NCBI GenBank assembly: GCA_002500565.1
Contig: DLRV01000011.1
Location: 42,019-106,018, forward strand
DNA: 64,000 nt
Direction of reading: 5' to 3'
Source of the DNA: Holosporaceae bacterium UBA7879
GTDB taxonomy: Bacteria; Pseudomonadota; Alphaproteobacteria; UBA7879
Shown: one piece after another, positions 1 to 64,000 of the stretch
How the letters are laid out: the number at the start of each line of letters is the position of its first letter
How positions within the stretch are numbered: position 1 is the first letter of the stretch
Position numbers and translations under genes: made by a program
Notes under the pieces: generated by a model
Told to the model about the DNA's origin: nothing
Databases searched by the model: none
The model's input: only the letters and a program-made list of their open reading frames with translations

Positions 1-5
1 TTTTT

Positions 6-962
6 TCACAAAGGATCACCAGTTATTTTTCCAAAAATTTGTATCGCATTTACCAATGTTTGTCGAGCATCAAGCCCAAGCTGATTATGCTGTCTCATCA
101 GCGCTAACAAATCTTGATAAGTATAGGCAATTTTATCCAAAGATGTTGCTTCAGCCCATTTAGAAAAATTCTCCACAGACAAAGAACATTGCTTGTTCAG
201 CAACTGATTTTTAATTTCTGACAACGTTAACAACAAGCCATTCATAAACAGATCAAACAGAGGTTTGTTTTTTTGCCCCGATAAACTTGGCACCATCTTT
301 AAAAGCAGCCGCGCATCTTCACTACATATAAGCTGGTCAATACCTGTCTCAAATCCAGAAAAGTCAAAATCAGTTGCTTGTTTAGCTGCCACAGGGTCGC
401 CATGCGTTAAAGCACATAACCATTTCAAAGTGTTCTCATCAGTTGTTAAACCAACTTCCTTAGCGGCTTCAACAAAAGTTTCATAATCATGATCTGCAAT
501 TGCATAAAATTGACAGCGCGATCGAATCGTTGCAATCACCCCATGTAAATGCGAGGCAATCAAAACAAAGAAAACATTAGCTGGTGGTGTTTCTAAAATC
601 TTCAGCAAAGCATTTTGGGCTTGATGTGTCATAGACTCTGCATGATCAATGATCAAGAATCTCGGCCCACCCGTCACAGATGATTTATATGCAAAGCTCC
701 GTGCCTGTCGAATGATATCAACAGATAGAGATTGACCCCCCTCTTCTTGCATTAAATGCCCTGCAACAAAAACATCTGGATTTATGCTTTCAAAAGAAAA
801 CACCTTACCGTGAACTTTTGTTAAAAGCTCCTGACACCCGATGATAGCAGCTCCATGATTGGGCCCATGCAACAGAATTCCTGGCGCAAGTCGGTTGCTT
901 TGCCACAAGCTATATAGTTGATCAAAAGTTTTTTGATTTTGCTCAGAAAGCTTTACCATCAA
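6..962 (-). CDS. holB: DNA polymerase III subunit delta' (clamp loader)
   Basis: 318-aa ORF; AAA+ like N-terminal region (LLHGPNHGAA), SRC motif (TIRSRCQ) characteristic of delta'; directly downstream of tmk as in the conserved tmk-holB pair. Confidence 0.85.
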   Translation of the reverse strand: MMVKLSEQNQKTFDQLYSLWQSNRLAPGILLHGPNHGAAIIGCQELLTKVHGKVFSFESINPDVFVAGHLMQEEGGQSLSVDIIRQARSFAYKSSVTGGPRFLIIDHAESMTHQAQNALLKILETPPANVFFVLIASHLHGVIATIRSRCQFYAIADHDYETFVEAAKEVGLTTDENTLKWLCALTHGDPVAAKQATDFDFSGFETGIDQLICSEDARLLLKMVPSLSGQKNKPLFDLFMNGLLLTLSEIKNQLLNKQCSLSVENFSKWAEATSLDKIAYTYQDLLALMRQHNQLGLDARQTLVNAIQIFGKITGDPL

Positions 963-963
963 T

Positions 964-1674
964 TCAAAACGAACCTTGGTCGTCTGGTTTTATTGGCGCA
1001 TCTAAAGGGGTCAAATCTATTCCCGTCCGGCGCCCTAGTGCCTGACAAATCGCTTGGTGTACTGGCAACTTGTCAGCTCTGGCATCAATGGTTTCAAATC
1101 GATCGTGCTTTGCAGCTAATGCTCGATATCCCTCTAACAATCTTTTTTGAAAATCTACCCCAAGCTTTTCAACCCGATCCATAGCATCTGGATTGCCAGA
1201 TTCAATCGCGCGCTTTTCAACGCGTTTAAACGAATCCTCCGCATCATTATCCATAAAAAAAGTGATGTCTGGCTCAAATCCATCAAGAACCAATTGATCA
1301 ATGCCTTTCACGAGCCCCAAAGGCAATTCGTGTGCAAAACATTGATAGGCAAGAGTTGAATCCGTAAAGCGGTCACAAATCACCCACTCGCCTCTGGCTA
1401 AAGCTGGTTTAATCACTTTTTCCACATGATCATATCGACCTGCATATAAAAGCAGCACTTCACTTATCGGTCGCCATGTATCCTTATCACCTTCTTTTAA
1501 CAGAGCTCGTATGCGCTCTGCCCCTTCAGTGCCACCTGGCTCGCGCGTCACAACAACTTTAATCCCTTGGTTTTCAAGAACTTTGGCTAACATCTTAACA
1601 TGTGTTGATTTGCCAACCCCATCAGCGCCTTCAAAGGTTATAAAGGTCCCTGGCTTCACGCACTCGCTCCCCAA
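964..1674 (-). CDS. tmk: thymidylate (dTMP) kinase
   Basis: 236 aa; P-loop FITFEGADGVGKST, DRF/lid region, typical Tmk length; 1 bp from holB. Confidence 0.9.
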   Translation of the reverse strand: MGSECVKPGTFITFEGADGVGKSTHVKMLAKVLENQGIKVVVTREPGGTEGAERIRALLKEGDKDTWRPISEVLLLYAGRYDHVEKVIKPALARGEWVICDRFTDSTLAYQCFAHELPLGLVKGIDQLVLDGFEPDITFFMDNDAEDSFKRVEKRAIESGNPDAMDRVEKLGVDFQKRLLEGYRALAAKHDRFETIDARADKLPVHQAICQALGRRTGIDLTPLDAPIKPDDQGSF

Positions 1675-2897
1675 ATAATGTAATACAGAGCAGAAAGAGC
1701 TCGACCAAAGAAGCCAACTTCATGCACCGCTTCAGCCGCAACAATTGGATATCTCCAAGTTCGATCTAGAGTTTCAACTGTTAAAACGCCTACTCGTTGC
1801 CCTTGCTTAATTGGCGCTTCAATTGGATCATTATATGTGTATGTAACCTTTAGGCGTTTTCGTTCTTTTTGCGATAGTGTCAAACGCACCCGCTCTGGAA
1901 CCATAAGTGTTACCTTCTTCTGCGCGCCCAACCAAACGCGTGCTTCGCCCAAAACATGCCCAGCTTCAAACAACGTATAATTTTTATATTCTCTAAAAGC
2001 CCATTTCAGAATTTTTTCTCCGGTTTGCAAGCGTTCTTTTTCAGACTTGCAGCCATTAAGGACCAAAATCAGCCGCATTCCATCCTGAATTGCTGAGGCC
2101 ACAATTCCGAAACCAGCTGCATCGGTATTTCCTGTTTTAATCCCATCCACAGGAAGCTGAGAACGAAACAAGAACTGGTTCCGGTTCGCTTGATGAATAT
2201 TGTTGTATTTAAAGCTCTTTTCAGCAAAATAGTGATAATACTGAGGGTAAAGTCGTATTATTTGCATACCTAACAGCGCTAGATCTTGAGCTGTTGAAAA
2301 ATGATTTGCATCCGGCAGGCCTGAGGCATTAACAAAGTTGGTATTCTTCAGCCCAAGCTCTTTTAATCGCTCGGTCATCTGCATTGCGAATTGCCCTTCA
2401 TCCCCGGCAATTCCCTCAGCTATAACCGTTGTTGCATCATTGCCAGACTGCACAACAATGCCACGAATCAAGTCTTCTACTTTCACATTTGTGTTGGGCT
2501 CAAGAAACATACGTGATCCCTGCTTTTTCCATGCATTAACACTCACGTTGAATGTATCATCAAGAGATAACTGACCATTTTGTAATTGCTCAAAGACCAT
2601 CATCAATGTGGCAATCTTCGTCATAGAAGATGGCGGCATCTGCTTGTCGCCATTCTTTGATAAAAGAACACGGCCCGTTTCAGGCACGACAAGGAAAATC
2701 TGCTCTGCCCCTTGCAACAAAGGGCTGCCATCAGGGACAGGGTTTTGAAACCCCATCTCCGCCGCACTTTTAACTTCTTGATCTTGAGTGCTAACAATTT
2801 TTCCCGGCTCAGGATTAGCTGTTATCATTCCCGGCAGCAGCATTAAAACCGCAAGCATTAGAAAGCTTATTTTTCTCTTGATCATCCTTAAATCCAT
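1656..2897 (-). CDS. D-alanyl-D-alanine carboxypeptidase (PBP5/6-like, serine-type)
   Basis: ORF 1656..3020; likely start is Met at 2897 (MDLRMIKRK, GGAG-type RBS upstream), followed by a signal peptide; SxxK active-site motif (PSSMTK), SGN motif (VQSGND) and KTG (IKTGNT) present; conserved alphaproteobacterial neighbour of rlpA/tmk. Confidence 0.8.
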   Translation of the reverse strand: MDLRMIKRKISFLMLAVLMLLPGMITANPEPGKIVSTQDQEVKSAAEMGFQNPVPDGSPLLQGAEQIFLVVPETGRVLLSKNGDKQMPPSSMTKIATLMMVFEQLQNGQLSLDDTFNVSVNAWKKQGSRMFLEPNTNVKVEDLIRGIVVQSGNDATTVIAEGIAGDEGQFAMQMTERLKELGLKNTNFVNASGLPDANHFSTAQDLALLGMQIIRLYPQYYHYFAEKSFKYNNIHQANRNQFLFRSQLPVDGIKTGNTDAAGFGIVASAIQDGMRLILVLNGCKSEKERLQTGEKILKWAFREYKNYTLFEAGHVLGEARVWLGAQKKVTLMVPERVRLTLSQKERKRLKVTYTYNDPIEAPIKQGQRVGVLTVETLDRTWRYPIVAAEAVHEVGFFGRALSALYYIIWGASA

Positions 2898-2901
2898 CTC
2901 C

Positions 2902-4110
2902 CTACTCCATAACAATGTGGACATCACCATGACCAACATCCAATATCTTATCCATAACTTCTTGAGCTTTTGCAGCATCATCGTATGGACCATACCGCAC
3001 CCGGTAGATCGTTTGACCATAGCGATCTAATTTCTCGATATTGGCCTGTCCTACAGAAGATAACATTGAGGAAATCTTCTCAGCATTTTGTTGGCTGCTA
3101 AAGGCTCCGACTTGAACATAAGACTTGCCATAAGAATTCATCGCAGCCACATCATCAACTGCTTTTGCAGCTGCTTGTACGGGCTTATCTTCAGGCGTTG
3201 TTAATGGCGCTTTGGCAACAGGTTCAGAAGTTACAACCTTGGTATTTTTGGTTTCACTTAAAGCTGAAACCACGCCAGCTAAAGAATCATCTTTATTTTC
3301 AGAGGCATACGTTTCTGGATTAGCCGTTGTGGCATCAACAATAGTCGGCGTTTGTGGCTCTTTGGTTGCAGAACCAGTCGTCATCTCTATTGTTTCATCT
3401 TTAACCGTTACAAGACCAGGAGAAGCGGTTGGCATAACTTGTGCATTTGGATCATTCTTTACAAATTGATTTTGCGCATAAGAAGCAACGGCCATACTTT
3501 CTTCTGGCATCAACTCAACCCGCACCTTGGCCGTTCCTTTGGCAATAAACCCAAGCAGCTCTGAGGCTTTACGGGACAAGTCAATAATGCGGTCATTTAC
3601 AAAAGGGCCGCGGTCATTAACCCGTACAAGAAGCGATCGTCCATTTTCCAAATTGGTCACCCGCACAACACTTGGCAGGGGTAATGTTTTATGTGCCGCT
3701 GTTACCAAATCCATATCAAAATATTCACCATTGGCGGTAATTTTTTGGTGAAACCCGGGCCCATACCAAGAGGCAATACCGATTTCATCATACTTGGCAT
3801 CTTCTTTCGGGAAATACCAAATCCCATTCACTTTATAGGGCTTGCCTAATTTATAAATCCCCTCACCTTTCATATCAAACCAAGCAGGCTTTTCATCTGA
3901 TTCTTTTATTTCAAAAACTGATTTATCAAAACGTTTAGATTCACTTGAAATCATTCGATTTTCATCATCAATAATTGATCTTTGCGAACACTGAGATAAA
4001 AGCAAAAGAGCTGACAAAGCCAACAAGCCTTTTCTAAATTCTTTTGTGAATGAAAATAGTGGAAACGAAAAATTCATAAAAGTCTCTCTTTTTGGGTTAC
4101 ATACAAACAA
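2902..4110 (-). CDS. rlpA: septal ring lytic transglycosylase RlpA family protein with C-terminal SPOR domain
   Basis: 402 aa; lipoprotein-like N-terminus (LLSQCSQ), DPBB/RlpA core (IASWYGPGFHQKITANGEYFDMD...VRVNDRGPF), SPOR-like C-terminus; rlpA-dac-tmk-holB order is the alphaproteobacterial synteny. Confidence 0.8.
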   Translation of the reverse strand: MFVCNPKRETFMNFSFPLFSFTKEFRKGLLALSALLLLSQCSQRSIIDDENRMISSESKRFDKSVFEIKESDEKPAWFDMKGEGIYKLGKPYKVNGIWYFPKEDAKYDEIGIASWYGPGFHQKITANGEYFDMDLVTAAHKTLPLPSVVRVTNLENGRSLLVRVNDRGPFVNDRIIDLSRKASELLGFIAKGTAKVRVELMPEESMAVASYAQNQFVKNDPNAQVMPTASPGLVTVKDETIEMTTGSATKEPQTPTIVDATTANPETYASENKDDSLAGVVSALSETKNTKVVTSEPVAKAPLTTPEDKPVQAAAKAVDDVAAMNSYGKSYVQVGAFSSQQNAEKISSMLSSVGQANIEKLDRYGQTIYRVRYGPYDDAAKAQEVMDKILDVGHGDVHIVME

Positions 4111-4164
4111 AAACTAAGATAATACAAAAACCCCATTGGGTCATCTAAAAACCCAGATTTTTAT

Positions 4165-4998
4165 TTATTCTTCTTCGGGGGCTTGGATTAATAATCCTGG
4201 TTCATTTTTGCGGGTTAATTTACCTGAAATCACAATCAGTAAAATTGATAAAATAAAAATCATCACAGCCGCTAAAGCGTTTATTTCTGGGGTTAAGCCA
4301 AATTTAATGCTTGAGAAAATCGCCATAGGCAACGTTGTCACCTCTGCCCCTGAAACAAAGCTGGCCACAACCAAATCATCAAACGATAAAATAAAAACAA
4401 GCAGCCATGAGGCAACTAGTGTCGGCGCAATAATCGGAATCGTGATCTTGAAAAAAATGCCTAATGGTGTTGCGCCCAGATCCATGGCTGCTTCAATAAT
4501 CGCTGCATCAAAATTGCGCAACCGGTTACGAATCATAATAAACGCATAGGCCATTCCAATGGTTGCATGGGCAATAATAATGGTAATCATGCCACGATTT
4601 CTTGGTAATCCCACCCAGTCTTGCAAAACCAAGTAGGCCATTAAAAATGCCATCCCTAATACCACTTCAGGCAAAACCATGGGCGCTATACTGATAAAAG
4701 ATAAAAACCCCCGCCCACGCATCATGGGGAAACGCGTATAAGCAACCGCGGCAATGGTGCCAATAATCACAGCAATGGTTGCTGCACAAAAGGCAACCTG
4801 CAAACTAATTCCAGCCGCTTTCATCAACACATTATTTTGCCAAAGTTGCGCATACCATTTAAAAGAAAAACCTTCCCAAACCGTCACAAATCGCGAAGAG
4901 TTGAACGAATACACAACCACATAAACCAAGGGAGCCAACATAAACAAATACCCCAAGGCCAGAAAGCCGCGCATCCGTGGAAACAAACCGTTCATCAT
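4165..4998 (-). CDS. potC: ABC transporter permease, PotC/PotI-like (polyamine)
   Basis: ORF 4165..5082; probable start at ATGATG at 4998, overlapping the potB stop in ATGA fashion; 6 TM-type hydrophobic segments and an EAA-like loop. Confidence 0.7.
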   Translation of the reverse strand: MMNGLFPRMRGFLALGYLFMLAPLVYVVVYSFNSSRFVTVWEGFSFKWYAQLWQNNVLMKAAGISLQVAFCAATIAVIIGTIAAVAYTRFPMMRGRGFLSFISIAPMVLPEVVLGMAFLMAYLVLQDWVGLPRNRGMITIIIAHATIGMAYAFIMIRNRLRNFDAAIIEAAMDLGATPLGIFFKITIPIIAPTLVASWLLVFILSFDDLVVASFVSGAEVTTLPMAIFSSIKFGLTPEINALAAVMIFILSILLIVISGKLTRKNEPGLLIQAPEEE

Positions 4999-5897
4999 AG
5001 GTCTCCCTTTTTTTGTGCGCGATATATTGGCACCATCAATACCAACAACAATGCAATCGATAACATCGAGGCCATTGTCCAATCACGGTTAAAGAAAAAC
5101 TCTTCCCATATTACCCGGCCAAACAATACCGATTTACTGCCTCCCAATAAAATAGGAATAATGATTTCGCCCAAAGCTGGGATAAACACAAAGAAACATC
5201 CCGTGAAAATCCCTGAAAGCGTGTTAGGTAACATCACTTGCCTAAAAGATGCCCAAGGCCGACATCCCAAATCAGCTGAGGCCTCAATCAAAGACCAATC
5301 AAATTTTTGCAAGGTGCTGTAAAGTGGCAACAACATAAATGGCAAATAGCAATAGACCATCCCCAGCACCACAGCAAAGTCAGTGTGAAGCATCTCTAGG
5401 GGTTGACTAATCAAACCAATTTTCATCAAAGCCATATTGATGATTCCATCGGTGTTTAGTAAACCAATCCAGGCATAAACCCGCAGTAAAAAAGATGTCC
5501 AAAACGGTAAAAGAATCAACAAAAGCAAACTTGGTTGCCAGCGCTTGGGCATCATGACCAAGCCAATCGCCATTGGGTATGCCACCAGCAAGGCAATAAA
5601 AGTTGATAACCCTGCAATTTTTATAGATCGCCAAAACGCATAAACATAGAGTTTTTCGTTAAATAAGTCATAGAGGTTAGCTAGGTAAATTTTAAACTCG
5701 ACAGCTTCCCAAGAAAAATGAGTTAATATATCTTTGTAGGGTGGCACTTGAATGTAGGGTTCGGAAAAGGCAACTTTAATAATTTGCAGAAAGCCTAGAA
5801 AAAAAACCGGGAGGACCCAGGCATATACACAAACAGACAACAAAACAGCCGTCCAAGTCTGTGAGGGGTTTTTTATATTTTTCAGTGCCTTCCACAT
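4995..5897 (-). CDS. potB: ABC transporter permease, PotB/PotH-like (polyamine)
   Basis: 300 aa polytopic membrane protein with the ABC permease EAA-like region (EASADLGCRPWASFRQVMLP). Confidence 0.7.
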   Translation of the reverse strand: MWKALKNIKNPSQTWTAVLLSVCVYAWVLPVFFLGFLQIIKVAFSEPYIQVPPYKDILTHFSWEAVEFKIYLANLYDLFNEKLYVYAFWRSIKIAGLSTFIALLVAYPMAIGLVMMPKRWQPSLLLLILLPFWTSFLLRVYAWIGLLNTDGIINMALMKIGLISQPLEMLHTDFAVVLGMVYCYLPFMLLPLYSTLQKFDWSLIEASADLGCRPWASFRQVMLPNTLSGIFTGCFFVFIPALGEIIIPILLGGSKSVLFGRVIWEEFFFNRDWTMASMLSIALLLVLMVPIYRAQKKGDL

Positions 5898-5910
5898 ACT
5901 TAAACCAACC

Positions 5911-7056
5911 TCACGACATCAGCACAACAACGTTGCTAGGATCCCAACTCAAGAAGACCTGATCATCCCAAGTGATTTTTCCTTCAGAGGCCCGTATATT
6001 ATTTGGGATCATTGCTTGCATGGTTTTATCGCTATTTTCTAAGCGCACGTGATAAATCGATACGTCTCCTAAATAAGCAATATCTTCAACCAAACCCGTT
6101 ACATGATTATAATCACGTTTAGTAAAACGTTTGGAAATATGAACTTTCTCCGGCCGTAAAGCCATGCTGACAATTGATCCTTCCGGCACACTCACAGCAG
6201 GAGAGACAGCAGCTGGCAGTTCAAAATCTTGCACATCTAAAATCAGGTGGTCATCCTTTTCATCAACCACCATACCGTCAAATAAATTAATCGTCCCAAT
6301 GAAGTTGGCAACGTACCTAGAGTTGGGGAATTCATAAATCTCTTGCGGTGTTCCGAGTTGGGCAATTTGTCCCTCTTCCATCACCGCCAAACGGCTGGCC
6401 ATCGTCATCGCTTCTTCTTGGTCATGCGTTACCGTTAAAAATGTCCCCCCCACAGTTTCTTGAATGTTCACCAATTCAAACTGTGTTTTTTCCCGCAATT
6501 TACGGTCCAACGCCGCCAGCGGCTCATCCAGTAACAACAACTGCGGTTGTTTGGCCAATGATCGTGCTAAAGCCACCCGTTGCCGCTGTCCACCTGATAA
6601 TTGGTGTGGTTTGCGCTTGGCCAGATCGGCCATTTCAACCAAGCGCAAGCTGTGCTCAACCCGCTCTTGAATGGTGCTCGAAGTTAAGTTTTCCTGCTTC
6701 AAGCCAAAAGCTACATTTTGCTGCACAGTTAGATGTGGGAACAATGCATAGGATTGAAACATCATACTTACCGGCCGTTCATAAGGTGGCACCCGGGTAA
6801 TGTCCACGCCATTCAAATAGATCTTGCCTTTGCTCGGCTCTTCAAAACCCGCTAATGTCCGCAGCAAAGTTGTCTTGCCACAACCCGAAGGACCCAGCAA
6901 ACAAAAGAATTCCTCTTGGTAAATCTCCAGATTCACATTTTTAAGAATCGGCACCCCTTCGTAATCTTTACTCAGGTTTTCCAAAATCAAATAAGGCGTA
7001 ACATCTGGATCTTGCCAAGGTTCAAGTTTTAAATTTTTACGATAATATTTCCGCAT
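5911..7056 (-). CDS. potA: spermidine/putrescine-type ABC transporter ATP-binding protein
   Basis: 381 aa; Walker A GPSGCGKTT, signature LSGGQRQR, Walker B LLLLDEP, C-terminal TOBE-like domain as in PotA/MalK family. Confidence 0.8.
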   Translation of the reverse strand: MRKYYRKNLKLEPWQDPDVTPYLILENLSKDYEGVPILKNVNLEIYQEEFFCLLGPSGCGKTTLLRTLAGFEEPSKGKIYLNGVDITRVPPYERPVSMMFQSYALFPHLTVQQNVAFGLKQENLTSSTIQERVEHSLRLVEMADLAKRKPHQLSGGQRQRVALARSLAKQPQLLLLDEPLAALDRKLREKTQFELVNIQETVGGTFLTVTHDQEEAMTMASRLAVMEEGQIAQLGTPQEIYEFPNSRYVANFIGTINLFDGMVVDEKDDHLILDVQDFELPAAVSPAVSVPEGSIVSMALRPEKVHISKRFTKRDYNHVTGLVEDIAYLGDVSIYHVRLENSDKTMQAMIPNNIRASEGKITWDDQVFLSWDPSNVVVLMS

Positions 7057-7300
7057 ATGTTTTTAGTGACTAGAATTATAATTTTTATAACATATCATTC
7101 TTAGACACTAAGATAAAATGATTCTATAAAGCCATTAATAATTAGCCAGATAGGGGTGAATAATCTCACTGCAATATTAAAAAAATCTGACTGGACAGAT
7201 AAGCAGTAAAAGAGCTTAAGGAAAAAACAACTTTAGAAATGCCTATTTTTCTTCATCATCTCCCCCTCATGAACAAGATATTAATTCCTTTTCAAATATG

Positions 7301-7330
7301 TTGACGCAGCCTCGCCTCTGGTGCCATATT
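7301..7330 (+). promoter_or_regulatory. candidate sigma70-type promoter (TTGACG -18 bp- CATATT) upstream of small lipoprotein gene
   Basis: -35 TTGACG at 7301-7306 and -10 CATATT at 7325-7330, GGGAG RBS at 7344-7348, ATG at 7359. Confidence 0.3.
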
Positions 7331-7358
7331 AGGTCAAAATATCGGGAGTATTCCAACA

Positions 7359-7553
7359 ATGAAAAAAACAGTTACTTGTCTAGCCCTCGTTGCATCAATG
7401 TTCATTCTCAGCCAATGCAGTAATATGAATACCAGCACCAACTCCATAACCCGCTGTCAAGACCACTGCCGTGACAAAGGCATGTTGATAGACTTTGATC
7501 AAACACAACTTCAAGGCAAGTGTGTGTGCGATTGGGAAAAAGAAATTTCTTAA
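7359..7553 (+). CDS. small Cys-rich lipoprotein (hypothetical)
   Basis: 64 aa; signal peptide with lipobox LSQC; 6 further Cys in the mature part. Confidence 0.45.
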   Translation: MKKTVTCLALVASMFILSQCSNMNTSTNSITRCQDHCRDKGMLIDFDQTQLQGKCVCDWEKEIS

Positions 7554-7571
7554 CATCTCCAAAGGACAGTT

Positions 7572-7793
7572 GTGCAATTGTTTAGATCTTCATTTTTACT
7601 CATAGTTTGTTTATTGACTTTAAACCAATGCTCGAATGGGTATCCAAATTTTGCAACTGTCCCTCCCCGTCAACCAGAGCGCATTCCACTAGAAGAAGTT
7701 CGAGAAGATTTAGACGAAATGGTTGAAGAAAACGCGCTGCAAAAAGAATTGGGCAAAAATGCACTGGGTAATAACTTTCAGCCCAAACGTTAG
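7572..7793 (+). CDS. small lipoprotein (hypothetical)
   Basis: 73 aa; signal peptide with lipobox LNQC; tandem with the preceding lipoprotein gene. Confidence 0.4.
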   Translation: MQLFRSSFLLIVCLLTLNQCSNGYPNFATVPPRQPERIPLEEVREDLDEMVEENALQKELGKNALGNNFQPKR

Positions 7794-7823
7794 ATAGTTG
7801 CATTTAACAAAATAAAACAAAGT

Positions 7824-9575
7824 ATGATTTCTGATTCCTCAGACAATTCGGCCTCTAACACCCTGTGGTCTCTTTATCCCGCATCCTCCGAAGCTTCTCT
7901 CCTTGCTAATCACCACAACATCTCTCCGCGCCTTGCGCAACTCATGCTTAATCGCGGCGTTAACCCTCAAGAATTTTCAGATTTTTTAAACCCAACCCTG
8001 GCCACCACCACACCAGATCCCTCTCACTTATTGGATATGGACAAAGCTGTTGATAGAATTCTTAAGGCTTTAAAAAATAATGAAAAGATAACCGTTTTCG
8101 GCGACTATGATGTTGACGGCGCTACTTCCAGCGCCAGCCTCATCCTTTTTTTCAGAGCTCTTGGCCATGATCTTGATTTTTATATCCCTCAGCGTGATCA
8201 AGAAGGATACGGGCCAAATATTCCTGCTTTCGATAAACTTAAACAGCAAGGCACACAGGTTGTCATTACCGTTGATTGCGGCGCTACAGCGCATGAACCG
8301 CTTGCCTATGCCAGAAAAATCGGCCTGGATGTCATTGTTCTCGATCATCATCTTGGCGTTGAACAACCACCAGAAACCTGCGCACTCGTCAATCCCAACC
8401 GCCCCGATGAATCAACAAGCCACACCAATCTAGCGGCAGTGGGCGTTACGTTTCTTTTCATCATTGCCCTACGTCAACGTTTGCGACAAAACGGTCACTT
8501 TAGTGACGCGCAGCCAGAGCCTAAACTCACAGACCTTGTCCCCCTCGCCGCCCTTGGCTCTGTCTGTGATGTCATGACATTGCAAGGCTTCAATCGCACC
8601 TTGGTAAAGCAAGGCCTCAAAGTTTTAGACAGCGGCCATATCCTTCCTGGCCTGCAAGCGCTTATTCAAGAATCATCTCTAACCCCACCGTTTAAAGCAT
8701 CACAATTCGGGTTTATCTTGGGTCCGCGTATTAACGCAGCCGGTCGGATAGACGATGCCTCCCTCGGTACTCGCCTTCTATCAAAAGATAGTCTTGATGA
8801 TGAGGCCCAGCAAATTGCTCAGCGCCTTCATCACCTCAATCAAGAACGTCAATCTCTGGAACAGGCCACGCTGCAAGCCGCCAAAAACCAAATTCCGCAA
8901 AATCTAACAGACAACTTCGTGCTTGTGACTGGTCACGATTGGTCAGCCGGCGTTATTGGCTTGGTCGCAGGCCGCTTAAAAGAAGCATATCACAAGCCTG
9001 CTTTTGCCATCAGTTATGATGCATCTGGAACAGGCAAAGGGTCGGCCCGGTCCATTAATGGCTTTGATGTCGGCACGATTATTCAACAAGCTGTAGCAAA
9101 AGGCCATTTACAAAGTGGTGGGGGGCATGCCATGGCCGGCGGCTTTACCCTTAAAAAGGATCAACAGCTAGCCTTTGAAACCTTTCTGAAAAAACAAACC
9201 CAAAACCTTGTCACAACCCGCACATACAATATCGATGCCCCACTAAGCCTTGATGCTGTTAACATTACCACCTATAACGAGCTTGCACAGTTAGAGCCCT
9301 ATGGCAATGGCAATCCAAAGCCTTTGTTCTTGTTCAAAGACTGTTCGATTAAATTTTGCACGGTTATGGGCAAAAATCATATACGCTTAACGTTGGTTAA
9401 TGGATTTGGCGCCCAAGCAACAGCTGTTTTGTTCCGTGCCTTTGAACGGCCCTATGGCCATGAACTCCTCGATTCAATTGGCAAGCAAATTGACCTGATT
9501 GGCTCTTTAAATTTAAACAGGTACAATGGATCTGAAACCATTCAAATTTTGGTTGATGATCTCAAGTTTCTCTAA
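7824..9575 (+). CDS. recJ: single-stranded-DNA-specific exonuclease RecJ
   Basis: 583 aa; DHH motifs (VFGDYDVDGATS, DHH at LDHH), DHHA1 region (GGGHAMAGG) and C-terminal OB-like domain. Confidence 0.85.
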   Translation: MISDSSDNSASNTLWSLYPASSEASLLANHHNISPRLAQLMLNRGVNPQEFSDFLNPTLATTTPDPSHLLDMDKAVDRILKALKNNEKITVFGDYDVDGATSSASLILFFRALGHDLDFYIPQRDQEGYGPNIPAFDKLKQQGTQVVITVDCGATAHEPLAYARKIGLDVIVLDHHLGVEQPPETCALVNPNRPDESTSHTNLAAVGVTFLFIIALRQRLRQNGHFSDAQPEPKLTDLVPLAALGSVCDVMTLQGFNRTLVKQGLKVLDSGHILPGLQALIQESSLTPPFKASQFGFILGPRINAAGRIDDASLGTRLLSKDSLDDEAQQIAQRLHHLNQERQSLEQATLQAAKNQIPQNLTDNFVLVTGHDWSAGVIGLVAGRLKEAYHKPAFAISYDASGTGKGSARSINGFDVGTIIQQAVAKGHLQSGGGHAMAGGFTLKKDQQLAFETFLKKQTQNLVTTRTYNIDAPLSLDAVNITTYNELAQLEPYGNGNPKPLFLFKDCSIKFCTVMGKNHIRLTLVNGFGAQATAVLFRAFERPYGHELLDSIGKQIDLIGSLNLNRYNGSETIQILVDDLKFL

Positions 9576-10284
9576 CCGCTGGCAATGTGCAAATTGAGAT
9601 CCCATCGCCAATCGGCAGCATCGTCACAATCATGCTCGTTTGTTCCACAAGCCACTGATTAAAGCCCTTAATTTTATCAATCAGCTTGTGCTCTACCCCC
9701 ACAACAGAATGATCTCGAAATCCTAAAACATTATCAATTATCAATAAACAGCGTTGATCTGTCCGCAAATTCAAGCAAAGCTCAACATGTTTTTGTAAAT
9801 TTTTTTTGCTGGCATCAATAAAAAAACAATCAAACTTTTTGCCTTGTTCGATTAATAGTCTAAGCGCTTGGTCCGCGTCATGATGAACAAAAGTTATGCG
9901 TTTACCAACCCCGGCTTGCCGCCAAAAATCTTGTGCGAGGGCCAATCCTTGATCAGATCGATCAATCGTTGTCAGATGCGCCTTTGATCCATACGTCAGC
10001 CATAGCGCACTATATCCTGCATAGGTACCAATTTCTAAAATTTGTTGCGGCTGAAATAATTGGCTCAACATGGCTAATGTCTGCCCCGTTTGAACAGAAA
10101 TAATGTTATGCGCGGTATCAGGAAACTGCTTTATAATCGCCTGGCGCATGTCAGCAAGATCGTCTGGAACAATGCTCGAATGATTTAAGCAATAGTTTAA
10201 TAAGGATTGGTTCACTGAATTAGAAATTTTTCTCTGATCGCCATTTAATATTACACCCAATACTTGGATGCTGCTCTCGATCAT
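9562..10284 (-). CDS. class I SAM-dependent O-methyltransferase (caffeoyl-CoA OMT-like)
   Basis: 240 aa; SAM motif I ILEIGTYAGYSALWL, motif DASK (FIDASK) typical of OMT family 3. Confidence 0.65.
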   Translation of the reverse strand: MIESSIQVLGVILNGDQRKISNSVNQSLLNYCLNHSSIVPDDLADMRQAIIKQFPDTAHNIISVQTGQTLAMLSQLFQPQQILEIGTYAGYSALWLTYGSKAHLTTIDRSDQGLALAQDFWRQAGVGKRITFVHHDADQALRLLIEQGKKFDCFFIDASKKNLQKHVELCLNLRTDQRCLLIIDNVLGFRDHSVVGVEHKLIDKIKGFNQWLVEQTSMIVTMLPIGDGISICTLPAVRET

Positions 10285-18507: not shown

Positions 18508-20610
18508 ATGTCTGCACATTTAAAAAAGATATTTTTAATTTTGTTGCTGGTGAATACGTATTCTGTTTTGGCAATGGATCCTGCAGAAGATCAAGAAGAA
18601 CCCTCTTTAAGGCGCACCCCTCTTACCTCAGATCGCGCTTCGGAAGATGTGCCTGCCGCAGCGGCGACTGCTGCCGGTCCTGTTCATGAAGTGGGTCAAG
18701 TAAAAGATCCTCTTATTAATGGATGTCGAAAAAAATTTGAGGCCCTCATAGAAGAAGAACCACCAGAATTGAAAGACGAGCTGCGTAGAGCTTATGAGAA
18801 GGTTGGAGAAATGTTTGATGCTTATAAGCCAAAAAAGCCAGGTTGTCCTGTATTCGATGATCAAGTCACAATTAGTCCTGAACTGAAGATATCAGTTGAG
18901 AACCTTCATACCCTCAACAGCAGTTTTTACTTACACGGTTTCATGTCTAGAATTTTTCCTGTAGATGGTCACCGTATGGCTGTACTTCTTGCACTCCAGA
19001 CGTATGAAGAAAAAACTTTTGAACGGGCAAAAAAAAGAGCCAAACTCGAAAAAGAAACAATAGAAGCAAGGAAACCCAGTGACCAGCCAAATGCCCCCAA
19101 AAAAGAAGGACCATCTCCTGGAGCTCCTCCTTCTTTGTGGAGCCTCCTTAACCCTCATAAGCCAGGTAACGGCGGCAAAGGCTTTTTTCCTCCTGTTCCT
19201 GTATTTCCTCATTCTTTGTCGAGCTTCCTTAACCCTCATAAGCCAGGTAACAGCGTCACAGCCTTTTTTCCTGGTGTTAATGGACCTCCTCTTTCAATGG
19301 GCTGTGGGGGAAAACCCAGTGACCAGCCAAATGCCCCCACAAAACCGGGACAAAGAAGTATTGTTTCCCCAGCAGCCTCCGCTCAAGCATCTGCAGCTGC
19401 ATTGCAAGCCACCTCTCCCGCAGCAGCTGCAGCCCCTGACGAACAATCTTTAAAACAAGGTTTAAGCGTTGCAGCCCTTGCACAAACAGTGATTGCTGCA
19501 ATGTCTTCGGGTTCTAATCCTTGCTGTGCGCCATCAATGATATCGAATGCAGCACTGGTATTAAGCCAAGTTGTAAAAGCAAGCGAGGATGATTTCAGAT
19601 ATCACTTTCTTCAGGAAGTGCAGAAAAGCCTTGAGGCGAAAAGTGGCGCTTCCTTTAAGGATCCAGTTCCGCTTTCTTCTTGCGAAGAGCTAGCAGTGGT
19701 TTGCGGCAAACAAATACCCGAAGAGTTCTTATCACTTTTAACAGGCGATGGAAAACTTCAAGTCACACAAAATGTAAACACTTTAACCGGCGAGCCCCAA
19801 AAAATGTTAGAAAAGTTTGCGGAGAGAGAAGATCTAGCAGTAGCAAGTGCTTCGCTATTAACATTCAAGGAGAAATGGTCATCAGCAGTAAGTGCAGAAA
19901 TTTACAGTGGTTCTTTGCCGTGGAAAGATATAAACGGTAATGAAGTAGAACTTCCACCAGGACACTTTTGGAAATTTTCCCGTAAAGGAAAAGAAGAGGG
20001 CATATTCAGCTTTTTAAGAAACTACACCCTAGCAGAAATTTTACACAAATCTACTGAATCAAAAAGAGATATTGGCCCAGTTATTTTGCATGCACAACAA
20101 AATGAAACGGGTGAATGGATAAATGACTTCTCATCACCAGAGGTTTCTCTATTAGGTCTGTTTTCTCCCAATAATAAAAGCCTCGTGGTTTTTGCCAAAG
20201 CAAATGGTGACGAAAATGCACAGAAAGTAACACCTGAAAATGTGTTGAAGATTATGGCATCATGTCACATTTATGGACCCTCTTTCGATAATGCCAACGG
20301 GATTCTCCCGATATTGGAAAGCAATCAAGAAATTAATTTAAAAGATTTATTTAAATTGTATGATCCTAGAATCTTAGAATGGATTCAAACAATTAAAATG
20401 AAAATAAATCATAAAGGAGCAGAAGTTATTGCGCGACAAGTTTTTGGAGCTGTTTTAAGAGGAGGTGGAGGAAATGTGCCTCGTTTTGACCCCTTAACGA
20501 TATTTAAAATGATACAAGCTGGTGGACTATGTATGGTCTTTGATGCGAAAAATCTAGCTTCCCCCCTTGCTGTTACGAAAGTCACCAACCCCACAAAATA
20601 TAAGCCTTAG
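18508..20610 (+). CDS. secreted hypothetical protein with internal tandem peptide repeats (effector candidate)
   Basis: 700 aa; signal peptide (LILLLVNTYSVLA); repeated SDQPNAPxK and LNPHKPGN...FFP motifs (DNA repeats at ~19070/19310 and 19146/19228). Confidence 0.45.
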   Translation: MSAHLKKIFLILLLVNTYSVLAMDPAEDQEEPSLRRTPLTSDRASEDVPAAAATAAGPVHEVGQVKDPLINGCRKKFEALIEEEPPELKDELRRAYEKVGEMFDAYKPKKPGCPVFDDQVTISPELKISVENLHTLNSSFYLHGFMSRIFPVDGHRMAVLLALQTYEEKTFERAKKRAKLEKETIEARKPSDQPNAPKKEGPSPGAPPSLWSLLNPHKPGNGGKGFFPPVPVFPHSLSSFLNPHKPGNSVTAFFPGVNGPPLSMGCGGKPSDQPNAPTKPGQRSIVSPAASAQASAAALQATSPAAAAAPDEQSLKQGLSVAALAQTVIAAMSSGSNPCCAPSMISNAALVLSQVVKASEDDFRYHFLQEVQKSLEAKSGASFKDPVPLSSCEELAVVCGKQIPEEFLSLLTGDGKLQVTQNVNTLTGEPQKMLEKFAEREDLAVASASLLTFKEKWSSAVSAEIYSGSLPWKDINGNEVELPPGHFWKFSRKGKEEGIFSFLRNYTLAEILHKSTESKRDIGPVILHAQQNETGEWINDFSSPEVSLLGLFSPNNKSLVVFAKANGDENAQKVTPENVLKIMASCHIYGPSFDNANGILPILESNQEINLKDLFKLYDPRILEWIQTIKMKINHKGAEVIARQVFGAVLRGGGGNVPRFDPLTIFKMIQAGGLCMVFDAKNLASPLAVTKVTNPTKYKP

Positions 20611-20879
20611 GATATTGTGAATTAAAAAAGGGCTCAATTAGTTATTTATTTAAGAACTCTTTCTTGCTGTTTTGAGCCTTCCCAGAATGTATAGGTTAGA
20701 TAATTCATTGACAGAGTTTAGAATAGAAAGAGCTCTGGAAACAACGAGGCAACCATGAGAATGAACAGTAAAGATGAAACGCTCAAAAAGAAATGATATC
20801 CAAAAATATCCGTTTTTAATCAAAGACTATGAATCTGTTAAGGGTTAGTATCCATCCAACCCTTAATAGCGTAAGGGCC

Positions 20880-21010
20880 TTTTATGCCCTGCACTTGCCG
20901 GTCGATTCCCTCCTTTACCAGTCATTGCGAGGCGGAGCGTAGCTCCAAAACACGTCATCATGAGGAGTGGTGAAACCACGACGTGATGATCTCATCCATT
21001 TCCCCGTCAT
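20880..21010. repeat. palindromic MITE-like repeat units
   Basis: CCAGTCATTGCGAGGCGGAGCGTAGCTCC...GTCATCATGAGGAGTGGTGAAACCACGACGTGATGATCTC. Confidence 0.7.
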
Positions 21011-21045
21011 CATTATGAAAGCGGAACGTATAGGTTGTATACTTT

Positions 21046-21555
21046 TCAATAAACCGGCAAACAGCCCTCATCGATCAACGTTCCCTCAGCATACAGCTTT
21101 GCCTCAGCATCGCGGCGTCTAACCAAGCCTTGCAGTTTTCGCCCTCTAGCTTTAACCCAACGATAGAATTCATTCACCACTTCATCATGCATGTCACGGT
21201 TCAGTTTTTGCCGCAGCGTTGAGCGTTGAAAAGCCATCCCGCCAACATTAAAAATAAAAGACAGTAAAGCTATTTCTTGCAAAATAGTTAACTCAACCTC
21301 AACCAATTGATCAAGTTGTTTTTTAACCCTAACCAAATCACGCCGCAGTAATTTCTCAGCCTTTTCTTTACTCAGGGGTTCTTCAATTTTTTCCCGTGGC
21401 CTAATCACATGGCCATAGCCAATCGTGATCAAACCAGCTGGGCAAAAGTATCGATACCGCCTGAATCCCTCAAACGGTAAAATAAATTTTGTTGCTTGGG
21501 TCAGCACATCACAATTAACATCGCCCAACACCACAAACTCTTTGTTAACAGTCAT
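21046..21555 (-). CDS. phage-type lysozyme (GH24 endolysin)
   Basis: 169 aa; GH24 catalytic region FEGFRRYRYFCPAGLITIGYGH (E...T.GYGH pattern of lambda R/T4 e-like lysozymes). Confidence 0.75.
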   Translation of the reverse strand: MTVNKEFVVLGDVNCDVLTQATKFILPFEGFRRYRYFCPAGLITIGYGHVIRPREKIEEPLSKEKAEKLLRRDLVRVKKQLDQLVEVELTILQEIALLSFIFNVGGMAFQRSTLRQKLNRDMHDEVVNEFYRWVKARGRKLQGLVRRRDAEAKLYAEGTLIDEGCLPVY

Positions 21556-21566
21556 CAGCGCCCTCT

Positions 21567-22037
21567 TTAAGATTTGCTTTTAGCGCGGCGTTGTTGCCTG
21601 AGAGCCCGCTGACCAAACCAAAAAGACATCACAGCTGCAAACAATGCTTGGTCTTCTTCATGCCAAGCCCGCATCAATGCTGTGCTGATCGCCATGTGAT
21701 CTGTCACAATTAGTAATGTTTTTACCTGTGCCCATTTAACGCTGGCGTACAAAATAAAAAACACATAGGTAATAACAGGCCGAACACTGGCTGCCAATGC
21801 ATCGACCCACTTAATTTTGGTTTGAGCAATTGGCCGGTAAATGCCTTGCGTTTCAACCACATCAATTAGATCCCGCATTTCTTGGGCGCGCATCCGATGA
21901 TTCAACTTCATCACCTCAATTTGCCGATCAAACATTTTCAGTTCGTGGCCTTTGTCTTGTTGGTCTTGAAAGTATTTGACAATATCTGGGAACACACTGC
22001 CCAGAAAACCTATAAACGATCCAAGAATTGTTAACAT
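21567..22037 (-). CDS. putative phage holin / membrane protein of lysis cassette
   Basis: 156 aa; hydrophobic segments at N-terminus and middle, charged C-terminus (RRAKSKS); 11 bp upstream of the lysozyme gene on the same strand. Confidence 0.4.
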   Translation of the reverse strand: MLTILGSFIGFLGSVFPDIVKYFQDQQDKGHELKMFDRQIEVMKLNHRMRAQEMRDLIDVVETQGIYRPIAQTKIKWVDALAASVRPVITYVFFILYASVKWAQVKTLLIVTDHMAISTALMRAWHEEDQALFAAVMSFWFGQRALRQQRRAKSKS

Positions 22038-22059
22038 TTTTTTTCTCCATATTTTGTTG

Positions 22060-22400
22060 TTTAATTAAATCCGTCATTCTGAGAGGATCTTTAATCCGCG
22101 TGAGAATCTCATCCATTCCCCCGTCATTGCGAAGGAGTGAAACGACTGTGGGAATCTCTTCCGCCTTTAACAAGACCCTCACGTCGAAATTTCATTTCTC
22201 CTCAGGGTGACGGGTAAATAGAAAAACGTCATTGCGAGGCGGAGCGCAGCTCCAACGTGGCAATCTCTTCTGCCTTCACTCCACAAGACCCTCACGTCGA
22301 AATTGCATTTCTCCTCAGGGTGACTGGTTTTGGTTTATACGTCATCATGAGGAGCTGCTTTGCAGCGACGTGATGATCTCTCTTAGACGCGAGAATCTCT
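22060..22400. repeat. large cluster of palindromic MITE-like repeat units
   Basis: at least 7 units (GTCATTCTGAG...GAGAATCTC, GTCATTGCGAGGCGGAGCG...TGGCAATCTC, CCTCAGGGTGACGGGT, GTCATCATGAGGAG...CGACGTGATGATCTC). Confidence 0.7.
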
Positions 22401-22424
22401 CTAATCTCCTTCAAATTCACCGCC

Positions 22425-22946
22425 CTACCGTGACTCCATTATCACCAAGCGCCCTTTGGTCTGCATTAAATCCGGCTGCCAGGTTAGCTGCAGATCTTGA
22501 ACCAACCCTTTCAGGCGCGGCTTATAACGAGCGCCACTGAAGGCCAACTCTGTTTCAAACCAGTTTTGAACCGGGTTTTGCATCCCAGGGATTTCTTCAC
22601 CATCCGCTGTGACAATCCGCAAACTGCCTTGCTGCCAAGGTCTGCTGGTCCAAACCTTGTTCCCGTCTCGCTTCAAATCGTCTCCACTTTCATACCAGCT
22701 GTGGCTCAAGGTTAAGTTAATCTCATCTCCTTTCTTCATGCTCAAAACCGGATCAGAGCGATTGGTTTGAAAATCAATCTCAACCTGGTACAAGGGTCGG
22801 CTTTGCACCGGTCCTACATAAACCCAATCGCCATCAATCGTTGGCTTCATTTGCCCCATCCCTTGCAAACGAATCTGTTCTGTATAGAGTGTAAAATTTT
22901 GCCGCCAGGCATTTAAATCAATGTGTTGCATTGGTATCTTCTCCAT
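22425..22946 (-). CDS. phage-associated hypothetical protein
   Basis: 173-aa ORF overlapping the 3' end of the portal gene on the same strand; no recognisable motif. Confidence 0.35.
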   Translation of the reverse strand: MEKIPMQHIDLNAWRQNFTLYTEQIRLQGMGQMKPTIDGDWVYVGPVQSRPLYQVEIDFQTNRSDPVLSMKKGDEINLTLSHSWYESGDDLKRDGNKVWTSRPWQQGSLRIVTADGEEIPGMQNPVQNWFETELAFSGARYKPRLKGLVQDLQLTWQPDLMQTKGRLVIMESR

Positions 22947-24141
22947 TTCTATTTATTGTTTGTTCTGAGTCCGTAACTGCTGATTTCTCCAGTGGTCCAT
23001 ATCCCACCGCTGCGCGTTTTTCATTGGTTGTGAGAAAGTCAGCTTTTTGGAGTCGTTCCCAAATGGATTCACGTCTAAACGTTAGCGCTGAAATTTTTTC
23101 GGCATCAAAGCTAAACCCTTCCGCATTCATCCCTGCCCAGGTTGAAAACTCGGCCATGATGCGTTGCAGTAAAGGAATGATCGTGTCTTCCCATAAGTGG
23201 AAGCGGGCTTCCTTATAATTGGCAAAAGTGGCATCGCCTGGCACGCCCACCAGCATGGGTGGCACGCCAAACGTTTGTGCCACTTCCCGTGCAGCCATTT
23301 GTTTACCGGTCAGAAAATCCATATCACGTGGGCTCATCCCCATTTCACGCCAATCCAAATCCCCTTCCAACACCATCATTTTGCCAGCTTGGCCTGTGCC
23401 ACCATACGCATCGTTCAGCTCTTGCCGTAACTGTTCGCGTTGTTCTTCGGTCAGGGGCAAGCTATGTTCAGCTTGTTTCATCACCAAAGCCCCAGTTGGC
23501 CGTCCGCCGTTATTCAACAGCGAGATATTGTGTTGGCCCATGGCATTGGCTTGATCAATGGCCAATGCCGCAGCTTGAAGTGGGCTCAGCCCATACCAAT
23601 CGTTGTGGGGGTGAAAAAACTTAATGTGCAGAATGTTCGAAGCGCCTGTCTCGGCATTCACAGGAATAATTCTTTTCCGTCCTTCCACTTCATACTGGAA
23701 CGCTTTCGGAATGCCATGGGGCCCGGGCACCACCGCAACCCGATCTGGACGCAAGGGATATAACTCCATTCGCCCTGTATCTGGGCAGGTATAGCGCTCT
23801 ATGTATGTATTCCCTGATAGCAGCAAATAGCTGGTCACTGTTTCTATAAAACTTGACCACGATTGGCTTGGATTGGGCTTGCTCAAAACTTTTTGCCAGT
23901 GCTTCTGTAATTTTGGACACCAGTTATTTGGTATCTGCCACACCACACTGGCAAGGTTATGGGCAATCACATTAATCGCGCGGTAGACAATGCTATTTTT
24001 GCCATAGCCCTCTTGGCATAAGTTCCAATAACTTTGCGACAGGTCACGGCTTGCCATACCGCTACGCACCGACAAAATAGCCGGCCTTGAGTTTGCACGC
24101 GTTTTTGTGCGTTTTGATTTATTCTGAAACCATTGAAACAT
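22918..24141 (-). CDS. phage portal protein, HK97/GTA family
   Basis: 407 aa; portal-family conserved stretches (YWNLCQEGYGKN, LLLSGNTYIERY, VLEGDLDWREMGMSPRDMDFL, FHLWEDTIIPL) as in HK97-type and RcGTA g3 portals. Confidence 0.75.
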   Translation of the reverse strand: MFQWFQNKSKRTKTRANSRPAILSVRSGMASRDLSQSYWNLCQEGYGKNSIVYRAINVIAHNLASVVWQIPNNWCPKLQKHWQKVLSKPNPSQSWSSFIETVTSYLLLSGNTYIERYTCPDTGRMELYPLRPDRVAVVPGPHGIPKAFQYEVEGRKRIIPVNAETGASNILHIKFFHPHNDWYGLSPLQAAALAIDQANAMGQHNISLLNNGGRPTGALVMKQAEHSLPLTEEQREQLRQELNDAYGGTGQAGKMMVLEGDLDWREMGMSPRDMDFLTGKQMAAREVAQTFGVPPMLVGVPGDATFANYKEARFHLWEDTIIPLLQRIMAEFSTWAGMNAEGFSFDAEKISALTFRRESIWERLQKADFLTTNEKRAAVGYGPLEKSAVTDSEQTINRNGEDTNATH

Positions 24142-24186
24142 GGATCTTCCTTTCTTTGTTGTTAAGTTGTTTGATTAATTTTTGGT

Positions 24187-24215
24187 ATAAAAAAAGCCCC
24201 AGAATTTGGGGCTAT
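24187..24215 (-). terminator. rho-independent terminator candidate
   Basis: GCCCCAGAATTTGGGGC hairpin with run of A upstream on plus strand (T-run on minus). Confidence 0.4.
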
Positions 24216-24353
24216 TCGTATATTTTATTCGTTAGTCTCGTACAAGGATGACGGGTTTTAGTTTGCCAGTCATTTTAAGCCGCCAATGAAGAGAGGCTGA
24301 AATCCAAAGGCATGAGTTTCAAAATTCACCACAAAAAGTAACGGAGCAAACCT

Positions 24354-24458
24354 ATGAACAAAAATGTGACTAAAGGAAATAGCACGAAATCAAAGATCCG
24401 GGCCAAAGTGGAGCACGTATTTGCGGTGCTGAAAGACCAGGTGAACCTCTTCATCTGA
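24354..24458 (+). pseudogene. IS5-family transposase C-terminal fragment
   Basis: 34-codon remnant MNKNVTKGNSTKSKIRAKVEHVFAVLKDQVNLFI* carrying the IS5-family signature R-A-K-V-E-H-x-F-x-x-x-K; no intact transposase or inverted repeats identified. Confidence 0.55.
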
Positions 24459-24491
24459 TGAATTTTTACCACTAAATCCCACCAAATTTAC

Positions 24492-24743
24492 TTATTTATA
24501 GAGGTGCTCACCTGGAGCAAAATTCTCAACAATTTCACCATTATCATTGATTGTTTCCATGGCATATTCTTCCAAAGCTGCCTTGCAGTCAAAAAATCCA
24601 ACTAAGCCCAAAAGAGCATCTATATTATAATAACCTTTAGTACTTTCTTCTTCATTTTCTGATTTATACAATTGCAAAGCTTGATTGTAATGCCACAACA
24701 ATCTCACTGCATAAGGATCACCGTAGCGTGCTTCGTATTGCAA
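24492..24743 (-). CDS. hypothetical protein, probably N-terminally disrupted
   Basis: 83 aa from first Met, but the frame stays open upstream to about 24960 (EAEECPVSARLVELYYEAAFKPNAED...) where a MITE-like repeat cluster begins; helical repeat-like composition. Confidence 0.3.
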   Translation of the reverse strand: MQYEARYGDPYAVRLLWHYNQALQLYKSENEEESTKGYYNIDALLGLVGFFDCKAALEEYAMETINDNGEIVENFAPGEHLYK

Positions 24744-24954
24744 AAACCCTAAAGCTTTCCTGTTTTGTTCACATTCATCTAGTTTAGTAACTTTACCATC
24801 AATAACGACCTCATTAGCATATTCCCATAGTGCTTCCAGAGGGCCCCAAACATTCGACAGAGCCAGTATACTATTTTGCAGATCTTCTGCATTGGGTTTG
24901 AAAGCAGCCTCATAATACAGCTCTACTAAACGAGCTGAAACAGGACATTCTTCT

Positions 24955-25060
24955 GCCTCATGAGGGTGACGGGTTCTGGTTCACCCGTCATTCCGAAGGA
25001 GCACCGCGACTGTGGGAATCTCCTTCCAACTCCACACCAACACTCCCCTTAACTCCATAC
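24955..25060. repeat. palindromic MITE-like repeat units
   Basis: CTCATGAGGGTGACGGGTTCTGGTTCACCCGTCATTCCGAAGGAGCACCGCGACTGTGGGAATCTCC. Confidence 0.65.
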
Positions 25061-25112
25061 CAAAAAAAAGGGAGCCGAAGCCCCCTTTGACTTAAATCGC
25101 TAAAGATAAAAC

Positions 25113-28100
25113 TTATAATGCTGGTGTTTCATCATCAGAACCTAATAATGGTCTAGCATTCGGAAGTGAGGCAGGTCTGTCATCCGGATTGACATGTTTT
25201 GCACGTGGCACAGCTGACAAATCGACAGAAGGCTCTTTCTCAAACATTTTCACCAGTCCATGGCCTTGCTTAAGTTCATTGTCAACAAATCTTTGGAAAT
25301 TCTCTAATGCAGATTTTCTTGTTTTAGATGATCTTGGAGCGTCATCTTTAGATAGCACAGAAAGATTTACATAACCACTTCCTAGATCCAGACCTTCTGG
25401 CACTTGCCCATTATCTTTCAGTTCTATAAACCAATTATTAACTTGATTAATAAATTTATATTTTTTACCCGTATACTGTTGATGTATCGCATTAAGATCA
25501 ACACCTTTTACAGGTTTTACAGGCGGCAATGCATCACGCAGTCCACCAGCTGAGCGGCGGGCTGGGCTCATGACACGGTCACCAGCCGCTGCTGCTGCCG
25601 CAGCACCTTCTGCACCCTCTTCGCCATCATTAACACCAGCACGGAACTGAGCCAATTCAGTTGCAAATTCCTTAGCAGCAGCTTGATGCTTAGATGCCGC
25701 AGCGATTAGGCCTCTCATTAAATCAGCTAGTACGCCTACATCTTCAACACGGTCAACTTTGGCGTCTTTAATAGCTGTACCATACTGGCTTTCAGTAAAA
25801 ACTTTCACTGCAGCCCGCACAGCTGCTAGCATCGCTTCTTGGCCTTCTTCCGCTGCTACTTTTGCCGCCTCTGCCGTTGCAGCACGCTCTTCAGCCTGTT
25901 GCGCCGCTTGTATCTGCTGGCGCAAGTCTGCCGCTTGAGCTTCTTGAGCTTCTTGTGCCGCTCTTTGGGCTTCCTCAAGTTCTGCTACCTTATCTGCTTC
26001 TACTTCCGCTCTAGCTGCCGCAACCTCTGCCGCTTTAGCTTCTTGTGCATCAAGGGCATGTTGATGTAGTCGTTGTAATTCATTTTCAAGCTCAGCAGTT
26101 CGTTGCGTCAATTCAGCTCTCGCCGCTTCTGCTGCAGCGCGGGCTTCATTAGCTTGTTGTGCTGCTTCATTTGCTGCTTCTAGTTCATGTTGTAATCTTG
26201 CCAATTCTTGAGCTTGAGCTTGAGCCGCAGCATCTTGAGCACCTTGGTTAGCTGCAGCCGCTGCTGCTTGCTGTGCTTCCAAAGCTTCAAATCTGCGTTG
26301 AAGTTCATCTCTAGCTGCTTCTGCATCATGTGCACGACGGGTTGCATCTGCTAAGTTCTGCTCAGCCTCTGCTTTGGCTGCAGCTTCTTGTGCTTGGGCC
26401 TCCGCTGCTCTTTGAGCTTGTTCTGCCTGATCTGCTAGACGACCTTGCAATTCATTTCTCGCCGCTTCTGCTGCAGCGCGGGCTTCACGAGCCTGACGCG
26501 CTTCTTCAGTTGCTGCGTCTAGTTCACGTTGTAACCGTGCCAATTCAGCTGCTTGAGCTTGAGCCGCAGCATCTTGAGCACCTTGGTTAGCTGCAGCCGC
26601 TGCTGCTTGCGCATCCCGAAGTTGTTGTAACTCACCAGCAATTCTTTGCCGTTCAGCCTCTGCATCATCTGCTCGACGGGTTGCAGCTTCTAATTCTTGC
26701 TGATGCGCTGCTAAGTTCTGCTCAGCTTCTGCTTTGGCTTCAGTTGCTGCTGCAACATGCGCCTGAGCTGCTTCTTCAGCTTGTCTTACGGCTGCTGCTT
26801 GGGCCTCCGCTGCTCTTTGAGCTTGTTCTGCCTGATCTGCTAGACGACCTTGCAATTCAGCTCTCGCCGCTTCTGCTGCAGCGCGGGCTTCACGAGCCTG
26901 ACGCGCTTCTTCAGTTGCTGCGTCTAGTTGCTGACGTAACTGTACCAAAGCTTCTTGTTGAGCTTGAGCCGCAGCATCTTGAGCACCTTGGTTAGCTGCA
27001 GCCGCTACTGCTTGTTGCGCATCCCGAAGTTGTTGTAACTCACCAGCAATTCTTTGCTGTTCAGCCGCTGCCGCTTGTGCACGATGGTTAGCTTGATCTG
27101 CAGCATCACCTAACTGCTGCAAACGGTTTTGAACTGCTGCATCAACATCTGCTGGCAACGCAGCATTATCTGCAAGTCCAAGAACTCTTCTTGCAAGAGC
27201 TTGACTTGCTGCTCTGGCGGCATCACGTTCTCTTTCTGCAGCTTCCAACTCTTGCTGACGCGCTGCTACTTCTGCTCGCGCTTGGACCAAATTATCTTCT
27301 GCTTGACGAAGGTCTGCCGCTCTTTGCATTGCCGCTGCTTCATCCGCTGGTGCTTGCTGACCTTGTGGTACTAACGCTGCCAAAATACGACCTTTTTCCT
27401 GCTGTGCAGCATTTAAATCATTTTGCGCTTGCTGTAAGTCCTGCTCAGCTTGACGAAGCGCCTGAGCGCGAGCTACAGCCGCAGGTAAATTTGCAGGTAC
27501 TGTACCATTAACATCTTGCAATTCTTGTAAAAGCTGTCGTCTTCCAGCACGCAAGGCAGCCAATTCTATTTGCTCTTGGTTGTTCAATGGCTGATTAGGG
27601 GCATTTAACTGAGCTTGTGCCGCTGCCGCTGCTGCTACCGCCGCTGCCTCACGCTGCTGTGCCGCTTGCAAATCTAAACGCGCTTGTGCTTCTGCCGCTA
27701 CCGCCGCTGCCGCTGCTGCTGCCGCTTGTTGAGCCGCTTGTGCTTGACGTGCCACATCACCGCGTAGTTGATTTGCTGCCGCAACATGTGCGGCAACTGC
27801 CGGGTCTGGTTGAGCAGGTGGATTACCATTTACTGCTGCTGCTAACTGTTGTAAGCGCGCCCGTTCTGCCGCTTCTGCTTGTTGTGCTTGTTGTGCAGCT
27901 TGCCTTGCCGCTTGTAAATCTACACGCGCTTGTGCTGCTGCCGCAACTGCTGGCACTGGATTAGCAGGCACTTGTTGACCATTTAACACGTCTTCCACCT
28001 CTTGCAGATGAGCTTGTGCCGCTGCCACAGCAGCCTGGTTTCCACCCCCTGCTTGTGCTTGTTGCATTTGCTGAACATAATTAAGAGCATTTCCACTACT

Positions 28101-28316
28101 TAAAAACCGGATAAAATCACCTTTTTGGAGCATTAACCCCATATTGCGAGCAACGACAGGGATATACGCTGGTGGAATTTGTTGCGCAGGTACAACTTTT
28201 GCATTGTGATTACGAATGTAAGCCTCCGCTTGCTCAATTGTTGGCTTACCAGCAGACACTGATACGGCTAAAAAAGCTGTTGTAGCCAATACGCTAAGTT
28301 TAAATTTGTTAAACAT
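25113..28316 (-). CDS. secreted giant coiled-coil repeat protein, Ala/Gln/Glu-rich (eukaryote-like effector candidate)
   Basis: 1067 aa; signal peptide (LSVLATTAFLAVSVSA); ~700 aa of heptad-like A/Q/E/R-rich sequence with three near-identical ~115-130-aa tandem units; unique ~250-aa C-terminal domain. Confidence 0.6.
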   Translation of the reverse strand: MFNKFKLSVLATTAFLAVSVSAGKPTIEQAEAYIRNHNAKVVPAQQIPPAYIPVVARNMGLMLQKGDFIRFLSSGNALNYVQQMQQAQAGGGNQAAVAAAQAHLQEVEDVLNGQQVPANPVPAVAAAAQARVDLQAARQAAQQAQQAEAAERARLQQLAAAVNGNPPAQPDPAVAAHVAAANQLRGDVARQAQAAQQAAAAAAAAVAAEAQARLDLQAAQQREAAAVAAAAAAQAQLNAPNQPLNNQEQIELAALRAGRRQLLQELQDVNGTVPANLPAAVARAQALRQAEQDLQQAQNDLNAAQQEKGRILAALVPQGQQAPADEAAAMQRAADLRQAEDNLVQARAEVAARQQELEAAERERDAARAASQALARRVLGLADNAALPADVDAAVQNRLQQLGDAADQANHRAQAAAAEQQRIAGELQQLRDAQQAVAAAANQGAQDAAAQAQQEALVQLRQQLDAATEEARQAREARAAAEAARAELQGRLADQAEQAQRAAEAQAAAVRQAEEAAQAHVAAATEAKAEAEQNLAAHQQELEAATRRADDAEAERQRIAGELQQLRDAQAAAAAANQGAQDAAAQAQAAELARLQRELDAATEEARQAREARAAAEAARNELQGRLADQAEQAQRAAEAQAQEAAAKAEAEQNLADATRRAHDAEAARDELQRRFEALEAQQAAAAAANQGAQDAAAQAQAQELARLQHELEAANEAAQQANEARAAAEAARAELTQRTAELENELQRLHQHALDAQEAKAAEVAAARAEVEADKVAELEEAQRAAQEAQEAQAADLRQQIQAAQQAEERAATAEAAKVAAEEGQEAMLAAVRAAVKVFTESQYGTAIKDAKVDRVEDVGVLADLMRGLIAAASKHQAAAKEFATELAQFRAGVNDGEEGAEGAAAAAAAGDRVMSPARRSAGGLRDALPPVKPVKGVDLNAIHQQYTGKKYKFINQVNNWFIELKDNGQVPEGLDLGSGYVNLSVLSKDDAPRSSKTRKSALENFQRFVDNELKQGHGLVKMFEKEPSVDLSAVPRAKHVNPDDRPASLPNARPLLGSDDETPAL
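26100..27100. repeat. intragenic tandem DNA repeats (~345-405 bp units, 3 copies)
   Basis: e.g. GCAGCATCTTGAGCACCTTGGTTAGCTGCAGCCGCTGCTGCTTG recurs at ~26221, ~26566, ~26971. Confidence 0.7.
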
Positions 28317-28366
28317 ATTTATTTCCCTTAATCTTTTAAAATTTTTATTTTAGCTAAATTTTTAAA

Positions 28367-29197
28367 TTACAGTTTATAACTTAGAGTCATCATCAAACGT
28401 GTTTGTTTTGGCTTAACTTTAATGATTGTGTCTTCACCACGGTCATCCTCAAAATCGTGCTTCACATTTTGAAAGCGACGGTGGCTGAAATCAATAGATC
28501 CTATCCAATCTTCAGAGAATTGGTGAACAAAACCAAAACCCACATCAACACCGAAAACCTTTTCACGGCGCTTTAGTAACTGGTTATCAAGAGCCCCCGG
28601 CACACCACCCCTTGGATGGTTAGCAATACGGCTGTGGGAACTGAACTGAGCAAAGACCGGCCCTGCGCGCAGGTATGCCGCTGTTGCTGGAGCAAAACGC
28701 CAACCAAACTTTTGAATTAAAGCAACGGCAAAATCTTGACGGTATTTCGTTTGCACATCAGTTGCATTAACCACACCATTAACCACATTTACACGTGAAT
28801 TTTTCTTAGACCATGTCTGTGGCCCGGTCATTTCAGCTTCCAAAGACATAAATGTGTTTGGGAACACGCGCATGTAACCAGCAACAATCCCACCAACAGG
28901 CGTTGTTTTTTCTAACTTACGTGTTGCATCCATGTTCACAACACCATTGTTATCTGTTACTTCTAGGTTTTCCTTACCACTGTCGCGGATCACACCCCCT
29001 GTCAAACCCAAATAAAATCCATCTGTCAGACCTTCGGTTGAGGTGTAAACAGTGTTGCTCTTTTGATCAGCGATATTTTTCATGGCACCGCAATTACATT
29101 GAACAGTTTCTGCTACTGCAAGATTAGCACTTAGCGCTAGAACAGAAGTTAAAATTTTAAATTTGGACATGGATATACTCATATTATTTTGCTGCAA
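28367..29197 (-). CDS. outer-membrane beta-barrel protein (OmpA/OmpW-like surface antigen family)
   Basis: 276 aa; signal peptide (probable start MSKFKILTSVLALSANLAVA), alternating hydrophobic beta-strand pattern, C-terminal aromatic-rich strand. Confidence 0.5.
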   Translation of the reverse strand: MQQNNMSISMSKFKILTSVLALSANLAVAETVQCNCGAMKNIADQKSNTVYTSTEGLTDGFYLGLTGGVIRDSGKENLEVTDNNGVVNMDATRKLEKTTPVGGIVAGYMRVFPNTFMSLEAEMTGPQTWSKKNSRVNVVNGVVNATDVQTKYRQDFAVALIQKFGWRFAPATAAYLRAGPVFAQFSSHSRIANHPRGGVPGALDNQLLKRREKVFGVDVGFGFVHQFSEDWIGSIDFSHRRFQNVKHDFEDDRGEDTIIKVKPKQTRLMMTLSYKL

Positions 29198-29327
29198 ATT
29201 ATCAGATATTAATTTTTAGTCAATATTAATTAGGGGAGTGTTTAGACAATATTTGTTTTTTTAAGAACTATTTTTAATGATTCTAATATTGTGGGAAATT
29301 TTTTATTAAGCTTATGGCAATAAAAAA

Positions 29328-29343
29328 GGAGCCCGAGGGCTCC
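29328..29343 (-). terminator. rho-independent terminator of tlc
   Basis: GGAGCCCGAGGGCTCC hairpin followed on minus strand by TTTTTTATT; 35 bp after tlc stop. Confidence 0.65.
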
Positions 29344-29378
29344 TTTCGTTTACAGGGAAAATGAAAGACTTGTGTTTG

Positions 29379-30914
29379 TTAAGCCTTTGCAGATTCTTTT
29401 TCTTTGGCTTCATTGGCTTTCTTAAACTCAATGCTAAGCTTACCAATAGCATAGAACCAAACCACCATGATGGCAATCACAAAGATAAACAAGTATGGCG
29501 CGATTACATCGTATGGGTTCAAGGCTGATCCAGCAATGGTTGCAATCATCAAACTTTGAATCAACGCACCACCAGATTTACCCAAACGGCCACCAACCAC
29601 ATCAACGGCTGCCTTACCTTTAGATTTCAATTCATCAGAAAGTGGGATGTACGACATCTCTTTGGTTGCATCAAACAATGAGTACTTGGTTGATTTACTG
29701 AATACTTGGAAGAACAATCCAACATATACAGACAACATGAGTGGTGAGGCACCAAGCAATGTGTAGAGCCAAGTAAGAAGGTCTTCCGCCAAAATCGTGG
29801 TGAAGAAGATCGCCCCGGTTGTAACAATCATGATTGGTGTCAAGATTGCCGCAACAAACCAACCCCAAACACGGACAATGTTTTGACCGATCAACATAAA
29901 GATAATGGTCACAAATGCGTTTAGTACAGCGAACTGACCAAAGAAGCTTGATTTTGCTGCTTTGTCAGGGAAGAAAGAACTTACGCGTGATTTCCAGCTT
30001 ACCTCAATTAGATTCACAGAAACACCATATCCAACCACCAAGATCAAGATCAACATTAGGTACTTAGAAGACAGAATCAATTTCATGCTGTCACCCAATG
30101 ACATTTTTTCTTTTTTCTTCTTCGGTTTCACATCAGCTGGATCGTACAAACGAGGATCAGACATCACAGATGTATTGGTAAAGCGGTACAGGTACATAAA
30201 GACAAACGCGAACAAAATCACTGGAATCAGGTTCATCAACGTGTGAACATCCCCGGCGTTGTAACCAGAGATAACGATGGCTTCAGACAATGGTTTTGTC
30301 CATTGCATCACCCCACCAGCAAGCATACCACCAAAATTACCGATCAAACCAAACATCGCATAGTAACGTGTTGCTTCACTTACCCGCGTAATTTGGTTAG
30401 CAAACTGCCAGAAAAGAAGAGAAACAACAACACTGCCCCACAATTCAGCCATGGCGTAGTAAAGGGCATAGAACCATTTACCAAAGGTAATCACAACCCA
30501 GTAGAGTGGTGGAACAACCTGACCAACAGAGCGCAACGTTTCCATGTCTGCCATGAGGTAATCTCTAAATGGGTACAGAAGGAAACCCCATACTGATAGG
30601 AACACTACAAAGATCATCGTACAGGTGTAGAATAGCTTCTGACGCGATAAAGAGTTGCTCATTTTTGAGTAAAGAACAAAAAATAACGTTGCCAATGGCA
30701 ATGTAATCAGAAGTTTACAAATGTTAATCGCCGCGGCATCACCCATTTCAGAAAGGACGATCGCATCTTTACTGTTCCGCAAAACAGTGTAGTTGTATAG
30801 CGCGCAAAACATCATAAGCGCCATGGGTAAAAACTTCTTTACCTCAAAGCTATGGATAGGCCAGAAAATACCTCTCAGGCCGGAAAACTGTGGTTTTGTT
30901 TTAGTCACTGACAT
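29379..30914 (-). CDS. tlc: ATP/ADP translocase (nucleotide transporter, NTT family)
   Basis: 511 aa, 12 TM; N-terminal region FSGLRGIFWPIHSFEVKKFLPMALMMFCALYNYTVLRNSKDAIV is highly characteristic of Tlc/NTT transporters of Rickettsiales, Holosporales and Chlamydiae. Confidence 0.85.
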   Translation of the reverse strand: MSVTKTKPQFSGLRGIFWPIHSFEVKKFLPMALMMFCALYNYTVLRNSKDAIVLSEMGDAAAINICKLLITLPLATLFFVLYSKMSNSLSRQKLFYTCTMIFVVFLSVWGFLLYPFRDYLMADMETLRSVGQVVPPLYWVVITFGKWFYALYYAMAELWGSVVVSLLFWQFANQITRVSEATRYYAMFGLIGNFGGMLAGGVMQWTKPLSEAIVISGYNAGDVHTLMNLIPVILFAFVFMYLYRFTNTSVMSDPRLYDPADVKPKKKKEKMSLGDSMKLILSSKYLMLILILVVGYGVSVNLIEVSWKSRVSSFFPDKAAKSSFFGQFAVLNAFVTIIFMLIGQNIVRVWGWFVAAILTPIMIVTTGAIFFTTILAEDLLTWLYTLLGASPLMLSVYVGLFFQVFSKSTKYSLFDATKEMSYIPLSDELKSKGKAAVDVVGGRLGKSGGALIQSLMIATIAGSALNPYDVIAPYLFIFVIAIMVVWFYAIGKLSIEFKKANEAKEKESAKA

Positions 30915-31005
30915 TTAGCAAACTCCTTTGTTGTCAATTCAGAAGCTTACCCTTTATCATATTTAGAAAATAAATCAAGGGCAATCTACAAGGAATATTA
31001 ACAAT

Positions 31006-32208
31006 CTATTGACACTGCACTTTATAATTCTTAGAAGCCACACCTTTAAAATAAAACTCCAAGCCCATCATTGCCACATGGCGGCTTAAGGCTGGGTTTC
31101 CCGAAAAGTGGCTATTGGCGCCGTTCCGGGTTAGCCACTCAGCCAATGTTTTAGCCGTCATATCAATGCGTGTCTGGTTAAGCAAGCCCCGCCCTTTTTC
31201 AGCCTGCCGAAGTTGCCACAAGCTATAGTGCAAAACCACCAATAATTTTTTCATGAATAATTGCTGGTGTTCCCGGCACGTTACACGTCCCTCAAAATAA
31301 ACGTCCAGCATTTTTTGATCTTGCGCGGGACTTAAAGCAAAAAAAACACTTACCGCTGCCAAATCATCAAACGCATCGCCCGTGCTGGAATCTCCCCAAT
31401 CAATCAGTTTTATTCCACGCGCGGTTTGTAAAACATGGCTTTGCTGCAGATCGCCATGAATCATCACCATCGGCTCTGGCTGCAAGTTTTCAACCACCAA
31501 CTTCACCGACCGTCTTAACGCTTTTAAATCAACCACAGTTGACTTGATCTTTTGCAGTTCATCAATCCGACGCACAACCCGATCTTCAATTCGGGTAACA
31601 CGTGGATAAAGGCGCTGATCGGCTGGCACTGCATGTACTTTTTTCAAAAGCTTCGTTAACGATTCTAAATCCTGATCAGATAAAGGAATCGATAATGTCT
31701 CCCCCTCTAACCACGGCCAAATCAAAAACCCAGCCTCGGGATCATCAATTGAAATTTCCGGCCCGAATCCAAGCGCTCCTGCTAAGCTTGCTCGATAGAC
31801 GCCGCGCTTATTGGCATAAGCTGTTCGGCCAAACAGCCGCAACCCCCTTTCTTTTGAGCTGCATTTGATGTGATAAACCTGATCAGGTTTTTGACTTCTC
31901 GGTCGATAGACGCACGCACCAATATCCTTCTTACCAATAGCCTCTCTCAATTTTGAAGATACTTTTTTGGGTAATGTCGGCAATAACCTATTCAATGGCT
32001 GGTCAGCCAACACGCCTGGCGCAACCAACGCCTCAGACTGCATACAAAGCCCAACAAACAGAACCAATATCAGCCGATAGATACCCCCCATCAAAGAAGC
32101 AGCAACCGACCTATTCCAAAGTCCGGGCCACTTCTTCAATTTCAGAGCACTCAATAAAGTCACCTTCGCGCAGATCATTATAGTTTTCAAACGCCATCCC
32201 ACATTCAT
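31006..32208 (-). CDS. phosphotransferase-family protein (APH/choline-kinase-like kinase fold) with N-terminal hydrophobic region
   Basis: 400 aa; Brenner motif MIHGDLQQSHVL and IDWGDS (HGDxxxxN / DWE-like) of APH/ChoK family; N-terminal hydrophobic segments. Confidence 0.55.
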   Translation of the reverse strand: MNVGWRLKTIMICAKVTLLSALKLKKWPGLWNRSVAASLMGGIYRLILVLFVGLCMQSEALVAPGVLADQPLNRLLPTLPKKVSSKLREAIGKKDIGACVYRPRSQKPDQVYHIKCSSKERGLRLFGRTAYANKRGVYRASLAGALGFGPEISIDDPEAGFLIWPWLEGETLSIPLSDQDLESLTKLLKKVHAVPADQRLYPRVTRIEDRVVRRIDELQKIKSTVVDLKALRRSVKLVVENLQPEPMVMIHGDLQQSHVLQTARGIKLIDWGDSSTGDAFDDLAAVSVFFALSPAQDQKMLDVYFEGRVTCREHQQLFMKKLLVVLHYSLWQLRQAEKGRGLLNQTRIDMTAKTLAEWLTRNGANSHFSGNPALSRHVAMMGLEFYFKGVASKNYKVQCQ

Positions 32209-34672
32209 ATGATTGCTTCACTTCTTTAACTTCATCTTTAAAGCGTTTTAACGTTTTCAGCTTGCCCTCATGAATCACAACGTTATCACGAAGCAAGCGA
32301 ACTTTTGATCCACGCTTGACAACGCCTTCTGTCACATAACAACCCGCAATGGTTCCCAGCTTAGAAATTTTAAAGATCTGTTTAATTTCGGCTTTCCCAA
32401 TAAACTTCTCTTGCTTGATTGGTGAGAGCATACCACTTAGAACCGCTTTCACATCATCGATCAAATCATAAATGATCGAGTAATAACGAATCTCCACCCC
32501 TTCACGTTCAGCCATGTCCCGCGCCAGCGCATTGGCCCGCACATTAAACCCAACGATCAACGCATTTGAAGCATTGGCCAAAGTTACATCCGATTCGGTA
32601 ATTTCTCCCACGCTCATGTGAGCTACTTTTACTTCAACAGTTTCAGAGTTAATTTTGGTCAGCGCCCCCGCAATGGCTTCTGATGACCCATGCGCATCTG
32701 ATTTAATGATCACACTTAAAACTGTTTTGTCACCTTCTTTAGAGGGTCCAAACAAGTTGTCTTTTTTCAATTTATCTTGCTTGGCTGCTTCTTTTTCTTT
32801 TTGGCGCTTCAAACGGAACTCAGCCACTTCTTTCGTGCGTGCTTCATCCTCCAACACCAGGAATGAATCCCCTGCAACCGGCACTCCATTAAAACCAATA
32901 ATCTCAACGGGCTCTGCAGGAATCGCCGTTTTAATCTGTTCACCCTTATCATTAACCATGGCACGCACCCGGCCATACTGGGCGCCACACACGAAAGTGT
33001 CCCCAATCTTCAACGTTCCTTTTTGAATCAAAACCGTTGCAACTGGTCCACGACCCCGATCCAACCGCGATTCAATGACAATTCCCATCGCTGTCCGATC
33101 AACCGGCGCTTTCAGATCAAGCAATTCAGATTGCAAGAGGATTGCTTCAACCAGCCCATCTAAATTCATTTTTTCTTTTGCTGATACTTCAACCGCTAAA
33201 ATATCCCCACTCAGGTCTTCCACAACCAATTCGTATTGCAACAGCTCATTCTTAACCCGCATGGCATCTGCCTCGGGCTTGTCCATTTTATTGATCGCAA
33301 CAATAATGGGGACTTTAGCAGCTTTAGCATGATTAATTGCCTCAACTGTTTGGTCTTTAATGCCATCGTCTGCTGCAACCACCAAAACCACAATATCCGT
33401 TGCTTGCGCTCCACGGGCCCGCATTTCCGTAAAGGCGGCATGGCCAGGTGTGTCAATAAATGTGATTTTACGCCCATCTTTCGATTGAATCTGATACGCC
33501 CCGATATGCTGGGTAATTCCCCCTGCTTCACCACTCACCACATTTGTTGAACGCATCACATCAAGAAGCGATGTTTTACCATGGTCCACGTGGCCCATAA
33601 TGGTTACAACGGGCGGACGGTCCACAAATTCGCTGCCTTTATCTTCTAAAGCTTCAGCTTCCAACAGTTCACGTTCCAAATCATCATTGGAAACCCGTTT
33701 AACTGTATGCCCCAATTCAGTTGCCACCAACTCAGCTGTATCAACATCCAACACCTGGGTAATGGTCGCCATTGTTCCCATACCCATCAGGGTTTTAATC
33801 ACATCAGCTGCTCGCTCAGCCATCCGGTTGGCAAGCTCTTGCACGGTAATGGTTTCTGGAATTGTCACCTGACGCGAAATTTTTTGCGCTGGCTCGCCGG
33901 AGTCCATCATCTTCTTTTTTTCTTTTTCCCGTGCCCGCATCAAGGATGCCTTACTCCGCATCCGCACATCATCATTGGTGTTTAAGGCTTGAGAAACCGT
34001 CAATTTACCCGAACGCCTTGGCGCTTCACGGCGGGTTACAACTTTACGGTCGTCTTTACGCGGCTGGCTTAAAGCCGCCTTACCTGATTTTTTCGGGCCG
34101 CCCCCACCTGCAACATCATCATCAAAACGGGGTTGTGGGGCATGTCGACGACCAACAGACGACTCAGGCTTTTTTTCTTTCTCTACAGCTGCGGCAGCTG
34201 CTTCAGCAGCTTTACGTTCCGCTTCTTCAACAGCACGCTTCTTTTCTTCGAGTTGGCGCTGCGCTGCTTCCAACTCTTCAATTTCGTCTTGTTTTTGCCT
34301 GTCTTGCTGGTGCTGCTGGCCAAGTGTCGTAACTTGATCCTGCAGCGCTTTTAAGCGATCTTGTAAAGAAACAGAGGTTTCTTCTTCTGTAGAATGCGCA
34401 TTTGATACATCATTCTCAATAGGCGCTTCTGGACGCTTAAGGGTTGATTGATCAATTTGCATGCCCCGCATGCGTGATCCTGATGACCGCGCATCAGAGG
34501 CAGTCGTAGATTTCAAACTGCCACGTCGCGGTGATTTAGACTTCTTAACCTCAATGATGGTTTTATTGCCAGATGATCCCGCGCCGACTGAATCAATTTT
34601 CAGTTTTTTAGAGAGGGTTAGCGGTTTTTTGGTATCATCTGTCATCGTTAAATCTTTCTCTAAATTGCCCAC
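32111..34672 (-). CDS. infB: translation initiation factor IF-2
   Basis: 853 aa; G domain [21 protein letters not shown]; Lys/Glu/Ala-rich N-terminal region; downstream of nusA. Confidence 0.9.
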
Positions 34673-34711
34673 ACTTTAAACGAATCACCACAAAAAAAAC
34701 AAGCAGTGTTT

Positions 34712-36253
34712 TTACGCTTTTGTATCGGCCTCATCCTTTTCAACAGAAGCTTCTGTTGCATCGTCATCAAACCAGTGTGCACGCGCTTGCATAATGATAT
34801 CATTGGCGACATCCAGCGAGATATTATCTTCGCCAAACATTTCCACCAATTCATCACCCGCCAAGTCAGCTAAATCATCCAGTGTGCGACAATTGTTTTC
34901 AGCCAGTACCATAAGCAATTCCGGCGTCAAAGGTTCAAACTCACTAAGGGATTTATCCACGCCCATCTCGGCAACTTTTTTCTTAATTTCTTGATGGCGT
35001 TTTTCAACAGCGGCTTGAGCACGTTTTTGCAGTTCTGTTGCTAAGCCCTCTTCAAATCCTTCTATTTCAAGCATTTCTTCAAGGTCACAGAAGGCAATCG
35101 CATCGAGTGTATCAAACCCTTCAGAAATCAATAAGTGTGCAATCACCTCGTCAATTCCTAATTCGTTAATAAGATCTGTTGAAACTTGCTTAAATTCATC
35201 GTTACGTTTTTGCGTATCATCAGATTCCGACATGACGCTAACTTCAAGCCCCGTCAGCAAGCTTGCCAAGCGAACGTTCTGTCCGCGCCGGCCAATGGCA
35301 ATACTTAAGTTATCGTCCGGCACAACCACTTGAACCCGGCGGGATTCTTCATCATATACCACACGGGAAATGTCAGCCGGCGCCAGTGCACTAATCACAA
35401 AACTGGGGACATCCGCTGTCCATGGCACAATGTCCACACGCTCACCTTGCAGCTCATTCACCACGGCTTGCACACGGCTTCCACGCACACCCACACACGA
35501 TCCCACGGGGTCAATGGTTTGGTCATTGGTCCGTACAGCAATTTTCGCGCGGCTGCCTGGATCCCGCGCAACAGATAAAATTTCGATCACACCTTCATAA
35601 ACCTCAGGCACTTCTTGTGTAAACAATTTGGCCATAAATTGTGGATGTGACCTTGAAAGAAAGATCTGTGGCCCACGCGTATCGCGCACAACCTCCAGAA
35701 TGTAAGCCCGCACGCGGTCACCGGGGCGCAACACCTCACGGGGGATGGCCTCGTCACGGCGCAGCACACATTCGTTCCGGTTCACATCAATAATGTAATT
35801 CCCATATTCAACCCGTTTAACAATTCCGCTGATGATCTCACCAACTTTGTCTTTAAACTCTTCGTACTGACGCTCTTTTTCAGCTTCTTTAACGCGGTAA
35901 TTAACAATTTGCCGCGCTGTTTGCGCTGCCATCCGCCCAAAAGAAACCGGGGGCAAAACATCGGTTAAGTACTGGCCAACCGTTGCCTCGGGCTGTTCTT
36001 CTTTTGCCGCTGCCAAGGAAATTTGTTTGTTTTCATCCTCAACCTCTTCCACCACTTCACGGTAACGTTTGATGGTAATTTCACCGGTTTTGCGATCAAT
36101 GGTCACACGAATATCATGGTCCATACCGTACTTGTTCAAAGCAATTTTCTGAATTGCTTCTTCCATTGCTTGAATGACTGTTTCGCGGTCAATCAACTTC
36201 TCGCGGGCAACAACATCAGCAACTTGTAAAATTTCGTTATGGACAGTAACCAT
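34712..36253 (-). CDS. nusA: transcription termination/antitermination factor NusA
   Basis: 513 aa; S1 and KH domains (GRRGQNVRLASLLTG), C-terminal acidic repeats; classic nusA-infB arrangement. Confidence 0.9.
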   Translation of the reverse strand: MVTVHNEILQVADVVAREKLIDRETVIQAMEEAIQKIALNKYGMDHDIRVTIDRKTGEITIKRYREVVEEVEDENKQISLAAAKEEQPEATVGQYLTDVLPPVSFGRMAAQTARQIVNYRVKEAEKERQYEEFKDKVGEIISGIVKRVEYGNYIIDVNRNECVLRRDEAIPREVLRPGDRVRAYILEVVRDTRGPQIFLSRSHPQFMAKLFTQEVPEVYEGVIEILSVARDPGSRAKIAVRTNDQTIDPVGSCVGVRGSRVQAVVNELQGERVDIVPWTADVPSFVISALAPADISRVVYDEESRRVQVVVPDDNLSIAIGRRGQNVRLASLLTGLEVSVMSESDDTQKRNDEFKQVSTDLINELGIDEVIAHLLISEGFDTLDAIAFCDLEEMLEIEGFEEGLATELQKRAQAAVEKRHQEIKKKVAEMGVDKSLSEFEPLTPELLMVLAENNCRTLDDLADLAGDELVEMFGEDNISLDVANDIIMQARAHWFDDDATEASVEKDEADTKA

Positions 36254-36451
36254 TTCTATTTCCTCTTAAGTTTAATTTTAATGCCATACGCCACATACAC
36301 AAAAGGGGGATCTAAAATCCCCCACTTCAATGAAGTAGCAACAATTTCAACCGTAGTATATCCAGCCCCTCTCAGATTTCAAGAAGAAAAACCACGCTTT
36401 TCAAACATCGACAAATAAAGCTTTTTTCAGAGAGAATATTAAGAAAAAAAA

Positions 36452-36466
36452 CCAGCGCAAAGCTGG
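36452..36466 (-). terminator. rho-independent terminator candidate
   Basis: CCAGCGCAAAGCTGG hairpin preceded on plus strand by A9 (T-run on minus), immediately after the stop of the 36469..37881 gene. Confidence 0.55.
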
Positions 36467-36468
36467 CT

Positions 36469-37809
36469 TTATTCACACCTTCTTTGTAACAAAACCTCCG
36501 AGAGTGTTGAGCCATCTCCAATTTCTGGAAGCTTATCTTCCATCAAAACCCTTAAGAAGTTATCATCACCAACTTTTCTAGAAACTGAAGTCCCCACCAT
36601 TAAACTTTCAAAAAACTTGGCAAAATACTCTTCTAAAAAACCTGGCTCACAATAGGATCTGTAGCATCTTGCAAAAAGGAGATGTGGTTCTTCTCCTTTA
36701 TCTTCCATCAGTCGCTCATAATTTCTTCTTAACAACCCTTGCATATTTTCCCTTGTCCACAATGAGACCTTTTTTGCCATAAACGCTCCATAGCGTTCAT
36801 TGGGCGCAAATATTTCTCCAACTACCTCAGCACACTTTTCAACAAAATCAGCCAAAGAACCTTCTTTTTGTTGCTCACTCGCCTCTCGTAAATCCTGAAC
36901 ACTAACTTGAACAGAATAATTTGGTGCGGTCATATTTTTTTCAAAATCTTCCGATGATAAAAGAACACCCTTATCATTTCGTGGATTACAAACTTCACCC
37001 AGATAGTGAATTTGACCTCCATTTTTAAGCCTAACCGTTACTTGCTCTACGATTACTCCTCTATTACGCTGCAAAAACTCTTTATAAGGCTCATAATCCT
37101 CGACTGAAAATCTCAAAGGACTTAAACATAAATAAGCAATATTCATAAAAGCTCCTGGCGCAGCGATACTTCCAACAATATCCCTAAATTTTTCTATTGT
37201 CTCCTCAGGCATAAAATGTAAAAGGTTACGTACCACAATAAGGTCAAATTCAGCACCCTCTTTTGCCAATTTTTTTAGAACTTTAAGAAAATCTCCCTTA
37301 ACAAATCGCGTTTTCCCAAGCTTTAAAGATTTTAGATTTTTATTGTAATAGTCGATAGCTTCTTGTAAAGCAGGCCGGCTTAAATCATTAAGCACAACCT
37401 CTTCTGCACCAGCCAATAAAAATAAAAAAGAATGAACTCCAAAAGCACCGCCCAATTCTAAAACTTTTGCACCTTCGGCTTTTTCCAGCATTGCATGCAA
37501 AGTTTGAAAGGTATAGTTAAAATGCACGCCGTAAGTAACCTCACCGTCTTGAGCAACATTTTGCGCACGTTTTTTTTTCATAATCTCCAAAATATCACGA
37601 GCTGCTGGCTTTCTGTCTTCTGTGAAAAATTTTTCAACAAGCATATCTTCCGTAAAACCAGCAGACACTAAACTTTCAATACTGGATGAAAGAGTGGGCG
37701 CGGGCACTGCTGCTCCACCTGCACAACCATCGGGTTCTTCTCCCCCCAGGACAGCAAAAACATTAGAAGTCATTAAAGTAATTAAAAGTAAGTATAGGCA
37801 AGGTTTCAT
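36469..37809 (-). CDS. secreted class I SAM-dependent methyltransferase (effector candidate)
   Basis: ORF 36469..37881; probable start MKPCLYLLLITLMTSNVFAV (signal peptide); motif I VLELGGAFGVHSFLFLLAGAEEVVLNDLS and downstream Rossmann motifs. Confidence 0.55.
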   Translation of the reverse strand: MKPCLYLLLITLMTSNVFAVLGGEEPDGCAGGAAVPAPTLSSSIESLVSAGFTEDMLVEKFFTEDRKPAARDILEIMKKKRAQNVAQDGEVTYGVHFNYTFQTLHAMLEKAEGAKVLELGGAFGVHSFLFLLAGAEEVVLNDLSRPALQEAIDYYNKNLKSLKLGKTRFVKGDFLKVLKKLAKEGAEFDLIVVRNLLHFMPEETIEKFRDIVGSIAAPGAFMNIAYLCLSPLRFSVEDYEPYKEFLQRNRGVIVEQVTVRLKNGGQIHYLGEVCNPRNDKGVLLSSEDFEKNMTAPNYSVQVSVQDLREASEQQKEGSLADFVEKCAEVVGEIFAPNERYGAFMAKKVSLWTRENMQGLLRRNYERLMEDKGEEPHLLFARCYRSYCEPGFLEEYFAKFFESLMVGTSVSRKVGDDNFLRVLMEDKLPEIGDGSTLSEVLLQRRCE

Positions 37810-38213
37810 TTTTATTAACTTTTTTATTTTTATATTCAGATAAAAAGTGCAAGTCAAATAAAAAAGCTTTGTCCAAAACACTCAGAACAATAAAACTTCA
37901 AAATAATATTATGTAACAAAATATAAAGCAAACAAAGCATCCACACGGGGAAATCGAGCTAATACACACAATTTAAATCCAAATCACCTAATATGTGACA
38001 AGCCTAATCAGCTTTAATTCAAATTTTTGTGTACCTATAAAGCAACTCTATATTTCTAACCCTCATGACAACAACCCGGTAAAAATACGGGTATGGATCC
38101 CGACAAAATAGCACCCCCTGAACAACTTACAAAAAACGCCTCACACATAAAAAAACTCCCTTCAAACAAATTGTTGAAGGGAGCAAGTGTTTTAAAAAGT
38201 TAATCAATAGCTT

Positions 38214-39698
38214 TTATTGATTTGTTGCAGCTTTTTCCTCAAAAGCTTTATAGAGGCTATGATAAAGGCTTTCTCGACCATTATCTCTACCATGCTTATG
38301 AAGTTCTTTTATCCATCTAGCGTCCTTATTTTCTTCCTGCATAATCAAATCACAAATGCTATTAACAGCGTAGTTGAAATCATCTGTGTGAGGAATTCTC
38401 AAAGACTCTGAATCAGTATCAATGCCAATCTTTTCAGAAGCAAGTTTTAAAACAGCGCTCAACCGAGGTCTCAGAGCTATAGTTATGATTTTCACCTCAC
38501 CTGGCTGTGTTGTCAAAACTCTACCTTCTCCCTCTTGTTGATCCAAACCAACAGCTGCGCTTGCTGCTGCAGCATGCGCCGACTGAAGCTCTCTGCTCTG
38601 AGCAGACCCTCTAGTGAGCCGCTCTAGATGGGCCAAACGAGCTTCTCTTTCTGACAGATGTCCACCACCTAATCGCTGCGACCCTACTTTTGGAGCTGGA
38701 ATAAACCATTTTATTGTTTTATCAGGTTGACGAGGCTCCGCCATTCTTTCCAAAAGAGCACTACCAGCTGCCTGAGCTGCAACCGTAGCCGCTGCTGCAG
38801 CAGGTTGAGCAGCTTGGTCAGCCTCCATTTGTCGCTCAACTTCTGCACGCATTGCTTTAATGTCTTTTAAAGTTTTTGCAAATTGTTCTTGTCTTTCCGG
38901 GGTGATAGCAGAATCATTCTCTCCCGCCGCTGCCAGCACGACACCTTCTCTCGGTGGAAAGGATCTTCTGCGTGAATCCATTGGAGGCGTTCCGGGTAAA
39001 TCATATCCCTCAGCTGCCGAAGCACCAGCCGCCGGAGCAGCCGCACTATCCTGGCCCACAAAAGATTCTTCTATAATGTCTCTAACCCAATCAACACAAG
39101 CTGCTTGATCTGTTTCAAAAGACTTTTTTAAAATTTTATAAGTATCATCAGAACCTGGATATTTATCTATGGAAACTCTCTGAAACTCATTTGCCAAAAA
39201 ATAGTTAGCTAGGAGCTCAATGGAAGATTCATATTTTTCATGACCTGAATTTTGAAGACTCTTTCTACTTATAGCGCCCTCTTCTATCATGCAATTAATG
39301 AATGCTACACCTGCATCTTCCTGTGTCATTATGGGCTTAACAGTACGGCTATTAATTGCATACAGGTCACCTTCTGTCAATGCAGCAGGTGTAGCCGCAG
39401 CTGCAGCTGTCCCTACAACTTCTGCAAGTGATACCTTTAGAGCTTCTTCCAGGCCTTCATCTCCTGCAGCAGCACCATAACTAGATGCAGCTGGTGTAGC
39501 CGCAGCTGCAGCCGGAGCCGCAGCCCCCACAGCACCTGAACGTGATAAATTCACAGTTTCTTCAATTTGTAGGCGTAATGCCAAATCCCAGTCACCTTCT
39601 TCACCAGCTTTATTTCCTACAGGATCTATATCAGCTGAAAATAAATTAAATGCCGTAACGCTCATAAGCATGGCTGTGATTGAGGTTAATTTTCTCAT
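38214..39698 (-). CDS. secreted Ala-rich hypothetical protein (effector candidate)
   Basis: 494 aa; signal peptide (ITAMLMSVTAFNLFSA); several poly-Ala/AAAAT segments; no catalytic motif recognised. Confidence 0.4.
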   Translation of the reverse strand: MRKLTSITAMLMSVTAFNLFSADIDPVGNKAGEEGDWDLALRLQIEETVNLSRSGAVGAAAPAAAAATPAASSYGAAAGDEGLEEALKVSLAEVVGTAAAAATPAALTEGDLYAINSRTVKPIMTQEDAGVAFINCMIEEGAISRKSLQNSGHEKYESSIELLANYFLANEFQRVSIDKYPGSDDTYKILKKSFETDQAACVDWVRDIIEESFVGQDSAAAPAAGASAAEGYDLPGTPPMDSRRRSFPPREGVVLAAAGENDSAITPERQEQFAKTLKDIKAMRAEVERQMEADQAAQPAAAAATVAAQAAGSALLERMAEPRQPDKTIKWFIPAPKVGSQRLGGGHLSEREARLAHLERLTRGSAQSRELQSAHAAAASAAVGLDQQEGEGRVLTTQPGEVKIITIALRPRLSAVLKLASEKIGIDTDSESLRIPHTDDFNYAVNSICDLIMQEENKDARWIKELHKHGRDNGRESLYHSLYKAFEEKAATNQ

Positions 39699-39879
39699 TT
39701 GAATACCTTTTCTATTTATTGCTAATACTTAGTTAATGGTGTTAAAAAAATCAAGTTTCAAACATTAAATAATTACAAACTATTTGTTTTTCCTTGTTTT
39801 TTACATGAAGGCTTTTTTCAGCCTCTTGAATAATTTCCCGCCCTTTATATAGGGCAAAAAATAGGGCGAAAAATAGGAT

Positions 39880-39955
39880 AAAAAACCAGTCATTGCGAGA
39901 AGCAGCGCGACTGTGGCAATCTCCTACAACAACATGAGAATCTCCTCACCAGCGC
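39880..39955. repeat. palindromic MITE-like repeat unit
   Basis: CCAGTCATTGCGAGAAGCAGCGCGACTGTGGCAATCTCC. Confidence 0.65.
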
Positions 39956-39960
39956 CACAT

Positions 39961-42138
39961 TTATTTCAAATGCGGCCATTCCCTTTTACTTTTAGTGCTT
40001 TTATCGCGGCCATATCCTCGATCCATTTGTATGGCATGCTTCAACCTTCCTTCTGACATAAGAAAAGGGCTGTTTTTAATCATTTCTTGATACTCGGTAC
40101 TCTTTTCAACACGCGCTTTTAATGCGTCTAGGGTTATATTTTTGCCTTTTTCCGTTTTGTATTCGTCACACAATTTTTTTAACAAGGCCCACATTTTATT
40201 TAATTTATTCTGACGGTCTGTTCGTCCGGCTTGATATTTTTCACTGGATAGAAAAAATCCATTGTGAACTCTCAATTTATATTTTGCGCCCTTGTTTTTA
40301 TTAATGATTTTAACAGCTTCTATATTTGTTATATACTCACCCGTTTCTTTATAAACTTGATCAATTGTTGAAAAAATTTCAGCAATAACCTGTTGTTTTT
40401 TATGGTCACGATCATCTTGCGTTTCAATAAATTTTCTTAATTGACCTTGGTCTAATTTGTCTACTATCCATTTAATACGTTTAAACAGAGATTCATTTGT
40501 TAGAGAGGAGACGTCAACCTTACAAAAAAACAAAGATTTATTCTCACGCAGATATACGGATAGCCTATTTACAAGCTTATGAAGTGACATTTTCTTTTTC
40601 TTATTGTCTTTCCATATCTGTTCCATCGCTATCCATAGCTGCTTGATGTTTTCACCCTCATGCGCATCATCAAACAAACCAGGCTGGCGTTTAGTCTTTT
40701 TGGCTTCTAGGCTTTCTTTATCTGGATCTCCTTCATCAAGAGCTGATCCAGCAGAACGCCTTTTTGCTGTTTCTTTTTTACGCATGTCAGAGTTCATAGC
40801 AGCAGCCCCAGAAGCTGTCGCGCCTGCAGCAGCTGCCGCCGCACCATCTCCGTCACCGCTAAGATTAGCTTGCCCAAAAGCAGGCGGCACATCGCCATCA
40901 CTGCTATCCCCCTCATCTGATTCGTCTGACTCACTAGAGGACTGATCCTCATCCGTTTCCATACCACCACCGGGGCTCATGGCAGGGCTTGCCTGCCCAC
41001 TGTCCCCGTCAGCGTCACTATCACCACTCTCATCTGCATCAGAATCCGCTGCTTCAACTCCGCCTGCTTGGCCATCTTCTGGCATACCGCTAACAGCTGC
41101 TTGAACTTGTTGTGCCAAATCTCCATATCCGCGCTCACGCGCTTCTTTAGATCTGGCTTTTGTTACATCTCTCACGCCTACAGGGCTTAGGCTATCTTGG
41201 TCTTCTTGTTCCTCGTGTTCTTCTTGGTCATCTTCCCCATCATCTGCAGCGCCCTGCACCATTGCTTCAGCAAAATCTCCTTGCCCTGCGTGTTGTTGCA
41301 AAAAATTAACCAGTTGAGGTGGCGCATGCTCAACGTGCTCCACCTCCTTATACTGTTCAAAAAGAACCTTCTTTTGCTCTGCTGCTACTTCATCAGAAAT
41401 ACCATCTGGCCGATGCCCCCAATGCAATAAAACCGCTTTGATCAAGGGAATTATCTTAGACCGCGAGTACTTCTCTTGAAGAACAGTTACCAACTTCCAT
41501 GCATTTTGTTTTTCAAAACCAGTTGGCTCCAAACCATAGGCATTCATCTCAGCCACGTTATAAACATAGCTTTTAAGTAAATTGGGAAAGAGCCGTTTAT
41601 CTGCATTATTCAACACCTGCAAACCATTCATTTCTTCTATTTGCTCCCAAATTAAAGCACGAATATTGCGTGCGAAGATAATAAAAGATTGGCCCAAGAT
41701 AATATCCTCACCAGCGGGATAAAATCGCATCATCGACAACATGTTGGACACACTCACTAAAGCTGAGTTTATTTTATGTCTGCGCACATCTTCTGAATCA
41801 TGGTTACCCAAACCAATATAATATTCATCCGTCAAGCGACGCTTTAGTAAATTAAACACGGCTTGCATCGCTGCTATATTATGATCATTTACATCACCTA
41901 ATCCAGGCACACGATCAGCGGCTCTAAGGGAACACATTGCAATAAATCTTTTGAACGCCTTTGCAGCCTCTGAACGATCTACGGGGTTTTCTGGATGAAA
42001 TTTATTTTCATACGCTTGCACCAGCCCTGGACCATGTTCTTTATCCAGTAAATCCTGGCCTCTAATAACAGGTAAAACAGCCTTTATAGATGGCGTTAAT
42101 TGAAAAGCAACCAGCAAACAAGCAATAATTTTTTTCAT
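39961..42138 (-). CDS. secreted protein with central poly-acidic (D/E/S) region (effector candidate)
   Basis: 725 aa; signal peptide (IIACLLVAFQLTPSIKA); N-terminal ~300-aa domain with GLGDVNDHN...GLGNHD reminiscent of metallophosphoesterase motifs II/III; ~150-aa D/E/S/G-rich acidic tract; Lys-rich C-terminal domain. Confidence 0.4.
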   Translation of the reverse strand: MKKIIACLLVAFQLTPSIKAVLPVIRGQDLLDKEHGPGLVQAYENKFHPENPVDRSEAAKAFKRFIAMCSLRAADRVPGLGDVNDHNIAAMQAVFNLLKRRLTDEYYIGLGNHDSEDVRRHKINSALVSVSNMLSMMRFYPAGEDIILGQSFIIFARNIRALIWEQIEEMNGLQVLNNADKRLFPNLLKSYVYNVAEMNAYGLEPTGFEKQNAWKLVTVLQEKYSRSKIIPLIKAVLLHWGHRPDGISDEVAAEQKKVLFEQYKEVEHVEHAPPQLVNFLQQHAGQGDFAEAMVQGAADDGEDDQEEHEEQEDQDSLSPVGVRDVTKARSKEARERGYGDLAQQVQAAVSGMPEDGQAGGVEAADSDADESGDSDADGDSGQASPAMSPGGGMETDEDQSSSESDESDEGDSSDGDVPPAFGQANLSGDGDGAAAAAAGATASGAAAMNSDMRKKETAKRRSAGSALDEGDPDKESLEAKKTKRQPGLFDDAHEGENIKQLWIAMEQIWKDNKKKKMSLHKLVNRLSVYLRENKSLFFCKVDVSSLTNESLFKRIKWIVDKLDQGQLRKFIETQDDRDHKKQQVIAEIFSTIDQVYKETGEYITNIEAVKIINKNKGAKYKLRVHNGFFLSSEKYQAGRTDRQNKLNKMWALLKKLCDEYKTEKGKNITLDALKARVEKSTEYQEMIKNSPFLMSEGRLKHAIQMDRGYGRDKSTKSKREWPHLK

Positions 42139-42199
42139 AAGTTTAAACTAATTTTTCTTTGATATGGATACAAATGAATATTTTTCAACACGGCGTTAA

Positions 42200-42370
42200 A
42201 AAAACGTGTGATTAAAAACCAGCCATTGCGAGGCGGCGCGTAACTCCAACGTGGCAATTTCTTACCCCAAAAACAGTCATTGCGAGGCGGAGCGCACCTC
42301 CAACGTGGCAATCTCTCTTGCCACAAAAAACTCCGTCATCATGAGGAGTCCAGCGGCCGACGTGACTCTC
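42200..42370. repeat. palindromic MITE-like repeat units (3 units)
   Basis: two CCAGYCATTGCGAGGCGG(A/C)GCG...CCAACGTGGCAATYTC units and one GTCATCATGAGGAG...CGACGTGA unit. Confidence 0.7.
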
Positions 42371-42581
42371 CAACTGAAAGACCCCAAAAAAGACCAAAAG
42401 CTGTCTCTGCCTAATGGATTAACTGCAGAAGACTTTGATTTTGTTGAAGCTTTACGTAAAATATATCCCAGACCATCCATGGCTGAAACTTTAGATTTGG
42501 CAAGGCTCACAGCATGCTGAGTTGACTTTAACATAGAAACGTGTCAAATTTTCATATGATAAATTAACCAGGGAATATAAC

Positions 42582-43442
42582 ATGTCACACAATCCTTTTT
42601 CAGCTCATCGCGTTGTTTTTGGCGCTTTTTTTGATAGTTTTCGTAATATCGGCACCAGCATTCGTTTAAGCTTAGCACCGCTGGCACTTATCATTGCAAT
42701 GGCCTTAACCGTTGCCCATGTAACAGACAGCAGCTTGGCCGTATGGGCATTCATGATCCCCCTCCTTTTCATCATGTACTTTACGTTTCCAATCACATCT
42801 ATTCACTTTGCCAATAATGGTGAAACTGGCAATAATATTACAGGTCACACCACCAAAGGAATTGGTCGTTATTTCCTGGCACTGTTAGGATATATTCTTA
42901 TTGCAGTTCTGGCTCTGGGCGTTGTTGCTGCATTTGATTTTTTGCTAGCAAAACTATCACTTAATCCAAATTCTTTTTTATGGTCACTTATCGCAAACAT
43001 TTTTACTTTTTACGTTATGATGCGAATAGCTCCAATCCAATGCTTCGCTATTATCTCTAATACATCCTCAATTAAGTACACCCTGCGCCACACCCGCCAT
43101 CGCGTTTGGTTTATTTTCCGTAGTCAGATTTTTGGTGTGCTTTGTGTGCTTTTATTAATGGCACTTATTGTTTTGCCATCAATCATAACGCTTAGGTCTG
43201 TTATTTCTGCTGATTTCTGGGCCACTCTATCCGTTCAACCAGGTCAACCCGTCATGCTACATGAGCAAATTAACATGGCCATGTCAGTTTTATCTCGTGA
43301 CATCATGATGAATGCATCACAATTTTTACTTATTGCTAACGTACTTTGGGTTGTTCTTATGTACATGTTTATGTTGTTTACAGCTTTGATGATCAACACC
43401 CGCATTGCCCAGGTTCTAAAAGACAACCCGTCGCAAAAATAA
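42582..43442 (+). CDS. polytopic inner-membrane protein (hypothetical)
   Basis: 286 aa; about 6 hydrophobic helices. Confidence 0.4.
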   Translation: MSHNPFSAHRVVFGAFFDSFRNIGTSIRLSLAPLALIIAMALTVAHVTDSSLAVWAFMIPLLFIMYFTFPITSIHFANNGETGNNITGHTTKGIGRYFLALLGYILIAVLALGVVAAFDFLLAKLSLNPNSFLWSLIANIFTFYVMMRIAPIQCFAIISNTSSIKYTLRHTRHRVWFIFRSQIFGVLCVLLLMALIVLPSIITLRSVISADFWATLSVQPGQPVMLHEQINMAMSVLSRDIMMNASQFLLIANVLWVVLMYMFMLFTALMINTRIAQVLKDNPSQK

Positions 43443-43504
43443 ATCAATAAAGGCCGCCGGCTTTGGTGGCTGGCGGTTATATTCAAAAATGAAGTGAGTT
43501 AAAC

Positions 43505-44536
43505 ATGACGAAAAGCGCTCAAACCACTCCCCAAACAACCTTTGGTATTTTCTGGGCCAGCCTGTTTTCACCTCTCACTCATTTTATAACGTTTTTGCGT
43601 TTCTGCTCTGTGCCTATTTTTTATCAGCTGGTTTTTGGTGTTGCCATGGGGTTCGTTGCACCATATGTGCCAGCCTTTCTATACTTCTTCATACTTATGC
43701 TTGGCCAAGCTTTCCTGTTCTTATTCTTTGATACATTATTTGATGTTTCTGTCAGCCGTTTGTGTGATGGCCAGGCAAAGGGCACAGGCATCTCAAAGCT
43801 TTCGTTTTATGGCTGTGGTTGGCGTACATTTTTTGTCAACGTTAAGCTGATTCTTATTTTTCTGCCTGCCTTCATATTGTTAGCTGCTTTTGTTTTGCAC
43901 AGCTTGGGATCTTTCCATCAGCCTGTATCGGCAGCTGTTCAACAATACTTTTATGATGCCTCAGTCATGCCGCCAACTTTGCGCGCCCTGGTTGAACGCA
44001 CACTTATTAATCTTGGCGTTGCCGTATTTTTTATTATGGCGATTGCGCTTTATTTTTACAGCCGTTTCAGCGTTGCCGAGCCTGCGGCAGCCCTTGGCGA
44101 GAACCCTCACCTAAGCACTGCATGGCACACAACCCATGCTAACAAAACCTTACTCTACAAAATTCATTGGCTATTATTTCCTCTTTACATCCTGGTTTCC
44201 TGGTCTGGAGAAATCACAAAACCCACACCTTTACCAACAACCAATAACGCCAAACAACCAATTCAAGTTGCCGCATCAGAGACAGTCGAAACGACAGCAA
44301 ACGGACAATCTAGTGCTTTTTCTATAGAATATAAAATGCCAAAAAACTATGATTTAAATGGCGCCTCAAAAACAACACCAGCACAAACCACTTCGGTCAA
44401 AAGCCTTTTTAGCCGCGGCGCGTTAATGAATTTATTATTGGGCGGCGCTTCACTATTGATTGGCTATCTATTTTCTTTCATTTCCGGCTTTGCTGTAACG
44501 CTTGGGTACCGGAAACTGTCACCACGGAAGAAATAA
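43505..44536 (+). CDS. polytopic inner-membrane protein (hypothetical, possible paralogue of preceding gene)
   Basis: 343 aa; similar N-terminal architecture (F-rich amphipathic start then TM helices) to 42582..43442. Confidence 0.4.
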   Translation: MTKSAQTTPQTTFGIFWASLFSPLTHFITFLRFCSVPIFYQLVFGVAMGFVAPYVPAFLYFFILMLGQAFLFLFFDTLFDVSVSRLCDGQAKGTGISKLSFYGCGWRTFFVNVKLILIFLPAFILLAAFVLHSLGSFHQPVSAAVQQYFYDASVMPPTLRALVERTLINLGVAVFFIMAIALYFYSRFSVAEPAAALGENPHLSTAWHTTHANKTLLYKIHWLLFPLYILVSWSGEITKPTPLPTTNNAKQPIQVAASETVETTANGQSSAFSIEYKMPKNYDLNGASKTTPAQTTSVKSLFSRGALMNLLLGGASLLIGYLFSFISGFAVTLGYRKLSPRKK

Positions 44537-44569
44537 GGTTAACAATCAATCATTCTCTGAAGAGTGTTT

Positions 44570-44950
44570 ACATCTCACCCGTCATTAGGCGGGTGTCTCA
44601 TGCCTTTACCAGTCATTGCGAAGCGGAGCGCAGCCCAAAACCCGTCATTCTGAGCGGATTTTTAATCCGCGTGAGAATCTGATTTCGCCCAATCGTCATC
44701 ATGAGGAGCTACCTTGTAGCGACGTGATGATCTCTTTCTATTTCACTTAGATCCTCACGCTCTCTTCCCTCGCTCAGGATGACCGGTAAAAGGGGAAGCG
44801 TCATCATGAGGAGGCGTTCACGCCGACGTGATGATCTCATCTGCCTTTAACAAGACCCTCGCGTCAAAATTGCATTTCTCCTCAGGGTGACGGGTAAATA
44901 GAAACCCATCATTCTGAGCGGATTTTTAAATCCGCGTGAGAATCTCCCTT
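44570..44950. repeat. large cluster of palindromic MITE-like repeat units (at least 8 units)
   Basis: all unit types present: CACCCGTCATTAGGCGGGTG, GTCATTGCGAAGCGGAGCG, GTCATTCTGAGCGGATTTTTAATCCGCGTGAGAATCT (twice), GTCATCATGAGGAG...CGACGTGATGATCTC (twice), CCTCAGGGTGACGGGTAAATAGAAA. Confidence 0.75.
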
Positions 44951-44958
44951 AAAGCTTA

Positions 44959-46377
44959 CTAAATAGCAGCTGGTCTTAGCAGCCCCCTGTAACATTCTCC
45001 AAAAAGCTCCATCAAGCTTTCCAACTGATCAGCTGGTACATAAACCCTTTGCAAATTTGTAAAAAAATATTGTGGAAACATTATAAATCTTTCTGATACT
45101 GACAAACTTAAGTATAGAATTTGTAGGAATTTAGTCTCATCCAATAAACGAACCCCAACATGCGTCAATGCTGGCGCATATAGGTGCAGGACTTGTAGGG
45201 AGTAATTCATACTCAAAAATGCATTCCCAACACTCGTCAATGCTGGTACATAGAGATGCATAGTTTGTAGATCGCGGGGGCCACTCAGGACATTATGCCC
45301 ACAACGCGTTAATGCTGGCATATATAGATGCAAAGTTTGCAGATTGAGGTTGCTAGAAAAGAAATAATCCCCAATTGTTTGCACGCTCTCATCAGCATTG
45401 GTTAGTACCAAGTTACGCAGACGATTGGGGAGATCTGCTCTGCCCCGCATGGTAAACACTGGGCCCGCAGCATCAATATCTATAACAACTGTTGGTTGTG
45501 GACCCTCAGCATTTTCTGGCAATAAGCGATTGATATCATCTTTTAATCCAGCCAGCTGGCTGTGTTGAACAACCCAGTAAGAGTCTGTATCAATCGCTTC
45601 CGTTTCAGCGGTGATTTCTTGGTAGTTTGTATCAAGAAACGTCTGCAATCCATTGTGCCCACGTGGGTTCCAAACCCGATCACGGAAAGCTTGCATCCAC
45701 TCTTTTTTCTTGTCTTCAGTGGTATAGTAAACTTCATAGCCAAAAAACTGATGCTGCAATGCGGCTTTTTGCACAAACGTTAAATCTTGTGCATCCTCAC
45801 CCAACGCCTGCAGAATAAGCCTGTACATGTTCTCATGCTGCATGCTCTCACTTTTACTTGCAATGCTCATCGCCATCTCACTGTTGTTTTTTATGGCAAG
45901 AAGCTCATAGCTTCCCAGAGCAGCCTTTAAAATACCTTTTCTCTCTTCTGGTAGATAGCGACGAGATAAAACTTGTTTTAAATCGACTGAAATTCTCTCC
46001 AAGTGAAAAACAGGCAATCCCATATCAGGCAATGCCTTACCCGTTGGATCTTTAGGCCCACCACTCTCTTGATACAGAGCTTTCTTCAGGTGATGAATAC
46101 GTGCATCACCAACCATTCTTGTCATTTGTCTTGAAGCTTCAGCCAACCGCACTGCCGACGTAGGATCCAGAAAGGGCACGATACGATCAATAACCTCTTG
46201 TGGCAGATTCGCTAACGTTGGAGGAGAATCTGATGCTTGCGGCGATGCCGCTGCCGCAGCGGCAGGCTCAGTCTCTTCAGCTTCATCGTTTGGGCCTACG
46301 GCCTGCACCGAGGTGCTCATCATGCCAAGAACCAATGCTATGCCAAGCCATAGCTGTAAAATCTTTTTCATAATCAC
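44959..46377 (-). CDS. secreted leucine-rich-repeat protein (BspA/LRR_5-like; effector candidate)
   Basis: 472 aa; signal peptide (LQLWLGIALVLGMMSTSVQA); C-terminal ~22-aa repeats LQTLHLYMPALTRCGHNVLSGP / LQTMHLYVPALTSVGNAFLSMN / LQVLHLYAPALTHVGVRLLDET. Confidence 0.55.
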   Translation of the reverse strand: MIMKKILQLWLGIALVLGMMSTSVQAVGPNDEAEETEPAAAAAASPQASDSPPTLANLPQEVIDRIVPFLDPTSAVRLAEASRQMTRMVGDARIHHLKKALYQESGGPKDPTGKALPDMGLPVFHLERISVDLKQVLSRRYLPEERKGILKAALGSYELLAIKNNSEMAMSIASKSESMQHENMYRLILQALGEDAQDLTFVQKAALQHQFFGYEVYYTTEDKKKEWMQAFRDRVWNPRGHNGLQTFLDTNYQEITAETEAIDTDSYWVVQHSQLAGLKDDINRLLPENAEGPQPTVVIDIDAAGPVFTMRGRADLPNRLRNLVLTNADESVQTIGDYFFSSNLNLQTLHLYMPALTRCGHNVLSGPRDLQTMHLYVPALTSVGNAFLSMNYSLQVLHLYAPALTHVGVRLLDETKFLQILYLSLSVSERFIMFPQYFFTNLQRVYVPADQLESLMELFGECYRGLLRPAAI

Positions 46378-46509
46378 GATCCTTATCTTGAGGATTAACT
46401 TTATTTTAATAACTTTGTATACCCCTCGGCATAAAAGTTAAATAAGATTAAAAAAAAATTTTTCAAGAGGGGGATTAAGAATCAGCTCTACTCTAAGTTC
46501 AGATAATCT

Positions 46510-46875
46510 TCACACACATATTCCCCTAAATTCAACACGGTAACCAATCACATCGTTTTTAATGGTTGCCACCTCAATAGCAGCGCCAACAAGAAAGTGC
46601 ATTTGGCTCTCTTCAATATCCAAAACTGTATTAGACAGCTCCTCCAATCGCTCCAGAACTTCCTGAATTTGCAATGTATGCGCAACGTCACACCACACAG
46701 TTAAGTTAGCCTCTATGATTTTGTATCCCTCGTAATCACCTTTGCCAACAGTCGCCTGTTTCATTTCTAAAATTCCATAGGGGCGTTTTATTTTTTGTGG
46801 TACGTGTAAATAAACTGGAATTGGCAAACGCTCCGTTAAAACCTGCTTAAGTCTCGATAAAGTTTGCAACATCAT
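46510..46875 (-). CDS. phage/GTA head-tail joining (tail-completion, g8/DUF3168-like) protein
   Basis: 121 aa; position after g6/g7-like genes in an HK97/GTA-type head module. Confidence 0.4.
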   Translation of the reverse strand: MMLQTLSRLKQVLTERLPIPVYLHVPQKIKRPYGILEMKQATVGKGDYEGYKIIEANLTVWCDVAHTLQIQEVLERLEELSNTVLDIEESQMHFLVGAAIEVATIKNDVIGYRVEFRGICV

Positions 46876-47191
46876 ATGTTACCTCCTTCATCACAAAATA
46901 CAGCCAAGGGCTGGTCGCATCCTTTACGGGTTCTGAGGCCAACTCAAAAAACCGATCTTGCCATTTAACCAAATAGTCACTTTCCAATGGGTGCCCTGCG
47001 TCCATCCAAACCTTATAAAGCGCTTTCAGTTGCTTTTGATCAGCGCTATAGACCACACGTTCTTGACTCGGCCTAATGGCCCGAACCGCCGCCCATGAAT
47101 TAAAAACCGCTATCAGCTCTTGTCTACCATGGTCAACATGCACAGCTGTAATGGGCTCAACCAAATCAAAAGGCGTAATATGTATTTTCAT
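46847..47191 (-). CDS. phage/GTA head-tail adaptor (g7-like)
   Basis: 114 aa; size and position typical of head closure/adaptor protein downstream of gp6-like connector. Confidence 0.45.
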   Translation of the reverse strand: MKIHITPFDLVEPITAVHVDHGRQELIAVFNSWAAVRAIRPSQERVVYSADQKQLKALYKVWMDAGHPLESDYLVKWQDRFFELASEPVKDATSPWLYFVMKEVTYDVANFIET

Positions 47192-47796
47192 GCCACACCT
47201 CGCTTAATATAAGGCATCAGTAATCCCTTCAGCGCTGCATGGTCCAACCGCTCTCCACCATAATAAAAACTTTGGGCCAGCATCATAATCGCCATTTTCA
47301 AAGATTCCGGCACATCAGCTGGCGTTGGTCCATATCCAACCAATGCCTCAAGTTTTAAAACGTCCAAGGGGGCCATTTTTAAACTCACCCGGGTTCGCTC
47401 TCCCAAGGCACGTTGGTAAAGATCATCCAAGTTCACTGCATGTTCTTGGCCTTTGCTGATCCGCCATGCTGCATAAATATTTTGAATTGGCGCGGTGGGT
47501 ACAGAAAACTCCTTGTCCACAAGGGTTTGTTGTCCTTGCTCAACCGCATTCATTCCCTGCATCTTCGCGCGCCCAGCACATGTGACAAAAACGCGTTGGT
47601 TGATAAGCCGCAACTGTAATTTTGCTTCAATATTTTCCTGTGCAGCTTTTAATACTTTTCCTAAAGCTTCATCGGCATGGTAATGAGTCACACGCATATA
47701 ATTTTTAAATTCATAAAGTGGAACCGCTGACATGGATGGGGGGTCAATAATTTTAATCATGATTATTCCTTTCATAAAAAAAAGCGCCGCCAACAA
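47188..47796 (-). CDS. phage gp6-like head-tail connector protein (g6-like)
   Basis: 202-aa ORF (true start probably internal, MIKIIDPP); LEEAKxHLRVD-type pattern (LYEFKNYMRVTHYHADEALGKVLKAAQENIE) of gp6-like connector family. Confidence 0.5.
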   Translation of the reverse strand: MLAALFFMKGIIMIKIIDPPSMSAVPLYEFKNYMRVTHYHADEALGKVLKAAQENIEAKLQLRLINQRVFVTCAGRAKMQGMNAVEQGQQTLVDKEFSVPTAPIQNIYAAWRISKGQEHAVNLDDLYQRALGERTRVSLKMAPLDVLKLEALVGYGPTPADVPESLKMAIMMLAQSFYYGGERLDHAALKGLLMPYIKRGVA

Positions 47797-47801
47797 AAAA
47801 A

Positions 47802-47816
47802 CCAGGCAAAACCTGG
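47802..47816 (-). terminator. rho-independent terminator candidate
   Basis: CCAGGCAAAACCTGG hairpin with A7 upstream on plus (T-run on minus), 40 bp after capsid-gene stop. Confidence 0.45.
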
Positions 47817-47855
47817 GTCATTCATCAGCAAGCGCGTATGTATTTTTAGTTTGAG

Positions 47856-49481
47856 TTAAGCTTGGAAATTCAACAGTTTCAAAGCATCCGGATTAACAAC
47901 CGCTCCTCCTGTTCGTTTTGTGATATAAAACTCAACGTGGGGTTTAGAACTGTATGGATCGCGTAAAATATGCATTCCACTGCGGTCAACAATTTGGTAG
48001 GCCTCCTTAAAGTTTCCAAAGGCAATCGCAACTCCGGCTTGTCCACCTTGTAAGGCTGGCATTTCATCACACACCTCAACCGGATACCCAAGCAAGGTTG
48101 AAACCGCTCCACCCAGTCCTGGCTGCCAGAGGTAATGCCCAGTTGCAGGGTCCTTCAACTTGCGCACCGCGGCTACAGCGGAACGTGACATCAACCAGCA
48201 TGCACCTTGTAAATATTTGGTTTGTAAGCTTTGCATCACATCAATCAGCAAATCAGCTGGTTTCTGCTCTGGAAAAGCTCCATCCACACCCGAATTCAAT
48301 GTGCCAATTTCTTGGCCGTTGTTCGCATTTAGCTCACCACGTGCATGGGTTAAAAACCCTGAAGGTTTATTATTCCCATCTCCATTCACAAACGCCGCTG
48401 TTTCCATCCGCGCCATCCGATCAGCCACACACTGAACCAACCAGTTTTCAACATCAACCTTGGCATCATCCAGCAACTTCTGGGTTGCCCGTGGTTTGGC
48501 ATAAACTTCGTGCACTGCAATGCGCAGCTTTTTAATCTCGCCGGCATCTGTTTCCGCCCGATCGTTTTCTTCAGCTGTCCAGCCTGCATCCGCCAACGAA
48601 CCTGTCAGCAACACATCCACAGCACTGGTGGAAATTTGCATTGTCCGTGCCAGTTTTCTTAAGGGCGACAACGCTTCAATATTCCCCAGCAGGCGGTCAT
48701 GCAAAATTTCAGGAATCAGGTGCCCGCCGTGCTCCTCATCCGTTGTTGTGAGGCCCTTCTGTCGCCACCCCTGCCCCGAGCGCATGAAATTGGCAAAACC
48801 ATGCGCTTTTTCTTCCATGTTTGTTAACGCTGTCGCTGGTTTTTCGTTTGTTTGATTTGTGATCATCTTTTTCTCCTTTTGTTGATCAGTTAATTGATTG
48901 GTTGTTTCAAGCACTTGGTGTTTAACCGTTTGAATTTGCGCTTGTTGATGAGCCGGGAACGTAACCAGAGAAATCTCTAAAAGATTGACCCTTTCAATGG
49001 TAAATCCGCCGGCTTCATTGGGTTGATGCTTCTCGCTGATAAAACCAATAGACAGGCCATCAATTTCACCTTCTTTGAGCAAGGCATAAACTTCACGGGC
49101 CTTGGCCACTTGTAAAAGCAACTTCCCTGTCACCTTCAGCCCATGACTATCCTCTTCAATGCTCAGCCATTGCCCGATAGGGGTTTCTTTATCATGTTGC
49201 CACAATAATTTGGGCCGCTTTTGCTTATGGACATATGCTTGTAAAGACTGGCTAAAAGCCCCCGGCAAGATCACGTCTTGATCCTGATCTGGCTCATTGA
49301 AAACACTGGCATAGCCAGTAAAAATCCCCTCTTCTGAAACTGATTTCAAAGTCAGGGGTTGCACAGCATGGCTGCGCTTGAAGTGCGACATATGTCTCTC
49401 CTTGGTTGTTAAATTGAATTTTGATTGGGTGAAAAAATACTTAAGTAAATTAGCTATCAATAAGCTTGTAGACAGGCACAA
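47856..49481 (-). CDS. HK97-family prohead protease fused to HK97-family major capsid protein
   Basis: 541-aa single ORF; N-terminal ~170 aa has prohead-protease (S78) features (VFNEPDQDQDVILPGAF, HGLKVTGKL, ISLVTFPAHQQAQI); remaining ~370 aa is HK97-fold major capsid (FANFMRSGQ, LIPEILHDRLL, GEIKKLRIAVHEVYAKPRATQKLLDDAKVDVENWL); possible internal start MITNQTNEK. Confidence 0.7.
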   Translation of the reverse strand: MCLSTSLLIANLLKYFFTQSKFNLTTKERHMSHFKRSHAVQPLTLKSVSEEGIFTGYASVFNEPDQDQDVILPGAFSQSLQAYVHKQKRPKLLWQHDKETPIGQWLSIEEDSHGLKVTGKLLLQVAKAREVYALLKEGEIDGLSIGFISEKHQPNEAGGFTIERVNLLEISLVTFPAHQQAQIQTVKHQVLETTNQLTDQQKEKKMITNQTNEKPATALTNMEEKAHGFANFMRSGQGWRQKGLTTTDEEHGGHLIPEILHDRLLGNIEALSPLRKLARTMQISTSAVDVLLTGSLADAGWTAEENDRAETDAGEIKKLRIAVHEVYAKPRATQKLLDDAKVDVENWLVQCVADRMARMETAAFVNGDGNNKPSGFLTHARGELNANNGQEIGTLNSGVDGAFPEQKPADLLIDVMQSLQTKYLQGACWLMSRSAVAAVRKLKDPATGHYLWQPGLGGAVSTLLGYPVEVCDEMPALQGGQAGVAIAFGNFKEAYQIVDRSGMHILRDPYSSKPHVEFYITKRTGGAVVNPDALKLLNFQA

Positions 49482-49731
49482 AATTTTTAAGTAGCATTAT
49501 AAGAAAAACAGGGATTTGACAGATGAAAAATACTCCAGCTTATTCTTTTCTATCTGCCGCCATTCATTCTTACTATAAAACCAGCTTAGCATATGTTAAG
49601 GCAGCGTCAGCACTGTTTAGAGCAAAAGGTTCAATTCATCATTGGCTAGCAATAGATGGTGATGACAAAATAAAATCAATGCTCACCACTTTTAACTGCC
49701 CTTTCCCTCAATAATATTAAGGAGTAAAATA

Positions 49732-50031
49732 ATGGAGAAATATTTTTTAATAAAGAAACAACATATTGTCCTATTTTTTGCAATATCTACTCTAAGCCAA
49801 TGTTTGGCCTCAACCACACTATCTAAAGTACAAGCTTATGGGTGTGCGGTTAACTATGAAATGAAAGCTCAAACATTTTCTGATAGATCAGGAAAAACGA
49901 TACAAATTAAAACCGATGATATAGCCAAAAAACAATGTCCAGATGTTTGCTCACCTTATGGTTCCTGGAACGGACAATGGGGAGATAACTGGGGTGAAAA
50001 TACTTTTTGCTGCTGTTCTAGGCCTGCTTAA
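49732..50031 (+). CDS. small Cys-rich lipoprotein (hypothetical)
   Basis: 99 aa; signal peptide with lipobox LSQC; C-terminal CPDVCSPYGSWNGQWGDNWGENTFCCCS. Confidence 0.4.
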   Translation: MEKYFLIKKQHIVLFFAISTLSQCLASTTLSKVQAYGCAVNYEMKAQTFSDRSGKTIQIKTDDIAKKQCPDVCSPYGSWNGQWGDNWGENTFCCCSRPA

Positions 50032-50533
50032 CAGACACAAAAAACTTATTACTGCTTTTGTATAAATTTTTTATTAACACTTGTCAATAAAAATTTTTCA
50101 AAAAAATAACTTTATCCGCTATTAAAAACTCGGCCCCAAAGTACCGAGTTTAGAAGAGAGAAAGTTGTTTGCCAAACTCTTCTTCTTGATCCATGTTATA
50201 GTTATACCCGATCTTATGAACGATTTTCTTAAGACTCCCTCGATAGGGTTCCTCAAATACCTTATGATAATACTTTGGGATCCACACAAAGTGGTACATA
50301 ATCCTGAATACATAATGTGAATTCCGATCTACTTCCGTAGGCTTATACTGCGCGGGCTAAAATTATACGATAATTTTAGTTATAGCTGCGCATGTATTGA
50401 AATTCTGAAAAAATGTTTTTATATAAGCCAGGCGCATTCAAGAGTGAAGTGCAACACCGTTATTGAATAAGAAAAAAATATCATTATGGATTAAGTAAAA
50501 AGAAGTGGATGATAAATTATTAAGTAGGACACA

Positions 50534-50558
50534 GGGCTCCTCAGATTAAAGGAGCCCT
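50534..50558. terminator. hairpin between convergent genes (possible terminator)
   Basis: AGGGCTCCTCAGATTAAAGGAGCCCT hairpin followed by TCTTTCC; next to the MATE gene stop. Confidence 0.3.
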
Positions 50559-50572
50559 CTTTCCTTCAAAGC

Positions 50573-51955
50573 CTATACAACGACTTGCGGCTCTTTTGTG
50601 ACATCAAGTTTCTTCCACTTACCCGACTGATAGCGTCGTATAAACAAAAGTAAATTCATTGAAGCATAGAAAACCAAGAACACCCATTGCATCGATGGGC
50701 TAATCAAATCCATCTTCATAGCTATAACACATGGGATAAAACCAAATAAAAAGGCGCAAGCTGGGTTTGCAAACATGATAAAAACTGTATCCCCTGCTGA
50801 TTTCATAATCCCAACAATAACCCATACAAAACTATCAATGAGCATAAACAACCACACGTAACGCAAAGCCCAAACACTATGTATGTAGAGCTCAGAGCCA
50901 TAAATATACCGCGCTTGGTCAATTTCTAAAACATCCAAAATAATTTCTGGATATATCACCATAAAAGGTAATAAAATTAATAGCCACAAACCTACCAGTT
51001 TAGCAGCTGAACGAATTAATTTTGGAATTAGTTCTATTTGCTTTGAACCAATCAAATTTGCAGCTATTGCCGTTGTTCCTTTTTCTAACCCCTCTGTAAA
51101 GAAAATAAAGAAAATAAGAATTGTTTGCCCAACCACAAATACAGTCAAAAAAATCTCTCCTTGTTGCGATGAAAAATAAAATAACAGGCTCCAACCCAAC
51201 ACCTCAATTGTATGTCCAATAGCTGATGGCAGTCCAATTCGCACACTTTCACGCATTAACTTCATATTAAACGCCAAAGTAAGTGTTTTAAATTTTTCTC
51301 GAAAATGCGGTTTTAGATAAGAGAAGACTAAAATTAAACAAATAGCCAGCTCTCCTAATAATGTTGCATAGGCTGCACCTTCAACACCCATACTTGGGAT
51401 TGGACCAATCCCAAATATTAAAATTGGATCCATAATTATATTTACAAAATTGCCAGCCAATGAAGCGTATAAAGAAATTTTTGTTTTTCCAATTCCGGCA
51501 AAAAATCCATTAAGGGCAGCTGAAAGGCACAACAATGTTCCCCCACTCAAAAAAATTCGCATATAAGGCACGCCATATGTATGCTGAGAAGATTCAATGA
51601 AATATGGCGCAATAAAAAAAGCAGATGGAACAAAAACCAAAGTGGCGGCTAAGGCCACGAGAATCATTTGTCCGGTGGCCTTACCGACTTCATGATATTT
51701 TCCAGCACCGTTGTATTGACCAACAAACACTTCACTAATAGCACAGAGAGAAAGGGGTATAAGTAAAAAGGTGTATGATATCAACCCCCCAACGGCAGCA
51801 CCGTTCATTGCCTCTACCTTGTAATGAGAAAGGAAAAGACGATCAAAAAAGTTCATCAAGCTTCCCGTCAACAACCCTAGAATGATAGGGCCGGCAATGG
51901 TAAAAAGCTCGGGAAGGCTAGCGGTTGGGTATTTTGTTAAATGTTTTTCAGACAT
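50573..51955 (-). CDS. MATE-family multidrug efflux transporter
   Basis: 460 aa, 12 TM; MATE-family pattern across two 6-TM halves (LLIPLSLCAISEVFVGQYNGAG, etc.). Confidence 0.7.
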   Translation of the reverse strand: MSEKHLTKYPTASLPELFTIAGPIILGLLTGSLMNFFDRLFLSHYKVEAMNGAAVGGLISYTFLLIPLSLCAISEVFVGQYNGAGKYHEVGKATGQMILVALAATLVFVPSAFFIAPYFIESSQHTYGVPYMRIFLSGGTLLCLSAALNGFFAGIGKTKISLYASLAGNFVNIIMDPILIFGIGPIPSMGVEGAAYATLLGELAICLILVFSYLKPHFREKFKTLTLAFNMKLMRESVRIGLPSAIGHTIEVLGWSLLFYFSSQQGEIFLTVFVVGQTILIFFIFFTEGLEKGTTAIAANLIGSKQIELIPKLIRSAAKLVGLWLLILLPFMVIYPEIILDVLEIDQARYIYGSELYIHSVWALRYVWLFMLIDSFVWVIVGIMKSAGDTVFIMFANPACAFLFGFIPCVIAMKMDLISPSMQWVFLVFYASMNLLLFIRRYQSGKWKKLDVTKEPQVVV

Positions 51956-52021
51956 AATATATAATAATTTTTCATTAAGAAAAAAGTTATCACGCTTAAG
52001 GTCAACAAAAAACGAACATAA

Positions 52022-53218
52022 TTACGCATATAAAGAAGATATTCCTGGCAAGGTGTTGCCCTCAAGCCACACTAAAAAAGCGCCGCCAGCCGTTGACAGA
52101 TAAGTAAACCCTTCAGTTTCTCCCGCTTTTTCAATTAAGGCTAACGTATCTCCACCACCGGCAATGCTAATCAAGCCTTGCTTTTTAGTTGTCTCAGCTA
52201 AAGCTCTGCTCACAGAATCCGTCCCTTTAGTAAAGATATCAATTTCAGCAATACCTAAGGCGCCATTCCAAACAACTGTTTGGCTTTTATTAATCACCTC
52301 AATAATTTCCTGAATTGTATTGGGCCCAGCATCCACAACAATATCATCATTCTTAATTTGATCGTATGCACAGATTCTTGTTTTGGCATTGGCATCAACC
52401 TTATCAGCAACCATTACATCTGTTGGCAAAATCAGGTTACATTCTGCCTCCATGGCCTTTGTCCGCAATCGGCTGGCTTCATTAATATAATCAGGCTCCA
52501 CCAATGATTTGCCAACGGGCACGCCCTTTTGAAGAAAAAATGTGTTCGCCATCGCGCCCACCACCACCAGTGTATCAACCTTATCTACCAGGGATTCCAA
52601 CAATCCAATCTTAGTTGAAACTTTAGCCCCACCAATAATGGCTGTTAAGGGCTTCTTAGCCGGCCTCAAAAATTTTGTCAGGGTTGCAATTTCTGTATGG
52701 AACAAAAACCCCATCATTGCTGGTTTCAATTTTGCCAATGCCACAATCGATGCATGGGCTCGGTGCGAACATGCAAAAGCATCATTAACATACAAATCAA
52801 TACCTTTGGCTAATTCCGCAGCAAAACCAGTGTCTCCCTTTTCTTCTCCGGGATAAAACCGTAAGTTCTCGCTCACCAATATCTGCCCTGGTTTCAGAGC
52901 CTTCGCTTCTTGGCCCCAACTTGCTGGATCGTTATTCTCCACAAACTTAAAATTAAATTTAGGAAAAACTTCATTTAAAGCTGGCAAAACCAGGCGCATA
53001 GATAAATCTGGATTGAACTTCCCCTTAGGCCGCCCTAGATGAGACGCTAAAACAACTTTGGCACCCTGTGCTACCAAATAATCCAGAGTCGGTTTAATGG
53101 CCTTTACCCGAGATAAATCTGTAACATGCCGATTGTCATCTAACGGCACATTCAAGTCTACGCGCAGGAAAACCACTTGATCTTTTACATTATAGTCTTT
53201 TGGTGTAGGGTAAGTCAT
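52022..53218 (-). CDS. pgk: phosphoglycerate kinase
   Basis: 398 aa; N-terminal LRVDLNVP, ASHLGRPKG; C-terminal GGGDT/AGGAFL motifs. Confidence 0.9.
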   Translation of the reverse strand: MTYPTPKDYNVKDQVVFLRVDLNVPLDDNRHVTDLSRVKAIKPTLDYLVAQGAKVVLASHLGRPKGKFNPDLSMRLVLPALNEVFPKFNFKFVENNDPASWGQEAKALKPGQILVSENLRFYPGEEKGDTGFAAELAKGIDLYVNDAFACSHRAHASIVALAKLKPAMMGFLFHTEIATLTKFLRPAKKPLTAIIGGAKVSTKIGLLESLVDKVDTLVVVGAMANTFFLQKGVPVGKSLVEPDYINEASRLRTKAMEAECNLILPTDVMVADKVDANAKTRICAYDQIKNDDIVVDAGPNTIQEIIEVINKSQTVVWNGALGIAEIDIFTKGTDSVSRALAETTKKQGLISIAGGGDTLALIEKAGETEGFTYLSTAGGAFLVWLEGNTLPGISSLYA

Positions 53219-53262
53219 CGTTTCAGGAATTTTTAAAATACAATAACATACCCAAACGTGCC

Positions 53263-56172
53263 ATGACCAGATCTCCCATCACCTCTTCACAACTTTATTC
53301 TCTAGCTGGTCTAAAAGAAATTCATCAGCAGTTCCAGACCGTCTGTCAAAATACCAACTCAGACAAAGAAATTGTTTTTGAAAAGTTTTTGCCCACAGTA
53401 TTTGGTATAGGTGATTCTTATCAAGAACTCAAAAATCGTTATCTCTCAGAAACTCGGCTATCAACTTTCCGTGTAAAATTCATTCAACGGTTTATTTTAA
53501 GAAAAGACAAACCAACTGTTTTGCCACATCTTCCGCAAATTTTAAAAAGCAGCCCTTATAAAGCAAACGCCATTCCGTCCCTCTTTGATTTCGCAACGTT
53601 CATTTTAAATTTGGATGAAACACAATGGCCGGCTTGGTCTATAGCTTTCACCCAGTTCATGCTCTATCCCGAACTGCGCAGCGATCATTTTAATGCCCCT
53701 TCATGGCGGTTTCTCGATAAATCCATTGAACCCTTGTCCCAAAAAGAATCGGGCCTCTACACTCAAAGCCCTGAACGCCAACGCCTCCGTACAGGCTTTA
53801 ACCACACAGATCCCGTCCAACCGTCCAGTTATGCCCAAGAAGAAGCAGGGTATTGTCTTAAATGCCACAAACGTCATAAAGACAGCTGCCGCAAAGGCCT
53901 ATCAACGCCCCTCACATCGGTTGATGATTTGCCGGGCTGCCCTCTTGATCAAAAAATCTCCGAAATGTTTGAACAGATTGAATCTGGCAATCTCCTCACA
54001 GCTTTGGCGCTTATCATGGTTGATAATCCTTTGGTTGCACTTACGGGTCACCGGATTTGTAACGATTGCCAAAAAAGCTGTATTTTCCAAAATCAAACGG
54101 CCGTTGACATTCCTCAAGCAGAAACCCGCTTACTCCTTGATGTCCTGGGTCTTCCCTATGGCTTTGAAATTTACAGCCTTCTCACCCGCTGGAATCCGTT
54201 TCACCCTCAGCCATTACCAAAACAACCCAACAATAAATCCATTGCCATTGTTGGGTTGGGACCAGCTGGGGTTGGCCTTGCCCATGAAATGCTCCGCAAA
54301 GGGTATCAAACAATGCTCTTTGAAGGCCTTAAAATTGACCCGATACCCCAACACCTCATCGGCTCTAACCATGCCTTTGATCTTATCAAAGAGTGGTCAT
54401 CCCTTACCCAAAATCTCGAAAACCGAACAATCAAAGGCTTTGGCGGTGTTGCTGAATATGGCATTACCGCCCGGTGGGATAAAAACTTTTTAACTTTGGT
54501 GCGCATTATCCTTGAACGTAATACCAGCTATCACTACACCGATGGCGTACGTATTGGTAAAACGCTCTCTATTCAAGATCTGTTTGATAGGGGATTTGAT
54601 CATGTCTCACTCTGCACAGGGGCGGGCAAGCCAAAAAACTTGCCAAACACAGATCTTCCCAAAGGTGTGCGCATGGGCGTTGATTTCTTGATGGGCCTTC
54701 ACCAGCGCCCATTACCCGATGTGTTTCTGCAAAACCCGATCCAACTTCCCACTTATGTGTATGGCGCCGGCCTGACCGCCATTGATACCGCCACTGAAGT
54801 CTTAGCCGCCTATCCTGTTCAGGTTGCTGCCATAGCCAAAGCCGCTGCCACCAATTCAAAAAAAATCAAACATATCCCAAAACCTATTTTAGAAACCTTT
54901 CTCGATCATGCCCATCAGTTGGCTCAGGCGAAAGCGCCAACAGAACAAAAACAACTTTTGCAAAAATGGGGCGGTGTTACGGTGCTGTACCACCGCGATT
55001 TACCCCAGGCCCCGTCTTACCGTCAAAGCCGCCATGAACTGGCTAATGCCCTGTCTGAAGGCATTCAGATTCGTGATCAAATATCCCTTGTCTCCTGGCA
55101 CAAAACCCAAGACCAGCTTCAATCTATTACAGTTTTAGATCACCTCACCAATCAACACAAAACGCTGCCAACCCACAATTTATTCCTGGCCCTGGGCACC
55201 AAGCCTAACTTTAATGCCCTAAAGGATATCAATTCACAATCCATCCAGTGGCTGACCGCCAATCAAGCTCATCAAACGCCAACAAAAAACCCGAAAGATC
55301 CCCAACCTTTCTTCATTCAATTTTTAGGTGATACCCATGCCATCAGCGCCCTGGGTGATCTGCATCCAACCTACGAAGGTAGCGTTGTTAAGGCGCTGGC
55401 CAGCGCTAAATATGCCGCGCCACAAATTGATCAATTGCTGCACAAATCAAATTCAAAGCCTGTGAATCTCAGAAAATTCACGCAAAGTTTTCAAGCACGC
55501 TTAACAGATTTACAACAAATCGCACCTGACCAGGTTTTGGTTACCATACAGGCCCTAGAGCATCTTAAGAATTATCAGCTTGGCCACTTCTACAAGATTC
55601 AATGTTACCCCAATAGCACGCATACATTCCTCAAAGGTCAAGCCATCAGCCCTTTTGATATCAATCCGCAAACAGGCACCTTTAAAGCCATCATCAAAGG
55701 CTCACGCCAAAGCAAAGATCTTGAACAGATATATCTTATGGGCCCAGTCGGCGCGCCCCTGCAGCTATCGCCAAGTGCTCAAGTTCAGGTTGTAACGGCT
55801 AACACTGATTATTATTTACTTTCATTGACAAAAACACTCGCCAGTCGAAACCAGCTCGCATCCTACACAGTCCAAAAATCTGATACAGATCAAACAAATC
55901 TCTTTGATCTGTTTTTTCCAACCGCACCCCAAACCACCGCTACACCAATAACCGATCTACTTATCTCAGGCACACATTTAACTTATGAAATAGCAACCCG
56001 TGCTCAACAGAAAAATATACGTATCCATCAAAAAATGGGCGGCCCGCTACAATGTATGATGGGCGGTATTTGTGCTCATTGCCTCAAACCCAATCCGGCC
56101 AGTCCTGGCCAATGGCTGTATGCCTGTCAGGGGCAATTTATAAATTTCACTCAAACTTCAGGTCATTTGTAG
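53263..56172 (+). CDS. large oxidoreductase with GltD-like (glutamate-synthase small-subunit-like) Fe-S/FAD/NAD(P) core and N-/C-terminal extensions
   Basis: 969 aa; Cys cluster CLKCHKRHKDSCRKG plus NPLVALTGHRICNDCQKSCI (matches the NPxPxxxGRVCxxxCExxC Fe-S motif of GltD/DPD domain), FAD dinucleotide fold KSIAIVGLGPAGVGLAHEMLRKGYQTMLFEG, second Rossmann YVYGAGLTAIDTATEV. Confidence 0.45.
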   Translation: MTRSPITSSQLYSLAGLKEIHQQFQTVCQNTNSDKEIVFEKFLPTVFGIGDSYQELKNRYLSETRLSTFRVKFIQRFILRKDKPTVLPHLPQILKSSPYKANAIPSLFDFATFILNLDETQWPAWSIAFTQFMLYPELRSDHFNAPSWRFLDKSIEPLSQKESGLYTQSPERQRLRTGFNHTDPVQPSSYAQEEAGYCLKCHKRHKDSCRKGLSTPLTSVDDLPGCPLDQKISEMFEQIESGNLLTALALIMVDNPLVALTGHRICNDCQKSCIFQNQTAVDIPQAETRLLLDVLGLPYGFEIYSLLTRWNPFHPQPLPKQPNNKSIAIVGLGPAGVGLAHEMLRKGYQTMLFEGLKIDPIPQHLIGSNHAFDLIKEWSSLTQNLENRTIKGFGGVAEYGITARWDKNFLTLVRIILERNTSYHYTDGVRIGKTLSIQDLFDRGFDHVSLCTGAGKPKNLPNTDLPKGVRMGVDFLMGLHQRPLPDVFLQNPIQLPTYVYGAGLTAIDTATEVLAAYPVQVAAIAKAAATNSKKIKHIPKPILETFLDHAHQLAQAKAPTEQKQLLQKWGGVTVLYHRDLPQAPSYRQSRHELANALSEGIQIRDQISLVSWHKTQDQLQSITVLDHLTNQHKTLPTHNLFLALGTKPNFNALKDINSQSIQWLTANQAHQTPTKNPKDPQPFFIQFLGDTHAISALGDLHPTYEGSVVKALASAKYAAPQIDQLLHKSNSKPVNLRKFTQSFQARLTDLQQIAPDQVLVTIQALEHLKNYQLGHFYKIQCYPNSTHTFLKGQAISPFDINPQTGTFKAIIKGSRQSKDLEQIYLMGPVGAPLQLSPSAQVQVVTANTDYYLLSLTKTLASRNQLASYTVQKSDTDQTNLFDLFFPTAPQTTATPITDLLISGTHLTYEIATRAQQKNIRIHQKMGGPLQCMMGGICAHCLKPNPASPGQWLYACQGQFINFTQTSGHL

Positions 56173-56283
56173 TCAGCCTAAATATAGTAAGAATGCTCCT
56201 AAAAAGCCCTAAGACACCATATTGTGCATTGATTTGACAAGGGTATTTTATGTTTGTTACCATAAATTAAAAGGGAGTTTACA

Positions 56284-56583
56284 ATGATTAAAGAAACAAT
56301 GAATGAAATCAAAAACATGATTGATTCTCTTAACAGTAAAACACACGATCAAGCAGAAAAATTTAGCCAAGACTGGCAAAGCTATAAGTCAAAAACCAAA
56401 GAATACTTCTCTAGGTGGTCTGATAGAAGACAAGCAGAAATTGAAAAACTGCAGCATCAAACAGAAGAAGCTTACGAGCAAATGAAGCAGGCGAAAGATC
56501 ACAAAAAAGAACAGTTGCGCCTTAAAGTAGTAAAGAACTTAGAACAGTTGCTTGAATACCTTAAAAAAGATAACGAGGATTAA
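56284..56583 (+). CDS. small coiled-coil hypothetical protein
   Basis: 99 aa, Lys/Glu/Gln-rich helical; 5 bp upstream of ChaB-family gene. Confidence 0.35.
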   Translation: MIKETMNEIKNMIDSLNSKTHDQAEKFSQDWQSYKSKTKEYFSRWSDRRQAEIEKLQHQTEEAYEQMKQAKDHKKEQLRLKVVKNLEQLLEYLKKDNED

Positions 56584-56588
56584 GCCCT

Positions 56589-56822
56589 ATGCCTTACACA
56601 AAAAACACCGAACTCCCAAAGGGCGTTCAACATGTTTTGCCAGCGCATGCTCAAGATATTTATCGAGAAGCCTACAACAGCGCCCATGAGCAATATAAAG
56701 ATCCAAAAAAAAGGCGTGATAATGCCTCGTTAGAAGAGGTGTCTCATCGGGTTGCTTGGTCAGCTGTTGAAAGAAAATATGAAAAAAACGCTTCCGGTCA
56801 GTGGGTGGAAAAAGGCAAATAG
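56589..56822 (+). CDS. ChaB-family protein
   Basis: 77 aa; ELPKGVQHVLPAHAQDIYREAYNSAHEQY...AHRVAWSAVERKYEK matches ChaB family pattern. Confidence 0.6.
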   Translation: MPYTKNTELPKGVQHVLPAHAQDIYREAYNSAHEQYKDPKKRRDNASLEEVSHRVAWSAVERKYEKNASGQWVEKGK

Positions 56823-57125
56823 GTTTTGCTGGTTAACCCCTAACTAAACCGCTAAATCTTTTGGCAAGCCCTATAAAAAGAAGCTTGAAACTAACGCCTA
56901 ATAGAATTCGGGGCTGTACCAGATAACTAGATTAAATATTGGCGAACCCATTGCCTGATCTGGGTTAGCTGTGTTTTAGGGTTTGGAGGAGTATTTTCAA
57001 GCCCTTTTTTTAGATGGAATTCGGGTTTAAAATCTTCTTTTTTAAGGGTTCCCTTTATAAAATATGCGCTTAAAAAACCATGGTCTTTTAGCGCTCACCA
57101 GTGTTAATTTCAGCTCATAAAAAAA

Positions 57126-64000: not shown

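Follow-up and report, generated by a model that had tools for sequence, protein, structure and literature searches.

Domain II of TolA is a long, Ala/Glu-rich helical periplasmic spacer with tandem repeats, variable length and low sequence constraint. OprI and Lpp form envelope coiled coils with a largely alanine core that serve as length-defining spacers between envelope layers, and Vibrio CrvA is a Sec-exported, coiled-coil-rich protein that polymerizes inside the periplasm. Gram-positive M proteins and other repeat-variable coiled-coil surface fibrils combine a signal peptide with a long Ala/Gln/Glu-rich imperfect-heptad coiled coil, strain-variable tandem repeats and rapid evolution. Host-associated bacteria commonly encode orphan secreted helical proteins that are rich in repeats. 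To our knowledge, Holosporales host-interaction proteins are almost unknown outside Holospora, and marine members of the group are known only from metagenomes. Iwatani et al. reportedly found in 2005 that the Holospora 89-kDa protein co-localizes with fine fibrous structures. The Holospora periplasm is filled with lineage-specific proteins, several of them exposed or released in the course of invasion, and the 89-kDa invasion-tip protein of Holospora obtusa is exposed at the cell tip (PMC9866348; PMC5911502) and predicted to be non-classically secreted (PMC5911502).

The 64,000-nucleotide stretch of DNA analyzed here (the window) contains a gene that we take, with a probability of roughly 0.45, to encode a fibrous, lineage-specific protein of the cell envelope in a marine alphaproteobacterium that is uncultured, Holosporales-like and probably intracellular. 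The open reading frame is genuine, being preceded by a Shine-Dalgarno site and followed by a strong terminator (Table 1). The Shine-Dalgarno-like sequence sits within an AT-rich gap of 50 nt behind the upstream gene, and this gap contains no terminator. GC content at codon positions 1, 2 and 3 is 0.78, 0.47 and 0.26, the pattern expected for a real frame rich in GCN, GAR and CAR codons, with the third-position value lying below that of housekeeping genes. Horizontal acquisition, as a source of the high GC, was rejected because all excess GC falls at codon position 1 (Ala/Glu/Gln codons). Leu-rich ORFs on the opposite strand inside the gene are mirror artefacts of GCN/CAG codons. The mature product has a mass of about 110 kDa and a pI of 4.9, and the composition of the ORF product is dominated by Ala (29%), Gln (13%) and Glu (8.9%), with no Cys. 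Signal peptide, composition and repeats bear out the original prediction of a Sec-signal-bearing, Ala/Gln/Glu-rich helical repeat protein. No paralogues were found within the window, an Rfam search returned a tRNA as its sole match, and the contig collection holds no record of the exact 1067-aa protein.

Table 1. Features of the locus, in window coordinates.
Feature	Residues	Coordinates	Strand	Description
Upstream partner gene		28367..29170	(-)	267-aa signal-peptide protein
Shine-Dalgarno-like AAGGGA		28324..28329	(-)	7 nt ahead of ATG
Whole ORF		25113..28316	(-)	1067 aa in the window assembly, ATG start
Signal peptide	1-22	28251..28316	(-)	MFNKFKLSVLATTAFLAVSVSA, followed by GK; n-h-c pattern
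Basic N-terminal head	23-94	28035..28250	(-)	pI 9.7
Proline-punctuated helical modules	95-389	27150..28034	(-)	composition, AF2, periodicity
Unstable 147-bp (49-aa) unit zone		27314..27497	(-)	comparison of assemblies
Proline-free acidic rod	390-824	25845..27149	(-)	pI 4.6
Repeat unit U1	419-554	26655..27062	(-)	136 aa
Repeat unit U2	555-667	26316..26654	(-)	113 aa
Diverged repeat unit U3	668 to ~762	26031..26315	(-)	
Conserved, more hydrophobic C-block	825-896	25629..25844	(-)	phmmer
Ala/Gly/Glu hinge	897-912	25581..25628	(-)	composition
Basic non-repetitive C-terminal tail	913-1067	25116..25580	(-)	pI 9.2
Intrinsic terminator		25067..25088	(-)	9-bp GC-rich stem and T-run, 25 nt past the stop codon

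The protein carries a cleavable-type Sec signal followed by a basic head. Its N-terminus reads MFNKFK-LSVLATTAFLAVSV-SA (n-region, h-region and cleavage site before GK) and shows all features of a type I Sec signal peptide, namely a positive n-region, an h-region of 10-15 residues, small residues at -3/-1 and no further membrane span. This is the sole hydrophobic stretch of the product, containing its only KD-19 peak (1.5, residues 4-23), and it is conserved in the relatives P0002, L009 and L010. A Sec signal by itself brings a protein only as far as the periplasm, and the window shows no dedicated system that would carry a Sec substrate across the outer membrane. The head matches no family. 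At the other end, the phmmer match around the C-block (query residues 781-920) is 61% identical to P0001, and the C-block is a possible candidate for a bundling or docking domain. The tail has no homologue or family, sharing only a few short motifs with P0001, and is non-amphipathic, with neither a hydrophobic segment nor an LPXTG motif. A C-terminal globular region had been predicted; the region is indeed distinct and non-repetitive, but AF2 pLDDT values mostly below 50 for the last 240 residues and the lack of a family leave globularity unsupported. These 240 residues yield no Pfam match even at E ≤ 10.

Between these ends lie helical modules and a long rod whose core, if any, is alanine-based. 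The modules comprise helices of about 20-66 residues with six Pro-rich linkers between them; four linkers fit a common P-A-x..A-[AV] motif and the other two are looser variants. These linkers contradict the 'uninterrupted' helical region first described; the Pro-free stretch is confined to approximately residues 390-895. AF2 places nearly all of residues 121-895 in helix, broken at the Pro linkers and repeat-unit borders, at low confidence (mean pLDDT 51 for the whole protein), and a Foldseek search of this low-confidence full-length model against the PDB returned only generic helical hairpins (E > 0.7). The rod consists of 37% Ala, 16% Gln, 14% Glu and 9% Arg, and it is enriched in helix-stabilizing salt pairs at i/i+3 and i/i+4 spacing (z = 5.4). 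Hydrophobic periodicity peaks at 3.52 in the modules (residues 121-382; reached by 0 of 500 shuffles) and at 3.56 in the rod (residues 390-841; reached by about 1% of shuffles), while local 42-aa windows give z = 6.1 at period 3.5, with 3.5 and 3.6 inseparable at this scale. The ~3.5-residue periodicity of heptad coiled coils is found over long stretches, and the predicted heptad-like character stands in this statistical sense, but the rod lacks an a/d core of mostly Leu/Ile/Val/Met (about one quarter of residues). Strong hydrophobic residues (LIVMFWY) account for no more than 10% of the rod and leave alanine as the main constituent of any core. A single alpha-helix (ER/K) domain was rejected, as the charged fraction is 0.29, with well over half needed, and the hydrophobic periodicity is significant.

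The gene contains three large repeats that are reproduced across assemblies and a shorter unit that is not. The large repeats are direct DNA repeats at 26052-27092 with start-to-start spacings of 339 and 405 bp, missed by Tandem Repeats Finder. Three such units exist as predicted, but only U1 and U2 are near-identical (93% nucleotide and 88% amino acid identity, with three indels totalling 23 aa); U3 shares 78% nucleotide and 56-60% amino acid identity with them. Independent assemblies of the same organism reproduce these repeats without indels, which speaks against the assembly artefact that had been considered, and they show none of the copy-number variation expected for them. The variable or unresolved unit is instead 147 bp long. 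Seven of the eight independent marine metagenome assemblies that contain the locus break or gap at this unit, and one reads through it and contains two additional identical copies; in the NCBI MAG the gene is divided between two contigs, and another scaffold has an N gap here. A single unit, an A/B chimera, is present in the window, while other assemblies carry unit A and at least one to two identical B units; unit B (49 aa) occurs in every other assembly of the locus and is missing from the window. The window thus probably contains a collapsed locus, with an exact in-register deletion or collapse of the 147-bp unit, and therefore the protein is probably at least 1165 aa long; the 1067 aa reported earlier is correct for the ORF but probably too low for the protein. 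At such a systematic assembly breakpoint, annotated gene lengths should not be trusted without long reads. The locus is sufficiently common that many Tara-type marine samples yield an assembly of it.

The protein is found only in a small set of uncultured marine bacteria that resemble Holospora and are probably intracellular. An exhaustive phmmer search of 1.84 billion protein representatives returned two partial matches only, P0001 from a marine metagenome scaffold and P0002, whose cluster derives from a JGI metagenome and from MAGs labelled 'Alphaproteobacteria bacterium'. The source organisms of both are related alphaproteobacteria, likewise uncultured, in which the gene has the same neighbours. 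No orthologue in free-living bacteria, whose presence would have counted against the original prediction, was detected in this search; both matches belong to the same small clade. Other homology searches with the full protein and the C-terminal 240 residues found nothing, the word-index candidates being saturated by low-complexity matches, and a profile of the head and C-terminal parts recovered P0002 only. Nothing was found in Pfam, NCBIfam, PHROG and PDB sequence searches using the whole protein, separate domains (E ≤ 10) and profiles A1 and A2; a single NCBIfam SMC match was discarded as compositional (17.6 bits against a cutoff of 567). When the head, tail and partner were searched by tblastn against 90 loci, only L008-L010 and same-organism contigs were recovered. 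Identity between the window and L009 is 92% for the TLC protein, 61% for the partner and 36-40% for the head, and the ORF encodes 1067 aa in the window as compared to about 415 aa in L009; the protein evolves far faster than its neighbours. Repeat units are lineage-specific, with 147-bp and 339/405-bp units in the window, 90-bp units in L008 and a 183-bp duplication in L009 that is missing from L010. These comparisons show that the rod lengthens and shortens as entire helical units, of a size particular to each lineage, are duplicated in tandem or deleted.

The genomic context supports a host-associated bacterium, in agreement with the original prediction. The window encodes a TLC ATP/ADP translocase that is 76% identical to the TLC protein of a MAG labelled Holosporaceae and at most 50% identical to all others; the closest named relative is labelled Holosporaceae. 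It also carries the T6SS genes vgrG, tssG and tssF and at least seven orphan signal-peptide proteins with the same low GC3 as the rod protein. The gene order TLC, 267/274-aa protein and rod protein is kept in a second species, and adjacency of the last two is conserved in L009 and L010; the partner is probably co-transcribed with the rod gene. A signal peptide, alternating-hydrophobic segments seen by inspection (GFYLGLTGGV, VGGIVAGYMRVF and FGVDVGFGFVHQF) and a C-terminal TLSYKL suggest that the partner is a putative outer-membrane beta-barrel. It has no Pfam match at E ≤ 1, hhalign against the window's own bona fide OMP_b-brl protein gives a probability of 5%, and a single-sequence AF2 model has a pLDDT of 30. 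Scans with a partner-protein profile recovered nothing in genomes and one short extra locus in metagenomes.

We propose that the Sec-exported protein would form an elongated rod through alanine-core coiled-coil or helical-bundle packing and would serve the cell envelope as a spacer or tether, located in the periplasm or at the outer membrane. Its C-block or its basic ends could dock the rod to anionic layers of the envelope or to the small putative outer-membrane protein that is probably co-expressed with it, gain and loss of units would set rod length, and contact with a host might expose or release the protein, in the manner of periplasmic proteins of Holospora. A fully extended helix of 500 residues measures about 75 nm, exceeding the width of the periplasm, and periplasmic residence would therefore need fold-back bundles or a position parallel to the membrane.

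It is unlikely that the protein is instead a released host-targeting effector leaving the cell via lysis, vesicles or an unseen outer-membrane pathway, possibly as a eukaryote-like coiled-coil mimic whose basic ends bind, for example, cytoskeleton, membranes or nucleic acid. The host-associated genome context, the very rapid evolution with repeat turnover and the many other orphan signal-peptide proteins of equally low GC3 would fit such a role, and the 63-kDa and 89-kDa periplasmic proteins of Holospora are released or exposed during infection (PMC9866348). However, the Sec signal is by itself insufficient for passage through the outer membrane, the T6SS, which is the sole secretion machine seen in the window, takes no Sec substrates, and the close and conserved association with a small envelope-type protein points to a role in the envelope. 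The protein has no domain of any eukaryotic-like type. A SNARE-like effector was rejected, as the whole protein matches no Pfam family at E ≤ 0.01, and the resemblance to tethers, SNAREs and M proteins initially suggested is not reflected in any SNARE domain, LPXTG motif, membrane anchor or Pfam, NCBIfam, PDB or PHROG match.

More doubtful still is a bolder form of the envelope assignment, in which the protein would be a length-variable surface fibre or a component of an invasion or attachment organelle of an abundant, uncultured marine protist endosymbiont, with the small putative outer-membrane protein as its dedicated anchor. If so, recombination among the perfectly identical 147-bp units and among the larger ones would generate populations differing in fibre length, and the gene pair would represent a previously undescribed two-gene surface system specific to the marine Holosporales clade and a functional analogue of Holospora invasion-tip material. 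A trimeric or classical autotransporter adhesin was excluded by the lack of a beta-barrel translocator and of any Pfam match in the C-terminal region.

There is a slim chance that the protein is a TolA-like or Lpp/OprI-like periplasmic connector that ties the outer membrane to peptidoglycan or to the inner membrane in general envelope maintenance. Its A/E/Q/R-rich, hydrophobic-poor, length-variable repeats resemble TolA domain II and alanine-zipper lipoproteins, a likeness of composition also reflected in sub-threshold, chance-level Alanine_zipper and LPP matches of P0002, and an acidic rod with basic ends would suit this role. The N-terminus, however, looks cleavable and not like an anchor (KD maximum 1.5, AxA-type site), and the restriction to one tiny clade is unlike conserved envelope housekeeping genes. 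TolA membership was rejected for want of a TolA/TonB C-terminal domain or any Pfam/NCBIfam TolA/TonB model match, with TLC, the small putative outer-membrane protein and phage-remnant genes as neighbours and neither tolQR nor pal among them. An Lpp/OprI-type lipoprotein was likewise rejected, there being no lipobox or cysteine and only the chance-level matches, confined to the orthologue P0002.

The chance is slimmer again that the ORF is a weakly constrained or decaying low-complexity frame without specific function, held open by GCN-rich repeats. The gene is an orphan, and dN/dS between repeat units is 0.6-0.75 (0.59 for the orthologous C-block), high values that agree with fast evolution but fit weak constraint equally well. 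The L009 orthologue carries two frameshifts, so some lineages may be losing the gene or able to do without it. Against decay, L010 is in frame where L009 is frameshifted, the 3.2-kb frame is intact and hardly differs between independent marine samples, more than one species has retained the signal peptide, head and C-block, and a Shine-Dalgarno site and a terminator of its own accompany the gene. A phage or GTA structural protein (tape measure or fibre) is barely credible: the same strand encodes a portal, a PHROG-family protein and a lysozyme 1-4 kb downstream, the L009 orthologue has terminase genes nearby and tape-measure proteins are long, helical and repetitive, but the protein has a Sec signal peptide and no PHROG match, its gene lies outside any tail module, upstream of the portal gene and separated from it by the strong terminator, the phage-like genes are remnants scattered across the window, and in L009 opposite-strand genes part the orthologue from the terminase genes.

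Overall, a fibrous envelope protein remains our preferred assignment, making the gene a concrete candidate for an envelope or host-interface component with a conserved partner gene and a built-in mechanism of length variation. Apart from this candidate interface role and the assembly breakpoint, the gene is fairly ordinary. Compared with known systems, it shares with TolA domain II a long Ala/Glu-rich helical repeat region that would act as a spacer, whereas it lacks the features that mark TolA: an N-terminal anchor that stays uncleaved, a C-terminal domain of TolA/TonB type and an operon with tolQR and pal. The OprI/Lpp zipper lipoproteins are similar in composition, but they are 6-8 kDa in size, lipidated at an N-terminal Cys and highly conserved, whereas this protein is 110 kDa, Cys-free and fast-evolving. 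With M proteins it has in common a signal peptide, a long Ala/Gln/Glu-rich repeat coiled coil (putative in this case) and rapid evolution, though no homology; an M protein or LPXTG fibril was rejected, since the protein has neither LPXTG nor a C-terminal hydrophobic segment and the organism is a diderm alphaproteobacterium. Vibrio CrvA, which may be compared with it as a Sec-exported periplasmic coiled coil, shows no homology to it. Toward Holospora, the differences are a classical signal peptide in place of the non-classical secretion predicted for the 89-kDa protein, the absence of sequence homology to the 89-kDa and 63-kDa proteins (no Holospora protein was returned by phmmer among the 1.84 billion representatives) and the infectious-form biology of Holospora, compared to a marine organism known from sequence alone. 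By analogy only, the protein resembles the 89-kDa protein and the 63-kDa PRP1 of Holospora obtusa, Holosporaceae proteins that are stored in the periplasm and proposed to interact with the host, in being lineage-specific and lacking homologues elsewhere.

The gene encoding the 1067-aa Ala/Gln/Glu-rich protein (hereafter the target) is real and its product carries an export signal. An AAGGGA Shine-Dalgarno sequence lies 7 nt 5' of the ATG, and a terminator consisting of a 9-bp GC-rich stem and a T-run is found 25 nt 3' of the stop codon. Alanine, glutamine and glutamate account for 29%, 13% and 9% of residues, respectively, and cysteine is absent. Local GC is 0.53 compared with about 0.42 due to Ala/Glu/Gln codons; a foreign source of this GC was rejected on the basis of codon-position values of 0.78/0.47/0.26, with a third-position value (GC3) below that of the window's housekeeping genes. 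Leu-rich ORFs on the opposite strand are mirror images of the codon bias and were dismissed.

Positions of the target, its domains and other features of the window
Feature	Position	Strand	Remarks
Target ORF	25113-28316	-	ATG start, 1067 aa
Signal peptide	aa 1-22		MFNKFK-LSVLATTAFLAVSV-SA|GK; sole hydrophobic stretch
Basic head	aa 23-94		pI 9.7
Helical modules	aa 95-389		helices of about 20-66 aa, six Pro-rich linkers between; periodicity 3.52
Acidic rod	aa 390-824		Pro-free; A 37%, Q 16%, E 14%, R 9%; pI 4.6
C-block	aa 825-896		conserved, more hydrophobic
Hinge	aa 897-912		Ala/Gly/Glu-rich
Basic tail	aa 913-1067		pI 9.2
Three direct repeats	26052-27092		spacings 339 and 405 bp
U1	aa 419-554		136 aa
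U2	aa 555-667		113 aa
U3	aa 668 to about 762
Interval between target terminator and 83-aa ORF	24744-25066	-	about 320 nt; no called gene, no Rfam match
83-aa ORF	24492-24743		kept in all assemblies; no family match
APH/choline-kinase-family phosphotransferase	31006-32208	-	between infB and translocase gene
Six large ORFs (472-835 aa)	11888-14395, 16626-18284, 18508-20610, 38214-39698, 39961-42138, 44959-46377		signal-peptide-like N-termini
Methyltransferase domain protein	36469-37881	-	SAM-dependent
Phage/GTA-like group	21046-24141	-	portal, PHROG_6637 protein, lysozyme
Phage/GTA-like group	46510-49481	-	prohead protease-capsid fusion, head-tail connector, head-completion protein
969-aa protein	53263-56172	+	Fer4_20 and Pyr_redox_2 domains
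249-aa outer-membrane protein	57177-57926	-	OMP_b-brl/OmpA-like; adjoins T6SS genes
248-aa Lys-rich protein	57965-58711	-	MORN repeats; adjoins T6SS genes
T6SS block	58720-63649	-	VgrG (Phage_GPD, Gp5 domains), TssG, TssF

Instead of the uninterrupted 700-aa helix of the original prediction, the protein contains a chain of shorter helices and a ~500-residue Pro-free region. A P-A-x..A-[AV] motif is present in four of the six Pro-rich linkers, with looser variants in the other two. No shuffle reaches the periodicity peak of the helical modules, and about 1% of shuffles reach that of the rod (3.56), where 42-aa windows give a periodicity z of about 6 and i/i+3 and i/i+4 salt pairs are enriched (z=5.4). 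The predicted heptad-like character therefore holds as a periodic hydrophobic seam, though one that is sparse in the rod (10% strong hydrophobic residues), so that any coiled-coil core must be alanine-based. Single-sequence AlphaFold2 modeling, at low confidence (mean pLDDT 51), renders aa 121 to 895 as nearly all helix, with predicted breaks at the Pro linkers and where U1 meets U2 and U2 meets U3. None of our results indicates the globular C-terminal region that had been proposed.

The rod contains three direct repeat units whose number is constant in available data, contrary to the strain-variable copy number expected for them. They emerged from a repeat search and were not reported by Tandem Repeats Finder. 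U1 and U2 are 93% identical at the nucleotide and 88% at the amino acid level with three indels, while U3 shares 78% and 56-60% with the other units; three copies are thus present, but calling all three near-identical was an overstatement. An assembly artefact does not explain these repeats as three other marine assemblies of the same locus (L001, L005 and L006) reproduce all units, L001 matching the window without gaps at 99.94% identity over 3452 bp spanning all three, and their C-terminal ~780 residues differ by at most one amino acid. This sole amino-acid polymorphism between assemblies, at residue 486 of U1 (26856 region; L001 and L005; A versus N in ...AEAAR[A/N]ELQG...), turns U1 into the U2 state and suggests gene conversion between units or reads misplaced between repeats.

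Assemblies fail or collapse systematically at a different repeat, a 147-bp (49-aa) tandem unit, which ranks among the most useful new facts of this analysis. Numerous marine metagenomes contain this organism, among them Tara samples and JGI and Logan data; of two NCBI records, one is MAG GCA_002696935.1. All seven contigs entering the target from upstream, as well as scaffold L001, end or gap within it, mostly at aa 298-362, and all three contigs entering from downstream begin at the same zone; contigs NZTA01000041.1 and NZTA01000019.1 of the NCBI MAG each hold part of the gene. We attribute these breaks to the 147-bp unit. Unit A (...EKGRILAVLVPQGQQA) followed by unit B (PADEAAAQARAAALLQAEQDLQQAQNDLNAAQQEKGRILAALVPQGQQA) is found in every contig extending far enough, and the only contig to cross the zone, L003 (identical to contig L091), reads A+B+B with 100% identical B copies. 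The window has one 147-bp unit, A in its 5' part and B at its 3' diagnostic base, and contains no B-specific 48-mer, which together indicate that at least 2 x 147 bp have dropped out exactly and in register, either by assembler collapse or in a natural recombinant. The true length of the target is probably at least 1165 aa.

The target is an orphan outside every named family. Searches with the whole protein, separate domains and domain profiles yielded no family, fold or solved-structure match, and word-indexed protein searches no new relatives. Exhaustive phmmer searching of 1.84 billion representatives returned two matches, P0001 and P0002, of which only P0002 was matched by a head-plus-C-terminus profile. 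The match to P0002 (179 aa) covers the signal peptide and head with 36% identity, and the P0002 cluster comprises partial proteins at contig ends in MAGs labelled 'Alphaproteobacteria bacterium'. P0001 (580 aa) shows 61% identity to aa 781-920 of the target; the P0001 gene reaches a scaffold gap and then the contig end, and the frame upstream holds a recognisable U-type unit copy (AAAQAQAAEFARLQGELDAANEAARLAGEARKAAEA). The P0001 orthologue at L008, a related lineage's locus, carries 90-bp (30-aa) tandem units peculiar to it, with 99% identity (615-1074). These adjoin a 100-N scaffold gap (about 705-804), the assembly breaking inside the rod there too. Another related locus, L009, preserves the whole gene order (nusA, infB, APH kinase, TLC ATP/ADP translocase, a 274-aa protein and the orthologue), and its orthologue measures only about 415 aa with two frameshifts. 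It is split there (8001-9245) into three ORFs of 180+72+182 aa with a 183-bp, 97%-identical duplication, reflecting either pseudogenisation or assembly error in the repeat; a related strain (L010, 1252-1676) is in frame and lacks the duplication. The presence of 147-bp/U-type, 90-bp and 183-bp repeats in separate lineages indicates that each expanded different units. Identity between the window and L009 is 92% for TLC, 61% for the small neighbour and 36-40% for the target head. The target is fast-evolving, its length changing via unit gain and loss, and its confinement to a small marine Holosporales-like clade is a further fact of particular use.

Equally useful is the conserved two-gene arrangement of the target and its small neighbour. 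Genes on the same strand run nusA, infB, APH-family kinase, TLC, a 267-aa signal-peptide protein and the target, the last two separated by 50 nt without a terminator. Orthologues of this small neighbour are present in L009 and L010. By eye, it resembles an 8-stranded outer-membrane barrel, which none of the tools applied confirmed. The placement of the phosphotransferase is kept in L009, and its start differs by assembly (L001-L004 among them), giving 361 or 400 aa.

The source is probably a marine Holosporales-like, intracellular bacterium, as judged from one marker and gene content. By TLC, the closest named genome is 'uncultured Holosporaceae bacterium' (76%), all others reaching 50% or less. 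The window's T6SS genes agree with the nearly universal presence of this characteristic secretion system in Holosporineae (PMC11909080). At least seven orphan signal-peptide proteins besides the target are encoded in the window. The six large ORFs, for which no Pfam family was found, often continue into acidic or Ala/Pro-rich low-complexity segments and possibly represent a lineage-specific secretome; GC3 is 0.27-0.31 in the three tested, 0.26 in the target and 0.42-0.49 in housekeeping genes. The N-terminus of the methyltransferase domain protein looks like a Sec signal peptide (MKPCLYLLLITLMTSNVFA), and the protein measures 446 aa from the MKPCLYLLLITLMTSNVFA start used in metagenome gene calls; export of a methyltransferase would be unusual, and the enzyme might be aimed at the host. 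The 969-aa protein, likened to glutamate-synthase-small-subunit or dihydropyrimidine-dehydrogenase, has long extensions without assigned domain. GTA-like head genes are scattered, with no contiguous prophage in the window, and in L009 the orthologous locus has terminase genes nearby.

The original prediction of a signal peptide, repeats and a helical region is partly confirmed as an observation and partly supported in its interpretation. We tentatively favor, at a probability of roughly 45%, an exported alanine-core rod acting as an envelope spacer or tether. Following Sec export, the C-block or basic ends would attach the helical rod either to anionic layers of the envelope or to the small neighbour, a putative co-expressed outer-membrane protein. 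The exported product could instead be a released host-targeting effector, which we consider unlikely. A TolA/Lpp-like housekeeping connector is less probable still, its defining features having been looked for and found absent, and slightly below it we place a weakly constrained or decaying ORF, for which dN/dS values of 0.62-0.75 between units and 0.59 for C-block orthologues speak, and against which the Shine-Dalgarno sequence and terminator of the gene speak. We regard a tape-measure or fibre protein of a phage or GTA as very improbable, even with phage portal, PHROG-family and lysozyme genes 3' of the target's terminator, where they follow the 83-aa ORF. Membership among M-proteins, autotransporters or SNAREs was rejected as their defining features are absent. 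If the protein is indeed an envelope spacer or tether, its rod may become exposed on host contact, by analogy with the lineage-specific periplasmic proteins of Holospora for which such exposure has been described (PMC9866348, PMC5911502). Rod proteins of this kind, secreted, helical, rich in alanine and variable in their repeats, are familiar from host-associated bacteria.

Follow-up and report, generated by a model that had tools for sequence, protein, structure and literature searches.

Gene, start codon and locus

The window (the whole stretch of 64,000 nucleotides analysed here) carries on its minus strand an open reading frame that runs exactly from 36469 to 37881, opens with GTG and would encode 470 aa according to the ORF list and the sequence. 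An earlier note on this DNA had taken this frame as a gene. The frame is real and exact, and the peptides quoted from it are all present in the translation, but the 470-residue version is a mechanical maximum and its upper boundary probably does not hold for the gene. The preferred start is likely the in-frame ATG at 37809, codon 25 of the long frame, where MKPCLYLLLITLMTSNVFAV begins; the resulting coding sequence of a predicted exported methyltransferase (36469..37809, minus strand) comprises 446 aa and the stop codon and agrees with the ORF list, Pfam and the family HMM described below. The GTG (37879..37881, minus strand) is unlikely to be the real start: it would prepend MFWTKLFYLTCTFYLNIKIKKLIK, an extension whose like is absent from every homologue in the family alignment, and the 72 nt from 37881 to 37809 are strongly A+T-rich and leader-like. 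A further in-frame start, Met13 (37771..37773, minus strand), is the choice of NCBI, and with it the signal peptide would be lost. The corresponding record P0001 (434 aa, called at 94-1398 of contig NZTA01000041.1, 100% identical, with 97% of our query covered) begins at this residue inside the hydrophobic segment, so the risk of a wrong start was real. A product of this kind would start with MTSNVFAV, which is half of the segment. Shine-Dalgarno matches were found neither at the ATG 37809 nor at the Met13 ATG. They are also missing from many other genes of the window.

The stop codon is overlapped by an intrinsic terminator (36448..36470, minus strand; consensus scan) with a 9-bp stem and a T run, whose hairpin has a folding energy of -13 kcal/mol (z = -3.5; matched by 0 of 200 shuffles), and the gene thus has its own terminator as previously proposed. 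The terminator of the upstream gene (38155..38184, minus strand, read from 38184 to 38155; consensus scan and fold energy, -16.7 kcal/mol, z = -4.8) forms the 5' boundary of the unit. Because there are terminators on both sides, the gene is a separate transcription unit, and it is monocistronic. A conserved intergenic block at 37925..38091 (minus strand) is presumably the promoter or leader of a cassette slot; it retains 77% nucleotide identity in a near-identical genome (L012) where the downstream gene differs (blastn, alignment A6). The block has neither a second copy in the window nor an Rfam family, Rfam and tRNA scans of the intergenic regions flanking the methyltransferase gave nothing, and no paralogue of the methyltransferase is present within the window.

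The gene was correctly placed between nusA and genes of secreted proteins: nusA (34712..36253, minus strand) follows immediately downstream, and on the upstream side there are two orphans (38214..39698 and 39961..42138) whose N-termini resemble signal peptides. A TLC ATP/ADP translocase is encoded three genes away, which we count in favour of a host-dependent lifestyle of this Rickettsiales-like bacterium. The GC3 of the methyltransferase gene is 0.275 versus 0.42-0.47 in the neighbouring core genes (nusA, infB, APH and TLC), while most other signal-peptide orphans of the window have similarly low values of 0.26-0.34. The genome L012 is very close to the window, with amino acid identities of 97% for NusA, 99% for TLC and 94.5% for IF2 and with 87.5% nucleotide identity over 7 kb. 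There, the slot of the methyltransferase is occupied by a different signal-peptide-bearing orphan of 838 aa, and TLC is separated from the next gene by an inserted paralogue of the methyltransferase, 31-35% identical; in the window the corresponding gap measures about 34 bp. The methyltransferase is an accessory, cassette-like gene that varies between near-identical genomes.

The methyltransferase core and its predicted signal peptide

The assignment of the product to the class I SAM-dependent methyltransferases, made in the earlier note, is borne out. The matches to Pfam Methyltransf_25 (30.4 bits, cut-off 27) and Methyltransf_31 (28.9 bits, cut-off 27), both over aa 112-209, are above the gathering score, the SAM motifs are intact, and in model comparison the alternating β/α fold superposes on solved class I enzymes. 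Profile matches and predicted models thus show a class I (Rossmann-fold, seven-β-strand) methyltransferase core with all cofactor motifs in place. This core (aa 84-225; 37135..37560, minus strand) contains motif I, VLELGGAFG (aa 116-124 in the 446-aa numbering), the post-I LND (140-142) within VVLNDLS (138-144), GDF (172-174) and RNLLHF (194-199). The residues E118, G120, G124, LND142 and GD173F, predicted to bind SAM, are present and conserved in the family.

The core is preceded by an N-terminal helical region (aa 44-83; 37561..37680, minus strand; alignments A1 and A5, AF2 model), which is common to the family with the consensus A..IL...YE...R.I....YG..FP. The model has helices at 40-49, 54-61 and 67-79 and pLDDT >90 for aa 51-80. 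A low-complexity Gly/Ala/Pro/Ser linker, VLGGEEPDGCAGGAAVPAPTLSSS (aa 20-43; 37681..37752, minus strand), follows the predicted cleavage site; it is flexible, acidic and Gly/Pro-rich, with pLDDT <50 at aa 21-32 and 44-49. A single KKKR at aa 78-81 was too weak to be called a nuclear-localisation signal. After strand 5 and ahead of the last strands of the fold, the AF2 model contains a family-specific β/α insertion (aa 226-339; 36793..37134, minus strand), presumably a substrate-binding lid, modelled at moderate confidence with strands 252-260 and 266-273 and helices within 304-333. The matching part in the high-confidence model of the relative P0032 is a three-stranded sheet (274-319) plus helices. 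No PDB structure aligned to the insertion, the alignments being limited to about 175-200 residues, and aa 226-446 searched alone gave no detectable sequence relatives. The C-terminal strands (aa 340-~400) and a lineage-specific tail (aa ~400-446), recognised in alignment A5, occupy 36472..36792 of the minus strand. In the same alignment His385 of the query matches a nearly invariant GH motif of the family; pLDDT is <50 at aa 374-432 and 436-446. For its last 70 residues the query model cannot be relied on. The mature protein would be acidic and of about 48 kDa.

The first 19 aa, MKPCLYLLLITLMTSNVFA (37753..37809, minus strand), followed by V, read as a textbook Sec/SPase I signal, with the n-region MK, the h-region PCLYLLLITLM, the c-region TSNVFA and a predicted SPase I cut between VFA and V. 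A crude heuristic places the site after aa 19 (8-residue core hydrophobicity 2.69, charge +1, V at -3, A at -1); applied to both candidate starts, it is positive from Met1 and negative from Met13. Membrane proteins such as an ABC permease are flagged by this heuristic too, so that it does not separate a cleaved signal from a signal-anchor. The N-terminus has no lipobox, and a lipoprotein was rejected on this ground. In the closest homologues the conserved domain is preceded by n-h-c signals of their own, unrelated in sequence: MKFNSWVIFLSLIFSINLFS in P0002, MKYLFIVLSFFAFSLSA in P0004, MRLLSILPFLFSFSVLA in P0008, MKNFFLLSLCALTFSYA in P0009 and MKFKAFLILLLLSLSGSYSFA in P0012, with P0005 and P0007 as further signal-bearing close relatives. 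Over the family, 54 of 122 members are positive by the heuristic, with enrichment among those nearest the query. Since the closest relatives carry their own signals at the same place, the signal appears to be a conserved feature, and this favours Met1 over Met13. The Sec-type signal that had been suggested ahead of the methyltransferase domain is therefore upheld as a prediction, and the alternative that the true start lies downstream of the hydrophobic segment is at odds with the closest homologues. Export of the protein by Sec across the inner membrane is predicted.

Relatives and excluded identities

An exhaustive HMMER scan (E < 1e-3) revealed about 120 clusters of relatives at 50% identity, 350-450 aa long and counted as 120 representatives. 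This type of scan was necessary for detecting the family because a word-indexed protein search found almost nothing: the query alone retrieved only itself, and a 41-sequence profile only 2 proteins. Scanning genome contigs with the query gave no match, as did tblastn against plasmids with the methyltransferase and P0032 as queries. The sequences in alignments A2 and A3 varied too much to derive patterns from them, and with A4 only five chlamydial loci were retrieved, all by one pattern. The phmmer E-values between the query and the family reach 2.5e-19, and the alignment of the query to an HMM of 97 family members spans aa 56-362 (E = 2e-46). The query is the most divergent member, 19-28% identical to the others, and it keeps the family positions E118, G124, N141, D142, G172, N195, H198 and H385, including the family-invariant N195 and H198 (RN..HF). 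Our searches found no dedicated Pfam or NCBIfam model for the family, no solved member in PDB by sequence or profile and no published description in the literature. The word "methyltransferase" does not occur in the main text of the Legionella effector-domain atlas.

As far as its range could be traced, the family belongs to uncultured bacteria that live inside protists and other hosts. Members of traceable origin come from Chlamydiota MAGs and from Rickettsiales-like genomes, and all signal-less members that could be traced to named records are in Chlamydiota MAGs; contexts L011, L013 and L017-L019 contained no hallmark of an intracellular lifestyle. In the 11 genome contexts the genes are singletons with no conserved neighbourhood, and at least two copies of the family occur on one contig or in one MAG. 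Six members carry a MYND zinc finger of eukaryotic type, which in three to five cases is accompanied by a signal-peptide-like N-terminus, and one MYND-bearing member has ankyrin-repeat genes and transposases as neighbours. The query lacks a MYND finger. Eukaryotic SMYD enzymes likewise pair a methyltransferase with a MYND finger, and the fusions may be taken as a hint of host-directed action.

One alternative left by the earlier note was that homologues would prove to be housekeeping rRNA or tRNA methyltransferases. The relatives form an accessory family instead, and a housekeeping identity was rejected as no equivalog model comes near its cut-off: RlmI and the other models score 15-27 bits against cut-offs of 162-712, in the Rossmann core only. 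For RlmI/RlmK the score is 26.9 bits versus a cut-off of 712, over aa 111-193 only; no PUA or EEHEE N-terminal domain was matched in Pfam or NCBIfam, and the likeness to RlmI/YccW-type 23S rRNA m5C methyltransferases (3c0k, 1wxw) is confined to the Rossmann core. The phospholipid N-methyltransferase PmtA was rejected at 20 bits against a cut-off of 250. Membership in CheR was likewise rejected, the combination of a CheR SAM-binding domain, N-terminal domain and β subdomain being absent.

Fold comparison, proposed earlier as a way to place the enzyme in a family, confirmed the class I Rossmann core and indicated neither a subfamily nor a substrate. The hits, aligned over the Rossmann core only, were generic class I enzymes whose scores form a flat plateau, and since no single subfamily stands out, a substrate cannot be transferred. 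Closest in fold are cytoplasmic enzymes of the Methyltransf_11/25 type that methylate small molecules and natural products (for example 6mro, toxoflavin N-methyltransferase 5ufm, phosphoethanolamine N-methyltransferases, SgvM). Those enzymes lack a signal and align over about 175-200 residues, so that the N-terminal helical region and the β insertion of the query are without counterpart in them.

Candidate sites of action

A Sec signal by itself delivers a protein only to the periplasm, and no outer-membrane export route was found within the window. Type VI genes are present at 58.7-63.6 kb of the window; type VI secretion does not normally carry Sec substrates. An autotransporter and a type I secretion substrate were rejected, since the protein lacks both RTX repeats and a domain at its C-terminus large enough for a barrel. 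That the protein passes the outer membrane and has a target in the host is inferred. A two-step route has a precedent in the Sec-dependent Chlamydia proteins CPAF and cHtrA, with a classical signal peptide, a periplasmic intermediate and arrival in the host cytosol (PMC3107777, PMC6717882). These are proteases unrelated in sequence to the query; the second export step is itself debated for them, and for the query family such a route is a proposal.

To our knowledge, host-acting bacterial methyltransferases are few, and most are either SET-domain enzymes or single cases from mycobacteria and mycoplasmas. The SET effectors NUE of Chlamydia and RomA/LegAS4 of Legionella resemble the query in concept, being methyltransferases that intracellular bacteria send to the host, but they differ from it in fold (SET versus Rossmann) and delivery (type III/IV versus a Sec signal); with no SET match in Pfam and a Rossmann fold, a SET-domain effector was rejected. 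Rv1988 (histone H3R42) and Rv2966c (host DNA) of Mycobacterium tuberculosis are secreted Rossmann-fold enzymes. They belong to Actinobacteria, have no specific sequence relationship to the query beyond the Rossmann core and lack the N-terminal helical region and β insertion of its family. The export signal of Rv1988 is Tat-like and that of the query Sec, and the activities of both mycobacterial enzymes have been measured, while that of the query is predicted.

The Rickettsia lysine methyltransferases PKMT1 and PKMT2 (PDB 5dnk, 5do0, 5doo) come from the same order as the public label of the query MAG, combine a class I core with large extra domains as the query does, and are among the better PDB profile matches. 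They are about 535-555 aa long and reportedly active in the bacterial cytoplasm, while the query differs in domain layout and carries a predicted Sec signal. The single query sequence gave no PKMT hit; the family profile matches PKMT1/PKMT2 with E of about 2e-5 over about 90-125 core residues, a PKMT structure has rank 32 in Foldseek, and membership was rejected because there is no homology beyond the SAM core. The role of the PKMTs in host interaction is that methylated OmpB shields against ubiquitylation, and Rickettsia lysine-methylates OmpB and other outer-membrane proteins for protection (PMC8232902).

It is with this precedent in mind that an envelope function, though rather unlikely in our opinion, has to be weighed: the enzyme would be exported by Sec, retained in the periplasm or at the surface and would methylate the bacterium's own outer-membrane proteins or lipids with diffusing host SAM, possibly masking surface lysines from host ubiquitylation. 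The periplasm is the location that a Sec signal alone predicts, a host-dependent organism could plausibly be bathed in host SAM, and the weak matches to the PKMTs and PmtA point the same way. The rickettsial PKMTs, however, are reported as cytoplasmic and are not described as exported, and we know of no established periplasmic SAM-dependent methyltransferase. An envelope enzyme would also leave the many signal-less Chlamydiota members unexplained, and likewise the MYND fingers fused to signal-bearing members, since such cysteine-rich eukaryote-type modules need a reducing compartment. Envelope maintenance should, moreover, be conserved in near-identical genomes, and yet the gene is swapped out. 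A variant of periplasmic action, in which an uncleaved signal-anchor would hold the catalytic domain on the periplasmic face of the inner membrane, we consider improbable. The 21-residue uncharged stretch could span a membrane, and our heuristic does not tell anchors from cleaved signals, but the hydrophobic core is short, with about 9-11 residues (LYLLLITLM), and is followed by the polar TSN, a canonical V-x-A site and the flexible linker, as is typical of cleaved signals; relatives have the same short h-region with A/S-x-A sites.

The remaining readings dispense with export or with activity. An ordinary cytoplasmic methyltransferase that starts at Met13 and acts on a bacterial small molecule, RNA or protein would agree with the NCBI gene call, with the nearest folds and with the lack of a signal peptide in about half of the family, and the missing Shine-Dalgarno sequences at both starts do not speak for the longer product. 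This reading is nevertheless quite improbable, given the half hydrophobic segment that Met13 leaves behind and the full signals present independently in the closest relatives; gene turnover, paralogy, MYND fusions and the low GC3 shared with the secreted orphans speak against housekeeping, and every equivalog model is far under its cut-off. That the gene is catalytically dead or decaying, encoding a binding protein or being a nascent pseudogene, is very improbable: the divergence of the query from its family, its poorly aligned C-terminus of low model confidence and its low GC3 would fit such a fate, but the frame of 446 codons is intact and has its own terminator, and all SAM motifs and nearly invariant residues are kept, N195, H198 and H385 among them.

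We favour, with moderate confidence, an exported, host-directed effector-type methyltransferase of an uncharacterised, fast-changing family in intracellular bacteria. The 446-aa precursor would be exported over the inner membrane via a cleavable signal of 19 residues, as predicted from its sequence and from conservation in the relatives, and the mature protein would consist of the flexible linker, the helical N-terminal region, the Rossmann SAM-binding core and the family-specific insertion. Other members of the family may be exported by Sec signals or, in Chlamydiota, where the signal-less N-termini are polar, possibly by type III secretion. From the Sec signal, the accessory family of intracellular bacteria and the MYND fusions we infer that the site of action lies beyond the bacterial cytoplasm and is most likely the host cell, where the enzyme may draw on host SAM to methylate a molecule of the host, be it a protein, a small molecule or a lipid head group, that its N-terminal region and insertion would recognise.

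More tentatively, the family could be an undescribed and widespread effector family of Rickettsiales-like bacteria and Chlamydiota with a unique substrate-binding insertion. Its members would be delivered by Sec in two steps or by type III secretion, in some cases targeted by MYND to host transcriptional co-regulators, and would reprogram the host cell by methylating its proteins or one of its small molecules, with the genes exchanged as cassettes among genomes that are otherwise nearly identical. One gene has led here to about 120 sequence clusters for which no dedicated profile model, solved structure or paper was found, and taken together the export signals, the fusions to MYND fingers, the occurrence of more than one copy in a genome and the cassette-like turnover point to host action. 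If this is true, a new enzyme family would join the host-manipulating effectors, and its SAM-dependent activity would offer a tractable biochemical handle on unculturable organisms. The public annotation clips the signal peptide of this methyltransferase, and secretome predictions made from record P0001 would therefore miss the protein.

Gene boundaries and the predicted signal peptide

The open reading frame at 36469..37881 on the minus strand begins with GTG and encodes 470 aa; its codon 25 is the start of MKPCLYLLLITLMTSNVFAV, the ATG at 37809 (Met1), giving a 446-aa product. The GTG and this ATG are separated by 72 nt of extremely high A+T content that resemble a leader, and the GTG-encoded N-terminal extension is absent from every homologue compared. 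Neither ATG, that of Met1 or that of the alternative start Met13, is preceded by a Shine–Dalgarno sequence, and many other genes of the window lack one too. Since the upstream gene ends in a strong terminator (hairpin and T-run, 38184..38155, −16.7 kcal/mol, z = −4.8) followed by 340 nt of intergenic DNA, and a second hairpin with T-run lies over the stop codon of the methyltransferase gene (36470..36448, −13 kcal/mol, z = −3.5), the gene forms a transcription unit of its own. The earlier note was therefore right in giving it a terminator of its own and in placing it beside nusA, which is next downstream, followed by infB, a Pfam-named phosphotransferase-family gene (APH) and the ATP/ADP translocase gene (TLC). 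As mechanical ORFs, infB (GTG at 34672, end at 32111) and APH (31006-32208) overlap by about 100 nt (32111-32208); because the APH orthologue in L012, a near-identical relative of the window, is called 39 codons shorter, the APH start probably lies further downstream.

From Met1 the N-terminus opens with the basic n-region MK, continues with PCLYLLLITLM as a short hydrophobic core and a polar c-region that ends in V-F-A, and is predicted to be cleaved before Val20; an acidic, Gly/Ala/Pro-rich linker comes next, and there is no lipobox. Our signal-peptide heuristic scored the query positive when read from Met1 but not when read from Met13, and among the family members 54 of 122 were positive, with enrichment among those nearest the query; it is crude rather than a calibrated predictor and also flags some membrane proteins, and the inference therefore rests on anatomy and conservation. 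Each of the closest relatives carries its own signal peptide ahead of the conserved domain, unrelated in sequence and equivalent in anatomy, and we regard this comparison as the decisive evidence for a predicted Met1 start with a signal peptide. The probable Sec signal of the earlier note is thus supported, and Sec export with cleavage after Ala19 is predicted.

A protein identical to the query comes from a Tara Oceans MAG that bears the label 'Rickettsiales bacterium'. There the NCBI gene call (NZTA01000041.1, 94-1398) opens at Met13, halfway through the hydrophobic core, and only 93 nt of contig precede it. A cytoplasmic enzyme translated from Met13, akin to the start downstream of the hydrophobic segment that the earlier note had considered, would agree with this call but is unlikely, the relatives having kept their signal peptides; the query N-terminus may, alternatively, be an uncleaved signal-anchor. 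The Met13 call removes the signal peptide, so the protein would go unnoticed in secretome predictions that rely on the public record.

An accessory methyltransferase family

The class I methyltransferase assignment was borne out. Pfam Methyltransf_25 and Methyltransf_31 match aa 112-209 above their gathering thresholds, and all cofactor motifs are present: VLELGGAFG (116-124), LND (140-142), GDF (172-174) and RNLLHF (194-199). In single-sequence searches RlmI/YccW matches dominate; because they are limited to the SAM-binding core and score 27 bits where the curated cut-off is 712, a housekeeping rRNA methylase, which the earlier note had raised along with tRNA methylases, was rejected. The query does not appear to be a housekeeping methylase whose start was mis-called; at the level of sequence, it can be taken as shown that this is an intact, separately transcribed gene encoding a class I SAM-methyltransferase that belongs to an accessory family.

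A word-indexed protein search with the query returned no protein but the query itself, whereas 120 relatives at E < 1e-3 (12 at E < 1e-10), nearly all of 350-450 aa, emerged when 1.84 billion representatives were scanned exhaustively with HMMER. The profile built from 97 relatives aligned with aa 56-362 of the query (E = 2e-46), and in a 67-sequence alignment the query keeps the nearly invariant family residues, among them N195, H198 and, in the C-terminal GH motif, His385. No dedicated model was found in Pfam or NCBIfam, whose profiles match members only as generic methyltransferases (with a weak CheR match in 26 of 41), and literature searches found no description of the family. A profile search of the PDB found no solved member; the best match was a generic archaeal enzyme (E = 4e-10), and Rickettsia PKMT1/2 reached only about 2e-5, over the core. 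The high-confidence structure model of the central member P0032 (pLDDT 89.5) has a disordered N-terminus, a helical region, a Rossmann core and a beta insertion, modelled as three beta strands with helices ahead of the last strands. Within this undescribed, effector-like family of class I methyltransferases with predicted export, the query is a divergent member.

A signal-less central subgroup occurs in Chlamydiota and Parachlamydiaceae MAGs, and a single contig or MAG can carry at least two family copies. Members with a signal peptide come from the window organism, L012, a flagellated bacterium of 30% GC (L002), the L014 locus and several contexts without diagnostic genes; no neighbour gene was conserved in any of 11 contexts. 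The MYND zinc finger, a eukaryote-type protein-interaction module, is present in six members, three of which score signal-peptide-positive, and up to five of the six have signal-peptide-like N-termini by eye. In L014 (10001-12450) one member, P0043, with a signal peptide and a C-terminal MYND finger, adjoins an ankyrin-repeat protein with MYND and RING-type fingers. Both lie inside an island of ankyrin genes and transposases that looks like the effector island of an endosymbiont.

Gene turnover around nusA

L012 is very close to the window (NusA 97%, IF2 94.5% and TLC 99% identical; 87.5% nucleotide identity over 7 kb), yet the slot upstream of nusA holds the methyltransferase gene in the window and an orphan, a signal-peptide-bearing 838-aa repeat protein, in L012. 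Ahead of the slot stands a conserved 170-bp intergenic block (window 37925-38091, minus strand; L012 9-178; 77% nucleotide identity), flanked upstream by a 494-aa orphan in the window and by a patatin-domain gene in L012. It has no Rfam match and no second copy within the window, and could serve a replaceable gene slot, either as a common promoter or leader or as a site of recombination. L012 also carries, between TLC and the next gene, a 1.56-kb insertion (9932-11494) with a signal-peptide-bearing family paralogue, P0005, only 31-35% identical to the query, where the window has about 34 bp (29285-29319); at this site a methyltransferase gene is cleanly present in one genome and absent from the other. 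The query gene has a GC3 of 0.275, whereas values for nusA, infB, APH and TLC, the core genes next to it, are 0.42-0.47; most other signal-peptide orphans of the window are similarly low (0.26-0.34). Such behaviour is typical of accessory, fast-turnover, host-interaction genes rather than of core metabolism.

Site of action and surrounding genes

The TLC translocase marks the organism as an energy parasite, obligately host-associated. The enzyme would be exported by Sec, lose its signal peptide after Ala19 and act in the host cell, which would also supply SAM. We infer that it acts outside the bacterial cytoplasm, probably in the host, because members have Sec signals, or polar signal-less N-termini in type-III-reliant bacteria, and because some pair a Sec signal with a MYND finger. 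The cysteine-rich MYND finger could be functional only in a reducing eukaryotic compartment, and the only location compatible with Sec signals, signal-less N-termini and MYND fusions together is the host cell. There are precedents: the Sec-dependent proteins CPAF and cHtrA of Chlamydia reach the host cytosol, and Rv1988 and Rv2966c of Mycobacterium are secreted methyltransferases with a Rossmann fold that act on host chromatin.

The main alternative, a periplasmic or surface enzyme methylating the bacterium's own envelope, is modelled on OmpB methylation in Rickettsia (PMC8232902), but the Rickettsia PKMTs are themselves reported to act in the cytoplasm, and signal-less members, MYND fusions and gene turnover would all be left unexplained. 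Decay of the gene is unlikely, its frame and motifs being intact. Bacterial methyltransferases directed at the host are already known, and a host-acting query would be a variant of that kind.

The genome that carries the translocase also has type VI genes, all on the minus strand: TssF (61847-63649), TssG (60822-61877) and a VgrG spike (58720-60825) that bears a gp5 C-terminal domain, adjoined by a MORN-repeat protein (57965-58711). Type VI systems do not normally carry Sec substrates. Two phage-derived genes, for a portal protein (22918-24141) and a fused prohead protease and HK97-type major capsid protein (47856-49481, minus strand), lie dispersed in the chromosome about 24 kb apart; they could be what is left of a gene-transfer agent or of a decayed prophage. 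Orphans with signal-peptide-like N-termini and no Pfam match are unusually dense in the window (11888-14395, 16626-18284, 18508-20610, 25113-28316, 28367-29197, 38214-39698, 39961-42138 and 44959-46377); several have Ala/Gln/Glu-rich low-complexity or coiled-coil regions, and the one at 25113-28316, for example, encodes 1067 aa with a GC1 of 0.78.

Follow-up and report, generated by a model that had tools for sequence, protein, structure and literature searches.

The gene under study lies on the reverse strand of a 64,000-nucleotide stretch of DNA, hereafter called the window, and its product comprises, from the N- to the C-terminus, a predicted Sec-type signal peptide, a low-complexity linker, a very probable F-box, a family-specific middle domain and a leucine-rich-repeat (LRR) solenoid (Table 1). 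Translation from the ATG at position 46371 yields a protein of 470 aa, and translation from the GTG at position 46377, which is the start given in the open reading frame list, one of 472 aa. The ATG is the likely start codon, since an AAGGA sequence (46380-46384) is situated 8 nt before it but merely 2 nt from the GTG, and since the N-terminus reads MKK or MKR in every homologue. The exact 470-aa product was also called on a Tara Oceans contig. Residue numbers given here nevertheless follow the 472-aa numbering, counted from the GTG.

Table 1. Positions of the gene, of its predicted domains and of the neighbouring features in the window.
Feature	Position	Strand	Basis
Coding sequence: signal peptide, F-box, middle domain, LRR	44959..46371	-	ORF list, AAGGA, MKK starts, Tara product
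Sec-type signal peptide MKKILQLWLGIALVLGMMSTSVQA, predicted cleavage after VQA	46300..46371	-	sequence reading, family conservation
Acidic, Ala/Pro-rich low-complexity linker VGPNDEAEETEPAAAAAASPQASDSPPT	46216..46299	-	alignments; pLDDT 26-43
F-box (very probable), residues 55-100, LANLPQEVIDRIVPFLDPTSAVRLAEASRQMTRMVGD...	46078..46215	-	Pfam, PDB profile, model superposition
Family-specific middle domain, residues ~101-319, mixed alpha/beta	45421..46077	-	motifs QHENMYRLILQALGE, QKAALQHQF
LRR solenoid, residues 320-472, BspA/TpLRR (LRR_5) class	44962..45420	-	self-identity, Pfam, model, Foldseek, profile
Three near-identical 72-nt (24-aa) 'LQT-HLY-PALT--G' LRR units	45127..45342	-	direct-repeat family D1
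Recombination crossover interval (probable)	45987..46065	.	three-way alignment, mismatch maps
Array of ~7-8 REP-like hairpin units, 42-47 nt, core GTCAYYNYGARS ... ATCTC	44578..44950	.	repeat families, motif count
5' leader / putative promoter region, travels with the gene	46378..46467	-	blastn of window vs L013, L002, L015; L013 vs L003

On the 5' side, the leader was conserved upstream of the paralogues. A sigma-70 scan of the wider region gave no result above chance and no promoter is claimed; the same scan counted five terminator-like sites where 2.0 ± 1.3 were expected, and no terminator is claimed either. The upstream genes encode a prohead protease/HK97 capsid fusion, a gp6-like adaptor, a head-completion protein and a product with a weak tail-terminator match. 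This capsid module ends at position 46510, and no tail genes follow it.

On the 3' side, the sequence-only reading had noticed a repeat cluster, which it took to be MITE-like, to flank the gene and to suggest mobility. The cluster exists, but it is confined to the convergent intergenic region 3' of the gene; the 5' intergenic region contained no comparable repeats, and no terminal inverted repeats or target-site duplication were found to bracket the gene. The hairpin units are built in two tiers, a conserved outer stem (GTCAYYNYGARS ... ATCTC) enclosing a variable inner stem whose halves are mutually complementary. Their core motif was counted 17 times in the window versus 0.66 in shuffles, and its copies are found in six intergenic sites (~18371, ~20921-20954, 22123-22341, ~24987, 42276-42335 and 44612-44880). 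Hairpin copies also lie beside the homologues P0002 and P0007, as expected of elements that fill intergenic space. A MITE was rejected in view of this organisation, which consists of dispersed hairpin arrays, here 3' only, and is REP/BIME-like instead. The repeats give no evidence of the proposed mobility, being REP-like hairpins present on one side of the gene and in at least six intergenic sites.

The remaining gene content of the window is of the intracellular type. A TLC ATP/ADP translocase (29379-30914; E 3e-156) marks the genome as probably that of an intracellular bacterium, the kind that the sequence-only reading had named as a user of LRR proteins, the type VI secretion genes VgrG, TssG and TssF occupy positions 58720-63649, and GTA-like or phage-derived genes are scattered (portal, 22918-24141; endolysin, 21046-21555; the capsid module beside the gene). 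The protease-capsid fusion showed 44-50% identity to proteins of Holosporales, Holosporaceae, Nucleicultricaceae and other alphaproteobacterial MAGs. NusA was 100% identical to that of an NCBI MAG named 'Rickettsiales bacterium', the next match being at 81% and the nearest named relatives (~60%) being of the Rhodospirillales type. In keeping with this picture, GTA clusters have been reported to be widespread among endosymbionts of protists (PMC9254644), and nearly all Holosporineae are described as having the type VI system (PMC11909080). We provisionally infer that the organism is a marine, obligately intracellular symbiont of protists, and regard it as Holosporales-like because of the capsid relatives, the TLC translocase and the type VI genes.

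Domain architecture and proposed role of the protein

The solenoid consists of about six units, the first of 26 aa (residues 320-345), followed by 24-aa units from residues 346, 370, 394 and 418 and by a cap from residue 442. Self-identity at an offset of 24 residues amounted to 41 of 149 positions, against 4-15 at every other offset between 15 and 39. At the DNA level the three copies of direct-repeat family D1 are spaced by exactly 72 and 72 nt, with 80-83% identity. In the protein the motif is present as LQTLHLYMPALTRCG, LQTMHLYVPALTSVG and LQVLHLYAPALTHVG. Thus, of the regular LRR units described earlier, the motif and the number of at least three stood, but the period is 24 aa and not 22-23. 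AlphaFold2 modelled the entire protein with a mean pLDDT of 67.6 and placed a short beta-strand every 24 residues (322, 348, 372, 396, 420 and 444), spanning residues 322-447; the pLDDT of the LRR domain was mostly 76-89, with a single dip to 55.

A Foldseek search with this whole-protein model returned weak E-values (best 1e-3), but LRR proteins dominated the matches, which included TpLRR of T. pallidum (6mlx) and the Bacteroides BspA-like protein 3sb4 (probability 1.00 each), a second Bacteroides BspA-like protein (4fs7) and PcpA. The family profile matched LRR structures in the PDB down to an E-value of 1e-13, the Ralstonia GALA structure 9j7j being at the top. With the Pfam family LRR_5 (PF13306) the window copy scored 18.2 bits, under the cut-off of 27.7, whereas the homologues P0010, P0053, P0002 and P0003 scored 30-55 bits, above it. 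Tandem LRR_5-type units with a solenoid fold are thus found by the period, the homologue scores, the model and Foldseek alike. The 24-aa period, the strands and the Foldseek matches confirm the solenoid anticipated by the sequence-only reading, and the comparison with the BspA family that it had proposed came out positive, LRR_5 being the BspA/TpLRR class according to both Pfam and Foldseek.

The N-terminal half is non-repetitive, as had been stated, but the F-box that it contains had been overlooked. In the scan of the whole protein, residues 55-91 (LANLPQEVIDRIVPFLDPTSAVRLAEASRQMTRMV) gave weak Pfam matches to F-box_4 and F-box-like (E ~2e-3). When ten family segments of 51-56 aa were scanned singly, all ten matched both F-box, with E-values down to 8.5e-8, and F-box-like, with values down to 6.7e-7. 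The segment of the window copy reached 23.2 bits versus a cut-off of 24.3 for F-box-like (PF12937), and 14.6 versus 20.5 for F-box (PF00646). P0014 passes the F-box cut-off, and P0010 and P0053, which have the middle domain in common with the window gene, exceed the cut-offs for both F-box (26.7 vs 20.5) and LRR_5 (54.9 and 50.5 vs 27.7). The best four matches of the F-box segment profile in the PDB were FBXW8, FBXL5, FBXL2 and FBXW7, with E-values of merely 0.025-0.4, and all four align on LPxE(L/V)xxxI(F/V)xxL. In the model, this segment forms three helices which superpose on the solved F-boxes of FBXW7, Skp2 and KDM2B at 1.9-2.0 Å; the canonical F-box Trp is replaced by Met in the window copy. 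We consider the presence of an F-box established across the family and very probable in the window copy. It is not indispensable to the family, since P0005 has no F-box and P0004 a degenerate one, while both retain the middle and LRR domains. The middle domain of ~220 aa is conserved in the family and has no known relative, and searches of NCBIfam and PHROGs with the whole protein gave zero matches.

As read from the sequence, MKKILQLWLGIALVLGMMSTSVQA, followed by VGPNDE, displays n-, h- and c-regions and the V-x-A pattern at positions -3/-1. The alignments showed that this signal peptide is kept in all full-length homologues; it was modelled as a single N-terminal helix with low pLDDT, and the linker VGPNDEAEETEPAAAAAASPQASDSPPT behind it differs in length among homologues. 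Together with the LRR_5-class solenoid, the signal peptide pattern agrees with the previous description of an exported LRR protein. The same reading of the sequence revealed no anchoring signals of the kinds looked for, namely a lipobox Cys, a C-terminal beta-barrel or a sorting signal. The leader as a whole consists of the signal peptide, an acidic 'DP(E/A)E' motif immediately behind the predicted cleavage site, and an Ala-rich linker. A similar leader was observed on the orphan proteins encoded at 18508-20610 and 38214-39698, as well as across the F-box family.

F-box effectors have been documented in Legionella, Ralstonia, Orientia, Amoebophilus and Parachlamydiaceae, and they show how intracellular bacteria hijack host ubiquitination. 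With the F-box, the generic 'interaction module' suggested earlier for the LRR protein turns into a specific hypothesis, which we hold with moderate confidence: the gene product would be a Sec-exported mimic of the substrate receptor of a eukaryotic SCF ubiquitin ligase. The signal peptide would carry the protein across the inner membrane and presumably be cleaved, and a second step would then deliver the protein to the host. In the host cytosol the F-box may dock on host Skp1, and the BspA-type solenoid, perhaps with the middle domain, may bind one or more host proteins, which would be ubiquitinated; alternatively, the host SCF would be titrated. In favour of this mimic are the domain architecture and its conservation, the intracellular-type gene content of the window, the effector-like evolution described below, and the precedents in Ralstonia, Neochlamydia and Holospora. 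Points against it are that the window copy lies just below the Pfam cut-offs for F-box-like and LRR_5, that Met replaces the canonical F-box Trp, and that P0005 and P0004 do without an intact F-box. Its main tension is the Sec signal peptide, because known F-box effectors leave the cell by type III, IV or I secretion (for instance PMC4209131, PMC2790608, PMC11401901). For the window protein, the analysis found no route across the outer membrane. Type VI cargo normally has no Sec signals and, since such a signal is present here, export as cargo of the type VI cluster located 12 kb away seems unlikely.

LRR_5 proteins with a signal peptide are usually surface or periplasmic proteins. Accordingly placed, the product could be a surface-exposed or periplasmic adhesin or envelope protein of the BspA/TpLRR type; its LRR domain would then bind ligands on the host surface or in the bacterial envelope, and its F-box-like helices would be a mere structural remnant that has nothing to do with Skp1. 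We judge this, the main rival of the SCF mimic, rather unlikely. The conservation of the Sec signal peptide, the LRR_5 class and the structural neighbours (TpLRR, Bacteroides LRR proteins, PcpA) all agree with it, but the product has none of the three anchoring signals sought. Similarly, the sub-threshold F-box of the window copy, and its loss in P0005 or degeneration in P0004 with the rest of the protein kept, would be expected of a remnant, but the F-box signature is retained in most members, it is at or above the Pfam cut-offs in three of them, and the model has an F-box-like fold. A wider form of the SCF-mimic proposal would be that a Sec-dependent two-step route exports the host-directed effectors of this lineage, the SCF-mimicking F-box protein among them, and that the shared leader marks them. 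This we regard as improbable; if true, it would constitute a delivery mode undescribed for F-box proteins, coupled to LRR-cassette recombination.

Family distribution, recombination and genomic context

A word-indexed search of 5.8 billion clusters retrieved seven relatives, and an exhaustive HMMER search of 1.84 billion representatives gave 177 matches at E <=1e-3, about 17 of which span the non-LRR part, the remainder being generic LRR_5 proteins. Among species-representative genomes, the family-alignment query produced 125 pattern matches, with zero confirmed. The few relatives in both large searches indicate a lineage-restricted protein, and not the conserved housekeeping periplasmic factor that had been named as the outcome contrary to an effector or adhesin. 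The contexts of the relatives are bacterial (UvrB/RmuC/HATPase, rpsD, BacA with a FecCD/ABC transporter, and GlmS/RecO).

The check for paralogues proposed by the sequence-only reading was positive: the family is multi-copy, and one MAG population contains no fewer than three members. Three copies were found in a JGI marine metagenome overlapping the NCBI MAG GCA_002696935.1, namely P0002 (578 aa, with nine near-identical HLY-type units versus three in the window gene) and, on another contig, a tandem pair made up of P0006 (truncated, 259 aa) and a 494-aa copy. Between copies, dN/dS was 0.3-0.75, with a value of 1.05 for the first 100 codons of one pair, and the comparison of the LRR domains of paralogues X and Y, described below, was saturated. 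These ratios are best taken as a sign of relaxed constraint; positive selection is not demonstrated by them.

The window gene joins exact parts of two paralogues, X (contig L003) and Y (contig L014), both of which come from a metagenome other than the JGI one, ERZ27286400. Above position 46065 there were 0 mismatches between the window and L003 up to 46700, where the three-way alignment ends, and below position 45987 there were 0 mismatches between the window and L014 down to ~44850; the 79 nt of the crossover interval are identical in the window, X and Y. Over longer distances, the window was 99.3% identical to L003 (45398-54000), the counted mismatches being all below 46000, and 99.7% identical to L014 (40000-46389). 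X and Y diverge moderately from each other up to 45398, the exact start of the LRR domain, and their DNA is unalignable beyond it. The gene order is capsid module, gene X and an MFS transporter gene in L003, and gene Y followed by a 343-aa gene in L014, a contig that begins 18 nt upstream of the gene. L013, from a third, closely matching genome (99.3% identical to L003), changes context ~97 nt upstream of the start codon, with the break at ~46467.

A perfect join of L003 and L014 through a 79-nt identical stretch, between two contigs of one metagenome of which L014 starts so close to the gene, is also what an assembly chimera of the two paralogues would look like, and the truncated paralogue P0006 would be in line with a decaying copy; in either case the exact protein would not be made. 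We consider this very unlikely. The same hybrid with its flanks is present in a different sample (run ERR599058), on a Tara Oceans contig of 110,742 bp that shares 18.6 kb with the window at 100% identity, and the 'k127' in the name of that contig, if it is the assembly k-mer, exceeds the 79-nt shared stretch. Because the same junction and flanks recur on this 'k127'-named contig of a second sample, the hybrid is probably genuine and no assembly artefact. Decay is countered by the intact reading frame and by dN/dS values below 1 in all but one short segment. Moreover, both parental paralogues have the same architecture, so that a chimera would leave the biological conclusion unaffected.

We infer that the paralogues recombine, with exchange of LRR cassettes and 5' ends and rearrangement of the chromosome. 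An inversion between inverted copies would explain the retention of essential genes downstream of X. Homologous recombination between paralogues, rather than the 3' repeats, would then be what moves the gene. For the SCF mimic proposed above, such an exchange of LRR cassettes and 5' ends, together with tandem gain and loss of 24-aa units, may diversify the target specificity, and the rearrangement of the chromosome would be an incidental by-product. The small number of relatives covering the non-LRR part, the three or more copies, the variable unit number, the dN/dS values and the X/Y mosaic point to an effector-like evolution. If the function is confirmed, this family would provide a clean natural case of LRR-cassette exchange that also rearranges the chromosome.

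The gene is adjacent to the capsid module, as the sequence-only reading had said in placing it next to a GTA head module. This adjacency recurs only in L003 and L018 and is absent in L001, L013, L015 and L020. A capsid-protein query of the species-representative genomes gave relatives at ~50% identity, and their loci (L004-L012) had no homologue of the gene. We regard the adjacency as incidental and the gene as sitting at a synteny breakpoint; a functional tie between the two did not emerge, the adjacency being absent in three of four related contexts. Neither structural similarity to phage or GTA proteins nor conserved linkage was found with PHROG, NCBIfam and the gene contexts. In the window as well as in L003, the gene comes next behind the protease-capsid, adaptor, head-completion and terminator genes and shares their strand, so that its product might be taken for an accessory of a GTA-like or phage-derived particle, such as a fibre or a receptor-binding protein. 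This is extremely improbable and was rejected for want of conserved synteny. The homologues are located in unrelated contexts (RmuC/HATPase, rpsD, BacA/ABC transporter, GlmS/RecO), the related capsid loci are devoid of one, and the protein has a Sec signal peptide and zero PHROG matches.

Comparison with known systems

Among the closest parallels are the GALA/RipG proteins of Ralstonia solanacearum, which likewise combine an N-terminal F-box with LRRs of a 24-residue period, form a multi-copy family and have been proposed to act as substrate receptors of the host SCF (PMC13243912). However, the GAxALA motif is absent from the window protein, whose units read LQTLHLYMPALTRCGHNVLSGPRD and similar and are Pro-containing units of the BspA/TpLRR type (LRR_5). 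In addition, a 220-aa domain separates the F-box from the LRRs, and a Sec-type signal peptide takes the place of the type III signal of GALA/RipG. The sequence relationship is limited to the generic domains.

NEX1a of Neochlamydia is a presumed effector of a protist endosymbiont with birth-and-death evolution, and it resembles the window protein in its N-terminal F-box, its conserved region of unknown function and its variable number of C-terminal LRRs (Domman et al. 2014, PMC4209131). NEX1 differs in that the family can reach 138 members, the linker is ~50 aa long and secretion is of type III (PMC4209131). Compared by description, the family reported here is small (at least three copies per genome population), has a 220-aa middle domain and a Sec signal, and belongs to an alphaproteobacterium.

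Eukaryotic FBXL proteins (Skp2, FBXL2, FBXL5) also have an F-box followed by LRRs; the motif of the window protein aligns with FBXL5 and FBXL2, and its model superposes on the F-box of Skp2. In contrast, the LRRs of FBXL proteins contain Cys and follow the F-box without an intervening domain, and these proteins lack a signal peptide. In the window protein the 220-aa domain intervenes, the LRRs belong to a bacterial class, and Met stands in place of the conserved Trp. The BspA/TpLRR surface proteins have the same repeat class and predicted fold and a signal peptide, but they are devoid of an F-box and their unit is usually ~23 aa, versus 24 aa in the window protein. As to export, Holospora obtusa, an endosymbiont of the Holosporales, has periplasmic proteins of 63 kDa and 89 kDa that pass into the host when it is infected (PMC9866348; PMC11909080). 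They set an example of proteins reaching the host from the periplasm, the analogy being one of export route only.

In a recent comprehensive review of the Holosporales (PMC11909080) the terms F-box, leucine-rich and eukaryotic-like are absent, and among the papers listed for F-box and Holosporales genera, none reports such a protein in those genera. Most likely the product is an effector that manipulates the host and whose general type is known, while its lineage and its export signal are undescribed for such proteins. If its function is confirmed, it would be a concrete effector candidate for an abundant, uncultured lineage of marine symbionts, and one would have to ask by what path an F-box protein exported through Sec enters the cytosol of the host. 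By its architecture, the protein would work like GALA/RipG and NEX1a and yet be a member of neither family, given the missing GALA motif, the other LRR class, the novel middle domain, the Sec leader and the different lineage.

Tandem paralogues and a possible shared leader

Two members of the F-box-LRR family were found in tandem on L013 (JGI 3300020380 contig 8), the first being truncated to 259 aa with a Y-type N-terminus, and the second, of 494 aa, carrying an LRR part identical to that of gene X, the paralogue on contig L003. The L013 genome was 99.3% identical to L003 and differed from it in upstream synteny.

Four orphan proteins were detected in the window (see table), and Sec-type signal peptides were read by eye on orphans 1 to 3. 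In orphans 1 and 2 an acidic 'DP(A/E)E'-like motif immediately follows the predicted cleavage site and is in turn followed by an Ala-rich linker, a leader of the same kind as that of the F-box-LRR family. Judged from sequence, signal peptide, motif and linker may constitute an export leader shared by orphans and F-box-LRR proteins. The 700-aa orphan ORF also contains two tandem 81-nt repeats (19116-19277, 85% identity) coding for Pro/Gly-rich units (LNPHKPGN...).

Features of the window and of contig L013
Feature	Position	Strand	Remarks
Orphan 1	18508-20610	+	no Pfam match
Orphan 2	38214-39698	-	no Pfam match
Orphan 3	39961-42138	-	no Pfam match
Orphan 4	16626-18284	+	552 aa; no Pfam match
REP-like hairpin arrays	18365-18410, 20887-21000, 22067-22381, 24980-25022, 42216-42348, 44578-44950
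HK97 portal	22918-24141		part of fragment 21046-24141
Ala/Gln-rich protein	25113-28316	-	1067 aa; signal peptide; no known family
TLC-family ATP/ADP translocase	29379-30914		E 3e-156
Two neighbouring multi-pass membrane proteins	42582-43442, 43505-44536	+	no known family
VgrG (701 aa), TssG, TssF and adjoining MORN-repeat protein	58720-63649 (and 57965-58711)		type VI secretion
F-box-LRR tandem pair	L013 6001-8731

Hairpin arrays and other window features

The REP-like hairpins, arrayed in units of 42-47 nt, are a genome-wide family. Their outer stem is conserved and their inner stem is variable yet still complementary; the core motif occurs 17 times in the window, versus 0.66 expected by chance.

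The Ala/Gln-rich product (29% Ala, 13% Gln) shows coiled-coil-like repeats with a period of 339-408 nt, and its region has a GC content of 53% and a strong AT skew. The membrane-protein genes are convergent with the F-box-LRR gene, and the pair accompanies the Y-type 3' context in L014, the contig of paralogue Y, and in L018, a contig on which the gene likewise adjoins the capsid module.

A second GTA-like or phage-derived fragment was observed 23 kb from the capsid module. Besides the portal, it encodes a phrog_6637 protein and an endolysin of the lysozyme type, for which NCBIfam gave BaGTA BgtA as the best match, below cut-off. Among the window ORFs scanned, neither a terminase gene nor any tail gene was seen.

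ATP/ADP translocase and type VI secretion genes

TLC-family ATP/ADP translocases, one of which is encoded in the window, typify obligate intracellular bacteria that live as energy parasites. Directly downstream of the type VI secretion genes lies a gene for a MORN-repeat protein. A type VI system has been reported as near-universal yet uncharacterised in Holosporineae (PMC11909080), and the type VI genes of the window are consistent with it.

Follow-up and report, generated by a model that had tools for sequence, protein, structure and literature searches.

Dispersed GTA-like head, neck and portal genes under purifying selection in a marine alphaproteobacterium

Reduced GTA clusters and how this locus compares

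Head and portal genes of gene transfer agents (GTAs) are retained in Holosporaceae and Rickettsiales without recognisable tails (George et al. 2022, Genome Biol Evol 14:evac099; PMC9254644). Expression data and dN/dS values below 1 have been published for these endosymbiont genes, and electron microscopy of more than 850 endosymbiont cells revealed no particles. The same study reports a stopper and a terminator for the clade of amoeba and rhizarian symbionts, and a large terminase elsewhere in the genome in related Holosporaceae (PMC9254644).

We analysed a 64-kb stretch of DNA (the window; 42% GC) whose phage-derived genes fall within this published pattern, and the finding itself will not surprise a specialist. 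As in the reduced clusters of George et al., genes for the portal, protease, capsid, adaptor, stopper and terminator are kept under purifying selection in an alphaproteobacterial host; no tail tube or tape measure is recognisable, and no terminase adjoins the cluster. The host is an uncultured marine alphaproteobacterium with endosymbiont hallmarks, its lifestyle being suggested by a TLC ATP/ADP translocase (2.9e-156) and a secreted F-box/LRR protein that are encoded in the window. Unlike the clusters of George et al., this one comes from a marine Tara MAG, its protease and capsid are fused, its portal is detached from its capsid, and its genes lie at three loci or more. We also traced two of the "unknown downstream genes" of those clusters: f3, with a predicted tail-tube or Dit fold, and f8.

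The GTA of Rhodobacter capsulatus (RcGTA, genes g2–g15; structures 6TBA, 6TE9 and related, Bardy et al. 2020) shares the gene order g3–g8 with the window. The RcGTA capsid Rcc01687 and portal Rcc01684 are the best solved-structure matches of their counterparts (2e-62 and 5e-75; the next match of the portal is at 2.5e-11), and profile searches match the adaptor, stopper and terminator to those of RcGTA. However, instead of a contiguous g2–g15 cluster of about 15 kb, the window has only equivalents of g3–g8, at two separate loci, with no detectable g2, g9, g10, g11, g12, g13, g14 or g15. Also, its endolysin is of the GH24 type, and CtrA-type sites (TTAA-N7-TTAA) are not enriched (5 observed versus 3.45 expected).

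Partial clusters of the Rickettsiaceae type (such as the Tisiphia cluster L027) have capsid, g6, g7, g8, g12 and g13. In these clusters, too, the protease and capsid are often fused, the portal is not adjacent, and there are no genes for a tube or tape measure. But the Rickettsiaceae-type clusters have a recognisable RcGTA g12 (DUF2460) and g13 (BR0599/hub) directly after g8, while the lineage of the window has f3 and f8, and the window's capsid belongs to another clade.

Four head-and-neck genes in GTA order

The head module consists of four consecutive minus-strand genes in the order of a GTA head (Table 1), as a sequence-only reading of this DNA had claimed, and its assignment of these genes as equivalents of g4/g5, g6, g7 and g8 holds. 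In the first gene, a single reading frame encodes both a Peptidase_S78 domain (Pfam E 1.6e-35) and a Phage_capsid domain (E 8.9e-75), and the fusion clears the NCBIfam cut-offs of TIGR01543 and TIGR01554. The S78 residues His96 and Ser144 are invariant across an alignment of 28 sequences. The ATG at 49391 is the most likely start (a TTG-extended reading frame reaches 49481), and the resulting 511-residue form is the gene call in five independent assemblies.

The adaptor scores 57.8 bits against TIGR02215 (head-tail connector; cut-off 39) and matches phrog_442 at 2e-7. Its start codon is uncertain, with 181–195 amino acids as called among assemblies. Taken alone, the stopper and the terminator match Phage_HCP (E 1e-3) and the "tail terminator" phrog_176 (6e-4) weakly, and the g6, g7 and g8 equivalents as single sequences did not match any solved structure; family profiles were needed. 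The profile of the adaptor family (A7) has a full-length match to Rcc01688, the adaptor of RcGTA (E 8e-16). An iterative HMM search joined the stopper to the same-position gene of 69 loci, and the stopper profile (A8) matches 2kz4 (4e-13) as well as SPP1 gp16 and the RcGTA stopper Rcc01689 (E 1.5e-7). The terminator profile (A2) matches SPP1 gp17 (8e-7) and the RcGTA terminator Rcc01690 (4e-5). For each of the four proteins, the corresponding RcGTA protein is closest or close among solved structures. We think that the four genes are probably the head-and-neck part, still intact and maintained by selection, of an ancient set of phage-derived genes for a GTA-like particle.

Table 1. Phage-derived genes, candidate genes and repeat arrays in the window. 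dN/dS is relative to the sister lineage.
Feature	Position	Strand	Evidence or remark	dN/dS
Prohead protease (S78)–HK97 major capsid fusion, g4+g5 equivalent	47856..49391	-	511 aa	0.045
Head-tail adaptor, g6 equivalent	47188..47796	-	TIGR02215, phrog_442, profile A7	0.15
Stopper/head-completion protein, g7 equivalent	46847..47191	-	Phage_HCP (weak), profile A8	0.059
Tail terminator, g8 equivalent	46510..46875	-	phrog_176 (weak), profile A2	0.114
Repeat array, A-B-A, single	44790..44958	-	directly 3' of the F-box/LRR gene at which the head module stops	
Portal, g3 equivalent	22918..24141	-	Pfam 2e-76; TIGR01537 above cut-off	0.074
Family f3 protein, 168 aa	22425..22931	-	after portal; hmmsearch 2e-5; hhalign 94.5%	
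Array of structured palindromic repeat units, A and B types	22040..22425	-	between f3 and holin-like gene	
Holin-like membrane protein, 156 aa	21567..22037	-	phrog_6637, 2.6e-35	0.005
GH24 phage-type lysozyme (endolysin)	21046..21555	-	Phage_lysozyme 3.3e-36; phrog_7 endolysin 6e-38	0.06
835-aa protein	11888..14395	-	directly upstream of f8; positional candidate for f4 slot	0.24
Family f8 homologue, 293 aa	10820..11701	-	f8 HMM E 1e-17; hhalign 98.1%	0.107

The neighbours of the head module are MatE, pgk, an MVL-like ORF and an F-box/LRR gene. The last of these (44959–46377) is the next gene after the terminator; its product has a signal-peptide-like N-terminus and weak matches to F-box and BspA-LRR. 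Independent assemblies (L091–L095) have the genes around the module in the same order, and assembly L089 departs within the LRR gene, at window position 45398.

The nearest relatives among the matches listed (94, 78, 67, 64 and 49% identity) are all on bacterial contigs, flanked by housekeeping genes. The named capsid relatives among the matches listed are MAGs of Holosporales or Holosporaceae, and the alphaproteobacterial context that had been read from the sequence is upheld. The marine Tara MAG GCA_002696935.1 is labelled "Rickettsiales bacterium" in GenBank, and its phage-derived genes group with clusters of the Holosporales type. The TLC gene and the GC content had also suggested an origin in Chlamydiae, which we rejected on the strength of the homologues' names and the identity of the MAG. 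In a neighbour-joining tree, the window's capsid lies within the type A clade. None of the phages examined is as near to the portal as GTA clusters are. For the capsid, Azospirillum phage Cd (43.5% identical) and canonical GTA clusters are about equally similar, so the label "GTA" is based on the context of these genes and not on capsid similarity.

The similarity to phage Cd would fit pieces of a recently acquired, ordinary temperate phage or of a tail-stealing satellite that is still mobile. Capsid-forming PICIs have an HK97-type head module with connectors but no tail, much like the head module of the window, and a tRNA-Ser gene lies between two pieces of the cluster. However, we did not find an integrase, att repeats, replication or lysogeny genes, a terminase, or a complete tail in one block among the scanned ORFs of the window, and there is no integrase, alpA, replication module or small terminase beside the head genes. 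The phage-derived genes are chromosomally fixed and do not form a discrete island: housekeeping genes such as pgk, MatE, nusA and infB flank them, and the position of the head module is syntenic in the sister lineage at a dS of about 0.6. Furthermore, the best relatives in IMG/VR have only about 45% identity, and f3, f4 and f8 were found in 0 of the 80 that we examined (alignments of f3 are too divergent for locus scans of this viral collection). A mobile phage or satellite is therefore very improbable.

Other pieces of the cluster

The order portal, protease, capsid, g6, g7, g8, f3, EamA (on the opposite strand), f4, f8 and so forth recurs in about 40 related loci, and the lysis pair is at the 3' end of related clusters. 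In the window, the portal and the lysis pair are 22 kb from the head module; this had also been noticed in the sequence-only reading, and it is confirmed by the strong portal match and by the membrane protein and GH24 lysozyme that adjoin. The lysozyme is similar to BgtA of BaGTA, but it is under the BgtA cut-off. The 156-aa protein has homologues at the 3' end of the related clusters L002, L044 and L053, and its position beside the lysozyme suggests that it is a holin.

Directly after the portal is a gene of family f3, which in about 47 related clusters is directly after the terminator instead. A confident structure model gives f3 the predicted fold of a phage tail tube or distal tail protein. 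By sequence, the profiles of f3 and f8 did not match anything in the PDB, f3, f4 and f8 have no sequence-profile similarity to g12 or g13, and hhalign did not link f3 to g12 or f8 to g13. Family f8 is conserved in the distal part of related clusters; its structure model is poor (pLDDT 50, with only 6 sequences in the alignment). Relative to f8, the 835-aa protein is in the place that f4 has in related clusters. We detected neither homology of this protein to f4 nor a match in Pfam or PHROG, and its position makes it a weak candidate for the f4 counterpart. A 189-aa ORF beside f8 was rejected as a cluster gene because it is an AhpC/redoxin. A tRNA-Ser gene lies between the portal piece and the f8 piece.

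Because homologues of f3 and f8 lie elsewhere in the window, the cluster is not cut off after the terminator, as had been claimed, but is fragmented over at least three sites. The split layout is also present in the sister lineage. The related claim that terminase, tail and tape-measure genes are missing stands in part: we did not detect a terminase, a tape measure or homologues of g9–g15 within the 64-kb window, but f3 has the predicted fold of a tail-tube or distal tail protein. Of the 80 loci in a metagenome scan for terminases, none could be attributed to this organism. Among the candidates upstream of type A portals, only family f24 is a terminase; other putative terminases at this position were rejected (MFS, sigma-54 activator, poly(A) polymerase and others).

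Selective constraint and the proposed particle

In several assemblies, each of the ten candidate genes is intact. Relative to the sister lineage (dS of about 0.5–1.2), dN/dS is 0.005–0.15 for nine phage-derived genes, versus 0.06–0.19 for neighbouring housekeeping genes. For the four head-and-neck genes it is 0.045–0.15, as compared to 0.118 for pgk beside them. These results agree with the suggestion of a domesticated, scattered, GTA-like cluster, with whole reading frames and purifying selection, but not with the suggestion that the cluster might be decaying.

Fragments that are separated by effector-like and housekeeping genes, a window that lacks a terminase and classical tail genes, and a strain that differs just downstream, inside the LRR gene, could also be the non-functional relics of an old prophage that is breaking down and being shuffled in the reductive genome of an endosymbiont. 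But relics seem quite improbable given the intact genes, with dN/dS (up to 0.24 if the 835-aa protein is included) comparable to that of housekeeping genes. Also, L002 retains the four-gene block, at 49% identity, in other genomic surroundings, and dozens of MAGs retain it too.

Instead, we propose that these genes are a chromosomally fixed, RcGTA-related particle gene set that is conserved across Holosporales-like and Rickettsiales endosymbionts and that has here been broken up by rearrangement, which we consider likely. Rearrangement would have left three or more pieces, all on one strand and within 40 kb: protease-capsid with g6, g7 and g8; the portal with f3, the holin-like protein and the lysozyme; and the 835-aa protein with f8. 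Since every piece is intact and purifying selection acts on it, the genes most likely continue to cooperate in trans. RcGTA genes also lie at several loci, which by analogy would offer a precedent. The fusion protein would assemble on the portal to form a procapsid, and the S78 domain, with its conserved His/Ser pair, would cleave itself out. The adaptor, stopper and terminator would then close the neck, and f3 and further unrecognised proteins would form a very short tail in place of a tape-measured tube. The holin-like protein and the lysozyme would release the particle. Its cargo may be DNA, packaged by a terminase encoded elsewhere, or something else.

If the cargo is not DNA, then the shell might have been repurposed as a protein container or as a delivery or storage device, either encapsulin-like or a host-interaction particle. 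George et al. raised this option for endosymbiont GTAs, and bacteria that live inside cells in small, clonal populations would seem to gain little from gene transfer (PMC9254644). The window has no terminase, and the head module adjoins a secreted, F-box/LRR, effector-like gene. However, encapsulins are HK97 shells with a cargo protein and without a portal, protease or neck, while the window encodes a portal, an S78 protease and three neck proteins. Strong constraint on the portal, adaptor, stopper, terminator and lysis cassette is expected of a DNA-packaging, tail-bearing particle that is released by lysis, not of an encapsulin. Together with the terminase elsewhere in the genomes of related Holosporaceae (PMC9254644), this makes a repurposed shell unlikely.

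More tentatively, the "tail-less" clusters of the Holosporales type might encode a complete but unrecognised minimal tail, and they might be a distinct, functional, short-tailed lineage whose genes act here in trans from at least three loci; we see this as possible but somewhat doubtful. In such a tail, f3 (tube-fold or Dit-like) would stack directly on the terminator, and the distal proteins would be f4 and f10 (with CBM5/12-like motifs), f8, and a SleB-type wall hydrolase.

The endosymbionts in which GTA-like head genes are retained under strong constraint now include a marine, uncultured lineage. Our analysis also illustrates that conserved cluster genes can be dispersed around the chromosome and that a "missing tail" can in part be an artefact of annotation, as an anonymous cluster gene has a predicted tail-tube or distal-tail fold. 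This bears on the role of particles in intracellular bacteria and on whether a delivery device remains. Concrete candidates for expression and cryo-EM are f3, f4, f8 and the holin-like protein.

Finally, two of the fragments have a structured repeat on their 3' side, and the loci are possibly co-regulated via this shared element. An Rfam search of the repeat region found nothing. The B unit has only three copies in the window, two in the array beside f3 and one at 44851–44893. The RNA fold z-scores of the two arrays are -3.0 (22040..22425) and -3.7 (44790..44958), and in the sister lineage (L098), units of like kind lie between f3 and the holin-like gene.

Head-module genes and their relatives

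Four successive ORFs on the minus strand, without interruption, form the head module. The sequence-only reading had recognized the order of a gene transfer agent (GTA) head module here, and the ORFs, the domain matches, and the comparison of family profiles to solved structures confirm this; its homology assignments were right. The largest ORF matches both Peptidase_S78 (E = 1.6e-35) and Phage_capsid (E = 8.9e-75) in a single frame, and this protease-capsid fusion scores above the curated NCBIfam cut-offs of both families, HK97 prohead protease and HK97 major capsid protein. The start codon used in independent assemblies gives a protein of 511 amino acids. The histidine and serine that are typical of S78 peptidases (H96 and S144) are invariant in an alignment of 28 sequences. 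The second gene (g6) is above the threshold for TIGR02215 (head-tail connector). On their own sequences, g7 and g8 have marginal matches to Phage_HCP (1e-3) and to phrog_176 "tail terminator" (6e-4), and iterated HMM searches grouped both with the same-position genes of dozens of related loci. Against solved structures, the adaptor (g6) family profile matched Rcc01688 of the Rhodobacter capsulatus GTA (RcGTA) over its full length (8e-16); the stopper (g7) profile matched SPP1 gp16 and Rcc01689 (1.5e-7); and the terminator (g8) profile matched SPP1 gp17 (8e-7) and Rcc01690 (4e-5).

We also noticed a sigma-70-like promoter (10/12 matches) upstream of the capsid gene and, separating that gene from g6, a terminator-like hairpin with a T-run after it. 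With this combination, the capsid could be expressed strongly and the neck proteins less so.

Among the matches listed, the closest homologues of the capsid (94, 78, 67, 64, and 49% identity) are all on metagenomic bacterial contigs, and the named homologues are from Holosporales or Holosporaceae MAGs. Calling and clustering ORFs in 82 related loci gave two recurrent architectures. Type A (about 40 Holosporales-like loci) has the order portal, protease, capsid, g6, g7, g8, f3 (~170 amino acids), EamA, f4 (~590 amino acids, with a CBM5/12-like motif), f8 (~290 amino acids), f10, SleB-type hydrolase, f6; some loci end instead in a 156-amino-acid protein and a lysozyme. The EamA-family transporter is on the opposite strand and always lies between f3 and f4 (L002, L009, L010, L014, L016, L044, and about 30 more loci); it is an unexpected gene in this setting, inherited stably as either a passenger or a partner. 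In type B, from Rickettsiaceae, capsid, g6, g7, and g8 are followed directly by RcGTA g12 (DUF2460) and g13 (BR0599/hub). (These are L017, L021, L026–L029, L036, L053, L055, and L073, including Tisiphia.) Among the loci compared, the partial type B clusters lack tube, chaperone, and tape-measure genes, a gene content that suggests a tube-less tail. Terminase_6N/6C precedes the portal in only a few tail-bearing clusters.

Similarity of the window's portal and capsid to related proteins (phmmer bits)
Group	Portal	Capsid
Type A clusters (top 12 shown)	397–429	338–383; 695 for 94%-identical L001
Loci with adjacent terminase (L041, L064, L067, L074, L081)	346–367	268–313
Canonical GTA clusters (MW462191, MW091529)	277–291	222–226
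Desulfofustis (best true phage for portal)	254	198
Azospirillum phage Cd	52	248
Other phages (Klebsiella, Pseudomonas)	63–64	181–194

The portal is nearer to GTA clusters than to any of the phages compared, and the capsid is about as similar to phage Cd as to the canonical GTA clusters. Capsid similarity by itself does not separate "GTA" from "phage." In a neighbor-joining tree without support values, the window's capsid groups with L001, L002, and L003 within the type A clade. Related viral contigs from IMG/VR are no more than about 45% identical, and f3, f4, and f8 are absent from all 80 that were examined. The phmmer scores, the tree, and the bacterial contexts argue firmly that the head and portal genes belong to a chromosomal Holosporales-type family that is related to RcGTA. 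(The two canonical clusters, MW091529.1 and MW462191.1, are "Bacteriophage sp." in INPHARED; each runs from terminase to a g15-like gene with bacterial flanks, and they are probably mislabelled as phages.)

A cluster in three fragments

As the earlier reading had it, the portal (Pfam, 2e-76) lies away from the head module, beside a lysis cassette: a 156-amino-acid, holin-like membrane protein (phrog_6637) and a GH24 lysozyme. That reading also described the module as truncated, with no tail genes, and here we find fragmentation instead. HMMs for the type A families, run on the six-frame translation of the window, matched two families. The f3 match (E = 2e-5; hhalign, 94.5%) is to a gene into which the end of the portal gene extends, so a gene with a predicted tail-tube fold is present and has moved beside the portal. 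The f8 HMM matched a second gene (E = 1e-17; hhalign, 98.1%), whose structure model was too poor to interpret. No terminase, tape measure, or RcGTA g9–g15 was detectable within the 64-kb window, as the reading had said of the first two, nor were f4, f10, the SleB-type hydrolase, or an EamA homologue.

Features of the window, with dN/dS by the Nei-Gojobori method against the sister lineage (loci L001, L097, and L098; dS ~0.5–1.2)
Position	Strand	Feature	dN/dS
10820–11701	-	f8, 293 aa	0.107
11888–14395	-	835-aa protein	0.24
14481–20610		Variable island	
15577–15669		tRNA-Ser	
18391–18408		Palindromic repeat	
21046–24141		Portal and lysis locus	
		Lysozyme	0.06
21567–22037	-	156-aa membrane protein	0.005
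22040–22425	-	Palindromic repeats	
22425–22931	-	f3, 168 aa	0.145
		Portal	0.074
25113–28316		1067-aa secreted protein	
44664–44681		Palindromic repeat	
44790–44958	-	Palindromic repeats	
44959–46377		LRR gene	
45398		L089 departs from window	
46510–49481	-	Head module	
		g8	0.114
		g7	0.059
		g6	0.15
47802–47816	-	Hairpin and T-run	
47856–49481	-	Protease-capsid ORF (ATG at 49391)	0.045
49433–50589		Interval longer than in L001	
49599–49572		Promoter	
49732–50031		MVL-motif protein	
58720–63649		vgrG, tssG, tssF	0.04–0.055
		pgk (housekeeping)	0.118
		RecJ (housekeeping)	0.07
		O-methyltransferase (housekeeping)	0.19

All three fragments are on the minus strand. The first has capsid, g6, g7, and g8, followed by the LRR gene, a repeat, and housekeeping genes that span about 20 kb. 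In the second, portal, f3, and repeats precede the holin-like gene and lysozyme, beyond which lie about 6.6 kb of variable genes and tRNA-Ser. The third has the 835-amino-acid protein (a candidate by position) and f8. In the sister lineage, the genes are split in the same way: portal, f3, repeats, 156-amino-acid protein, and lysozyme; a variable region; and an 842-amino-acid protein, f8, AhpC, and RecJ. Compared to the type A order, the capsid-to-g8 block has been lifted out from between portal and f3. The variable island encodes large secreted or proline-rich proteins without family matches; its equivalent in the sister lineage has a 635-amino-acid protein, MarR, and small ORFs.

The portal is not adjacent to the capsid gene, and this is robust because MatE and pgk lie upstream of the capsid gene in all assemblies that reach that far. 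The order from a 343-amino-acid gene through LRR and g8 to pgk is the same in five independent assemblies, and the order portal, 168-amino-acid gene, 156-amino-acid gene, lysozyme is the same in six. Several public assemblies end inside the gene for the 1067-amino-acid Ala/Gln/Glu-rich coiled-coil protein (internal 270-bp repeats; local GC peak of 53%), and L089, a 167-kb contig, diverges inside the LRR gene, so the exact 22-kb linkage of the two phage-derived loci rests on the more contiguous assemblies. In L089, the LRR gene has another C-terminus and other downstream neighbors (MFS, ArgRS, rpsB, tsf), which reflects either a strain-level rearrangement or recombination between paralogues.

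The LRR protein has a signal-peptide-like N-terminus and weak matches to F-box and BspA-type LRR; it resembles a eukaryote-targeting effector. MatE and the capsid gene are separated by an MVL-like ORF in all but the 94% relative L001. The stretch at 49433–50589 measures about 1.15 kb here and about 0.3 kb in L001, and the extra sequence includes the gene of a small, secreted protein that carries an MVL mannan-binding lectin motif.

Short palindromic repeats of two types occur in the window. The A-type unit is GAGATTnnCACG...CAnAATGACGG, and its stem changes are apparently compensatory. The B-type unit, a 43-nt repeat that contains a hairpin, has only three copies in the window, each just 3' of a phage-derived block: two between f3 and the holin-like gene, and one directly after the LRR gene that closes the head module. 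It may be the scar of a recombination event or a regulatory element that the loci share. The longer repeat regions, near the portal and the LRR gene, fold better than shuffled controls (z = -3.0 and -3.7, respectively), and a search of Rfam with the repeat region gave no match. In L098, of the sister lineage, the same kind of units lie between f3 and the holin-like gene.

Maintenance and proposed role

The sequence-only reading had suggested a decaying or domesticated cluster. The phage-derived genes have dN/dS of 0.005–0.15 (0.24 for the 835-amino-acid positional candidate), versus 0.07–0.19 for housekeeping genes; they are maintained, and decay is not supported. Domestication fits: George et al. 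2022 (PMC9254644) found that GTA capsid and portal genes are kept without recognizable tail genes across Rickettsiales and Holosporaceae, that a clade of amoeba and rhizarian symbionts keeps the stopper and terminator, and that the terminase lies apart from the cluster. These endosymbiont genes have dN/dS below 1 and detected transcripts, and particles were not seen by electron microscopy. In gene content, the window shows exactly this pattern, so its cluster belongs to a kind that was already described. George et al. also noted that the unknown genes found downstream of the adaptor could be tail genes that have diverged (PMC9254644). To the published pattern, we add the map of the fragmentation and evidence that f3 is a tail-fold protein.

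We propose that, most likely, this selectively maintained gene set works in trans: it would build an HK97-type head, close the neck, and add a minimal tail, and the particles would be freed by lysis.

The 156-amino-acid protein is 99% identical to that of the sister lineage at dS = 0.56. This constraint is far above that of any neighboring gene and is unusual for a holin.

The window also encodes TLC ATP/ADP translocase, infB, nusA, and effector-like secreted proteins, and window proteins have exact matches in GCA_002696935.1, a Tara Oceans MAG that carries the label "Rickettsiales bacterium" and locus tags CMM87_. The T6SS genes near the head module are under strong constraint; they represent another phage-derived machine in its neighborhood, unrelated to the first.

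Follow-up and report, generated by a model that had tools for sequence, protein, structure and literature searches.

A prohead protease–major capsid protein fusion gene with a putative nested capsid start in a scattered RcGTA-like head gene set of a Holosporaceae bacterium

We analysed a 64-kb stretch of DNA, hereafter the window. The ORF listing places a single uninterrupted frame of 541 aa at 47856..49481 on the minus strand; at the same coordinates, the plus strand contains no ORF and its frame is full of stops. The initial annotation had described one 541-codon frame holding both a protease and an HK97 capsid, and Pfam and NCBIfam searches agreed with it. The 541-codon count begins at the first possible TTG (49481). 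The true start is likely ATG 49391, giving 511 aa, because AAGGAG and 6 nt precede it, homologues begin there and NCBI calls the identical protein (MAP23989.1, annotated as 'hypothetical protein') at this length. The identical protein is present on five public contigs. Coordinates of the fusion and its neighbours are collected in Table 1; residues follow the 511-aa numbering unless stated otherwise.

Table 1. Features of the fusion gene and associated head genes in the window
Feature	Coordinates	Strand	Remarks
Sigma-70-like promoter match TTAACA-16-TATAGT	49572..49599	-	10/12, ~180 nt upstream of start; consensus match only
Shine-Dalgarno AAGGAG of full-length start	49398..49403	-	6 nt before ATG 49391; SD duplex energy -8.5 kcal/mol
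Full-length fusion ORF: prohead protease, delta-like linker, HK97-fold major capsid protein	47856..49391	-	511 aa, 56.3 kDa
Peptidase S78 (HK97 gp4-type) protease domain	48918..49337	-	aa 19-158; confident fold in model
Catalytic His66	49194-49196	-	aligns with HK97 gp4 His65
Catalytic Ser114	49050-49052	-	aligns with HK97 gp4 Ser114
Variable linker / shortened delta (scaffold-like) region	48756..48917	-	aa 159-212; low pLDDT, one helix at aa 192-205
Internal Shine-Dalgarno AAGGAG	48873..48878	-	read in frame as Lys172-Glu173; nucleotide-identical in all five clade members
Nested in-frame ORF from Met176 (ATG 48866-48864), predicted capsid-only product	47856..48866	-	336 aa, 36.5 kDa; inferred from conservation
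Predicted mature capsid protein Gly213-Ala511	47859..48755	-	299 aa, 32.3 kDa, HK97 fold
Terminator-like hairpin and T-run	47802..47816	-	40 nt past fusion stop codon
Head-tail adaptor (gp6 / RcGTA g6-like)	47188..47796	-	TIGR02215 1.1e-15, above cut-off; phrog_442/40
Head completion / stopper-like protein, weak match	46847..47191	-	Pfam Phage_HCP 9.5e-4, below cut-off; same position in related loci
Tail-terminator-like protein, weak match	46510..46875	-	phrog_176 5.8e-4; same position in related loci
GTA/HK97-type portal protein	22918..24141	-	Phage_portal 2.1e-76; 24 kb from fusion
Three genes downstream of portal	21046..22946	-	unknown 173 aa; phrog_6637-like 156 aa; phage lysozyme 169 aa

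The RcGTA-type g3 portal, g4, g5 and the g6-g8 connectors are all represented in the window, the stopper and terminator by weak matches. In relatives, the portal sits directly upstream of g4/g5. Housekeeping genes surround the cluster, no integrase was found in the 64 kb and a homologue of the 156-aa protein encoded downstream of the portal is present in the late cluster of the fused lineage L003. The 173-aa ORF beside the portal (22425-22946) was considered as a second protease and rejected: it had no Pfam or PHROG match, and tblastn with protease queries retrieved only the fusion. The cluster is best read as a scattered, domesticated RcGTA-like head gene set, split between at least two loci, in an obligate intracellular marine alphaproteobacterium. 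Scattered GTA clusters are usual in Rickettsiales and Holosporaceae (George et al., PMC9254644), a pattern that the window matches; no fusion of any kind is mentioned in that GTA paper.

Pfam Peptidase_S78 (PF04586) matched aa 46-193 in the 541-aa numbering (E=1.6e-35, 123.1 bits against a cut-off of 21), and the equivalog profile NCBIfam TIGR01543 (proheadase_HK97) reached E=1.7e-39 and 135.2 bits against a cut-off of 59. When the protease half was aligned with HK97 gp4 (34% identity), its His66 and Ser114 fell opposite gp4 His65 and Ser114, which we take to be the catalytic residues of that enzyme; the positions were checked by counting in the alignment. Both residues are invariant in 80 out of 80 fused homologues. 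In the structure model, this part forms a confident globular domain of mixed strands and helices, not a coiled coil. A PDB sequence search with the protease part alone returned only chance-level matches. The N-terminal part thus reads as a real S78 protease with a catalytic His and Ser, and not merely as the capsid delta domain that the initial annotation had held out as the alternative.

For the capsid half, Pfam Phage_capsid (PF05065) matched aa 252-539 in the 541-aa numbering (E=8.9e-75, 252 bits) and NCBIfam TIGR01554 (major_cap_HK97) scored far above its cut-off (E=6.9e-92, 308.5 bits). The closest capsid by sequence is that of RcGTA (Rcc01687, E=1.7e-62). Residues 226-511 are confident in the AF2 model, and its top Foldseek matches are to the RcGTA capsid 6TB9 (E=1e-30, TM-score normalised to target 0.81-0.85). 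The fused profile phrog_2263 was matched over its full length (aa 55-539 of the 541-aa frame against positions 42-543 of 551). NCBIfam NF045541, 'prohead protease/major capsid protein fusion protein', gave 41.5 bits against a cut-off of 525, in the protease region only. Since a full-length match to that profile is lacking, the protein, as judged by profile comparison, shares the NF045541-like architecture, lies outside that family and represents a fusion that arose independently in another capsid lineage. A candidate for a solved fusion was the capsid chain of Mycofy1 (9LW6), which has 543 aa with ~250 N-terminal residues unmodelled; its N-terminus had no sequence match to the S78 domain.

The linker between the two halves is closed by Lys212. 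This residue does not vary among 30 fused proteins, and in the alignment its counterpart is Lys103 of HK97 gp5, at the maturation cleavage site between Lys103 and Ser104. From this alignment, cleavage after Lys212 is predicted. The delta region that follows Met176 has ~37 aa in the window's clade versus ~75-108 aa in split relatives and HK97.

Met176 is the in-frame Met (MITNQTNEK) that the initial annotation had placed at the junction. The same fused frame occurs in five independent assemblies from different samples, with 64-94% identity (including L002, L100/101, L102 and L103). DNA for this clade was gathered by exact-protein look-ups; a metagenome-contig scan with a single protein retrieved only nine loci, none from the window's clade. 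Across the five diverged sequences, AAGGAG followed by 6-9 nt and ATG is invariant despite the variable linker. The junction motif is one of only eight invariant runs of at least 6 nt in the ORF, and the sole one whose flanks are not conserved (flank amino acid identity 0.05). Its codons, AAG and GAG, are in most cases used less often than their synonyms (26-57% and 26-43%, respectively). The energy of the internal Shine-Dalgarno (SD) is -8.7, equal to that of the real start, and at most two of the 34-53 start-like codons in frame rank above it. An SD-like motif with an ATG is also found in the linkers of the fused lineages L003, L004/5, L015, L016, L184 and L185, the signal being weak or ambiguous in L185 and L015. 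An SD as strong as that of the gene's own start precedes 8 out of 15 linker ATGs versus 2 out of 42 other ATGs (Fisher p=1.3e-4, computed on the window, L003, L004, L184 and L185, with L015 and L016 left out). The gene is best read as a putative nested one, predicted to yield a protease-capsid and a capsid alone. The earlier suggestion that the capsid might optionally be initiated internally is supported by this nucleotide-invariant SD.

An obligate fusion, in which each capsid subunit would carry its own protease (1:1), as presumed for ORF18 of Lactococcus phage Nocturne116, is unlikely in our estimation and still deserves serious weighing. The junction SD and Met would then be kept for a Lys-Glu at a cleavage site, for translational pausing that lets the domains fold or for mRNA structure. 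Phage protease-scaffold-MCP fusions do make virions with a second product unreported, so a strict 1:1 fusion is workable, and the capsid-only product may assemble poorly by itself, because its delta remnant after Met176 is only ~37 aa. However, a protein-level need for Lys-Glu would not hold all five members to AAG and GAG, mostly the rarer codons, at saturation of synonymous sites (dS of 1.8-2.5 versus clade members other than L002). Moreover, the SD-ATG spacing stays within 6-9 nt, suited to initiation, despite nearby indels, and independent fused lineages with different linkers also retain an SD-like motif and ATG.

A clade-invariant hairpin was also observed at codons 25-29 of the fusion ORF. 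A regulatory role was considered for it. Against such a role, the codons used for this G-Y-A-S motif differ in other lineages, and termination within the ORF would not agree with two products from one gene.

It is improbable, in our view, that the gene set around this genuine fusion has ceased to make DNA-transferring particles and now encodes a domesticated particle reduced to its head, with a role other than that of a GTA, or is a slowly dying prophage remnant. Large terminase (g2) and tail genes (g9-g15), including those for tail tube, tape measure and baseplate, were absent from the 64-kb window in tblastn searches with L003, L004 and L006 genes and in Pfam and PHROGs searches; the head genes are divided between two loci; and no particles were seen by TEM in Holosporaceae symbionts (George et al., PMC9254644). 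Against this, the protease and the capsid are under very strong purifying selection (dN/dS versus L002 of 0.09 for the protease, 0.19 for the linker and 0.016 for the capsid), and the gene order is common to the window and L002, its 94% relative. Furthermore, relatives with full head-tail clusters, including terminase, exist, and the remaining GTA genes may lie elsewhere in the genome, as is usual in these two groups (PMC9254644).

Most relatives keep the two genes apart: g4 and g5 are split in 70 out of 72 classifiable GTDB loci and in 76 out of 76 viral contigs, and the best phage matches by tblastn are all split gene pairs, none being a close phage that carries the fusion. One stop-codon change would suffice to create the fused frame, be it an artefact of sequencing or assembly or a pseudogene left by a recent inactivating mutation. 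Such an origin can nevertheless be set aside with hardly any reservation, given the five assemblies and the five contigs with an identical protein, the dN/dS of 0.016-0.09, the invariant catalytic residues and at least 80 fused clusters in public data; the decay product entertained in the initial annotation is rejected on these grounds, and its other option, a genuine fusion, is borne out by the intact S78 protease, the fused relatives and the purifying selection. Equally negligible is the reading of the N-terminal ~170 aa as a delta/scaffold domain only, for which nothing speaks except that it precedes the capsid domain, and against which stand the TIGR01543 and S78 scores, the resemblance to HK97 gp4 and the globular model.

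A stop codon between the two parts, raised earlier as a sign against the fusion, is missing from the relatives with 64-94% identity and present only in those at ~50% identity, which are truly split; the fusion is therefore lineage-specific and not an error. Split relatives have the g5 SD and ATG at the position corresponding to the junction of the fusion. In at least 19 split loci, g4 and g5 are in frame and parted by a single stop codon; same-frame split loci amounted to 30 out of 73 in a first classification, close to the expected 1/3. Fusion or fission occurred at least five times, as counted on an NJ phylogeny only. The fusion most likely arose from an adjacent split g4-g5 pair through loss of the g4 stop codon.

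We consider it probable, with some reserve, that the locus encodes a functional, conserved g4-g5 fusion that derives from a split pair, yields two in-frame products that co-assemble and cleaves itself after Lys212. In this scheme, an mRNA with two equally good ribosome-binding sites, each consisting of AAGGAG, 6 nt and ATG, would give a long 56-kDa protease-linker-capsid and a short 36.5-kDa capsid-only product from Met176. The two forms would co-assemble into procapsids. The N-terminus of an HK97-fold capsid protein faces inward, so the attached protease would end up inside without a C-terminal targeting tail. After assembly, the protease would cut after Lys212, so that it comes off together with the linker and a 32-kDa mature capsid protein remains; particles would presumably be produced in this way. 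The relative use of the two starts would determine how much protease there is per capsid protein, in the manner of herpesvirus UL26/UL26.5. To the fuller proposition of a nested two-product gene whose two ribosome-binding sites set the ratio, whose tether replaces the targeting tail and in which one stop mutation switches between split and fused states, we give even chances. Since the g5 SD and ATG are kept inside the fusion, a single stop-codon mutation could switch a lineage in either direction, and this retention would explain the five or more independent switches in GTA-like clusters of intracellular alphaproteobacteria.

The locus resembles RcGTA in its closest capsid (6TB9/6TBA), in its portal, adaptor, stopper and terminator neighbours, in being chromosomal and in lacking phage replication and integration genes. 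It departs from RcGTA in that g4 and g5 form a single ORF, in its shorter delta region and in the spread of the cluster over two or more loci. With HK97 it shares the gp4 protease family and its His and Ser, a delta-type scaffold fused to the capsid and the aligned Lys at the cleavage site; the HK97 record likewise annotates a putative terminator after gp5. In contrast, HK97 gp4 is a free protein, reportedly with a C-terminal tail of ~50 aa that targets it into the prohead, whereas the window protein lacks such a tail and has a covalent link instead.

Phage lambda C/Nu3 are nested in-frame genes for a protease-scaffold and a scaffold. Herpesvirus UL26/UL26.5 are organised in the same manner (PMC11565193). 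As in both of these systems, one frame here would give two products with a common C-terminus, the second of them predicted; there, the protease enters the procapsid as part of the long form, and the short form makes up most of the structural material. The shared part is a separate scaffold in those systems, whereas here it is the capsid protein itself, and the herpesvirus short form comes from its own transcript, whereas here an internal ribosome-binding site would serve. If true, this would be, to our knowledge, the first case of a UL26/UL26.5-type strategy applied to the capsid protein itself, in a domesticated GTA.

Phages were already known to carry protease-scaffold-capsid fusions, among them Nocturne116 (ORF18) and many actinophages, so the rarity implied in the initial annotation was overstated. 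Single genes for protease and MCP (plus scaffold) are described, at the level of annotation, as common in small-genome siphoviruses, a parallel to the reduced endosymbiont genomes here. Nocturne116 ORF18 is a protease-scaffold-MCP polyprotein, with no second product mentioned, whose mature capsid begins after Arg242, at Ser243, at the scaffold/MCP junction (PMC13595954). The window gene has the same order of protease, scaffold-like segment and HK97-fold capsid, and a basic residue at the junction (here predicted as Lys212/Gly213). The likeness noted here is one of architecture: Nocturne116 is a lytic phage of a Firmicute with a separate vertex protein and no nested start reported, whereas the window gene belongs to an RcGTA-like chromosomal cluster and has a conserved internal SD and ATG. 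The new elements are therefore the GTA setting and the putative nested start, the fusion itself being known.

The locus is not a new kind of system and opens no long-standing question. It bears on a general requirement of capsid assembly, namely that a suitable quantity of the maturation protease must reach the interior of the shell. This is known to be solved by the HK97 targeting tail, by the nested protease-scaffold genes of herpesviruses and lambda, and by the protease-scaffold-capsid polyproteins of small phages. If confirmed, this locus would join the last two, as a polyprotein in which the former start of the capsid gene survives as a nested site of initiation. In practical terms, the analysis supplies a functional name for the 'hypothetical protein' MAP23989.1 and many similar database entries, and cautions against annotating such ORFs as frameshift errors. 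For obligate intracellular bacteria, it would mean that the split and fused states of their GTA-like head genes lie one mutation apart and have been switched repeatedly.

The uninterrupted 541-codon frame described in the initial annotation was recovered exactly as a single ORF on the minus strand (table), the plus strand over the same interval being closed, with no ORF. The 541-aa length is counted from the first possible TTG. The true start is likely the ATG at 49391, giving 511 aa, because AAGGAG lies 6 nt upstream of it, aligned homologues have the Met encoded there as their first residue, and an identical 511-aa protein is deposited at NCBI (MAP23989.1, 'hypothetical protein CMM87_00430 [Rickettsiales bacterium]', from a marine MAG). 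Residue numbers follow the 511-aa protein unless stated.

Pfam and NCBIfam both placed, above cut-off, the annotated protease-like N-terminus and full HK97-fold capsid in this one frame: Peptidase_S78 (E=1.6e-35) is followed by Phage_capsid (E=8.9e-75), and the equivalogs TIGR01543 (proheadase_HK97) and TIGR01554 (major_cap_HK97) scored 135 bits against a cut-off of 59 and 308 bits against 27.5, respectively. PHROG profiles that are themselves fusions matched the protein over its full length, positions 42-543 of 551 in phrog_2263 corresponding to aa 55-539 in 541-aa numbering. In HK97 gp4 (sequence from NC_002167), His65 and Ser114, reportedly its catalytic residues (Duda et al. 2013), align with His66 and Ser114 of the fusion protein, both invariant in 80/80 fused homologues examined. 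The nearest sequence to the capsid half is the RcGTA capsid Rcc01687 (6TB9/6TBA, E=1.7e-62). An AlphaFold model built from 30 fused homologues contains two confident domains (approximately residues 19-158 and 226-511), separated by a low-confidence segment with one short helix (159-225); among PDB folds, RcGTA capsid chains matched it best (E=1e-30, TM-score normalised to target 0.81-0.85). Together, the profile matches, the aligned His and Ser and the modelled domains show the N-terminal part to be a real protease rather than merely the capsid delta domain.

The fused frame could in principle be an assembly artefact or, as the annotation had also considered, a decay product. Both readings are excluded by the conservation of the gene. 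The same uninterrupted frame is kept in independent assemblies from other samples, with protein identities to the window fusion of 94% (L002), 78% (L100/L101), 67% (L102) and 64% (L103), and the exact window protein is present on five public contigs. Comparison of the window with L002 gave a dN/dS of 0.09 over the protease, 0.19 over the linker and 0.016 over the capsid; dS against the other three clade members is saturated (1.8-2.5). Furthermore, of 121 protein-database sequences examined, 80 carry the fusion at full coverage. The gene is thus a genuine fusion.

The linker is variable within this five-member clade and carries indels. In the codon alignment, AAGGAG (in frame Lys-Glu), 6-9 nt and an ATG are nevertheless identical in all five sequences. 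This AAGGAG is one of only eight invariant runs of at least 6 nt in the ORF, and the sole one with non-conserved flanks (flanking amino acid identity 0.05, versus 0.36-0.86 elsewhere). AAG and GAG are mostly minority codons in the clade genes (26-57% and 26-43% usage), and only 15% of invariant residues use one codon in all five sequences. With a predicted SD-anti-SD energy of -8.7 kcal/mol, the internal site is as strong as the SD of the gene's own start, and it ranks in the top three among 34-53 in-frame start-like codons in every clade member; in the window, both starts read AAGGAG, 6 nt, ATG. In the differing linkers of other fused lineages, an SD-like motif with an ATG is fairly clear in L003, L004/5, L016 and L184, and less clear in L015 and L185. 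Across five lineages (window, L003, L004, L184 and L185), an SD no weaker than that of the gene's start precedes 8/15 linker ATGs, versus 2/42 other internal ATGs (Fisher p=1.3e-4; 0.004 by conservative counting). Split relatives carry the g5 SD and ATG at the corresponding place. With synonymous sites saturated throughout the clade, the conservation of the junction SD and ATG reflects selection rather than a recent relic, supporting the earlier suggestion that the capsid may also be initiated at the in-frame junction Met.

No nucleotide-invariant run shared by the five clade members is longer than a separate 13-nt perfect palindrome, CTGGCTATGCCAG, in fusion codons 25-29. This palindrome was flagged by a terminator scan (5-bp stem, TAT loop, T-rich stretch after) and encodes an invariant G-Y-A-S motif, for which other lineages use different, non-pairing codons.

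We propose that two products would come from the ORF, a protease-linker-capsid protein of 56.3 kDa and a capsid-only protein of 36.5 kDa that would start at Met176. The two would co-assemble, carrying the tethered protease inside, where it would then cut after Lys212, so that the mature capsid protein would have 32.3 kDa. This Lys is conserved without exception in 30 fused proteins and lines up with the HK97 gp5 cleavage site, Lys103|Ser104. The C-terminal protease extension of HK97 gp4, also seen in the proteases of split loci L006 and L010 (183-184 aa), is absent from the fusion protein, and the delta region after Met176 has only ~37 aa; the covalent link may therefore replace tail-mediated protease targeting.

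Features of the window around the protease-capsid fusion
Feature	Position	Strand	Remarks
Second phage/GTA-derived locus	21046-24141	minus	portal and three small genes
Phage lysozyme	21046-21555	minus	in second locus
phrog_6637-like protein	21567-22037	minus	156 aa; 54% identical to an L003 late-cluster gene
173-aa ORF	22425-22946	minus	overlaps portal's end; no family match
Portal, GTA/HK97-type	22918-24141	minus	24 kb from fusion; three small genes beside it, lysozyme included
1067-aa protein	25113-28316	minus	signal-peptide-like N-terminus; no Pfam match
TLC ATP/ADP translocase	29379-30914	minus	E=2.9e-156
725-aa protein	39961-42138	minus	long Asp/Glu/Ser/Gly-rich low-complexity centre; no clear family
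Tandem repeat	42215-42329		54 bp, 2.1 copies; intergenic, adjoins 725-aa protein gene
472-aa protein	44959-46377	minus	secreted-looking; directly downstream of head genes; weak F-box and BspA-type LRR matches
Tail-terminator protein		minus	downstream of fusion; weak match
Head-completion protein		minus	downstream of fusion; weak match
Adaptor		minus	downstream of fusion; TIGR02215, 1.1e-15
Fusion ORF	47856-49481	minus	541 aa from TTG
Palindrome CTGGCTATGCCAG	49304-49320	minus	within fusion ORF
99-aa Cys-rich protein	49732-50031	plus	secreted-looking; just upstream of fusion; short match to MVL mannan-binding repeat, E=2e-6
T6SS cluster	58720-63649	minus	near GTA head genes; VgrG-like protein with Phage_GPD / gp5 domains

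A promoter-like site lies 5' of the fusion gene and a terminator-like hairpin 3' of its stop codon. Other window genes are chromosomal housekeeping genes (holB, tmk, PBP5, recJ, infB, nusA, pgk), alongside the TLC translocase, T6SS genes and F-box/LRR protein; no integrase was found in the 64-kb window. Gene order is the same in L002, including the T6SS arrangement near the head genes, and TssG-like and TssF-like genes adjoining the VgrG-like gene were assigned by this shared order. The translocase, a hallmark of energy parasitism, supports an obligate intracellular lifestyle, and the F-box/LRR protein looks like a eukaryote-like effector candidate of a type typical of amoeba/protist symbionts. 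The 1067-aa protein has a very long, internally repetitive, coiled-coil-like Ala/Gln/Glu-rich region, and its gene causes a local GC rise to 0.53 and a strong AT skew; the tandem repeat generates spurious overlapping ORFs.

The GTA genes are scattered in the source genome, matching the scattered, head-biased sets of Holosporaceae and Rickettsiales endosymbionts (PMC9254644; PMC10732058), neither paper mentioning a fusion. Among more distant relatives, L004/5 and L184 have the portal immediately upstream of the fused gene, with a further gene series downstream in L004/5. Split loci comprise a terminase, portal, 159-aa protease, 374-aa capsid and connectors (L009), or a portal, 184-aa protease and 403-aa capsid (L006).

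Among loci from GTDB species representatives, g4 and g5 are separate in 70 and joined in 2 (one from a Candidatus Tisiphia genome, the other from a Rickettsiaceae MAG). Viral contigs gave 76 split and 0 fused, and the best phage matches are all split. On NJ trees built from the capsid part with bootstrapping, Fitch parsimony required no fewer than 5 (median 8) changes between the fused and split states, versus ~34 with shuffled labels. The state is stable inside clades, yet has changed repeatedly. In at least 19 split loci (GTDB loci in L011-L090, L009 and L010), g4 and g5 share a frame with a single stop codon between them, often TGA or TAA, so a single point mutation suffices to join the genes; low-level readthrough would yield the same product.

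Nested long and short protease-scaffold forms are encoded by lambda C/Nu3. They also occur in herpesviruses (PMC11565193). Phages are known to make protease-scaffold-MCP polyproteins, among them Nocturne116 ORF18, which is cleaved at Arg242|Ser243 (PMC13595954), and protease-MCP fusions are reported in several actinophage clusters (bioRxiv 10.1101/2020.01.10.891226) and R. capsulatus RcC phages (PMC8601537). The fusion itself is ordinary and already known. The window protein falls below the cut-off of the NCBIfam fusion model NF045541, and the gene is an independent fusion within the RcGTA-type lineage. Compared with the phage polyproteins and the herpesvirus and lambda nested genes, it appears to add a retained nested capsid start. 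Its novelty is modest, lying in the GTA/endosymbiont setting, the recurrent switching between split and fused states and the conserved nested start.
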